A stretch of DNA of 32,000 nt from Nitrosococcus oceani ATCC 19707 (lineage in GTDB: Bacteria > Pseudomonadota > Gammaproteobacteria > Nitrosococcales > Nitrosococcaceae): positions 1,440,001-1,472,000 of the forward strand of contig NC_007484.1 of the NCBI RefSeq assembly GCF_000012805.1, in the 5' to 3' direction. The notes under the pieces were generated by a model. That model was not told the DNA's origin. It saw only the letters and a list, made by a program, of their open reading frames with translations, and did no database searches. The position numbers and the translations under genes are program-made. Below are positions 1 through 32,000 of this stretch, in pieces; position 1 is the first letter of the stretch, and each line of letters begins with the position of its first letter.

Positions 1-1010
1 CAGTGAGAGGCGACCCCCAGTTCGGCTTCCCCGTGCATCTGCAAGGAGCGGATCTGAATCTCCATGGGTTTTCCCGCTGAGTCAAAAACCGCGGTATGCA
101 GGGAACGATAACCATTGGGTTTGGGGTGGGCAATATAATCGTCAAATTCCTCAGGGATGGGTGTCCAGAGCGTGTGTACCAGGCTTAGGGCCGCATAGCA
201 ATCCCTCACATCCACCACAATGACCCGAAAGGCATGGACATCAAATAGTTGATGGAAGTCTAGGTTTTTAGCCTGCATCTTCTTCCAGATGCTGTAAAGA
301 TGTTTAGGGCGACCGCTGATTTGACCTTGGATGCCTGCCTGGGCAAGTGCTTCTTTGATCTGTTCTTTTACCTTGATAATATATCGCTCACGGTCTATCT
401 GCCGCTTATTCAGCGCTTTGGTTAGCCGTTGGTAAGTCTGGGGCTCCAGATAGCGCAAGGCTAAATCTTCCAGTTCCCATTTGAGTTGCCAGATACCCAG
501 GCGATTAGCCAGAGGGGCGAAGATATCCAGAGTTTCTTGGGCTAAAGTTTGGCGAGTCGCTGCGGTTTCATTGTTAGCATTGCGCAGGCGATAGAGGTGA
601 TCAGCCAAGCGTACGAGGACGACCCGGGGGTCTTCCACAATAGCCAGTAACATCTTACGTAGTTTTTCGGCTTGAATCGGATCTTTTTCGTTATTAGTAC
701 GGTAGTGTTTTAGCACCGCCAGGCGCTCAGCGCCTTGGAGTAGCCGAGTAATTGTTGGAGCTAAATTTCTGGTGATAATTTCCTGTTTAAGCAGCCCTGC
801 TTCCATCGCTGGCAACAATAGTCCAGCAATTTGGGTCTCGGTATCTACTTGCAACTTTGCCAGCAACTCCACAATGGCGTCTCCCTGGACGATCAAAGAC
901 ATCACTTGGCTCTTATCATCAATTTGATCTGCTAGAAGCTCCCGGGCTTCTTCCAATTGGGAGGCAGACTGAGGCGATAAATGATCAGCGTGGTGTTGAG
1001 TTGAAATCAT
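1..1010 (-). CDS. relA: GTP pyrophosphokinase RelA, 5' part only (about 336 codons; the gene continues past the left window edge)
   Basis: Absent from the ORF track because it runs off the edge. My minus-strand translation from ATG 1010..1008 reads MISTQHHADHLSPQSASQLEEARELL...ANRLGIWQLKWELEDLALRYLEP...GRPKHLYSIWKKMQAKNLDFHQLFDVHAFRVIV...AHPKPNGYRSLHTAVF...MEIQIRSLQMHGEAELGVASH. This is colinear with the E. coli RelA synthetase region (RLGIGQLKWELED, GRPKHIYSIWRKMQ, NPKPNGYQSIHT, EIQIRT). The hydrolase HD position is degenerate (LLLPAMEAG), as in RelA rather than SpoT. Confidence 0.85.
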   Translation of the reverse strand, partial: MISTQHHADHLSPQSASQLEEARELLADQIDDKSQVMSLIVQGDAIVELLAKLQVDTETQIAGLLLPAMEAGLLKQEIITRNLAPTITRLLQGAERLAVLKHYRTNNEKDPIQAEKLRKMLLAIVEDPRVVLVRLADHLYRLRNANNETAATRQTLAQETLDIFAPLANRLGIWQLKWELEDLALRYLEPQTYQRLTKALNKRQIDRERYIIKVKEQIKEALAQAGIQGQISGRPKHLYSIWKKMQAKNLDFHQLFDVHAFRVIVVDVRDCYAALSLVHTLWTPIPEEFDDYIAHPKPNGYRSLHTAVFDSAGKPMEIQIRSLQMHGEAELGVASH

Positions 1011-1032
1011 AGAGCGATATTTGGGGTTTTAA

Positions 1033-4000
1033 TTAAATCTCTTTCCATTGAGCGGCTAACCGCTTAGGGGAGACTGGGCGCTTGGTCCCCAGTTCCTGGG
1101 CAAAAAGGGAGATCCGGTATTCTTCCAACATCCAGCGATAAGTTTCCAGGGCGGGTACTACGCCGTCTTCCTGGTGCTGTATTTCCATTCTTTTTTGATA
1201 AGCTTGCCATAAAGGGGTGATTTCTGCCTGCCGTTGCTGATCTCGGCGGGGGTTCTCCTGCAATTTTGCAAGCCGCAGTTTTATCCCTTTGAGATAACGG
1301 GGAAGATGAATGAGCCATATTGGTGACGTCTGGTTGATAAAGCCATGATAGACCAAATGGGTTAGTTGTTCCTTCATATCACGAATGGAGTTTAGCCATG
1401 CAAAAGGAAGATTGCCCTTTAGCTGCCTGACGACCTCGTGATATTCGGTCAGAATTTCCTCTATGAGACGGCAAAATTCATTGGCGGTGCTCATCAGTTC
1501 GCCGCAGCCTTTTTCCTTACGGGCCATGAATTTTTCCCCGTTGCGAACGGGGGGGTGGTCGAGGATAAAAGTGCGGTCTATGATTCCCTGAATCAAGGCG
1601 TCTTTGAGGCTTTCGCAAGAGGATTGGGAGGGGGCACTGTCTCCCCACGGCATGGCCGGGAGGCTAGTGTAGTGCAAGCACATTTTTTGAATGCCCGGCA
1701 GATTTTTTCTTAAATATTTAATCTGCTGAGTTAATGCTAGCATAAATAAGCGCCGCAATCCCAGATGGGTAATCTCCTGTGCCGCCTCGGCTGAATCCAT
1801 AATGACCAGGGAAACTGCGGTTTCTGTATCCTGCAGCGCGGGATAACCCTTGAGTTTAAGCCCCTGGCGTTCTAATTCAATCCGTTCTGGCAATTCGCCA
1901 AAATCCCATTGGGTGATTCCTTCACGGGTTAGCTCGCTATTATCCCAGCCTCGAAAGCTGCGCTGGGCTTTGCTGGCCCACTGTCGTTGCAGGATGGCTA
2001 AATCCCTGCCTGTAGCCAACTCTTTATCTTTTTCATCCACTAGCCGGAAATTCATTTGCAGATGGAGTGGCAGATCTACTTCTTGCCAGCAGGTGGCAGA
2101 GAGGGGGACTCCCGTCATGCTTTGGAGGTGGCGAGCTAGCCTGTCCAACAACGGACCTTGCGCCGGAGATAAGGCGCGAATACAAGCCTCTGCAAAATCA
2201 GGCACGGGCACGAAATTACGGCGCAGGCCCTTAGGTAAGGCTTTAATTAGGCAAATGATTTTTTCTTTAAGCAGTCCTGGGACTAGCCATTGAAAATGGC
2301 TTGCTTCCAATTGATTGAGCACGGCGAGGGGGACGGTTAGCGTTACCCCATCCGCGGGATGGCCCGGTTCAAAGTGATAGGACAAGGCAAGGGGGAGACC
2401 TTTTACGGTCATTTGATCGGGAAAACGCACTCCTGTTATCTCTTTTGCATCATGGCGCATCAACTCTTCCCGGCTGAGGAATAATAGTTGGGGATTTTTT
2501 TTCTCCGCCTGCTGGCGCCATTTCTTAAAGCCAGCGCCATTGTAGACTCCCGCTGGAAGCCGCTCCTCATAGAATTGATAGAGGCTCTGCTCATCAATAA
2601 GCACATCCCGCCGCCGGCTCTTGTGCTCTAGTTCCTCTATTTCTGCGATGAGTTTTTGGTTATGGCGGAAGAAGGGGGCCTGGGTATCATAGTCGCCATT
2701 AACCAGGGCTTCACGAATAAAGATTTCCCGCGCCTCTTCGGGGTTAACAGGACCATAATGAATCCGGCGCTTAGGAATCACCGTAAGACCGTAGAGGGTG
2801 ATCCGTTCATAGGCTATTACCTGAGCGGGGCGTTTCTCCCAATGGGGGTCAAAATAACTGCGTTTAACGAGATGGAGGGCAAGAGCTTCAAGCCATTCAG
2901 GCTCAATTTTACCGGCGCAGCGAGCATAAAGCCGGGAGGTTTCCACCAGTTCCGCCGCCATGATCCACTTGGGACTCTTTTTAAAGAGAGCAGATCCAGG
3001 GAAGATCTGGAGCTTAATATTTCTCGCACCCAGATAGTGATCTTTTTCCGATTTAACAGCAATATTGCCCAGCAAACCCGTGAGCAGCGCCCGATGAATA
3101 GCTCCGTATTCCGCTGCCACCTGATTGGGGCGAAAGCCAATATTGGTGGCCAGTAGTTTGAGCTGCTGATGGATATCGCGCCATTCTCGGAGGCGCAAAT
3201 AGGAAAGAAAATGTTCCCGGCAGTAGGCTCGGAGCTTATTTTGGGAGAGACGGGCTCGTTGGCGATGAAGGTCCTCCCACAATTTCAGATAAGAGAGAAA
3301 ATCAGAGCGTTCATCTTGAAACCTGGAATGGGCCTCATCGGCGGCTTGCTGGGCCTCAAGCGGACGCTCCCGTGGGTCTTGAATACTGAGGGCGCTGGCG
3401 ATGATAAGCATTTCGCTAAGGCAATGGAATTCGTCACCTGCCAATACCATTCGGCCAATACGAGGGTCAATGGGCAATCGCGCCAGTCGTTGACCTAGGG
3501 GGGTTAAATTCTGGGCCTTGTCTACGGCCCCCAGTTCAGCTAGCAGCCGCAGGCCATCATTAATCATTTTGGGGAGGGGGGGATCGAGAAAGGGAAAATC
3601 TTCTACCGCTCCCAATTGCAAAGACTTCATTTGCAGAATAACCGATGCCAGATTAGTTCGGAGGACTTCCGGATCGGTAAATTCAGGCCGGCCGAGAAAA
3701 TCTTCCTCGCTATAGAGCCGGATGCAAACGCCGGTCGCAACGCGGCCACAACGGCCTGCCCGCTGATTAGCACTGGATTGGGAAATTTTTTCGATAGGCA
3801 ACCGCTGCACCTTGCTGCGTACGCTGTAGCGGCTCAGGCGGGCCAAGCCCGGATCTACAACGTAATGAATACCCGGCACCGTTAAAGACGTTTCCGCAAC
3901 ATTTGTTGCTAGCACGATGCGTCTTCCCGAATGGGGTTTGAAAACCCGGTTCTGCTCGGTGGAGGAAAGCCGGGCATAAAGGGGCAGGATTTCGGTATGG

Positions 4001-4923
4001 GGGGGATGATGCTTGCGCAATGCCTCGGCAGTCTCGCGTATTTCCCGCTCCCCAGGGAGAAAAACCAAAATGTCCCCTGGACCCAGACGCGACAGTTCAT
4101 CCACGGCATCTAGAATACCCTCAGATAAGTTCCGCTCCTGGGTTTCTTGTTCGCCACAAAGGGGGCGATAGCGGATCTCTACCGGATAAGTGCGTCCGGA
4201 AACCTCGATAATGGGGGCCTGGCCAAAATGCTGGGAAAAGCGTTCGGTATCAATCGTGGCAGAGGTAATAATAACCTTGAGATCAGGCCGTTTTGGCAGC
4301 AGTTGCTTGAGATAGCCCAGCAGAAAATCAATATTGAGACTGCGCTCATGGGCTTCATCGATAATGAGGGTATCGTATTGGTCTAGAAAGCGGTCCCCCT
4401 GAGTTTCAGCCAAGAGAATACCGTCGGTCATGAGCTTAATATAGGTGCTAGGGCTAACCTGATCATGGAAACGGACTTTATAGCCCACGATTTGCCCCAG
4501 ATCACTATTGAGTTCCTTGGCAATTCGGTTGGCTACAGTGCGGGCCGCAATTCGGCGTGGTTGGGTATGGCCAATCATACCCGCAACGCCGCGGCCCAGT
4601 TCCAAGCATATTTTAGGCAATTGGGTGGTTTTTCCAGAACCCGTCTCGCCACATAAAATCACCACTTGATGATTACGGATAGCTGCGCCAATTTCCTCTC
4701 GCCGTTCAATGACTGGCAAGGATTGCTCAAAAGCTGGTCTGGGCAGTTGGCTTTGGCGCTGTTCCCGCCATAGGCGAGAGTCTTCAATGGCCTGGGTTAG
4801 GTGGCCTAAATTGTAACTTGAATTTCCTTTAGTTAGCCGTTGCAGGCGCCGTTTTAGTCGATGCTGATCGCGCTGCATGCAGGAGGAAATTTTTGAGGCT
4901 AAGGTTTTTAGTTGTGGCTGCAA
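1033..4923 (-). CDS. hrpA: ATP-dependent RNA helicase HrpA (DEAH-box)
   Basis: 1296-aa ORF with Walker A GETGSGKTTQ and DEAH box IIDEAHERS, followed by the long HrpA-type C-terminal extension. The length is typical of HrpA. It ends 22 nt upstream of the relA start on the same strand. Confidence 0.95.
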   Translation of the reverse strand: MQPQLKTLASKISSCMQRDQHRLKRRLQRLTKGNSSYNLGHLTQAIEDSRLWREQRQSQLPRPAFEQSLPVIERREEIGAAIRNHQVVILCGETGSGKTTQLPKICLELGRGVAGMIGHTQPRRIAARTVANRIAKELNSDLGQIVGYKVRFHDQVSPSTYIKLMTDGILLAETQGDRFLDQYDTLIIDEAHERSLNIDFLLGYLKQLLPKRPDLKVIITSATIDTERFSQHFGQAPIIEVSGRTYPVEIRYRPLCGEQETQERNLSEGILDAVDELSRLGPGDILVFLPGEREIRETAEALRKHHPPHTEILPLYARLSSTEQNRVFKPHSGRRIVLATNVAETSLTVPGIHYVVDPGLARLSRYSVRSKVQRLPIEKISQSSANQRAGRCGRVATGVCIRLYSEEDFLGRPEFTDPEVLRTNLASVILQMKSLQLGAVEDFPFLDPPLPKMINDGLRLLAELGAVDKAQNLTPLGQRLARLPIDPRIGRMVLAGDEFHCLSEMLIIASALSIQDPRERPLEAQQAADEAHSRFQDERSDFLSYLKLWEDLHRQRARLSQNKLRAYCREHFLSYLRLREWRDIHQQLKLLATNIGFRPNQVAAEYGAIHRALLTGLLGNIAVKSEKDHYLGARNIKLQIFPGSALFKKSPKWIMAAELVETSRLYARCAGKIEPEWLEALALHLVKRSYFDPHWEKRPAQVIAYERITLYGLTVIPKRRIHYGPVNPEEAREIFIREALVNGDYDTQAPFFRHNQKLIAEIEELEHKSRRRDVLIDEQSLYQFYEERLPAGVYNGAGFKKWRQQAEKKNPQLLFLSREELMRHDAKEITGVRFPDQMTVKGLPLALSYHFEPGHPADGVTLTVPLAVLNQLEASHFQWLVPGLLKEKIICLIKALPKGLRRNFVPVPDFAEACIRALSPAQGPLLDRLARHLQSMTGVPLSATCWQEVDLPLHLQMNFRLVDEKDKELATGRDLAILQRQWASKAQRSFRGWDNSELTREGITQWDFGELPERIELERQGLKLKGYPALQDTETAVSLVIMDSAEAAQEITHLGLRRLFMLALTQQIKYLRKNLPGIQKMCLHYTSLPAMPWGDSAPSQSSCESLKDALIQGIIDRTFILDHPPVRNGEKFMARKEKGCGELMSTANEFCRLIEEILTEYHEVVRQLKGNLPFAWLNSIRDMKEQLTHLVYHGFINQTSPIWLIHLPRYLKGIKLRLAKLQENPRRDQQRQAEITPLWQAYQKRMEIQHQEDGVVPALETYRWMLEEYRISLFAQELGTKRPVSPKRLAAQWKEI

Positions 4924-5320
4924 GATAATGGAATCCGTTACGCAAGAAGCTGAAAATTTGCAAATTTTCTATTTTACTAAGCTGGTTGCAGTTAGCAAAG
5001 CAAACAGCTCTTAATAGGCATATAAATAATTTATAAATCAATAATTAACCGGCTTATTTTGAACTTGTTTTTACGCACTGGTCTAAAATAATAGAGCACT
5101 GAAGATAAGGGGAGGAAAAGCAGGGGGATGTATTTATGAATTTTGTAAAAGGTATAGTATACAAAATCTAATTCTTTGTTTTAAGTAATAAAAATACATC
5201 TTTTATTTAAGTTGATTTTTAGATTGATATGGAGTATGAAAGTCTCTTGGGTTAGCGCAATGGCTGAGGGCAGGTTGAAAATAATGAATGCTCTTGATTA
5301 GCGTTACTTAAAGAGAGGGG

Positions 5321-5373
5321 TACGCGGTTCTACCTTCCCTCGGCTTTTAGCCGAGGGAAGGTAGAACCGCGTA
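5321..5373. repeat. Perfect 24-25 bp inverted repeat (long hairpin) in an AT-rich divergent intergenic region
   Basis: The arm TACGCGGTTCTACCTTCCCTCGGC (5321..5344) and its exact reverse complement GCCGAGGGAAGGTAGAACCGCGTA (5350..5373) are separated by a short T-rich loop. No U-tract follows on either strand. Confidence 0.9.
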
Positions 5374-5439
5374 TTAGCATGGGCTGAGAATAAGGACTTT
5401 TCTGCCAAGCCCATGGTTTTGGTGAGGACTGGTTAACTT

Positions 5440-5922
5440 ATGAAGCACACTAATGTAAATCCTATTAAAAATAATAAAATGAATAAGGATAGTATAAAAG
5501 TAATTATTGGAGGCCCTCTTGGTATTCTTGCCTGGAGCGCATCAGCGGGGACGATGTTAATTATTTTTGTCTGGGGATTGGAGAAGTCTGCGCTTGCCGT
5601 GGTAATTGTCAAAACGGTTTCCTGGGGGATGTGGGGGGTGGGGGTACTGCGCGAGAATTTAAAAAAACGTGTTAATTTATTAAATAAAACAAAAAAATCC
5701 TCGTTTCACCTTTCCTGGGGATTGGTCTTTTGCTTACGCTCGATGGGTGAGCGGGAGCGGCCGGATTACCATTTGCTCTTGATGAGTGTGAGCTTCCACC
5801 GCGAGTACCATATTCCTGTTGAATATCATCTTTCCGCGCTTACTCATACCCATTTTCATTTACCAGAGGTAAACCGTCGCCTCCCCAACCCCCCAGATAC
5901 CCCGAATTTATCGCCTGAGTAA
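5440..5922 (+). CDS. Hypothetical small membrane protein (two hydrophobic segments, His-rich tail)
   Basis: 160-aa ORF in an AT-rich segment. It has hydrophobic stretches GGPLGILAWSASAGTMLIIFVWGL and ALAVVIVKTVSWGMWGVGVL. I recognise no family and the ribosome-binding site is weak. Confidence 0.35.
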   Translation: MKHTNVNPIKNNKMNKDSIKVIIGGPLGILAWSASAGTMLIIFVWGLEKSALAVVIVKTVSWGMWGVGVLRENLKKRVNLLNKTKKSSFHLSWGLVFCLRSMGERERPDYHLLLMSVSFHREYHIPVEYHLSALTHTHFHLPEVNRRLPNPPDTPNLSPE

Positions 5923-6113
5923 GTTACACAGCTTACCGCAGTCCTTCCGGGATTTTATTTATAAGAAGTAAAAATGTCTCGCCCTAGGGTGTTATTTCCT
6001 AATCCTAGGTGCCAAAGGAAAAGTAATTAAGTAATATGATAGTGTGGCACGCTAAATGAACGTCACGCTTGAATCGCACTTCAAAATATAAAAAACATTT
6101 TGTGTAAAAAACC

Positions 6114-8411
6114 ATGAAATCGGCAGAGATAATTGCTCAGGAGCTCGAAATCCAGCGTGAGCAGGCAAGTGCGGCTATATGCCTATTAGATGAAGGCGCC
6201 ACGGTGCCTTTTGTGGCCCGTTATCGAAAAGAAGCTACGGGTGGGATGGATGATACTCAGCTGCGTTATTTAGAAAGCCGTTTAGTTTATTTACGCGAGC
6301 TTGAAGAACGCAGGGAGACGATTGCATGTTCCATCGAAAAACAAGATAAGCTAACTGCGGAATTAGAACAGCAGCTTCTAGCGGCAATGACCAAGACCGA
6401 GTTGGAAGATTTATATCTGCCCTATAAGCCAAAGCGGCGCACTAAAGCGCAAATGGCTCGTGAGGCAGGTCTTGAACCGCTCGCATTACAGCTGTTGGAA
6501 AATCCGGAACTCGATCCAGAAACAATAGCGGCGGATTATTTAAATCCGGATAAGGGTATTGAAGAGGTATCAGCAGCCTTAGAAGGTGCGCGGCGGATTT
6601 TAATGGAGCATTTTGCTGAGGAGGCTGGTTTGTTGGGCCAGCTCAGGGAATACCTATGGAAACAGGGTGAGCTGAGGGCTAAAGTTCAGGATGGGAAAGG
6701 GGAACAAGGCTGTAAGTTCGCGGATTATTTTGATTACCAAGAAGCCATTTGCAAAATTCCCTCCCATCGGGCCTTGGCGCTTTTTCGTGGTCAGAATGAA
6801 GGAGTGCTTAAATTAACCCTAGATACGCCCGCTAGGGAGGGGAGAGAAGAACATCCCTGTGAATTCATGATGGCTAAACATTTCGGGGTTAGAGAGCAAG
6901 GACGGCCTGCTGATGCTTGGTTGCTGCAAGCTGTACGGTGGGCTTGGAAAATAAAGCTTTACCCCCGCCTAGAGGCGGATCTCAAACTACGCCTGCGTGA
7001 GCAGGCAGAGGAAACAGCTATCGACGTCTTTTCCCGGAATTTGCGTAGTCTGCTATTAGCTGCTCCGGCAGGTCCCCGTCCAATTTTAGGACTCGATCCT
7101 GGTTTCCGTACGGGTGTGAAAGTTGCCGTCATCGATGAGACAGGGAAGCTACTAGAAACCGCCACGATCTATCCCCATCCACCCCAAAAACAGTGGGATG
7201 CTGCGATTGATATTCTCTCTAGTTTGTTAAAGAAGCATAGGGTTGAATTGGTTGGTATTGGCAACGGTACGGCATCCCGGGAAACTGAGCAGTTGGTGGT
7301 GGAACTTTTAAAGAAATTCCCGCAGTTCGAGCTACAAAAGCTACTGATAAGCGAAGCGGGTGCCTCTGTATACTCTGCTTCTGCTGGTGCAGCCCAAGAA
7401 TTTCCGGATCTTGATGTCTCCTTACGAGGCGCTGTTTCCATTGCTCGCCGTTTGCAAGATCCTCTAGCGGAACTAGTTAAAATCGATCCCAAATCTATCG
7501 GTGTTGGCCAGTATCAGCATGATGTCAATCAGTCCCAGCTAGGTCGGGCGCTGGTGGGCGCCGTGGAAGATTGTGTTAATGCAGTGGGGGTTGATATCAA
7601 TACGGCTTCTCCAGCCCTGCTGTCCTATGTATCCGGCTTTACTTCCACGGTAGCCCGCAACACTGTGGAGTACCGCGATACTCATGGCCCCTTTGCCTCC
7701 CGCGAGGGCCTCAAGCAGATTCCCCGTTTTGGAGTGAAGACGTTTGAGCAAGCAGCCGGCTTCCTGCGCATCAGAGGAGGGGATAATCCGCTTGATGCCT
7801 CAGCAGTCCACCCAGAAACTTATCCTGTCGTGCAAAAAATCATGGCTGCGACCGGGCGTGATATACACCGTTTGATTGGTCATAGTGATTTTCTGAATTC
7901 CCTTGACCCGGCCTTATTCATCGATGAGCAATTTGGTCTGCCTACGTTTCAAGATATCCTCAGGGAACTCGAGAAACCAGGGCGGGATCCTCGGCCTGCC
8001 TTTAAAACCGCAGCATTTAAGGAAGAGATCCAAACTTTGGAGGATCTTAAGCCAGGAATGATCCTAGAAGGTGTGGCCACCAATGTCACTGCCTTTGGTG
8101 CTTTCGTGGATGTAGGGGTGCATCAAGATGGGTTAGTGCATATTTCCGCCTTGGCAGACCGGTTTGTAAAAGATCCTCATGAGATCGTTTCAGCAGGGGA
8201 TATTGTGAAAGTAAAAGTCCTGGAGGTTGATAACGTTCGTCAGCGAATTGGCTTAACCATGCGATTAGGCGAGATGGAAGAAAAACAGTCATCCCAGCTT
8301 GCAGCTAAAGGGCACATGAAAAAAACTCGGCGTAGTAAAGCTAAGTTGCCGCCAACTGTTCAAGGAGGGGCAATGGCAGAAGCCTTTTCGCGGGCAAAAA
8401 AAAGCACTTAG
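6114..8411 (+). CDS. tex: Transcription accessory protein Tex (YqgF-like core plus C-terminal S1 domain)
   Basis: 765-aa ORF with the YqgF/RuvC-like segment [18 protein letters not shown], a helix-hairpin-helix region, and the S1 domain [31 protein letters not shown]...VKVKVLEVD. Confidence 0.95.
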
Positions 8412-8428
8412 AAAAACTAAGTGCTTTT
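8400..8428. terminator. Bidirectional Rho-independent terminator between convergent tex and the DUF2024 gene
   Basis: AAAGCACTTAG-AAAAA-CTAAGTGCTTT forms a 9-11 bp perfect stem, with an A-run on the left and a T-run on the right. The tex stop codon TAG (8409..8411) lies inside the stem. Confidence 0.7.
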
Positions 8429-8536
8429 AACCGGGGGAACAGTACTAGCCGGAGCTGCGGAACCTTATTAAAACTAGTCTGATAAAGATTAAGTGCTGCG
8501 GCAAAATACTCGCAGATTACCTTAGCGCGAATTAGC

Positions 8537-8809
8537 TTATCGCTCTGGCGAAGGGCAGCCCTCCATCTGATAAATATAGTATCCGTGTTGTTTGATGTGT
8601 TGCTGTACTTTAGGATTAGCAGCTTCACTATGACAATAAGCGCAAGATTCCTGCTGGACATCTTTTGCATGGATACCGATACTTTCAAGCCACTCTTTAG
8701 CATATTGCCGCGCAAGTTCTCCCTGCTTGCCCGTAGGAAGGAAAACATCAAAATGAAGTCGTTTGCCTTCCGTTGTAGTGACATAGGTATCAAACACGTC
8801 AATTTGCAT
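8537..8809 (-). CDS. DUF2024-like small protein
   Basis: 90-aa ORF MQIDVFDTYVTTTEGKRLHFDVFLP...CAYCHSE...GYYIYQMEGC. From memory it matches the DUF2024 pattern (hVaDThV...G..hHFDV...C.FCHS...GY.I..MEGC). GGAG lies 9 nt upstream of the ATG. Confidence 0.65.
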   Translation of the reverse strand: MQIDVFDTYVTTTEGKRLHFDVFLPTGKQGELARQYAKEWLESIGIHAKDVQQESCAYCHSEAANPKVQQHIKQHGYYIYQMEGCPSPER

Positions 8810-9080
8810 ATAATTTGCTCCATTTCTGACACTCTCCGCCCGATTGGGCGGAAATTCTTGGGTCGCCCCGGGAACCTTCCTGCTTCGTTCTGCAAGGCGC
8901 TTATATCACCGCCCGCATTGAGCGATGCTTAACGCGCTATTTGGTAAATAAATCGGTATTCGTTGCTTATAAGCCTAGGACCGATTATACGGAAATGGGC
9001 GATAGCAAGCATATGTGGTGATATTTTCCCGCTTGGCGCGCCATTTCATTTTATAATCCCGCTTGGGAGCGCATATTTTT

Positions 9081-9373
9081 ATTGGAGTTTCGCCATGACT
9101 GATGTCAATTTTGTTCCTACACAAAACCTCATCAGCCTGGAGAATTCGCGCTTCAAGGGGTGCCTTGGGCTGGCCACGACTTAGCGCGCAAGGCCCTCGG
9201 TTGGGTATCACCCTCCACGCGCATCACTTACCCTCCTGCCGAGGGTAGGTCGCGCTCTTGGCAAGAGGGAAAATATAGCGCGAATTGGTGGCGAAACGCA
9301 AGCCATGTTGGCCCCCGCGCTCGCAGCAAAGTTTCACTTCGCACGCTCATGAGGGGGTCATTCAACATCCATG
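9081..9373 (-). mobile_element. tnpB-less IS200/IS605-family derivative (MITE/PATE-like), copy A
   Basis: Its reverse complement aligns end to end with 17189..17478. Its ends also match the ends of the full tnpB element at 14847..16289: left end CATGGATG..GACCCCC..GAGCGTGCGAAGTGAAA, right end GGCGAAACTCCAAT. It keeps the last ~10 tnpB codons (AGTGATGCGCGTGGAGGGTGA, reading S D A R G G stop). Confidence 0.75.
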
Positions 9374-9582
9374 TTTAATTCCAATGTTAGAAATGTCTTT
9401 ACTCTGTTTGCTAAGCAATTTACTGTTGTATATATAAAAAAAGTATAATAAATAATTTTTTATTACTTTACATTATAAGGCTTGTTTGCTATTTTTTTGC
9501 CTTAATGAAGGCTTATCGCCAGAATCATCACGGTTTTTTGGCAAGTCATAAGAATTACTAGGAAGCACTGACATAATTCGCC

Positions 9583-11415
9583 ATGGGACACGATTTATTT
9601 AGTACTCAAAACAGCATTTTTACCGAAAAACAGGTGGAATCTTTAAACCGCCTTATCCCTGAGCTTTCCGCTGAACAAATGACCTGGCTCAGCGGTTATC
9701 TTGCTGGTTTTAATGCAGCCCAGCAAGGAGCCACGAACATGGTGCAGCCTATAGCAGCCCAGCCACTGGCAGATTCTGGTGCTGCTATTCGGACTGCCAC
9801 GGTATTATTTGGTTCTCAAACAGGTAACGCGGAAAAGCTTGCGGAAAAGCTATGCGCCCAACTGTCCCAGGCCGGTTTTGTTCCTACGTTACAAGATATG
9901 GGAAGCTACAAGCCCCGGCAGTTGAAACGGGAAAATTACCTTTTCGTTATTGTCAGCACCCATGGTGAGGGTGATCCCCCGGATAATGCCGAAGCATTCC
10001 ATGAATTTCTTCATAGCAAAAAAGCGCCCAAGTTGGATGGTCTTCAGTTTTCGGTTTTGGCGCTTGGGGATAGCAGTTATGAGTATTTTTGTAAGACTGG
10101 GAAGGACTTTGATACGCGCTTAGAAGAGCTAGGGGGAAAGCGTTTCTCTCAGCGGGCGGATTGCGATGTGGACTACGACGACGCCGCTGATGCTTGGATA
10201 GATGGAATACTGCAGGCGCTTTCCAAGCAGCTCGACACGCCGGCGGTAGTAGCTGTTAGCCCCGCGGTAGCTACCCAGGCCACAGCCTCAAGCTATTCGA
10301 GAAAAAATCCTTTTTCTGCGACCTTATTAGAAAATCTCAGGATTACGGGGCGAGGTTCTAGTAAGGACGTTCGGCATATCGAGCTGTCCCTAGAGGGCTC
10401 GCAACTTTCGTTTGAGCCTGGAGATTCCCTAGGCGTTGTTCCGAGTAATTGCCCAGAATTGGTGGCTGAATTTATAGAGGTATCAGGACTTGATCCCCGG
10501 GCGATTGTTACCAATGGCAAGGGGGAGGATACTACTTTAGAGGATGCTTTGTCTCATGGCTATGAAATCACTACGATTACGCGGCCATTCCTGGAAAAAT
10601 ATGCTACATTAGTTGAGTCGCGGGAACTCGGCAGACTGCTACAAGAAGAAAACCGGTCGCAGCTTCGGAATTTCATCCATGGCCGAGAAGTTATTGATGT
10701 TATTCGTGGTTTTCCTTTGCCTGGAATCACGGCCAATCAATTTGTCGGCTTACTGAGAAAGTTGCCGCCACGGCTTTATTCCATTGCTTCCAGCTATCAG
10801 GCTAATCCTGATGAAGTTCACCTGACGGTGGCGGTGGTCCGCTATCAAAGCCATGGGCGCAGTCGCAAGGGAGTGGCTACCACGTTCCTATCCGAACGGG
10901 TTCCCGAGGATGGCACGGTGCCAGTTTATGTGGACAGCAATAAAAATTTTCGCCTTCCAGAAGATCTCAATGCACCTCTTGTTATGATAGGCCCAGGGAC
11001 TGGCGTGGCCCCTTTCCGTGCTTTTCTGGAAGAGCGGGAGATTGCTGGTGCCAAGGGTAAGAATTGGTTGTTTTTCGGGGATAGGCATTTTCATACTGAT
11101 TTTCTTTATCAGCGGGAATGGCTCGATTACCGCAAAAAAGGCGTGTTAACTCGAATTGATGTGGCTTTTTCCCGGGATGAAGAGAAAAAAACGTATGTTC
11201 AGCACCGGATGCTTGAAAATAGCCGTGAATTATATGCATGGTTAGAGGAAGGTGCCTATTTTTATGTCTGCGGCGATGCTGAGTATATGGCGCCCGATGT
11301 CCATGAGGCGTTGCTTGCCATTGTGGAAAAGGAAGGTTGCGTATCCCGCGAAAAAGCGGTTGAATACATGAGAGACCTGCAACAAGGCAGACGCTATCAA
11401 CGAGATGTATATTGA
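9583..11415 (+). CDS. cysJ: Sulfite reductase [NADPH] flavoprotein alpha component
   Basis: 610 aa with a flavodoxin-like FMN domain ([12 protein letters not shown]), the FAD/NADPH motifs RLYSIASS and [12 protein letters not shown], and a C-terminal ...RYQRDVY. The stop codon overlaps the cysI start. Confidence 0.95.
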
Positions 11416-13169
11416 CGAGGTTTGGGGCAGTGACTCACGATTTGCAGCAAAAAAGTAAACTTAGTGCGGTAGAGAAGATTAAGGCAAAGAGCCGATATCT
11501 GCGCGGAACAATCCAGGAAGGCTTGGCCGATCTAGCAACGGGTGCGGTCGTGGAGGAGGATACCAAACTGCTTAAGTTCCACGGCACTTACCAGCAGGAT
11601 GACCGGGATTTGCGTACGGAACGGATGCGCCAGAAGCTAGAGCCGGCCTATTCATTCATGGTGAGAGTTCGGATGCCAGGCGGGGTTTGCATGCCGAAAC
11701 AATGGTTGCAGCTGGATGAGTTGGCGCGTAAATACGCTAATAACTCCCTGCGTATTACTACCCGACAAACTTTTCAGTTTCATAGCGTGGTCAAGCGCCA
11801 TCTCAGAAGCACCATCGCGGGGATTAATGAGGCGCTATTAAGTACCATTGCCGCCTGTGGGGATGTTAATCGTAATGTGGTCTGTCATAATAATCCCTAC
11901 CTCTCCCCTCTTCATAAAACGGTTTATGAGTGGTCCAAGCGGTTGAGTAATCATTTCTTGCCTCAGACCCAAGCTTATCATGAGATCTGGATGGGGAAGG
12001 AAAAGGTAGCGGGTACATTACCTGAAAATGAAGAGCCGATTTATGGTGAGACTTATCTTCCCCGTAAATTTAAAATAGGCATTACTATTCCGCCAAACAA
12101 TGAGATTGATGTTTTTTCCCAGGATCTCGGACTTATTGCCATCGCAAAAGGTAGCCGCCTGGTTGGATTTAACATTTGCGTGGGTGGTGGCATGGGCATG
12201 ACTCATAGCGAACCATCAACCTATCCCCGCTTGGGAGATGTCATCGGTTTCTGTACCCCTAGCCAGCTGCTGGAAGTAGCGGAGAATATTCTCAAAATTC
12301 AGCGCGATTTCGGTAATCGTTGCGATCGTAAGCAGGCGCGACTCAAGTATACGATTGATAGCCGTAGCATTGATTGGTTTAAAGCTGAGCTTAACCAACG
12401 GTTAGGCTGGGATTTGGAACCGGCGCGCCCATTTCATTTCGAAAGTAATGGCGATCATTTTGGCTGGGTCGAGGATTCAAAGGGCCGTTGGCATCTTACG
12501 CTATTCTTGCTAAGCGGCCGTATCAAGGATACGCTGGATCAGCCTCTGATGACGGGTCTGCGGGAAATCGCCAAAATCCATAAGGGAGATTTTCGCCTGA
12601 CTACCAATCAGAATTTGACCATTGCGAATATTTCCAAAACCAATAAGCCGCGCATCGAGGCTTTACTGGAAAAATACCGTATTCCGATGCCCGAACGGTT
12701 TAGTCCTATCCGTCAGCATGCCATGTCTTGTGTGGCATTGCCTAGCTGTGGCTTGGCTATGGCTGAAAGCGAGCGTATGTTGCCGGGGTTTCTGGCTCGG
12801 CTGGAAGCAGTGGTGGAGAAAGCAGGGCTTGCCGATGAGCCGATCACCCTTCGTGTGACCGGCTGTCCAAATGGTTGCAGCCGGCCTTACATAAGTGAAA
12901 TCGCGCTGGTGGGTAAATCCCTGGGCCGTTATAACCTTTATTTGGGGGCGGGTTTTGCCGGTCAGCGCTTGAATAAGCTTTACCGGGAGTCTCTGACAGA
13001 GGACGAGATTATTGCAACGTTGAGTCCTCTTTTTGAACACTATGCCAGAGAGCGACAACAGGGCGAGCACTTTGGGGATTTTGTAGTCCGGGCGGGTTAT
13101 GTTGATGAAGTCAGAGCGGGCCGGGAATTTCATGAAGTTCGATCGGAGAAGGCAGTACAGAGCGCCTAA
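11412..13169 (+). CDS. cysI: Sulfite reductase [NADPH] hemoprotein beta component
   Basis: 585-aa ORF with the N-terminal YLRGTI motif and siroheme/4Fe-4S cysteine clusters ([27 protein letters not shown]). The track start is TTG at 11412. The GTG at 11430, with GAGG 9 nt upstream, is an equally plausible start. Confidence 0.93.
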
Positions 13170-13261
13170 TGGAAAGCCGCCGGGATTAGAGAGGTTGGCG
13201 TTCTTCAGATCTATTCGCTATCATTCGCTATTTATAAAATAACTTACTAGGAGAAAGCGTC

Positions 13262-13900
13262 ATGGCATTACATATCGGCGATGTCGCGCCGGATTTTACG
13301 CAAGAGTCCACAATAGGTCCGCTTCACTTTCATGACTGGATTGGTAACGGCTGGGCGGTGCTCTATTCCCATCCTGCCGACTACACGCCAGTGTGCACCA
13401 CAGAGCTAGGTACCACCGCCAAGCTAGCGGATGAGTTTAAAAAGCGTGACGTCAAGGTGGCGGCCCTAAGCGTTGACGATGTGGATTCCCATAAGGGGTG
13501 GATTAGCGACATTAATGAAACCCAAGGATGCCAAGTGAATTTTCCTATCATTGCTGATGCGGATCGGAAGGTGTCCGAACTCTATGATATGATCCATCCT
13601 GGCGCCAGTGAAACGGTAACAGTGCGCTCAGTCTATTTTATTGATCCCAACAAGAAGATTCGCGCTGTCATTACTTATCCCCCGAGTACAGGCCGTGATT
13701 TCGGCGAGATTCTGCGGGTTATCGATTCTCTACAACTGACGGATAATTATAGCGTGGCGACACCAGTAGATTGGAAAGATGGCGATGATTGCGTGATCGT
13801 TCCGTCATTAACAGATCCGGAGGTTCTTAAAGAGAAATTTCCCAAAGGCTACGAAGAAATTAAGCCTTATCTGCGCATGACCCCTCAGCCGAATAAGTAG
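13262..13900 (+). CDS. 1-Cys peroxiredoxin (Prx6-type)
   Basis: 212 aa with the peroxidatic motif HPADYTPVCTTELG. The length and C-terminal region are typical of 1-Cys Prx. AGGAGA lies upstream of the ATG. Confidence 0.9.
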   Translation: MALHIGDVAPDFTQESTIGPLHFHDWIGNGWAVLYSHPADYTPVCTTELGTTAKLADEFKKRDVKVAALSVDDVDSHKGWISDINETQGCQVNFPIIADADRKVSELYDMIHPGASETVTVRSVYFIDPNKKIRAVITYPPSTGRDFGEILRVIDSLQLTDNYSVATPVDWKDGDDCVIVPSLTDPEVLKEKFPKGYEEIKPYLRMTPQPNK

Positions 13901-13911
13901 TCTTACCTTGG

Positions 13912-13946
13912 AAAACGCCTGCTTCTTAGCAGGCGTTTTTGTTTTT
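13912..13946 (+). terminator. Rho-independent terminator of the peroxiredoxin gene
   Basis: AAAACGCCTGC-TTCTTA-GCAGGCGTTTT followed by TGTTTTT; an 11-bp stem plus a T-run. Confidence 0.8.
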
Positions 13947-14058
13947 AATAAATCATAGCTAGGATTATGCTTATTCTTCCTCTGCTTAGCTATTTCTCTA
14001 TTAGTTAGCCGCGCCAAACCCTCTCCTTCGGAGGGCCGGGAGAATGCCAATTTTAGCT

Positions 14059-14940
14059 TTATCGTTTGCATTTTGGTTGCCGGCCTTCAGAAAGTGCTTG
14101 CTGGTAGATATCTAGCGCTTGGGGTAAGCGTTGTTCTAGTTCGCTAATGCGGGTTTTCTCAGAAGGATGGGTGGATAGAAATTCAGGTGGTTTGCGTCCA
14201 TCATTAGCTGCCATCATGTTCTGCCACAGTTGAATGCTTTGACGCGGATCAAAACCAGCCTGAGCCATGTAGCGTAAGCCAAGGATATCTGATTCGCTTT
14301 CTTGAGCACGGCTGAAAGGTAGGATAATCCCCACTTGGGCGCCTACCCCCATTAGGGCCATGAGCTGCTGTCCGGTGGCGCTGCCAGGAACGCCCGCCAA
14401 TGCTTGAATGAGTTGAAGGCCAGCTTGGGTAGCGTATTGGGTAGACATGCGAGCATTGGCGTGTTCGGCGATGACATGGCCAATTTCATGGCCAATGACC
14501 GCCGCAAGCTGATCAGCGTTCTCAGCTACTGAAAGAAGACCGGTGTAAATGCCGATATGGCCTCCCGGCAAGGCAAAGGCATTGGCTTGGTCGGCTTTAA
14601 ATACAGTTACTTCCCACTGCTCCCCGTTCTCAAGAGGAGGGACTAGCGGCGTGATAGCATTGGCTACACAGCGTATATAGCGGTTGATTTGCGGATCTTT
14701 TGAAACAGGTGTTTCTTGTTTGATTTGTTGATAAGCTGCCTTTCCCATTTGCGCTATTTGGCTAGAAGGGAAAAACTCCAACTGAGACCGACCTGTGGGG
14801 GAGGTAGCGCAAGCGATCAGCAGAAGTAGGGCTGATAGGCTTAAAAGTTGGAGTTTGCGGCTAAGTCTCGTTCGCTTGTTCCCGACAAGCTCCCTCGCCT
14901 TGCTACAATTCGCGTTTCCACGGAGTCCTTCAGCAGCCAT
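14059..14940 (-). CDS. M48-family Zn metalloprotease, predicted lipoprotein; the present start codon lies inside the right end of the IS
   Basis: It has the HExxH motif AVIGHEIGHVIAEH and the lipobox LLLLIAC. I place the start at ATG 14940..14938, which has GGAGG 6 nt upstream. The 311-aa track start at 14994 overlaps the tnpB coding sequence and was not used. Confidence 0.85.
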   Translation of the reverse strand: MAAEGLRGNANCSKARELVGNKRTRLSRKLQLLSLSALLLLIACATSPTGRSQLEFFPSSQIAQMGKAAYQQIKQETPVSKDPQINRYIRCVANAITPLVPPLENGEQWEVTVFKADQANAFALPGGHIGIYTGLLSVAENADQLAAVIGHEIGHVIAEHANARMSTQYATQAGLQLIQALAGVPGSATGQQLMALMGVGAQVGIILPFSRAQESESDILGLRYMAQAGFDPRQSIQLWQNMMAANDGRKPPEFLSTHPSEKTRISELEQRLPQALDIYQQALSEGRQPKCKR

Positions 14941-15010
14941 AAGCCACCTCCGGTTTGTGTACCCCTCCACGCGCATCACTTCCGGTCCTCCCAACCGTAG
15001 CTAACCTTAA
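14847..15010 (-). ncRNA. Predicted omega RNA (reRNA) scaffold of TnpB; the guide would be the ~16-20 nt just beyond 14847
   Basis: Placement is by analogy: TnpB omega RNAs span the tnpB 3' end and the IS right end. This segment is homologous to the most conserved part of the MITE copies. It contains the hairpin GCTTGT-CGGGA-ACAAGC (14874..14890), which covaries with TTTTGT-GTAGGA-ACAAAA in copy A. The 5' limit is a guess. Confidence 0.4.
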
Positions 15011-16108
15011 AATATTTTTAGCCGCGTTAATATCGCGGTCATGGACTGACTTACAGTCCGAGCAGGTCCACTGCCGCACTTTGAGCGGCATGGCTTTTTG
15101 CACTGCGCCACACGCCGAGCACGTTTTACTGGTCGGCGCCCACCTATCCACTTGCCTAAACGCCCGGCCATACCACGGGGCTTTGTATTCCAGTTGCCGC
15201 TTGAGTTCGTGCATGCCTACATCGCCCAAGGCTTTAGCGATGCGCCGGTTGGCCATCATGCCCCTGACGTTGAGCGTTTCCATGGCAATGAACCCCGCCT
15301 GGCGAATCAGTGCCGTGGTGAGTTTGTGCAACCAGTCCTGACGGGTGTTGCTCACCCTGGCGTGGGCCTTGGCGACCCTTACTCGCTGACGATGCCAGCG
15401 AACGCTTCCCTTGCGCTTGCGGGATAGCCTGCGCTGGGTTTTGGTGAGTAGACGCCGATAAGTGCGTAGGTGCCGTGGGTTGCCTGACTTCCAGCCCTCG
15501 GAGGTCACCACCACATCGCTTATACCCACATCAATACCGATACCGTTTGGCTTTCGCGGTAGGGGTTGGAGGGTTTCCTCGCACATGAACGAAACACAAT
15601 AACAACCCGCGCAGTCCTGGGTGACCGAGACCATTTTGGGTATACCCTGGGGCTTACGAGACCATTTTAAACTGAGTGCCCCAAGCTTGGGGAGTTTAAG
15701 CAACTTGCCCGCTCGATACCTTCCCGCTACCTGGCGTTGGTCAAGTTGATAGCGGATGCTTTGAGCGTGGGCTCTTTTTTTGAAACGGGGATACTTCGCT
15801 CGCCCTGCAAAGAAGTTTTTAAACGCGGTGTCCTGGTCTCTAAGCTTTTGATTGAGTGTGGTCGCGCTGGCCTCTTTTAACCAACCATAGGCCGCCGTCT
15901 TTTTTAGCTTGGTGAGGTGCCCGCTAAAGTCAACGCCGCTAACATGCTTGTCGTGCAGCCGGTATTGACGGCCACGCCAGGTCAGACAGGTGTTCCAGAC
16001 CCACCGGGCATGGCCAAACTCCATCGCGAGTTGCTGGCGCTGGACGCTCGTGGGGTAAAAGCGGAATGTATAGGACCGCTGAAGGGTGGTAGAATCGCAT
16101 TGGGTCAT
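14930..16108 (-). CDS. tnpB: RNA-guided endonuclease TnpB (RuvC triad and zinc finger intact)
   Basis: Typical N-terminus from ATG 16108 (MTQCDSTTLQRSYTFRFYPTSVQRQQL). RuvC residues are present in IGIDVGISD, IAMETLNVRGM and HDRDINAAKNI. The zinc finger reads CSACGAV...CSDC. The ORF-track start at 16300 is a TTG-initiated run through the IS left end. Confidence 0.9.
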   Translation of the reverse strand: MTQCDSTTLQRSYTFRFYPTSVQRQQLAMEFGHARWVWNTCLTWRGRQYRLHDKHVSGVDFSGHLTKLKKTAAYGWLKEASATTLNQKLRDQDTAFKNFFAGRAKYPRFKKRAHAQSIRYQLDQRQVAGRYRAGKLLKLPKLGALSLKWSRKPQGIPKMVSVTQDCAGCYCVSFMCEETLQPLPRKPNGIGIDVGISDVVVTSEGWKSGNPRHLRTYRRLLTKTQRRLSRKRKGSVRWHRQRVRVAKAHARVSNTRQDWLHKLTTALIRQAGFIAMETLNVRGMMANRRIAKALGDVGMHELKRQLEYKAPWYGRAFRQVDRWAPTSKTCSACGAVQKAMPLKVRQWTCSDCKSVHDRDINAAKNILRLATVGRTGSDARGGVHKPEVAYGC

Positions 16109-16289
16109 GGCCTCAATACTCGTCCTATTGGGTCGGTGGCAAGTGGCTAGGGGGTACTGATAATACTGCCTAGCCGCGCTTATTCTACCGCCAATTTTGC
16201 CCGCCGCAGACATCACTTTATGCGGCCCTCGCGATCGATGCGCCACTTCGTTTCGCACGCTCGCTGGGGGGGGTCGTCGTACATCCCTG

Positions 16290-16335
16290 TATTCCTTCAA
16301 CGTTTTTGTTTGAGTTGTTCTGCATATCAGGCTCC
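16290..16335 (-). other. Displaced original 5' end of the M48 gene (SD, ATG and 12 codons) on the far side of the IS
   Basis: The minus strand reads GGAG (16335..16332), a 6-nt spacer, then ATG 16325..16323, followed by CAG AAC AAC TCA AAC AAA AAC GTT GAA GGA ATA. This is in frame with CTT TTA AGC... at 14847 once the IS is removed. Confidence 0.5.
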
Positions 16336-16439
16336 GCGAAGCAGGTAAAAACTTGAATTTGATAAATACCTGCTCGATCTTCTATGTGTCAAGTCATCCC
16401 GGAGGTAATTTAAATGTCCTATTCTTAATAAGATATACT

Positions 16440-17084
16440 ATATTTTTGACTCAAGTACGAGCGTCACTCCGGGCAGCCGAAGGGTTAAGTAACCTGAATT
16501 TGCTGTTTCCCATGATTAGCGCGGTTTCTGAGTTGGAAGAAGCTCTACATATAGTGCGGCGGGCCTATGAAGGACTGGTAGAGGAAGGTGTTCGGGTTAC
16601 TTGGCCTCGGGTAGGGGTCATGATTGAGGTGCCTGCCGCGGTCTATCAGGTGGAAGCGTTGGCGCGGCGAGTGGATTTTCTTTCCATTGGCACTAACGAT
16701 CTTGCTCAATATCTGCTGGCGGTTGATCGCAGTAATGAGCGGGTGGCGGAATTATATCATTCCCTCCATCCGGCTGTTTTGGCCGCCATTCTCACAGTAG
16801 TGAAGGTGGCCCGCCGGCACCATAAGCCCGTTAGCGTGTGCGGCGAGATGGCGGGTGAGGCCACGGCGGCTATATTATTGCTGGGTATGGGGATAGATAA
16901 CCTCAGTCTGACCGCTGGCGATTTACCCCGAATCAAGTGGATAATAAGGAATTTTAGCCAGCAGTATGCGAGGGAATTGCTCGCTCGGGCCTTGCGGGAA
17001 GAAAAACCCGAGCCTATCCATAAAATGTTATGCCAGGCGCTTGATAGCCGAAGGTTAGGGGGTCTAGTACGGGTAGGAAAATGA
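16440..17084 (+). pseudogene. ptsP: 3' remnant (~214 codons) of ptsP, phosphoenolpyruvate-protein phosphotransferase EI-Ntr
   Basis: IFLTQVRASLRAAEGLSNLNLLFPMISAVSELEEA, DFLSIGTNDLAQYLLAVDRSNERVAELY and VSVCGEMAG are colinear with the last third of E. coli PtsP. The GAF, phospho-His and N-terminal PEP-binding parts are missing. The track start at 16353 is a TTG in unrelated AT-rich sequence. Confidence 0.8.
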
Positions 17085-17095
17085 GGTTGACTGAG

Positions 17096-17118
17096 TACCC
17101 TTGCTCGCAAGGTATTTT
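17096..17118 (+). terminator. Probable Rho-independent terminator after the ptsP remnant
   Basis: TACCCTTG-CTCG-CAAGGTA followed by TTTT; a 7-bp stem with one bulged C. Confidence 0.5.
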
Positions 17119-17188
17119 CGGAGGCCCTTGCAGCAGCAGAACGCGGCTATGGTCCAAGGGGTGGACCGATTACTGCTTCGGAGTTCTC

Positions 17189-17478
17189 CATGGATGGTGA
17201 ACGACCCCCCAGCGAGCGTGCGAAGTGAAATGGCGCATCGAGCGCGAGGGCCAGGTTACTTGCGTTTTGCCATGAATTCGCGCTATGATTTTCCCGTTGC
17301 CACAAGTGCGACCTATCCTCGGGAGGAGGAGAAGTGATGCGCGTGGAGGGTGATACCCAACCGAGGGCCTTGCGCGCTAAGTCGTGGCCAGCCCAAGGCA
17401 CCCATTGAAGCGCGAATTCTCCAGACTTGACAAGGTGAGGTGGGACCGAACCGCAGTCAGTCATGGCGAAACTCCAAT
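17189..17478 (+). mobile_element. tnpB-less IS200/IS605-family derivative (MITE/PATE-like), copy B, inverted relative to copy A
   Basis: Colinear with the reverse complement of 9081..9373. A 72-nt block (17332..17403) is identical to 9158..9229 and a further 20 nt (17405..17424) to 9137..9156. The 5' half is visibly more diverged. Confidence 0.75.
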
Positions 17479-17614
17479 TGTCTGTCACCGTGCTTCCTGG
17501 CACGCATCTTACGGATTTCTGGGGCCGCGCTCGGATCGGGGAAAGCTTGAAACGGAAGCCCGATAACTTCTATTTTTCCGTCTCACGCAATAAGGCCCAA
17601 GAGATTTTTCGCTG

Positions 17615-19758
17615 ATGATTCTTCCGGGATTAGAGTCCCTCTGGCAGAAGGCAGAGGACTCCACTCAGTTTATCAATTGGCTCGCCGAGAAGGTGCGCAC
17701 CAGGAATTGGGTGGCACTGCTCATGCTCTGCTTTGTGGCTGCTGCGGTCTTACTCAACCCCGTTTCAATCAAGGCGCTTTATCCTTGGCTGATGGGCCAG
17801 GAGCTGCCCGAGGATTTCTTGGACGGGTATCCGTGGGTTTATGGGGTGCTGTTGATCGCGCTTTTTTTGAGCGCCCTGATCCTTGCTATTCGAGCCAAGG
17901 CGCGCGAGCAGGAAATCTCACCCATTGATCTCAGCGAACGCAGCGCCGTCAAGGGCCTGTGGTCCTTCACCTATTAAGATGCCGACCTTTTTAAGCGTCT
18001 GGGACGAACCGACAGTCTGCGTAAATGCCTGGATAATGTCACCCACCCGGAATTTCGTTTCGGGGTCCTCTCTGGGGAGTCCGGCTGTGGCAAAACCTCT
18101 TTCCTTCAGGCCGGGCTCTGGCCCGGTCTGGAAAGCCGGGGCTTTCGTTGCCTCTACGTCAAATTAACCGAGCGCAACCCTCTTGCGGTCATTCGGCAGG
18201 CGTTGGCGCAACAGACAGAGATCCCACAAGCCCCGGTGAATGAGCTGGATGTCCCTGCCATTCTCGAGGCGGCCGCCGGCGGTGAGCCGGCGTCCTCCGA
18301 CAATAAGGGGGTCGTGCTGGTGCTTGATCAATTCGAGCAGTTTTTTGTCCACCAGCGCTACAAAGCCGACCGCCAACCGTTTCTGGAGGCTTTGGCCGCT
18401 TGGTACGGCCAATCCGGGCATCCCGTCCGGCTCCTGATCAGCATCTGCAAAGATTATGTGGGCCACCTGTATGAACTTCAGGAAGCCATGGGCTATTCGC
18501 TCGGCCCGAATGAAAGCTTCTATCTGGAGAAGTTCGAACCCCGGGAAGCCGCCAGCGTGTTGCGGGTGATGGCGAAAACCGAAGCTTTGGGGTTCGATGA
18601 AGAGTTTGCGCAAGAGCTCACCGCCCAGGAACTGGCCAGCCCCCGGGATGGATTGGTTTCCCCGGTCGATCTGCAAATTCTGACCTGGATGATCAAGGCC
18701 CAAAAAGGGGCCGAGCGAAAAGCCTTCGATCGTTCCACCTACCAAAAGCTCGGCGGGATCGAACAGCTGCTGGAGCGCTTCCTGCAACAGGTGCTCCAGG
18801 CGCGGGAAACCGAGGCGCGCCGACAGGCGGCGGTCAAGGTATTGCTGGCCTTGGTGGATCTGGAAAGCAGCACCCGGGCGGGAGTCCTGACGCTGAGCGA
18901 TCTTCAATGCAAGCTTTCCGGGTTATTGAGGGCTGAAGAGGCCAAGGAAGCCGTGCACTGGTTGTCGCGGGGGGACATCCGGCTGGTCACGGCCAGACAC
19001 CAGAAAAAGGAGCCGGGCTATGAACTGGCCCATGAACGTCTTATTCCCGCCTTGCGCCGACTGGCCGGCAAGACCTTGTCCGAGGCCGACAAAGCCAACC
19101 AACTCTTGGACCGGCGGGTCAACGAATGGATGGGGAATCAGCGCGCCGCGCGCTATCTGCTGCGTTGGCGGGAATTGAGGCTCATTCAAAAACAACACCC
19201 CTATTTGGTGTGGGGGAGCAAGCGAGCGCAAAAGGAAGTCTTGATTGCAAAGAGCCGACAGCGTCGAAACGGGGGGTTGGCAGCGGCCGGGATGATGGCG
19301 GTTATTGCCGTCTCCCTCACAACCCTTTATTACAGCGACCGAGGACAGATCTGGTTGATGGAGCGGGACTTGCGCCTCCTGGCGCAACAAACCAGAGACC
19401 CGGCACTGCTGAAAAAGAGCGCCCTGGCTTTTTTCGCCAGCAATCATGTTCAAAGGCTTTGGAGGTGGTGAAGCGTATTCGAAACCCGCAGGACAAAGCT
19501 CGTGCTTTGCAGGCGTTGGCCGAGGTGGCGCTGAAACTTGAGCAACCCGAGCAGGCCATAGCGCTGCTGGCGGAGCTGGCCAAAGCGGCCACCGGGATTG
19601 AGCGTTCCAAGTACAAAGCCGAAAGCTGGCGGCTGGCCCGTGAAATGGCGGATATGATTACGTCAGTTGATGGGCGTATTCAGGCGTTCTCCCAAATTCT
19701 TATGATTTGGGCGGAAAAAGAAGCTTTGCCTGCTGCTAAGAAAAAAGCGGCTTCTTAA
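17615..19758 (+). pseudogene. Membrane-anchored STAND-type P-loop NTPase, disrupted by an in-frame TAA at 17975..17977 and a frameshift near 19420..19460
   Basis: ORFs 17615..17977 and 18203..19471 share a frame. Reading through the stop gives ...AVKGLWSFTY*DADLFKRLGRTDSL...FRFGVLSGESGCGKTSFLQAGLWPGL (Walker A) and then VLVLDQFEQ (Walker B-like). The helical-repeat tail continues only in the frame of ORF 19126..19758. Confidence 0.75.
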
Positions 19759-19839
19759 AGTAAAGCCCTGATGTTGAGTCCCCGGTTTAACTGAAATTTG
19801 CATACCTCCATGTCTTTAAATGATCAGTCATTGACTCAA

Positions 19840-20112
19840 CCAGCTCCCTACTTCGGTAGGAGACGTTACTCGCGAATTCTGGCTGACGAGCTTATGTTAC
19901 CTCAGCCGGTAAAAATAGGCACTTCGGGCTGCATTCCCAGCTCCGAACACTGCTGCGCCAGGGGGTTAAACAGCACGGGTCGGGATAACGGGCAGTGCTC
20001 CCTCAAGGGATTGACCCGCAAGGGTGGGAGAAACCGGGAGATAACCGAGCGAGGGAACCTTAACTTGCGTAAGCGGTGGCTCGTAAGAGCAGGCGAAAGC
20101 CAACCCCACTTT
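19840..20112 (+). ncRNA. Candidate structured RNA, unclassified (tetraloop-rich, ORF-poor)
   Basis: On the + strand there are five hairpins capped by C-G-closed stable tetraloops: C(UUCG)G 19851..19856, C(GCAA)G 20017..20022, C(GUAA)G 20068..20073, C(GUAA)G 20082..20087 and C(GAAA)G 20094..20099. There is also a 9-bp bulged hairpin at 19923..19947. GUGG 20076..20079 can pair with CCAC 20106..20109 and enclose the last two hairpins. I recognise no known RNA family. Confidence 0.3.
19866..19907 (+). repeat. Fourth, isolated fragment resembling the MITE/IS right-end hairpin module
   Basis: CTCGCGAATTCT-GGCTGACGAG...CTCAGCC compares with copy A GCGCGAATTCTCCAGGCTGATGAG...CATCAGTC. The leader CGCGAATTCT and the GGCTGA/TCAGYC stem are the same. 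There is no matching terminal GGCGAAACTCCAAT. Confidence 0.45.
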
Positions 20113-20115
20113 CCG

Positions 20116-22767
20116 CTAGCCCAGGGCCTTTGTGGTAATCTCATAAACGTCTTTAGAAATCCGGGGTGAGTTAACGATGTGTTCTAATTGCTCCTTCATT
20201 ATTATTTGCCGGTTTTGATCATAACGCCGCCAGAGATTAAAAGTGCTGGCTAAACGGGCCGCAATTTGCGGGTTAAGCGGATCGAGTTTAAGAATATAAT
20301 CCCGAAGAAAACGGTAACCTTCACCGCTGGGATCATGAAAGCGAACTGGATTTCCCTGGCAGAAAGCGCCAATAAGGGCGCGGACTTTGTTAGGGTTAGT
20401 TAGCTTAAAAGCAGGATGCTGGGTGAGTTTTTTAACGATAGTAAGTGTATCCTGGCGCCGCGAGAGGGCTTGGAGAGAAAGCCATTTATCCATGACTAAA
20501 GAGTCGTTTTTCCATTGGTTATAAAAAGCTTGGAGAGCGATTTTTCTCTCAGAACTTTCGGTATCCGCGAGGCTAGAGAGAGCAGCAATGACATCGGTCA
20601 TATTGTCGGACTCGTTAAATTGCTGAAGGCAGCGGCTTTTAATGTCTGGCCCATCCAGCGTCATGAGATATTCAAGGCAGATATTGCGCAGCTTACGCCG
20701 GCCTATCTCTTCAGGAGAGGAGTGATAGGGACTAGTACCGGCTAGAGATTCGTAAGTGGTGGTAAAAGTACTGTGCAGGGCTTCAGCAAGGCCGCGCTGA
20801 AGGAAACGGCGCGCTTTATAAGCGGCCTCTGGATCGATGACTGTCATAAATTCAGCCAGATAATGCTCAGAGGGTAATGTTAGAATTTGAGCCACAAAGG
20901 CTTGGTCTGATTCGTCGCCCGCTAGGATTTTTTCAATCGTATTGGTAAAGGCAGGATCTAAAATAAGCGGCTTTCCTTGCTGGTGATCTTCCACCAGTCC
21001 CAGAAGAATTTTGATGGCCAGTTGTTGGCCTGCTTCCCAGCGATTGAAATGATCCTTGTCATGGACAAGAAGAAAACAGTATTCCTCATTGCTAAGGCCC
21101 AGATAAAGTTTGACTGGCGCTGAAAAACCACGTAATAGGGACGGCACCGGTTTACAAGGAATATCTTGAAAAACAAAGGTTTCTTCTGCTTGACGTAATT
21201 CGAGAACCCGGGTACCAGTAATTGCTTCCGCCTCTCCGGCAAGGCGTAGGGGCAGATCCCTTCCTTCCGCATCGAGCAAGCCGATAGCCAGGGGAATATG
21301 AAAAGGCGCCTTATGGGGTTGCTCCGGCGTAGGGGGACAGGTCTGTTTTACCTTAAGGGTGTAAGTAGACATTTCGGGATCATAAATGCGGCTAATCCGT
21401 AGTTCTGGCGTTCCCGCCTGACTATACCAAAGGCGGAACTGCGAAAAGTCAGTATTATTAGCGTCTTCCAAAGCTTGGACAAAATCGTCAGTGGTGACGG
21501 CCTGACCGTCGTGGCGTTTAAAATAAAGATCGGTCCCCTTGCGGAAGCCTTCTGTACCTAATAGACGGTAAAGCATGCGCACAACCTCGGCACCCTTCTC
21601 ATATATGGTTAGGGTATAGAAGTTATTGATTTCCACGTAGGACTCCGGTCGTATGGGATGGGCCATGGGCCCAGCATCTTCACGGAATTGATAGCTACGC
21701 AAGTGGTTGACAACTTGGATTCGCTTGACCGCGGATGAGCCCTGGTCAGCGCTGAATTGCTGATCGCGAAAGACCGTAAAGCCTTCTTTGAGGCTTAACT
21801 GGAACCAGTCCCGGCAAGTGACTCGGTTACCTGACCAATTATGAAAGTACTCATGGGCGATCACCGCCTCGATATTTTCATAATCCGTGTCGGTAGCCGT
21901 TTCCGGTTTAGCCAGTACATATTTGGAATTGAAGATATTAAGACCTTTATTTTCCATAGCGCCCATGTTGAAATCATCCACGGCAACGATCATGTAGATA
22001 TCCAGATCGTATTCCCGGCCATAGACCTGCTCATCCCATGCCATGGCCCGTTTGAGGGAGGCCATGGCATGGTCACATTGATCCTGGTTATGAGGTTGCA
22101 CATACATATGCAGTTGGATCTTACGGCCCGATAGAGTGATAAATTCATCCTCGATGCGGGCTAAATCGCTGGCCACCAAAGCAAATAAATAGGAGGGTTT
22201 GGGAAAAGGATCTTGCCATTTAGCAAAGTGGCGGCCAGTATCCCATTTGCCTTGAGCGATCAAGTTGCCATTGGAAAGCAGTATTGGGTATTTTTTCTCA
22301 TCCGCCACAATGGTGGTGGTGTAACGGGCCATCACATCGGGACGATCGAGGAAATAGGTAATACGGCGGAATCCCTCTGCTTCGCATTGAGTACAGAAAT
22401 TGCCACTCGAAGTATATAGTCCGGAGAGGGTGGTATTATCCTGAGGGTAAATGCGAGTCTCGATTTCCAGGGTAAAGCAATCCGGGACTTGGAGGAGGGT
22501 AAGCGATTCCGAGTCTTGATAATAATTCTTTTTACTTAAAACTTGGCCGTCCTGTTTAATTGAAAGTAATTCTAGCTCTTCACCATTCAGGACAAGGGAG
22601 GGGGAATCGGCCTTTGAGTGGCGGGAGAGTGCGAGCCGGGAATGGACCGTTGTGTGTTTTTCTCCGAGTTCAAAGTGCAGATCAATGGTTTCAATATAAT
22701 AGTCAGGCGCTTGGTAGTTCTTTAAATAAATAGTTGGAGGGGCTTTGGAGGGCTTAGTCTCTAGCAT
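20116..22767 (-). CDS. pepN: Aminopeptidase N (M1 family)
   Basis: 883 aa with the GAMEN motif (FNMGAMENKGLNIF) and the zinc site HEYFHNWSGNRVT...LSLKEGFT. The length and C-terminal ERAP-like domain are typical of PepN. Confidence 0.95.
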   Translation of the reverse strand: MLETKPSKAPPTIYLKNYQAPDYYIETIDLHFELGEKHTTVHSRLALSRHSKADSPSLVLNGEELELLSIKQDGQVLSKKNYYQDSESLTLLQVPDCFTLEIETRIYPQDNTTLSGLYTSSGNFCTQCEAEGFRRITYFLDRPDVMARYTTTIVADEKKYPILLSNGNLIAQGKWDTGRHFAKWQDPFPKPSYLFALVASDLARIEDEFITLSGRKIQLHMYVQPHNQDQCDHAMASLKRAMAWDEQVYGREYDLDIYMIVAVDDFNMGAMENKGLNIFNSKYVLAKPETATDTDYENIEAVIAHEYFHNWSGNRVTCRDWFQLSLKEGFTVFRDQQFSADQGSSAVKRIQVVNHLRSYQFREDAGPMAHPIRPESYVEINNFYTLTIYEKGAEVVRMLYRLLGTEGFRKGTDLYFKRHDGQAVTTDDFVQALEDANNTDFSQFRLWYSQAGTPELRISRIYDPEMSTYTLKVKQTCPPTPEQPHKAPFHIPLAIGLLDAEGRDLPLRLAGEAEAITGTRVLELRQAEETFVFQDIPCKPVPSLLRGFSAPVKLYLGLSNEEYCFLLVHDKDHFNRWEAGQQLAIKILLGLVEDHQQGKPLILDPAFTNTIEKILAGDESDQAFVAQILTLPSEHYLAEFMTVIDPEAAYKARRFLQRGLAEALHSTFTTTYESLAGTSPYHSSPEEIGRRKLRNICLEYLMTLDGPDIKSRCLQQFNESDNMTDVIAALSSLADTESSERKIALQAFYNQWKNDSLVMDKWLSLQALSRRQDTLTIVKKLTQHPAFKLTNPNKVRALIGAFCQGNPVRFHDPSGEGYRFLRDYILKLDPLNPQIAARLASTFNLWRRYDQNRQIIMKEQLEHIVNSPRISKDVYEITTKALG

Positions 22768-23272
22768 GAATTTTTCTCCTAAGCTTGTTCATAAAGAAGC
22801 AGTTATACTGCTGGACATAAGAAAGAAGGGGCAAGATAAAAAATCTTGGAGCAAGAGCGAATGGAAGTTATATCTAGTTTCTCTAAAATACCCCCTCTCC
22901 TGGACTTAATATCTGGATGTGCATGGTAGGCGCAAAGCCTAGAAGCTGAACAGCTTGGGGCTCTTAACTGTTTAATTAAATCTATGATTTTCTCTGAAAA
23001 TATCAGCTTTTGCCGCATCCTTGACATGCCTAAATCCTCGCGTTTATCAATGGCTTCGTGCTCTTGAGCACCGTCCCGACAGGCTACGGCGAGACGTTAA
23101 ATGCGCGCAAGAGTCATATAAGACCACGGTTTTAAAGCCGGGCAATGGCAGAGACGGCGCGAACGAACCTATGAGATTTTCATAGATTCTTAGTAGCGGT
23201 ATGCTCCTATTCCCTCCCAAGGCGAAGGGATAAAATAAGTATTTTCGCCTAGGTTAGAGAGGTTAAATAAAG

Positions 23273-24343
23273 TTACGTTAAGATATCTTTAACCGCAGCG
23301 AGAAATCGTTGCATGTCTTGTGCGGAAATGGCACCCATGGTGGATACCCGGAAAATTTTGGCTACTAATCCTCCTTGCCCAGCGTAGATGATGAAACCTT
23401 GCTGTTTGAGTTCATCGTGTAATGTTTCATAGCCAATATCTGACGGCAAATGATAGGATCGCAGGACGCAAGACGACGATCCAGGGGGTAACAATGGTTT
23501 GATACCCATTTGCCTGAGTCCATCGGCAACTAAATCAGCTAAGTGGCGATAGTGTTCTCCTCGGGCCTGCCAACCGCCAGCGTCGGTCAATTCATGCAAG
23601 GCTTCCGATAGAGCATAAAAACATTGGATGGCCGGCGTGAAGGGGGTATTTCGCCGATCCTGCTCTTGGCAGTAGGTTGCTAAATTTAGATATAGGCTGC
23701 GGCAGGGAGGAGGTGTGGGCAAGCTATCCCGGCGTATTATGACAAACGCGGCACCTGGCGCGCCGTGCAAACATTTATTAGCGGTAGCCGCTAAAGCACT
23801 GATTTCCCATTCTTCGAAGGCCAGAGCCTCAGCACCAAAGCTGCTGACGCCATCGGTTAGCAATTGGGCATTGTACCGGCGACAAAGTGCGCCAATTGCC
23901 GCCAGATCATTGAGTCGTCCGGTAGTGGTTTCGTGATGGACGGCAGCCACGTGGGTAATATCCGTCTCCTCCGCGAGCATTTGCTCTAGTTGCGGGATAT
24001 CAATTTCGGCCCCCCAGCTATGGCGCAGGGCGGTATGAGGGATGCCATGAATCTGAGCAATTTTAGCGAGCCGCTCTCCATAGACCCCGTTTTCAATAAC
24101 TAACAGTTTTCCTCGATCCGGAACCAGGCTGCTTATCATGGCTTCCATGGCGGCGGTGCCGGAGCCACTTAGCAGTACGGCCGCCCAACGCCCAGGATCA
24201 AGATCATAGATAGCCAACAGCCGCTCCCGGATCTGGTCTTGCAAATCGGCAAACTCTGTTTCCCGGTGGCAGAGATCGGGCTGCAGTAAAGCTGCTCGGA
24301 CTCGTTCACTAAGATTAACCGGACCTGGATTGAGTAAAATCAT
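23273..24343 (-). CDS. phnW: 2-aminoethylphosphonate--pyruvate transaminase
   Basis: 356 aa class-V aminotransferase. N-terminus ILLNPGPVNLSERVR; PLP-lysine region TANKCLHGAPGAAFVI. The start overlaps the stop of the phosphonopyruvate decarboxylase gene (ATGA). Confidence 0.88.
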   Translation of the reverse strand: MILLNPGPVNLSERVRAALLQPDLCHRETEFADLQDQIRERLLAIYDLDPGRWAAVLLSGSGTAAMEAMISSLVPDRGKLLVIENGVYGERLAKIAQIHGIPHTALRHSWGAEIDIPQLEQMLAEETDITHVAAVHHETTTGRLNDLAAIGALCRRYNAQLLTDGVSSFGAEALAFEEWEISALAATANKCLHGAPGAAFVIIRRDSLPTPPPCRSLYLNLATYCQEQDRRNTPFTPAIQCFYALSEALHELTDAGGWQARGEHYRHLADLVADGLRQMGIKPLLPPGSSSCVLRSYHLPSDIGYETLHDELKQQGFIIYAGQGGLVAKIFRVSTMGAISAQDMQRFLAAVKDILT

Positions 24344-25494
24344 GGAATCCTCTTTAAGTGGGCCATTAACCGGGCTTTAATCTCCGGTGGAGTTAAGGGG
24401 GGACGGGGCAGATCCGCGGGAGCGCCCGGGCGTATTTTAAGCTGGGCAAAACGGGGACCGTTAGAATCTGGAGCCGTAAACAACTCATCCAGTAAGGATG
24501 GGGTGTTTCCTTCCAGGGACAAGGAGTAACCGCAGGCCTTCGCCACCTGGGCAAAGGAGAAATTGTTGGAAACCGTCGCCTGGGCTCCTGTGGAATCATG
24601 AACTTCATTGTCCAGAAGAACATGGATTAAATTAGGGCCGCCGTAGGTACCCACCGTTGCCAAATTGCCCATACGCATCAAGGCGGCGCCATCACCATCA
24701 ATGACCACCACCCGTAAATCTGGACGGGCCAGGGAGAGCCCTAGGCCCAATGAGGAGGCACAGCCCATGGAGCCCACCATATAAATCTGATTAGGGCGAT
24801 CCTCAAGGGCGCATAATTCCCGGCCAGTGTAGCCTGTGGTGGCAATGACCACGGTATTTTTTTCCGGCGTTCGGGAAAGCAGATCAGCTAAAGCCTCGGA
24901 GCGGGAGCAGAGAGAACCGGCCTGGTAATAGCGATGTAATTCGTTATTTTGATGGGTAGCGCGCTTGAGAATTTTACTGCCACTTGCCCCATAGGGGGCC
25001 ACGGAATTCTTGCGCATAATAAAGGCGTAAGGACGTTCAGCCTGTTGCATGTATTGGTGGGCCCGTTCCAAGGCTGAGTGGATTTGCTTGCTTTCCAAGG
25101 GAAAATACTCCCAGGGAATTTCCATGGCTTCCAGCAGTGAGCCGGTAATTTGGCCCATGAGTTCATGCTGGGGTTCATCTCGAAGCGTTGGGTCTCCTCT
25201 CAGGGTAATGATGAGAAGTATCGGGATGTGAAAGGTATGGGTCAGGGAGGTCAGTGGATTAACGGCGTTACCGAGACCAGAATTCTGCATCATAGCAATA
25301 GCTGGTTGCCCACCTAAATAGGCGCCCGCAGCCAGAGCAACGGCATCACCTTCATTAGCCGAGGAAACATACGTTAAATCGTTGCGCTCGATAACATAGT
25401 TAATAAAAGGAGTGAGGAAGGAGCAGGGAACGCCTCCGTAACAGCCAAACCCGCCTTCGCGAGCACTGTCGATAAACTCATGGGCTTCTATCAT
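24340..25494 (-). CDS. aepY: Phosphonopyruvate decarboxylase (thiamine-diphosphate dependent)
   Basis: ThDP motif VIDGDGAALMRMGNLATVG and N-terminal GVPCSFLTPF. I prefer ATG 25494 (AGGA 6 nt upstream, just after the pepM stop at 25505) to the track start at 25524, which overlaps pepM by 20 nt. Confidence 0.88.
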   Translation of the reverse strand: MIEAHEFIDSAREGGFGCYGGVPCSFLTPFINYVIERNDLTYVSSANEGDAVALAAGAYLGGQPAIAMMQNSGLGNAVNPLTSLTHTFHIPILLIITLRGDPTLRDEPQHELMGQITGSLLEAMEIPWEYFPLESKQIHSALERAHQYMQQAERPYAFIMRKNSVAPYGASGSKILKRATHQNNELHRYYQAGSLCSRSEALADLLSRTPEKNTVVIATTGYTGRELCALEDRPNQIYMVGSMGCASSLGLGLSLARPDLRVVVIDGDGAALMRMGNLATVGTYGGPNLIHVLLDNEVHDSTGAQATVSNNFSFAQVAKACGYSLSLEGNTPSLLDELFTAPDSNGPRFAQLKIRPGAPADLPRPPLTPPEIKARLMAHLKRIP

Positions 25495-25504
25495 GGGAAT
25501 CCTA

Positions 25505-27175
25505 TTATTGATGACCGTGGGCAAAGTCGCCGGCGCGGGTTAGATCCTCCATGTCATTTACATCCAGCCAATGGCCGTTAATGTAGAGAACCTTAATTGG
25601 GTGGCCGTTGGCGACCAGATGATTGAATAAATCGGGCATTGCAAGTTGGGAAAAATTCTCTTGTTGCCGTAATGCTTGGAGGGCATCGAGCAGCCATTGG
25701 CGTCCTTCACCCGCGACTCGGGCCATGCCGATCCAGCGACCGTGGGGCTGTTTACTGAGCTGCTTTTTTTGCGTTTCAATACGAAGGAGGTCTACATCCT
25801 GGCGGAACAAGGAACGGTCATCCGGCTGGGAGCAGAAAGCCACATCCCGGATATCATCCTTCATGCCAGGAGAAAGGGCAGAATCCACAACGACAACAAT
25901 GTTTCCTGGCACGTGGCGCAAATCATTTAGGATATAGCTGCGGAACAGCAGGTCGCCATAGGTGATGATGGTATCCTCGGATAAGCTCTCAAGGGCACAG
26001 GCAAGGGAAGATAACTCACTGCTATGGCCGTAATCTGGGTTATGAATGAGGGAAATAGCCTTGACATCAATGGCTTCTGGTTTATAACCAGTCACTACCG
26101 TGATGCGATTAACGTGCTGTCGTTTAAATTCGTCTACTAGGCGGCGTAGCAGTGGGATGCCGGCCACCGGCAGCATGACTTTGGGACGATCCTGAGTCAG
26201 GCTTTCTAGTCCTTTGCCCCGGGTAGCCCCCAGCACAATCGCTCCCGTCTCGGCCTCTGGGGAAGCGCCGTAACGGCGTTCAGCAGCCAGTAATTCCTCG
26301 GCCCCTTGGAGGCGGAAAATTTCACTGACCGGTGCAACCTGATCCTCGATGTTAACTAGGGTTTGCGTATCATGGATTTCCCGCGCCACTTGAGCCATTG
26401 CGGCCGCAGCGGCCCGAATTAAATGATTAGCCCAAATGACGGTGCTGATGCCCGCCTTGCGGAATACTTCGGTGGGCGTACTGTAGTATTTAGTGGGGAC
26501 AATAATGAGTGGTGCCCGGTTTCCCCATTCTCTGGCGAAGGCTAGGATCTCATCGGCTTGGGAAAGTTTACTGTGGATTAATATGGCATCCGCCCCAGCC
26601 CGATGGTAAGCTTCTGCGCGGCGTAAGGCTTCATCCAGCCCCCAGCCCGCGATTAAAGCCTCGACTCGTGCCACGATGGAGAAATCGGGATCACTTTGAG
26701 AATCTTTCCCAGCCTTGATCTTGCCGCAAAATTCGTCCACTTCAGCTAAAGGCTGGCGTTCACCGCCAATAAAACTGTTAGTTTTAGGGAAAACTTTATC
26801 TTCGATACAAACGCCGGCAATTTCCCGCTGCTCTAGCTTTCTCACTAGCCGGCGCAAGTTATTAAAATTTCCATATCCCGTATCGCCATCCAGGAGAATG
26901 GGAATAGTGGTGGTGTCGGACATAAACTCTAGCATATCCACTATTTGGGTCCAGCTAGCCTCGTTATTGTCTCTGACTCCAAACTGGGAAGAAATTGCCA
27001 GACCACTGGCCCAAACTCCCTTAAATCCGGCTTCTTCGGCAATCCGGGCGCTAAGGCCATTGTGGGCTTCTAGCAGAAATTCTGTGGGTTCGGATTTCAG
27101 TAAAGCCCGTAATTGGGCAAACTTTGAAGGCCGACGTTTAAAAGTTCCAGCCGTGGGTAAGGGTACAGTGCTCAT
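25505..27175 (-). CDS. aepX: Phosphoenolpyruvate mutase fused to a C-terminal LicC-like nucleotidyltransferase domain
   Basis: The N-terminal ~290 aa carry PepM/isocitrate-lyase-superfamily motifs ([39 protein letters not shown]). The C-terminal ~250 aa align to LicC-type nucleotidyltransferases ([37 protein letters not shown]). Confidence 0.9.
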
Positions 27176-27208
27176 ATATCAGGGTTAATATTTTTAGTGT
27201 TAAAAATT

Positions 27209-28000
27209 TTAAATTTTAGCTCTTGGCACGGGTGAATCTAGGAACCGCAATTGGGGCAAAATGAGATTTTTAGCCTGCTGAATATCCCCTGGAAAGTCAA
27301 TTTCTATCCAGGGTAATCCAGTGATATCCTCGATCCCAAAGCGCTCTGGCGTTGCTAGCAGCAGATCCCGCAGGGCCTCTTCATGGGGCGCTTCTTGGCG
27401 TGATTGATCGATATAGTTTTGACACCTATCAGCGAGCCGGGAGGCCATTGCTTCCGAGAAACGAAAGAAGCCCACCGACTCGCCTATGGTATCGTAGTGC
27501 AGTCCTGCTGGAATCTGTTTACGAAATTCCACCAGAAGCCCCTCCCGAAGGCAGAGCTTGACCGGCTCCTCGCCAGGTTCGAAGTCGCGGTCAAGCAGAA
27601 AGCAATTCCTGTGGGGGGATTGCAGGAGGCGTTGCCCTAGGCGGTAGTCATAGAGCACATCCGCATCCATCAATAGAACCTCTCCCCCGGCACGGAGTTG
27701 ATCCCGCAAGGACCAGAGGCTGACGATGCTGCCCGCATTAAAATCAGCATTATATACGGTTTGAGGGCGAGGAAGGAATGCCAACCTATCGAGCGCCTGT
27801 TCTACCTGTTCGGCCTGATACCCGGTTGCAATGGCAACATTTTGAACCCCTAATTGGGAAAGGATGAGGAGATGGCGCTCAAGTAGACTGCGGCCGTCGA
27901 ACTCCAGCAGGCATTTGGGTTGGTTGTGGTGATTGGTAAGGCGTTTACCGCGACCGGCGGCTAGGATAAGGGCACGCATGGCTTGCTGATATCCCCTCAT
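27209..28000 (-). CDS. LicC-family nucleotidyltransferase (candidate phosphonate/phosphocholine cytidylyltransferase, PntC-like)
   Basis: Signature MRALILAAGRGKRL...PKCLL, and ...WIEIDFPGD near the C-terminus as in LicC. ATG 28000 abuts the hpnG stop. The internal ATG 27979 (MRALILAAG) is an equally plausible start. Confidence 0.8.
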   Translation of the reverse strand: MRGYQQAMRALILAAGRGKRLTNHHNQPKCLLEFDGRSLLERHLLILSQLGVQNVAIATGYQAEQVEQALDRLAFLPRPQTVYNADFNAGSIVSLWSLRDQLRAGGEVLLMDADVLYDYRLGQRLLQSPHRNCFLLDRDFEPGEEPVKLCLREGLLVEFRKQIPAGLHYDTIGESVGFFRFSEAMASRLADRCQNYIDQSRQEAPHEEALRDLLLATPERFGIEDITGLPWIEIDFPGDIQQAKNLILPQLRFLDSPVPRAKI

Positions 28001-28771
28001 TTATGGGATTAGGAGGGTAGGGCTTATTCTTGCCGTTACCGCCCGTAAAGTGGTCCTTGCAGCCTGAAAGTGTCTTGCAAGCTGCCATAAATCAAGCGCT
28101 TCCCAGGGCCGCTTAAGCAGGTTTGCCAGCAAGGCGAATAGCTGTAATTGTCCCTGACTATTCAGGGCCTTTAGGGCTGATGGGGGCAAGGCAGTTGGAG
28201 CCGGATCGGCTATCGCCCGGATCACCAGAAATGGGACGCCGGCGCTGGCTGCCGCTTTGCCCACAGCCGCACTTTCCATATCCACCGCCACACAGCCTGT
28301 TTGTCGATAAAGACGAGTTTTTTCCTCTGGCGAGGAGAGGATAGTTTCTGTGTGTTGGAGGGGAGCATTGGATAAGGGTAATTTTCCTTCCAATTGCTCT
28401 AAGAGAGATTGCAGCCAATAGGGATCAGTGCCGTATTGCTCTCCACTGAGGAGGCGTACCTGCTCTGGCAGAAGTAAAACTCCTGACTCCAGGTGAGGCG
28501 CCAGGCCGCCAGCGACTCCCCAGCTAATTAAGGCTTTAGCACCTGCTGATAATAGGTCTTCGGCAGCCCGGCGGGCCCGTTCAGGGCCGATACCGGAAAG
28601 CTGCAAATGAAGTGAGTCCGCCAAAGCAATCTTATCGCCGGGGCGCAGCCGCTGTTTGGCGAGGCAGCCGCCTTCCGCTGGTAAGGCGGCCACCACGCCG
28701 GTCCCCATGAACGATAAGGGCAGCGCTGCAGTCGTTTGGCGGGCTGCTTTGCTAGCGTTTGTGATCAACAC
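28001..28771 (-). CDS. hpnG: Hopanoid-associated phosphorylase/nucleosidase HpnG (PNP/MTAN family)
   Basis: 256 aa with GIGPERA...LISWGVAGGL...CVAVDMESAAV...FLVIRAIADPA, the PNP_UDP fold in the position typical for hpnG directly after shc. The start overlaps the shc stop by 7 nt. Confidence 0.8.
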   Translation of the reverse strand: MLITNASKAARQTTAALPLSFMGTGVVAALPAEGGCLAKQRLRPGDKIALADSLHLQLSGIGPERARRAAEDLLSAGAKALISWGVAGGLAPHLESGVLLLPEQVRLLSGEQYGTDPYWLQSLLEQLEGKLPLSNAPLQHTETILSSPEEKTRLYRQTGCVAVDMESAAVGKAAASAGVPFLVIRAIADPAPTALPPSALKALNSQGQLQLFALLANLLKRPWEALDLWQLARHFQAARTTLRAVTARISPTLLIP

Positions 28772-30744
28772 TGCCGATTAAGATGGTTGCGATAGCGGGC
28801 GAGGGCCCATAGGGGGAAAAACTTATCATAACCATGGTATTTAAGGTAAAACACGCGGGGAAAGCCGGGAGCATTAAAGGCTGGATGGTCCCACAGCCCA
28901 TCTTCTTGCTGGATCTGCAGGAGATAGGCAATGCCTTTTTTAACGGCCTCGCTATTGGCTTCCCCTACGGCCATGAGGGCAAGCAGGGCCCAGGCGGTAT
29001 GAACAGGCGTGCTTTCCTGATAGCGGCCAGCAAGAGAAGAATCGAAATAAGAATAGTTGTCTTCACCCCAGCCCCCATCTAAACGCTGAACTTGTTTTAG
29101 CCACTCAACGGCCTTCCGAATAAATCCTTCTTGGGGGTCGATGTTTGCCTGTTCCAAGGCGGTCAGGGCTGACCAGGTCCCATAAATATAATTGGTGCCC
29201 CAACGACCAAACCAGGAGCCATTAGGCTCTTGCTCCCGGCGCAGATAATCTAGGGCGCGCTGCAGAGTTTCCGCATATTGGGGTTTATTTAAACGGCCTA
29301 GCAATACGATGCAGCGAGCAGTAACATCCGCAGTGGGAGGATCGAGCAGCGCCCCATGATCGGCAAAGGGGATTTCATTTAGATAATAATGCGTATTATC
29401 TGATTCGAAAGCAGCAAATCCTCCATTGCGAGATTGCATTCCGCAGAGCCAATCGCAGGCTCGCCCTATAGCTTCCCCGTAGCGCTCCGGGGTTGCGGCT
29501 TGATCCATGCTCCAAGCTACGAGGGCCGTATCGTCGAGATCAGGATAGTAGCTATTGTTATACTGAAAAGCCCAGCCTCCCCCTTTAAGGTTAGGGTGTT
29601 GTACTTGCCAATCTCCAGACTGTTCCAGGATTTGCCGCTCCTTGAGCCAATCGAGGGCGCGGATGACTGGCGCTGTGGTATGTCCGCCCTCGGTTTCCTG
29701 GAGGGCCAGAGCGGCTAAACCCGTATCCCAAATTGGGGATAGGCAGGGTTGGCAGGAAGCGGAGTTCTTCTCTTCTATCACCAGATTCTGAAGTGCCTTT
29801 TTAGCCTGAACCCGCCAAGGATGATCCGGGCTATAACCTAGCAAAATCAAGGATTCGTGGGCATTGACCATGGCGGGAAAAATACCTCCGAGACCATCCT
29901 CCCCATTTAAGCGCTCGGTAAACCAGGTTTCTGCTTTTTTGAGGGCGCGGCGCCTGAGCATCGAGGGAATTAATGGCTCCAACAAACGGGCCGTGCGTTC
30001 CACCGAAAGCAAAATTTTGTTGAGGCGGGAGCGTACCGGAAAATAGTGCCGTTCCTGCTCTGGTGGAACAGTGAATAACTCTTGGATATGCACATTCCGG
30101 GGATTTTGGGCCTGCGCCTTAAGGCTGTAAAGAATAGCCAGAGGAACCATAACTGTCCGCGACCAATAGGAGACTTTGCTCAAATGGAAGGGAAACCAAC
30201 GGGGCAGAAGCATGATTTCCACGGGAATAAAAGGAACTCCACGCCAGGGAATCTGGCTAAACATGGCCAAGGCAAGGCGGGTGAAAACGTTAGCGCGGGC
30301 ACCGCCGCCCTGGGCGAGAATGGCCTCGCGGGCCCGGCGCATGTGGGGCGCATTGGGATCATCCCCGACCAATTTTAGGGCGTAGTAGACTTTCACTGAA
30401 CAGCTAATGTCCAAATCGCCCCCTTCGTACAGGGGCCAGCCCCCATGGCTGGCTTGCTTAGCACGCAAGCGAGCGGCGAGTTTACGCTCGATTTCAGGTT
30501 CCAGCTCGCCCGTGAAGTGGGTCCAGAGAATATACTCAGCAGGGATGGTGCAATCTGCTTCCAGCATAAAGCACCAATGACCATCCGCTTGCTGGAGTTT
30601 GAGTAAAGCATCCCGGGCAGCGGTGATGGCCCCACTGATCTCTCTAGGGTGGGTATCTTGGCCTGAAGTTTCAGTTGCTGGTGAAGCGGCGGCAATACCT
30701 ATGGCGCCAGCCGATTCCGGAGCTTGTCGAAGTGCGCGGGTCAT
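28765..30744 (-). CDS. shc: Squalene-hopene cyclase
   Basis: 659 aa with the catalytic motif YYPDLDDTALV, repeated QW motifs (e.g. NGSWFGRWG, DGGWGE), and GGWAFQ. Confidence 0.95.
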   Translation of the reverse strand: MTRALRQAPESAGAIGIAAASPATETSGQDTHPREISGAITAARDALLKLQQADGHWCFMLEADCTIPAEYILWTHFTGELEPEIERKLAARLRAKQASHGGWPLYEGGDLDISCSVKVYYALKLVGDDPNAPHMRRAREAILAQGGGARANVFTRLALAMFSQIPWRGVPFIPVEIMLLPRWFPFHLSKVSYWSRTVMVPLAILYSLKAQAQNPRNVHIQELFTVPPEQERHYFPVRSRLNKILLSVERTARLLEPLIPSMLRRRALKKAETWFTERLNGEDGLGGIFPAMVNAHESLILLGYSPDHPWRVQAKKALQNLVIEEKNSASCQPCLSPIWDTGLAALALQETEGGHTTAPVIRALDWLKERQILEQSGDWQVQHPNLKGGGWAFQYNNSYYPDLDDTALVAWSMDQAATPERYGEAIGRACDWLCGMQSRNGGFAAFESDNTHYYLNEIPFADHGALLDPPTADVTARCIVLLGRLNKPQYAETLQRALDYLRREQEPNGSWFGRWGTNYIYGTWSALTALEQANIDPQEGFIRKAVEWLKQVQRLDGGWGEDNYSYFDSSLAGRYQESTPVHTAWALLALMAVGEANSEAVKKGIAYLLQIQQEDGLWDHPAFNAPGFPRVFYLKYHGYDKFFPLWALARYRNHLNRQC

Positions 30745-30780
30745 AATGTGATCCCCTTGGGTTTATTAATTCCATGAAGC

Positions 30781-31881
30781 CTATTTCTCTGGCGACGCTT
30801 GCGGCATAGATGTTTGTTTACTGTCGTTGCTATTTACCTTTAGTGGTATAAAAGGTACACCTTTTGACGCAAGATTAAACAGGAATGTTAATACCTTATC
30901 GTGATTTGCTGCAATACTTGTTAAGAGTATTGTTGTTTTTACGCTACGGCGGGAGATCTTGACTTGCCAGCTAGCCGAAAAATTCCGACGCCGATGAAGT
31001 TTGCGCAATGTCAGCATGGCAAGGCCAATAGCCCATAGACAAAAACGCCGGATACCTCCTTCTTCCGGGGGAATGAGTAGGGTATAGGTTAAGGCGTTGC
31101 GGAGATGGGCATGGGTGACGCCAATGAGGTGTTGGAGACCATCGCCAAAGGCAGATTGATAGTGGCCGGGCTCAAGGTTATCCAAATTAAAGCCTGCTTG
31201 TTCGAAGACGGTGCGCGGCAGCCAGCAAATCCGCCTTTTTCTATCGTCCCAGATGTCCTTGAGGATGTTGGTCATCTGCAAACCCTGGCCAAAAGAGACC
31301 ATGAGATTGCGTAGAGCTTCACGGTTGCGGTTGATCCCAGGAGAGTAATCACAGAAAAGTTCCGTCAGCATTTCGCCGACGACGCCGGCGACAAAGTAGC
31401 AATATTGGTCCATGGCCTCCATATCGGCTAGGCCTCGTAAGCTGGCGGTATTCTGAAAGCGAGGCATACCGTCGCACATAATGCATACACAGCGTTCCAA
31501 GGCAGCTCGTTGGCGGGGGTTGAAGCTGTAAGTGATCCGGAGAATCCGTGGCGCATTTTGAATAAGTTCCCGTTCGGCAGCTAGGGTATGCTCCGATAGG
31601 AGAGGGTATAGGGAGCAGGCAAAAGATTCAGCCGAGGTTTGCCCCGCGACTACGGTAACGAAAAGGTTGGAAAAGTATTTTTTCTGGGCGATGCTGAGGG
31701 TGGGTTCATCCTCAATGGTATCGGCTATGCGGCACAGGAGATAGCCATTGGCTACCACCTCTTGCAAGGGGGGAGGGAGTTGGGGAATAGTGAGGGCAAA
31801 GGTACGGGAGACGCCAGGAAGAATATAATCCTGGTAGTTTTTATCAGCTGAATCGTAACTAGTATGATAAGAGCCCATCAT
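30781..31881 (-). CDS. sqs: Squalene synthase (farnesyl-diphosphate farnesyltransferase, eukaryote-like Sqs type rather than HpnC/HpnD)
   Basis: 366 aa with VSRTFALTI, Asp-rich motif 1 as CRIADTIEDE (the DTxED form seen in Sqs), motif 2 as TNILKDIWDDRKRRICWLP, and a hydrophobic C-terminal region. Confidence 0.8.
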   Translation of the reverse strand: MMGSYHTSYDSADKNYQDYILPGVSRTFALTIPQLPPPLQEVVANGYLLCRIADTIEDEPTLSIAQKKYFSNLFVTVVAGQTSAESFACSLYPLLSEHTLAAERELIQNAPRILRITYSFNPRQRAALERCVCIMCDGMPRFQNTASLRGLADMEAMDQYCYFVAGVVGEMLTELFCDYSPGINRNREALRNLMVSFGQGLQMTNILKDIWDDRKRRICWLPRTVFEQAGFNLDNLEPGHYQSAFGDGLQHLIGVTHAHLRNALTYTLLIPPEEGGIRRFCLWAIGLAMLTLRKLHRRRNFSASWQVKISRRSVKTTILLTSIAANHDKVLTFLFNLASKGVPFIPLKVNSNDSKQTSMPQASPEK

Positions 31882-32000
31882 TATTTACAAGGAGGCGCTA
31901 TTATTTTCCTGGTTGTTAAGGACGTGTTGAGAAATGTGGTTACGTGTTCCGAAGCTTAATATTACCGGAATGGCAAGGGTAAGTCTCCATGGAGGGTATA

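Follow-up and report, generated by a model that had tools for sequence, protein, structure and literature searches.

Elements of the IS200/IS605 family excise seamlessly, and the guide of a TnpB protein is the flank sequence just beyond the right end of its element. The target motif of ISDra2 is TTGAT; that of the element described here is CNTT. The TnpB of ISDra2 (PDB 8H1J and 8EXA) is the reference protein for comparison with the tnpB-only, IS1341-type elements of this family. IStrons consist of an IS200/IS605-type element fused to a group I intron, and self-splice out of the mRNA (PMC4227781, PMC13521648). Contiguous transcripts of insertion sequences and genes were described in Amoebophilus (PMC3196728), and outward promoters by which insertion sequences drive downstream genes have been reviewed (PMC9208149); in these cases, the element lies upstream of an intact gene.

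The element analysed here lies in a stretch of 32,000 nucleotides of the Nitrosococcus oceani genome (the window), at 14848..16298 on the minus strand. This tnpB-only, IS200/IS605-type element of 1,451 bp splits a conserved lipoprotein gene of the same orientation, which encodes an M48 metallopeptidase, after codon 9 (GTT) and before codon 10 (CTT). Its boundaries were obtained from the alignment of the copies of the element in this genome and from the uninterrupted site of the sister species N. watsonii (...AAAAACGTT|CTTTTAAGCC...). In the copy alignment, the last base of the element is 14848 and the first flanking base is 14847, while the block conserved across all copies begins with GAAGGAATACAGGG at 16298, which places the left boundary at 16298/16299. 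At this left junction, the element-free orthologue of N. watsonii reads ...ATGCAGAACAACTCAAACAAAAACGTT|CTTTTAAGCCTATCAGCC... The initial annotation had joined 14847 to 16290 (or 16295); its right end was correct, but its left end has to be moved to 16298/16299. It had also assigned GAA GGA ATA (EGI) to the native N-terminus and had expected GGAATA to be contiguous with the gene in an element-free relative. The flanks are contiguous in N. watsonii, but GGAATA is not among the native bases; it is part of the element and is absent from the N. watsonii gene. As the true junction lies 9 nt outside the earlier one, the proposal that the reading frame is maintained across the removed element survives this correction.

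In the N. watsonii empty site (AAAAACGTT|CTTTTAAG), either flank occurs a single time, so the target was not duplicated. The element also lacks terminal inverted repeats: neither of its ends (GAAGGAATAC... and ...AAACTCCAA) is an inverted copy of the other. The motif CGTT is located immediately 5' of the left end (16299..16302, minus strand) and conforms to the CNTT consensus of the 24 left-end junctions in the genome (C at -4 in 22, T at -2 in 20 and T at -1 in 20 of them). The absence of inverted ends and of target duplication, and the insertion 3' of a short fixed motif, are shared with the IS200/IS605 family. Compared with the empty site, this is a simple insertion of a tnpB-only element 3' of a CGTT motif, in the N. 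oceani lineage. The insertion is of an ordinary kind; it is real and neat.

The native start of the M48 gene was left on the far side of the element. The minus strand carries there the native Shine-Dalgarno sequence GGAG (16335..16332), a 6-nt spacer and the ATG at 16325, exactly as first reported, and the GGAG is identical in the element-free N. watsonii locus. The orphaned ATG and codons 2-9 (CAG AAC AAC TCA AAC AAA AAC GTT; MQNNSNKNV; 16299..16325, minus strand) now open an ORF of 35 codons, which enters the left end of the element and terminates at TAA 16220..16218. The N. watsonii protein (ADJ28125) begins MQNNSNKNVLLSLSALLLLIAC, and the native N-terminus reconstructed from the N. watsonii empty site is MQNNSNKNV-LLSLSALLLLIAC. 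Related N-termini were found in N. halophilus and N. wardiae (MRNNLNKSL.../MRNQLNKNL...), with which the n-region, h-region and lipobox are shared. The empty site and these related N-termini bear out the claim that an M48 lipoprotein gene was interrupted within its signal-peptide codons, and removing the element in silico does restore an ORF with its own Shine-Dalgarno sequence and ATG. Further upstream, TTGACA (16387..16392, minus strand; same bases upstream in N. watsonii) may be the native -35 box, followed 18 nt later by a poor candidate -10 box, TATTTA (16368..16363, minus strand); this pair, read from the sequence, was not called by the simple promoter scan.

Within the element, the left end (16109..16298, minus strand) is a non-coding region of 190 nt conserved in the full copies and in many short copies. 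It is followed by tnpB (14930..16108, minus strand), which encodes a protein of 392 aa with the RuvC D-E-D residues and the zinc ribbon kept. The protein matched the Pfam families HTH_OrfB_IS605, OrfB_IS605 and Cas12f1-like_TNB, and scored 318 bits against the NCBIfam model guided_TnpB (cut-off 100). It matched the ISDra2 TnpB structures 8h1j/8bf8/8exa over its full length (E ~6e-71), with the same length and fold class, and the motifs GIDVG, AMETL and HDRD were kept in the alignment to the best PDB chain, 9yyg_A. By these matches, the protein is a member of the RNA-guided nuclease family with catalytic D-E-D residues. A nuclease-dead regulator of the TldR type was rejected, as the RuvC D, E and D motifs are retained. 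The TnpB protein with D-E-D and zinc ribbon, the lack of inverted repeats and duplication, and the motif of 4-5 nt at the left end are the characters of IS1341-type elements. The autonomous IS605/IS608 elements carry a Y1 TnpA, whereas no Y1 (HUH) transposase gene was found within this element. The genome has two intact Y1 genes, both next to tnpB genes just 29-35% identical to that of the element, and no cognate transposase was evident; we therefore refer to the element as tnpB-only (non-autonomous). It differs from ISDra2 in this absence of a transposase gene. Rfam gave no match at E<=1 between 14700 and 16450 on either strand, group I introns included, and an IStron was rejected on this basis.

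The right end (14848..15005, minus strand) overlaps the last 25 codons of tnpB; in ISDra2-type elements, a structured right end likewise overlaps the 3' end of tnpB. Subterminal hairpins at both ends are a character of the IS200/IS605 family. Single-sequence folds of both ends (for the left end, as DNA) were no better than those of shuffled sequences, and the alignment-based fold alone was informative. Of the 43 pairs in the consensus fold of 13 right ends from three species, 11 show compensatory changes. These structures probably represent an omega-RNA (guide-RNA) scaffold and/or transposase-binding hairpins; we infer their production as RNA. The known TnpB mechanism places the predicted guide segment at 14832..14847 on the minus strand (CTTTTAAGCCTATCAG), in agreement with the initial annotation, which had located it just beyond 14847 and in M48 codons. 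It corresponds to M48 codons 10-15. The predicted guide has one perfect match in the genome, none with one mismatch and two other sites with two mismatches. At the occupied locus, it is preceded by CCAA and not by CNTT, while it would match the empty site (CGTT+CTTTTAAGCC...) exactly.

The same right end carries a replacement start for the M48 gene. The Shine-Dalgarno sequence GGAGG (14947..14951, minus strand) is separated by a 6-nt spacer from ATG 14940..14938, and the tnpB stop codon (TGA 14932..14930, within ATGGCTGCTGA) overlaps this start. In the consensus fold, the last two G of GGAGG are paired in a conserved, covarying hairpin that holds the AUG in its loop. The ATG opens a 31-codon, element-encoded n-region (14848..14940, minus strand; MAAEGLRGNANCSKARELVGNKRTRLSRKLQ) with a net charge of +6; the native n-region has 9 residues. 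No further in-frame ATG, GTG or TTG occurs between 14940 and the hydrophobic core, and the earlier in-frame starts (TTG 14994, GTG 14979, ATG 14976 and GTG 14970) are all within tnpB. The initial annotation was thus right about the spacing of the GGAGG, the overlap with the tnpB stop and the very basic 31-residue n-region, and right that ATG 14940 is the sole in-frame start upstream of the core and outside tnpB. The native hydrophobic core and lipobox (LLSLSALLLLIAC; 14809..14847, minus strand; Cys codon 14811..14809) are identical to N. watsonii at the DNA level. In the native and in the chimeric form, L-I-A-C matches the pattern [LVI][ASTVI][GAS]C, and both fit the pattern of predicted lipoproteins (signal peptidase II substrates). 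The mature M48 metallopeptidase is intact (14059..14808, minus strand; Pfam Peptidase_M48 PF01435, 142 bits), with its HEIGH zinc site (HEXXH) at 14490..14476 (minus strand) and its stop codon TAA at 14061..14059. The 293-aa product from ATG 14940 is an existing NCBI/UniRef entry.

On balance, we lean towards the M48 gene having continued to be expressed from the start at 14940; the initial annotation had put this forward together with a transcriptional and translational coupling to tnpB. Transcripts from the native promoter and/or from inside the element would run through the element into the M48 gene; on the minus strand, the scan called nothing resembling a terminator within the element. 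The tnpB stop is located 8 nt beyond the AUG, in the hairpin region; ribosomes finishing tnpB would therefore unfold the hairpin that holds the Shine-Dalgarno sequence and the AUG, and would restart at 14940. In the resulting pre-lipoprotein, a long basic n-region would precede the hydrophobic core and lipobox (LIAC) of the native protein. Cleavage by signal peptidase II before the Cys would remove the entire element-encoded part and leave the mature enzyme unchanged, and the position of the insertion could be tolerated for this reason. As in the genes driven by insertion sequences, the co-oriented downstream gene would depend on transcription through or out of the element, but at the M48 locus the coding sequence itself is interrupted, and the element would have to provide the start codon as well as a portion of the signal peptide. 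IStrons and this element are both TnpB-family elements able to sit in a host gene without necessarily destroying it; the rescue proposed for N. oceani, however, involves no group I intron; translation would begin anew within a signal peptide that is afterwards cleaved off. The RNA segment that holds the new start is also the probable guide-RNA scaffold. Consequently, if the M48 gene is expressed in this manner, its output would hinge on the translation of tnpB and would compete, transcript by transcript, with the formation of a guide matching the empty site, directly linking transposon activity to a host envelope protease. The M48 protein is not listed in the N. oceani proteome supplement of PMC9723733, and no match to M48/Ste24p was found among the rows listed of the microarray table of PMC3772326.

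It is quite possible, if short of probable, that the insertion silenced the M48 gene: the native start would be cut off, the AUG of the element would be locked in the scaffold or bound by TnpB, and the reading frame would be too young to have decayed. The Shine-Dalgarno sequence and the AUG lie within the covarying hairpin, and folding or TnpB binding could hide both; the simple promoter scan predicted no promoter on the minus (coding) strand. The chimeric n-region, with 31 residues and a charge of +6, greatly exceeds the native one in length, which also speaks against expression from 14940. The insertion is very recent, as this copy shows no differences from another copy over the first 1,300 nt and matches a third perfectly in the final ~150 nt, and an intact M48 ORF would thus be expected even if the gene were dead. 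The identical junction and the intact ORF were found in four other N. oceani assemblies and in one public sequencing-run contig. However, the N. oceani assemblies are 100% identical at this locus, so that this sharing is weak evidence of tolerance, and drift or hitch-hiking could have fixed a silenced gene in the nearly clonal N. oceani. The function may be taken over by other M48 proteases, since the genome encodes two more M48 paralogues, of the BepA size class. Against silencing, the M48 gene was found in all of the other family genomes searched (6/6), the element shows no terminator-like site on the coding strand, and the insertion phase is the one that keeps the GGAGG and ATG in frame. 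Moreover, a 73%-identical relative of the element, in another genus, precedes the only tadA orthologue of its genome by 5 nt, in a TAATG overlap with the gene upstream; read-out from such a right end must take place at that site. In E. coli, tadA is an essential gene.

Two further explanations keep the M48 gene active without the start at 14940. NCBI nr contains, for N. oceani and also for N. watsonii, a 229-aa version of the protein that begins at an internal ATG (MGKAAYQ...) and, as the sole product, would be a cytoplasmic protease without signal peptide. We consider this extremely unlikely: N. watsonii received the same 229-aa call despite its full native lipoprotein start, which indicates an annotation choice and not biology, and a protein begun there would be missing the conserved lipobox as well as the first 20 mature residues, which the whole family conserves. 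It is very unlikely that the element is precisely excised in some of the cells, which would make the locus an on/off switch that TnpB counteracts by cutting the restored CGTT+guide site. Seamless excision in this family, the two intact Y1 genes and the exact match of the guide to the restored site are compatible with it, but both Y1 genes stand beside distant tnpB genes and no cognate transposase is evident, the junction was occupied in 5/5 other assemblies or contigs, and the empty-site sequence was not found in metagenome contigs; neither the empty nor the occupied junction was matched in this search.

Read-out from ATG 14940 was also considered for the other copies. The frame from this ATG to the right end is open in 9/9 right-end-bearing copies of the genome, so any co-oriented insertion between codons would give such a fusion, approximately a 1-in-3 event. 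The arrangement at the M48 gene is real yet not statistically remarkable. A second right-end frame is almost as open. In N. watsonii, two copies with intact tnpB have a broken frame (one lost an unpaired A, the other has a stop), while further copies have no ATG or finish with TAA. The differences that separate copies are for the most part non-synonymous, and the stems covary. As the frame has been lost from some N. watsonii copies whose tnpB is intact, its openness through the right end looks like a by-product; the notion of a selected, portable start module is weakened by these losses, by the non-synonymous changes and by the second open frame.

Another copy interrupts a HicB-like antitoxin gene behind its sixth codon, in frame (MLIEYI|EEALNRAH); it does not prove translation, as the adjacent HicA-like toxin gene is frameshifted. 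Of 16 right-end-bearing copies from three species, 8 lie within the first 10 codons or no more than 55 nt upstream of a co-oriented gene, and both intragenic copies are in the one read-through phase. These figures fit a wider, tentative and rather unlikely generalisation, namely that TnpB-only elements may often carry an outward ribosome-binding site and AUG within the guide-RNA scaffold, where tnpB stops, and that this, together with terminator-free read-out, may allow insertion at the extreme 5' ends of co-oriented host genes, even essential ones, with the gene surviving; expression of the host gene would in that case be linked to the translation of tnpB and in competition with the making of guide RNA. 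Such a pattern of 5'-end insertion, if upheld, would matter more than the single locus, which by itself is a curiosity in how the genome of a model marine nitrifier evolved and is annotated. The M48 locus offers a clean natural example of how a transposon encoding an RNA-guided nuclease may sit inside a conserved gene at little cost, as the insertion falls in the part of the lipoprotein that is cut off anyway and the element end offers a replacement start.

The E. coli M48 outer-membrane lipoprotein proteases LoiP/YcaL and BepA share with the N. oceani protein the M48 HEXXH motif and a native lipoprotein-type signal peptide, but the N. oceani protein scores far below the NCBIfam cut-offs for LoiP (81 vs 365 bits) and BepA (118 vs 570 bits) and is classed at the level of the M48 family, with no subfamily assigned. 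It is 97% identical to its N. watsonii counterpart, with 18 synonymous and 9 non-synonymous differences and no excess on the N. oceani side; dN/dS is uninformative about M48 function here, as the inserted copy is identical to other copies and so very young. Beyond the 3' end of the M48 gene, a terminator-like hairpin (13911..13940), called by the scan on the plus strand only, lies between the convergent M48 and peroxiredoxin genes, and its palindromic stem suggests that it could serve both.

Searching 14800-16400 against its own genome (N. oceani ATCC 19707, 3,481,691 + 40,420 bp) returned copies of varying identity (98% for two, 84-85% for three, 80% and 76% for others), together with numerous short left-end-like pieces. 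When the copies were aligned with their flanks, similarity started at GAAGGAATACAGGG (16298) and stopped at ...GCCGCAAACTCCAA (14848). The orthologue of the interrupted M48 metallopeptidase lipoprotein gene in N. watsonii C-113 (protein ADJ28125, 97% identical) lies at an uninterrupted locus, where ...GCGGAGCCTGATATGCAGAACAACTCAAACAAAAACGTT runs directly into CTTTTAAGCCTATCAGCC... The insert is therefore 14848..16298 (minus strand), 1,451 bp, between codon 9 (GTT) and codon 10 (CTT); its placement is unambiguous, since the flanking bases differ at both junctions. No target duplication was present relative to the N. watsonii empty site, and comparison of the element's two ends revealed no inverted repeats. 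A simple insertion into the M48 signal-peptide codons, and an ORF with its own start restored by removing the element, had both been proposed in the initial annotation and are what the uninterrupted N. watsonii gene displays. The left end had been put at 16290 or 16295, inside the true end by 9 nt or 3 nt; since each error is a whole number of codons, the in-frame claim survives. As anticipated, the flanks are contiguous in N. watsonii, but the GAA GGA ATA (E-G-I) codons expected there as gene sequence, and read as M48 residues, belong to the element. The native product begins MQNNSNKNV-LLSLSALLLLIAC, and the corresponding N-termini are MRNNLNKSLLLSLLSLLLLAAC in N. halophilus and MRNQLNKNLLLSLFSLLLLAAC in N. 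wardiae. The native start is thus conserved and shared by N. watsonii, N. halophilus and N. wardiae, the orthologous N-termini not being unrelated.

On the minus strand, the native start (GGAG, 6 nt, ATG 16325 and eight codons) is followed by the tnpB gene (392 aa) and the M48 gene body, which ends at 14059 (both identified by ORF and domain searches). A short AT-rich spacer separates the native Shine-Dalgarno (SD) from a plus-strand ptsP C-terminal remnant, which retains PEP-utilizers_C only in a domain search (16353-17084, including this spacer). The remnant and spacer are also found 5' of the N. watsonii M48 gene, so the ptsP truncation is older than the element and unrelated to it; N. oceani carries approximately 12 additional bases near 16403-16415 compared to N. 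watsonii. A 35-codon ORF (MQNNSNKNVEGIQGCTTTPPSERAKRSGASIARAA*; 16218-16325, minus strand) begins at the orphaned native start and stops within the left end; with a native promoter and SD that are still functional, the resulting short peptide would be translated upstream of tnpB. The tnpB frame itself extends without a stop back to the first bases of the left end (456-aa ORF from TTG 16300; 14930-16300, minus strand), as it does in an 84%-identical copy (455 aa), and the TnpB family models start aligning at Met 16108 despite this longer open frame.

The 392-aa protein matched HTH_OrfB_IS605, OrfB_IS605 and Cas12f1-like_TNB, scored 318 bits against NCBIfam guided_TnpB (cut-off 100) and aligned end to end with ISDra2 TnpB structures (E about 6e-71), with the GIDVG, AMETL and HDRD motifs kept in the alignment to the best structure chain. 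The four bases 5' of the element, tallied over 24 left-end junctions in the genome, were C (22/24), any base (mostly A/G), T (20/24) and T (20/24); the target motif is CNTT, present as CGTT at the M48 site. The element contains no Y1 transposase gene, and the genome's two intact Y1 genes adjoin tnpB genes that share only 29% and 35% identity with that of the element. Given the TnpB matches, the CNTT motif and the lack of its own Y1 gene, the element is a tnpB-only, non-autonomous IS200/IS605-type element. Its kind is ordinary; its position is instructive. An IStron identity was rejected because Rfam gave no match in 14700-16450. A tblastn search of tnpB against the same genome gave 36 matching pieces (29-100% identical), and only two loci adjoined an intact Y1 gene. 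The M48 copy (14848-16298) was also compared with those at 2892277-2893728, 2561890-2563340 and 3140177-3141625 of the same chromosome. It shows 0 differences from the 2892277-2893728 copy in the first 1,300 nt and 24 in the last 150 nt; these last ~150 nt are identical to the 3140177-3141625 copy, which is elsewhere 85% identical. The copies are mosaics, a pattern suggestive of recombination or gene conversion among them.

The replacement start described in the initial annotation was re-read and is correct: GGAGG (14951..14947), a 6-nt spacer and ATG 14940, which overlaps the tnpB stop (14932..14930) in ATGGCTGCTGA. The 31 element codons, with a net charge of +6, continue in frame into the native hydrophobic core and lipobox (L-I-A-C), also as described; an available start is thereby observed directly, alongside the insertion and the restored ORF. 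The 293-aa chimeric M48 product is present in public databases (NCBI/UniRef). A 229-aa alternative from an internal Met is also listed, and reflects annotation habit, since N. watsonii has it as well. In the same genome, the frame from the SD-ATG has no stop up to the final base of the right end, the 3' part of the element, in 9/9 copies bearing it, two of which carry a 27-nt in-frame insert. Folding an alignment of 13 copies, drawn from three species, gave a consensus of 43 pairs, 11 of them with compensatory changes; the last two G of the SD and codons 2-3 form a hairpin stem with the AUG at the loop, and this hairpin covaries (alignment columns 65-72 pair as C-G in 7 sequences and as U-A in 5). 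Two N. watsonii copies with intact tnpB no longer have the open frame, one through a lost unpaired A and the other through a stop; further copies miss the ATG or have TAA at the end. Copies differ in the peptide mainly by non-synonymous changes, and another frame is open to nearly the same extent. Covariation, frame loss in intact copies and the substitution pattern point to structure, of RNA or DNA, rather than to coding as the conserved feature. The start at 14940 is most readily understood as a right-end by-product, which can be used once the element has landed between codons of a co-oriented gene; the chance of such a usable landing is about 1-in-3.

Survival of the gene and its coupling to tnpB, the other half of the initial interpretation, are hypothetical; judged from the sequence, we lean slightly towards continued M48 expression. 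Several observations count for continued use. Within the element, a simple scan of the coding strand detected nothing terminator-like, and the M48 gene was present in 6/6 other family genomes searched. The mature enzyme would be unchanged, since the insertion lies within the cleaved signal peptide. Compared to N. watsonii, M48 has 18 synonymous and 9 non-synonymous differences, the latter all in the C-terminal part, with no obvious N. oceani-side excess of non-synonymous changes and HEIGH intact. The alternative, that the insertion silenced M48, is the lesser but still a considerable possibility: the SD and AUG lie within structured, probably protein-bound RNA, and the chimeric n-region is unusually long. 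Moreover, the element shows 0 differences from the C1:2892277 copy (first 1,300 nt) and from the C1:3140177 copy (last ~150 nt), and after so young an insertion an intact ORF is expected even if M48 is dead. Also counting for continued use, the identical junction and intact ORF occur in GCA_000155655.1 (whole element present), GCA_000740745.1, GCA_000740735.1, GCA_007990675.1 and a contig of run SRR22137118; being identical at the locus, however, the N. oceani assemblies are not independent witnesses.

If M48 is still expressed, transcription would begin at the native promoter region and/or within the element. A candidate native promoter has TTGACA at 16392..16387 and a weak -10, the same in N. 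watsonii; a simple scan did not call this TTGACA as a promoter. The transcript would pass through tnpB into M48, and ribosomes that arrive at the tnpB stop, 8 nt beyond the AUG, would unfold the hairpin and reinitiate at 14940. The chimeric leader would then be removed through Sec export, lipidation and signal peptidase II. Transcripts bound by TnpB or processed to guide RNA would be lost as M48 message. The predicted guide, CTTTTAAGCCTATCAG, occurs once in the genome. Its match at the occupied locus follows CCAA instead of CNTT, and this locus would therefore escape cutting. A restored empty site would be cut by TnpB.

Eight of the 16 right-end-bearing copies, by our own count in three species, lie in the first 10 codons, or ≤55 nt 5', of a co-oriented gene. 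They were counted from the listed contexts in the genome under study and two others, G002 and G004 (extracted loci L069, L083, L087, L070, L080, L066 and L071); rough arithmetic, not a computed null, gives an expectation of ~4% if positions are random and ~20% if they are random but intergenic. Besides M48, where the junction is in frame between codons 9 and 10, a HicB-like gene is entered in frame after codon 6, its N-terminus being confirmed against homologues. The context listing places an antitoxin-like gene 6 nt and a VOC-family-like gene 55 nt downstream of a copy, a yihY-like and a PEBP-like gene 39 and 26 nt downstream in N. watsonii and, in another genus, a 135-aa gene 44 nt downstream and tadA. 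The copy next to tadA, a 73%-identical relative with intact tnpB (L066:1501-2952, G004:C1, reverse strand), lies 5 nt 5' of the tadA ATG and splits the stop/start overlap (TAATG) between tadA and the gene before it. Read-out from such a right end very probably occurs there, since this tadA is the sole orthologue in G004 and tadA is essential in E. coli, and this too counts for continued use of M48. The HicB-like antitoxin gene, the second intragenic in-frame case in the N. oceani genome, is interrupted by a co-oriented 84%-identical copy (L094:52-1503, G000:C1:1669789-1671240) at a CATT motif, between MLIEYI and EEALNRAHYEM..., and the adjoining HicA-like toxin gene is frameshifted.

Follow-up and report, generated by a model that had tools for sequence, protein, structure and literature searches.

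The four phosphonate genes of Nitrosococcus oceani have close counterparts in the clusters called 'Group 1' or 'Burkholderiales_CDP-OH', which are predicted to make phosphonolipids (Yu et al., 2013, as cited in PMC8942020; Li and Horsman, 2022, PMC8942020) and for which a seven-gene core with an uncharacterised product has been described (Li and Horsman, 2022, PMC8942020). Like Group 1, N. oceani encodes a Ppm::PF12804 fusion, Ppd, a 2-aminoethylphosphonate (AEP) transaminase and a stand-alone PntC-like nucleotidyltransferase in the same order, the Group 1 proteins being 50–66% identical to their N. oceani counterparts. It has four of the seven core genes, without the αKG oxygenase, the CDP-alcohol transferase and the LPG-synthase/HpnL gene, and its cassette, unlike that of Group 1, is joined directly to sqs-shc-hpnG. 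The Pnt pathway of Treponema denticola and Atopobium rimae likewise proceeds from AEP synthesis to CMP activation by a PF12804 enzyme, and its clusters also possess a fused and a free nucleotidyltransferase, but they sit with LicD-type and glycan genes, whereas the N. oceani cassette sits with hopanoid genes (PMC6697681). An AEP-type head group is also formed through a Ppm/Ppd/AEPT cluster with a Ppm-PF12804 fusion in the 1-hydroxy-2-aminoethylphosphonate sphingophosphonolipid of Bacteriovorax stolpii; that system differs in its sphingolipid anchor and gene cluster family (GCF 761), and it has no hopanoid genes (PMC8942020). On the hopanoid side, hpn clusters with hpnI, hpnJ and hpnK (BHT glucosamine, cyclitol ether) likewise combine Shc, HpnG and squalene genes with polar head-group genes, whereas the head-group module of N. 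oceani is predicted to supply a C-P compound. To our knowledge, no hopanoid head group contains phosphorus; none was reported in the literature that we found, and we know of none from BHP surveys, which have been extensive for Burkholderia, Nostoc and nitrifiers. Acetylation/APCI methods could overlook a zwitterionic phosphonate. The juxtaposition in Nitrosococcus and the idea of a "phosphonoterpene" are not new, having been published in passing in 2020 and 2022, and an antiSMASH 'phosphonate-terpene' call for the N. oceani cluster is among the published results (PMC7285500).

The window (the whole 32,000-nt stretch of the N. oceani ATCC 19707 chromosome that was analysed) contains seven head-to-tail minus-strand ORFs exactly where the original prediction had placed them, and its gene assignments proved correct, with family-model scores above the cutoffs for Shc, HpnG, the PEP mutase, Ppd and the aminotransferase (Table 1). 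The exception in scoring is Sqs, which reaches 97 bits against TIGR01559, under the model cutoff; its gene holds the same first position in the strings of N. halophilus and Nitrosacidococcus. The PEP mutase domain of the fusion carries the EDKxxxxxNS motif at residue 125 and matches PDB 1m1b with 422 bits, while its C-terminal domain matches both PF12804 (residues 313-430) and LicC 1jyk. HpnG enzymes remove adenine from adenosylhopane. Altogether, we hold the gene functions up to AEP to be as assigned with high confidence.

Table 1. Features of the hopanoid–phosphonate gene string of N. oceani (positions in the window).
Feature	Position	Strand	Assignment	Family match
sqs	30781..31881	-	single-enzyme (eukaryote-type) squalene synthase; first in string	PF00494 SQS_PSY, 191 bits
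shc	28765..30744	-	squalene-hopene cyclase	TIGR01507, 835 bits (cutoff 431); two cyclase Pfam domains
hpnG	28001..28771	-	hopanoid-associated nucleoside phosphorylase	TIGR03468, 260 bits (cutoff 187)
nucleotidyltransferase	27209..28000	-	stand-alone, LicC/PntC-type	PF12804, 52 bits
pepM fusion	25505..27175	-	PEP mutase::PF12804 nucleotidyltransferase (Ppm::PntC type)	TIGR02320, 409 bits (cutoff 320)
ppd	24340..25494	-	phosphonopyruvate decarboxylase	TIGR03297, 492 bits (cutoff 313)
phnW	23273..24343	-	AEP aminotransferase (PhnW-AepZ type); last in string	TIGR03301, 495 bits (cutoff 361)
gap	22768..23272	.	non-coding, 505 nt, between string end and pepN; no ORF	

Every junction was checked by reading the sequence directly. 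A gap of 36 nt separates sqs from shc, the shc stop overlaps the GTG start of hpnG by 7 nt, the hpnG stop TAA (28003-28001) directly abuts ATG 28000 of the nucleotidyltransferase ORF, 33 nt lie between this ORF and the PepM fusion, the fusion ends at 25505 ahead of the ppd start ATG 25494 (which agrees with a 384-aa gene call), and ppd and phnW share an ATGA overlap. All of these positions had been given correctly before, but the abutment of hpnG and the nucleotidyltransferase gene is probably not a true junction of genes: the latter more likely starts at ATG 27979, so that its protein would have 256 aa, the same length as in N. watsonii, and hpnG would be followed by a 21-nt spacer with GAGGGG in it. 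Similarly, hpnG may start at ATG 28708, as in the 235-aa gene call of strain C-27, instead of at the overlapping GTG 28771. The packing is operon-like with either choice of starts. A terminator or promoter between hpnG and the nucleotidyltransferase gene, which would have spoken for separate transcripts, was looked for, and the junction offers neither room nor signal for one. Downstream of the string, the predicted ORF-free stretch of about 500 nt measures 505 nt and is followed by pepN; within it we found no Rfam match, no convincing terminator and no remnant of the RRM gene that occupies this position in N. halophilus.

The two nucleotidyltransferase domains share only 27% identity. Among solved structures, that of T. 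denticola PntC (6pd1) is closest to the stand-alone enzyme, matched over the full length but weakly (E 1.4e-7, 34 bits). Of the two acidic residues with which Tde-PntC, an enzyme that prefers AEP to phosphocholine, binds AEP, Glu196 corresponds to E207, which is invariant in the alignment of relatives, and Glu104 to Asp112, as in LicC. The stand-alone ORF (27209-28000) is 50-61% identical to its positional orthologues in Burkholderiales, Nostocales and gamma-MAG loci. Judging from weak similarity alone, the substrates proposed below for these enzymes are putative. Of the LicC/Lic phosphocholine pathway, no LicA choline kinase, LicB choline transporter or LicD transferase is among the genes of the window or of 80 related loci; the RefSeq name 'phosphocholine cytidylyltransferase family' is a mere family label.

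To survey synteny, as the original prediction had proposed, we compared 80 species-level loci. The four phosphonate genes are a widespread cassette, with the nucleotidyltransferase gene first, followed by the PEP mutase fusion, ppd and the aminotransferase gene, in all 80. N. halophilus, Nitrosacidococcus tergens (where the nucleotidyltransferase is only 56% identical) and one metagenomic relative all have the entire seven-gene string together with pepN, with different upstream flanks. Linkage to hopanoid genes recurs, differently arranged, in Nostocales, Burkholderiales, other Gammaproteobacteria, Acetobacteraceae and one Planctomycetota MAG, which disposes of the objection that no relative would conserve it. 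At least one bona fide hopanoid gene lies within 10 kb of the cassette in 27 of the 80 loci (15/43 for loci with full flanks); these 27 span Nostocales, Beta- and Gammaproteobacteria and Planctomycetota and are scattered over the nucleotidyltransferase tree. No hopanoid gene was found within 10 kb in the other 53, including B. cenocepacia, with 15-kb flanks. According to the RefSeq annotation, an independent source, the cassette of Roseomonas marmotae lies between hpnN/polyprenyl synthetase and ispH-hpnH-hpnG-shc-hpnEDC-hpnA, and that of Mycetohabitans rhizoxinica is followed by dxs-hpnN-ispH-hpnH-hpnA-shc. In Nostocales, the phosphonate module comes immediately after hpnJ-hpnK-hpnI, and at one locus (L008) an HpnG-like gene is found between the transferase and the phosphonate hydroxylase genes.

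The recurrent neighbours of the cassette include a CDP-OH_P_transf protein of about 200 aa with a D-x2-DG-x2-AR...G-x3-D-x3-D motif, a 2OG oxygenase and HpnL. Beyond the seven-gene Group 1 core, the recurrent neighbours in the 80 loci are isoprenoid/hopanoid genes only, and no glycerolipid or sphingolipid gene recurs; the encoded neighbours comprise HpnA (508 bits), HpnH (564 bits), HpnI (339 bits), HpnJ (807 bits), HpnK (275 bits), HpnM (211 bits), HpnN (965 bits) and Dxs (887 bits). In all ten loci tested, the gene of LPG-synthase type that immediately precedes the nucleotidyltransferase gene encodes, by its model scores, a true HpnL (309-366 bits, cutoff 196), so that one of the two "phospholipid" genes of the Group 1 core is, on this evidence, HpnL, a protein still listed by hopanoid researchers as of unknown function. 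It is the immediate upstream neighbour of the nucleotidyltransferase in 22/80 loci.

In N. oceani, tblastn searches of the window with the αKG/Fe(II) (2OG) oxygenase, CDP-alcohol phosphatidyltransferase and HpnL families gave no match, in agreement with the original prediction that the window does not contain the coupling transferase, and none of the three occurs in the 6 kb beyond sqs. An orthologue of the CDP-alcohol transferase is found at a separate, distant ubiD-linked locus in N. wardiae and Nitrosacidococcus; with the N. wardiae protein as query, none of the 120 matches listed, down to 53% identity, carried the name of N. oceani, N. watsonii or N. halophilus. Likewise, the N. oceani locus has no hpnH, hpnA, hpnB or hpnN, and HpnH had no match in the window or in the 6 kb beyond. 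HpnH, the adenosyl-hopene transferase, is required for any C35 side chain. It may be encoded elsewhere in the N. oceani genome, for which a second terpene cluster has been mentioned (PMC7285500).

The presence of a phosphonate module beside or inside hopanoid clusters in several bacterial groups points to a hopanoid that bears a phosphonate, or to a closely linked membrane lipid, yet to be discovered. We propose, with a probability of roughly 0.45 for the proposal as a whole, that the string is a conserved, operon-like unit of the Nitrosococcaceae in which the hopanoid core is joined to that half of a widespread phosphonolipid pathway which supplies the head group, the likeliest acceptor being an extended hopanoid. 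By family membership, Sqs produces squalene, Shc converts it to hopene and HpnG acts on adenosylhopane made by an HpnH encoded elsewhere, while PepM, Ppd and the transaminase convert PEP to AEP. One or both PF12804 nucleotidyltransferases may then form CMP-AEP, from which a CDP-alcohol-phosphotransferase-family enzyme, whose gene adjoins the cassette in most other lineages, would move the aminoethylphosphonyl group onto a membrane-lipid hydroxyl. In other lineages, hydroxylation of the head group is probably the task of a 2OG or PhnY*-like oxygenase, and handling of the product that of HpnL and HpnN. With bacteriohopanetetrol or a ribosylhopane-derived polyol as the likeliest acceptor, the outcome would be a phosphonate-headed hopanoid; for BHT-AEP, the calculated [M+H]+ is m/z 654.4857, and for its hydroxy-AEP form 670.4806. 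Synteny cannot argue against diacylglycerol as acceptor, for which no dedicated genes would be required. A real functional link between the cassette and hopanoid metabolism is well supported, while a covalent AEP-hopanoid conjugate is plausible but unproven. More tentatively still, we speculate that the commonest bacterial phosphonate cluster family (Group 1/CDP-OH) makes AEP- or 1-hydroxy-AEP-capped hopanoids, not a glycerophosphonolipid, with HpnL in the pathway and the Nitrosococcus string as its most compact form. In a bolder variant, the product of HpnG, since this enzyme is a phosphorylase, would be a ribose-1-phosphate-type hopanoid, which the stand-alone nucleotidyltransferase could activate as a CDP-alcohol donor, with hydroxy-AEP as acceptor.

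The strongest competitor, in our view somewhat unlikely, is an acyl phosphonolipid in which diacylglycerol or a similar lipid bears AEP or 1-hydroxy-AEP, the hopanoid genes lying nearby only through a shared programme of outer-membrane remodelling and trafficking (HpnN, HpnM, MlaA), with no covalent link between the two lipids. For the Group 1 cluster, the phosphonate literature predicts such a product; moreover, the closest curated families of the transferase are phosphatidylinositol-phosphate-type synthases, many loci are without a nearby hopanoid gene, and the transport genes MlaA, HpnM and HpnN do occur as neighbours. Against this, no such phosphonolipid has ever been isolated from these groups (PMC8942020), and HpnL is hopanoid-associated in Alphaproteobacteria even where no phosphonate genes were noted near hpn clusters (PMC12583986). 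The solely isoprenoid/hopanoid nature of the conserved neighbours beyond the core, the HpnG-like gene among the core genes of L008 and the position of the Roseomonas cassette in the middle of an hpn cluster also speak against it.

Decoration of a glycan, lipopolysaccharide or protein from CMP-AEP, as for the phosphonoglycans of Bacteroides or Treponema, with hopanoid proximity reflecting envelope co-regulation or inherited gene order, seems improbable. LicD, glycosyltransferase and polysaccharide genes do not recur beside the cassette, whose conserved partners are a membrane enzyme of the CDP-alcohol phosphotransferase family and HpnL, even though characterised PntC systems go with LicD-type transferases and glycans (PMC6697681) and N. 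oceani is without a lipid-type transferase at the locus, possibly altogether. Least probable is a rearrangement accident without shared function, in which a gamma-type cluster lost its middle genes and left hpnG beside the cassette. In the gamma-MAG loci, hpnG and the nucleotidyltransferase gene are indeed separated by 2-6 kb of additional genes (PhyH, HpnN, CDP-OH transferase, HpnA, HpnL, 2OG), absent there in Nitrosococcaceae, and the distant ubiD locus of the transferase in N. wardiae and Nitrosacidococcus would fit such a loss. Yet the string persists in its compact form, spacers of 0-21 nt included, at protein identities as low as 56%, and hopanoid linkage occurs in at least five arrangements across phyla, far above the approximately 1-2% that we estimate for a random 20-kb window.

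If AEP is indeed placed on hopanoids, the result would be a hopanoid head group with phosphorus and a terpenoid phosphonolipid, each the first of its kind, and the most abundant bacterial phosphonate cluster family, which occurs in pathogenic Burkholderia, symbiotic Nostoc and marine nitrifiers, would have a product. HpnL would gain a function, and the lipid would be a biological source of C-P compounds that has been overlooked, and possibly a new class of biomarkers for nitrifiers and cyanobacteria. Should the two pathways be merely co-regulated, the conservation of their linkage still places phosphonolipid and hopanoid synthesis in a single envelope programme.

The functional tie between the phosphonate cassette and hopanoid metabolism, which the original prediction had proposed from a single gene string of Nitrosococcus oceani, is well supported by comparative genomics, as the linkage recurs across phyla. 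In N. oceani itself, ORF calls placed the seven head-to-tail minus-strand genes (sqs, shc, hpnG, a stand-alone nucleotidyltransferase gene, the pepM::nucleotidyltransferase fusion, ppd and phnW; 31881 to 23273) exactly as predicted. The gene assignments were also correct, and five of the seven proteins scored above the trusted cutoffs of curated models (see the table). Sqs is a single-enzyme SQS_PSY protein, while both nucleotidyltransferase domains, stand-alone and fused, match PF12804. The mutase carries the Ppm-specific motif EDKxxxxxNS and aligns with the solved Mytilus enzyme at 422 bits. A catabolic role of the transaminase was rejected, since the biosynthetic-type PhnW-AepZ model scores above its cutoff, the gene comes after pepM and ppd, and phosphonatase genes are absent.

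Features of the N. oceani window and of related loci, with model scores
Feature	Locus	Position	Strand	Model	Score (bits)	Cutoff (bits)
Squalene-hopene cyclase	N. oceani			TIGR01507	835	431
HpnG	N. oceani			TIGR03468	260	187
PEP mutase	N. oceani			TIGR02320	409	320
Phosphonopyruvate decarboxylase	N. oceani			TIGR03297	492	313
AEP aminotransferase, biosynthetic type	N. oceani			TIGR03301	495	361
IS605 OrfB/TnpB gene	N. oceani	14930-16300	minus			
243-aa fragment (matches merely positions 117-290 of a PEP-utilising enzyme domain)	N. oceani	16353-17084				
nSTAND1 NTPase	N. oceani	18203-19471				
GNAT and fatty-acid hydroxylase genes	L001 (N. oceani, past window end)	1376-3135				
302-aa membrane protein	L001	4920-5828				
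LPG-synthase-TM paralogue	L057 (gamma MAG)	8075-9088	minus			
ubiD-linked transferase	L090	10001-10594				
ubiD-linked transferase	L091	10001-10612				
ubiD-linked transferase	L092, L093					
HpnA neighbour				TIGR03466	508	
HpnH neighbour				TIGR03470	564	
HpnJ neighbour					807	
HpnI neighbour					339	
HpnK neighbour					275	
HpnM neighbour					211	
HpnN neighbour				TIGR03480	965	
HpnB neighbour					369	slightly above score
Dxs neighbour					887	

The junctions, read from the sequence, showed sqs and shc separated by 36 nt, shc and hpnG sharing 7 nt, a 33-nt gap between the nucleotidyltransferase and the PEP mutase fusion genes, ppd starting at ATG 25494 after a 10-nt spacer, and ppd joined to phnW via an ATGA overlap. 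At the predicted abutting junction the hpnG TAA does touch ATG 28000, but this codon is probably not the true start of the stand-alone nucleotidyltransferase. The second ATG, at 27979, probably is, and yields a protein of 256 aa, the same as in N. watsonii, behind a 21-nt spacer containing GAGGGG. Likewise, hpnG may start at ATG 28708, as in the gene call of strain C-27. The operon-like packing holds whichever of these starts are used. All seven proteins are 100% identical on AFC27 scaffold DS995300.1 and on a strain C-27 contig, and NCBI lists the nucleotidyltransferase under N. oceani AFC27. Scanning 22500-32000 for promoter and terminator consensus sequences gave counts on a par with shuffled sequence, with no site at the junctions, and an Rfam scan of the entire window gave no match. 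The phnW-pepN interval (22768-23272, 505 nt) is ORF-free and contains no remnant of the gene for the RRM-type RNA-binding protein of N. halophilus.

The original prediction depended on the linkage being conserved in at least some relatives, and the order from sqs to phnW, followed by pepN, is indeed common to N. halophilus, Candidatus Nitrosacidococcus tergens (whose nucleotidyltransferase is merely 56% identical) and one metagenomic relative. In these three, the hpnG-to-nucleotidyltransferase spacers measure 4-20 nt, and the genes upstream of sqs vary. Beyond pepN, N. oceani carries an extra ~5 kb ahead of the M48 peptidase gene (14930-20100) that is absent from N. halophilus and Nitrosacidococcus; it holds the IS605 OrfB/TnpB gene, the 243-aa fragment and the nSTAND1 NTPase of the table as well as small unannotated ORFs, reaches a GC content of 0.55-0.60 vs about 0.48-0.52 nearby, and looks like an inserted island.

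An alignment of the stand-alone nucleotidyltransferase, used to scan one genome per species, picked up 80 loci. By tblastn, the four-gene cassette (nucleotidyltransferase, PepM::nucleotidyltransferase, Ppd and PhnW) is shared in this order by Nostocales and other cyanobacteria, Burkholderiales (Pandoraea, Trinickia, Caballeronia, Cupriavidus and Ralstonia), many gammaproteobacterial MAGs and Planctomycetota. Clustering of all flanking ORFs revealed three accessory families recurring around it: a ~200-aa CDP-alcohol phosphotransferase-family protein with the catalytic D-x2-DG-x2-AR...G-x3-D-x3-D motif, a 2OG/Fe(II) oxygenase, and an LPG-synthase-TM protein. Together with the cassette they make up the 'seven-gene core' of the 'Burkholderiales_CDP-OH' group of Li & Horsman, the largest Ppm-neighbourhood family in RefSeq, whose predicted product, a 1-hydroxy-AEP lipid, 'has not been characterized' (PMC8942020); these authors treat it as equivalent to Yu et al.'s Group 1 phosphonolipids.

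Outside this core, the recurrent neighbours in the 80-locus survey are in every case isoprenoid or hopanoid genes; genes for Shc, Sqs, HpnG-like proteins and MlaA recur in addition to the scored families in the table. Of the 80 loci, 27 have one or more bona fide hopanoid genes inside 10 kb, as do 15 of the 43 whose flanks reach 9 kb or more on each side. As a rough estimate, 1-2% of random 20-kb windows would be expected to touch a hopanoid locus, vs about 35% observed. The linked loci (cyanobacterial 9/28, betaproteobacterial 6/20, gamma or other 11/29) are dispersed across the nucleotidyltransferase tree rather than confined to a single clade. Nostocales show either hpnJ-hpnK-hpnI-transferase-oxygenase-cassette or the cassette followed by hpnH-hpnA; Pandoraea shows cassette-dxs-hpnN; and gamma MAGs show sqs-shc-hpnG-(PhyH)-hpnN-transferase-hpnA-hpnL-oxygenase-cassette, continued after the cassette by dxs-hpnH-hpnB-hpnM-mlaA. 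Cultured strains agree, by independent RefSeq annotation. On plasmid p1318-3 of Roseomonas marmotae the cassette, with an LPG-synthase gene inserted between aepY and the transaminase gene, lies between hpnN/polyprenyl synthetase and ispH-hpnH-hpnG-shc-hpnE-hpnD-hpnC-GT-hpnA, and on pBRH01 of Mycetohabitans rhizoxinica the seven-gene core precedes dxs, hpnN, ispH, hpnH, hpnA, a glycosyltransferase gene and shc. The linkage is frequent, not universal, since the B. cenocepacia locus, its replicon mapped by tblastn, has no hopanoid gene within 15 kb. In L074 (Chromatiales bacterium USCg_Taylor), L070 and L071, loci of the atmospheric-methane-oxidiser lineage USC-gamma, the cassette adjoins hpnN, hpnA and an HpnL paralogue; these cassettes are consistent with the reported richness of the USC-gamma order (UBA7966) in phosphonate gene clusters (PMC8692599).

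The LPG-synthase-type gene stands directly upstream of the nucleotidyltransferase gene in 22 of the 80 loci, and all ten plus-strand cases scored exceeded the cutoff of the HpnL model (TIGR03476; 309-366 bits, cutoff 196). The phosphonate literature files this gene under 'phospholipid biosynthesis', and hopanoid papers of 2025 still list HpnL function as unknown, with phosphonates unmentioned (PMC12324291, PMC12583986). In gamma-MAG loci L057, L042, L058, L060, L066, L070, L071 and L074, a second, minus-strand LPG-synthase-TM paralogue stands in for the plus-strand HpnL; the one copy scored, that of L057, reached 170 bits, below the cutoff. In several loci a PhyH-family protein encoded between hpnG and the cassette has PhnY*-type phosphonate hydroxylases as its nearest family (198 bits, under the cutoff), and locus L008 has an HpnG-like gene between those of the transferase and a PhnY*-like hydroxylase.

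As predicted, the coupling transferase is absent from the N. oceani window, where tblastn with CDP-alcohol phosphotransferase representatives gave no match; with the respective representatives, neither did the 2OG oxygenase, HpnL, HpnH, HpnA, HpnB, HpnI, HpnJ, HpnK, HpnM, HpnN, Dxs, PhyH or MlaA. Past the window end, where the original prediction would have sought such partners, the 6 kb beyond sqs lack transferase, oxygenase, HpnL and HpnH, and encode two unannotated proteins, AhpC, Slp, a fatty-acid hydroxylase and a GNAT. In N. wardiae, Nitrosacidococcus tergens and metagenomic relatives, transferase orthologues occupy a conserved locus linked to ubiD. This Nitrosococcaceae copy is solitary, always follows ubiD, usually precedes a PilZ gene, and lies hundreds of kilobases away from the phosphonate genes. 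Searching with the N. wardiae transferase returned no N. oceani-, N. watsonii- or N. halophilus-named protein among 120 matches, down to 53% identity, and an 80%-identical Logan contig originated from an unrelated sample. Divergent from sqs lies a 302-aa multi-pass membrane protein gene with no Pfam match, which could be an unrecognised cluster partner; N. halophilus has a 65%-identical orthologue at the same spot, and Nitrosacidococcus a DUF6655 protein instead. Moreover, 3-5 kb beyond sqs an Acetyltransf_5/FeeM N-acyl-amino-acid-synthase-type GNAT adjoins the fatty-acid hydroxylase, a pair that we take to resemble OlsB/OlsE aminolipid genes; by this analogy, the neighbourhood of the string may hold a third membrane-lipid function.

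Among solved structures, the stand-alone nucleotidyltransferase is closest, over its full length, to Treponema denticola PntC, an AEP cytidylyltransferase, and the fused domain is closest to LicC. A recent duplication was rejected, as the two domains are merely 27% identical over 136 residues; at this divergence they are, judged from sequence, paralogues of old standing that probably use different substrates. Glu196 of PntC, which contacts the AEP amine, corresponds to E207, invariant in sequence alignment A1, and Glu104 to Asp112 of the stand-alone enzyme. This pattern is compatible with a phospho or phosphono substrate that bears an amine, without fixing specificity. A phosphocholine (Lic) reading was discarded because lic genes are absent from the window and from the 80 loci.

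As shown by family membership, the predicted reactions of the string are squalene to hopene, removal of adenine from adenosylhopane, and PEP to phosphonopyruvate, phosphonoacetaldehyde and AEP. By analogy with PntC (PMC6697681), one or both nucleotidyltransferases would then make CMP-AEP, from which a CDP-alcohol-family enzyme would move the aminoethylphosphonyl group onto a lipid hydroxyl. The nearest curated relatives of the latter include the CDP-inositol-using DIPPS domain, and the top NCBIfam match of the stand-alone nucleotidyltransferase is its counterpart, the IPCT domain. Hydroxylation of the head group and handling by HpnL/HpnN would occur in lineages carrying those genes. Synteny favours an extended hopanoid as the acceptor, because the core is interspersed with hopanoid genes and acyl-lipid genes are not recurrent. 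Diacylglycerol may also serve as the acceptor; it requires no dedicated genes, so synteny would not discriminate against it.

The juxtaposition of hopanoid and phosphonate genes was noticed earlier and the product idea voiced in passing, the product itself being unproven: antiSMASH 'phosphonate-terpene' clusters were called in all N. oceani strains (PMC7285500) and in Pandoraea (PMC5987411), and an Acetobacteraceae survey proposed 'an undiscovered terpene-phosphonate' (PMC8776678). Our search of the open-access literature found no report of a phosphorus-containing hopanoid or of a Group 1 cluster product. What is new here is how far the linkage extends across phyla, the recognition of the Nitrosococcus genes as a reduced Group 1 core and of HpnL as a core member, and the placement of a transferase orthologue in Nitrosococcaceae. 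The N. oceani string combines two known kinds of chemistry, phosphonyl tailoring and hopanoid head-group tailoring. We consider the finding of moderately high interest, because two questions, what the commonest phosphonate cluster makes and what HpnL does, now become directly testable.
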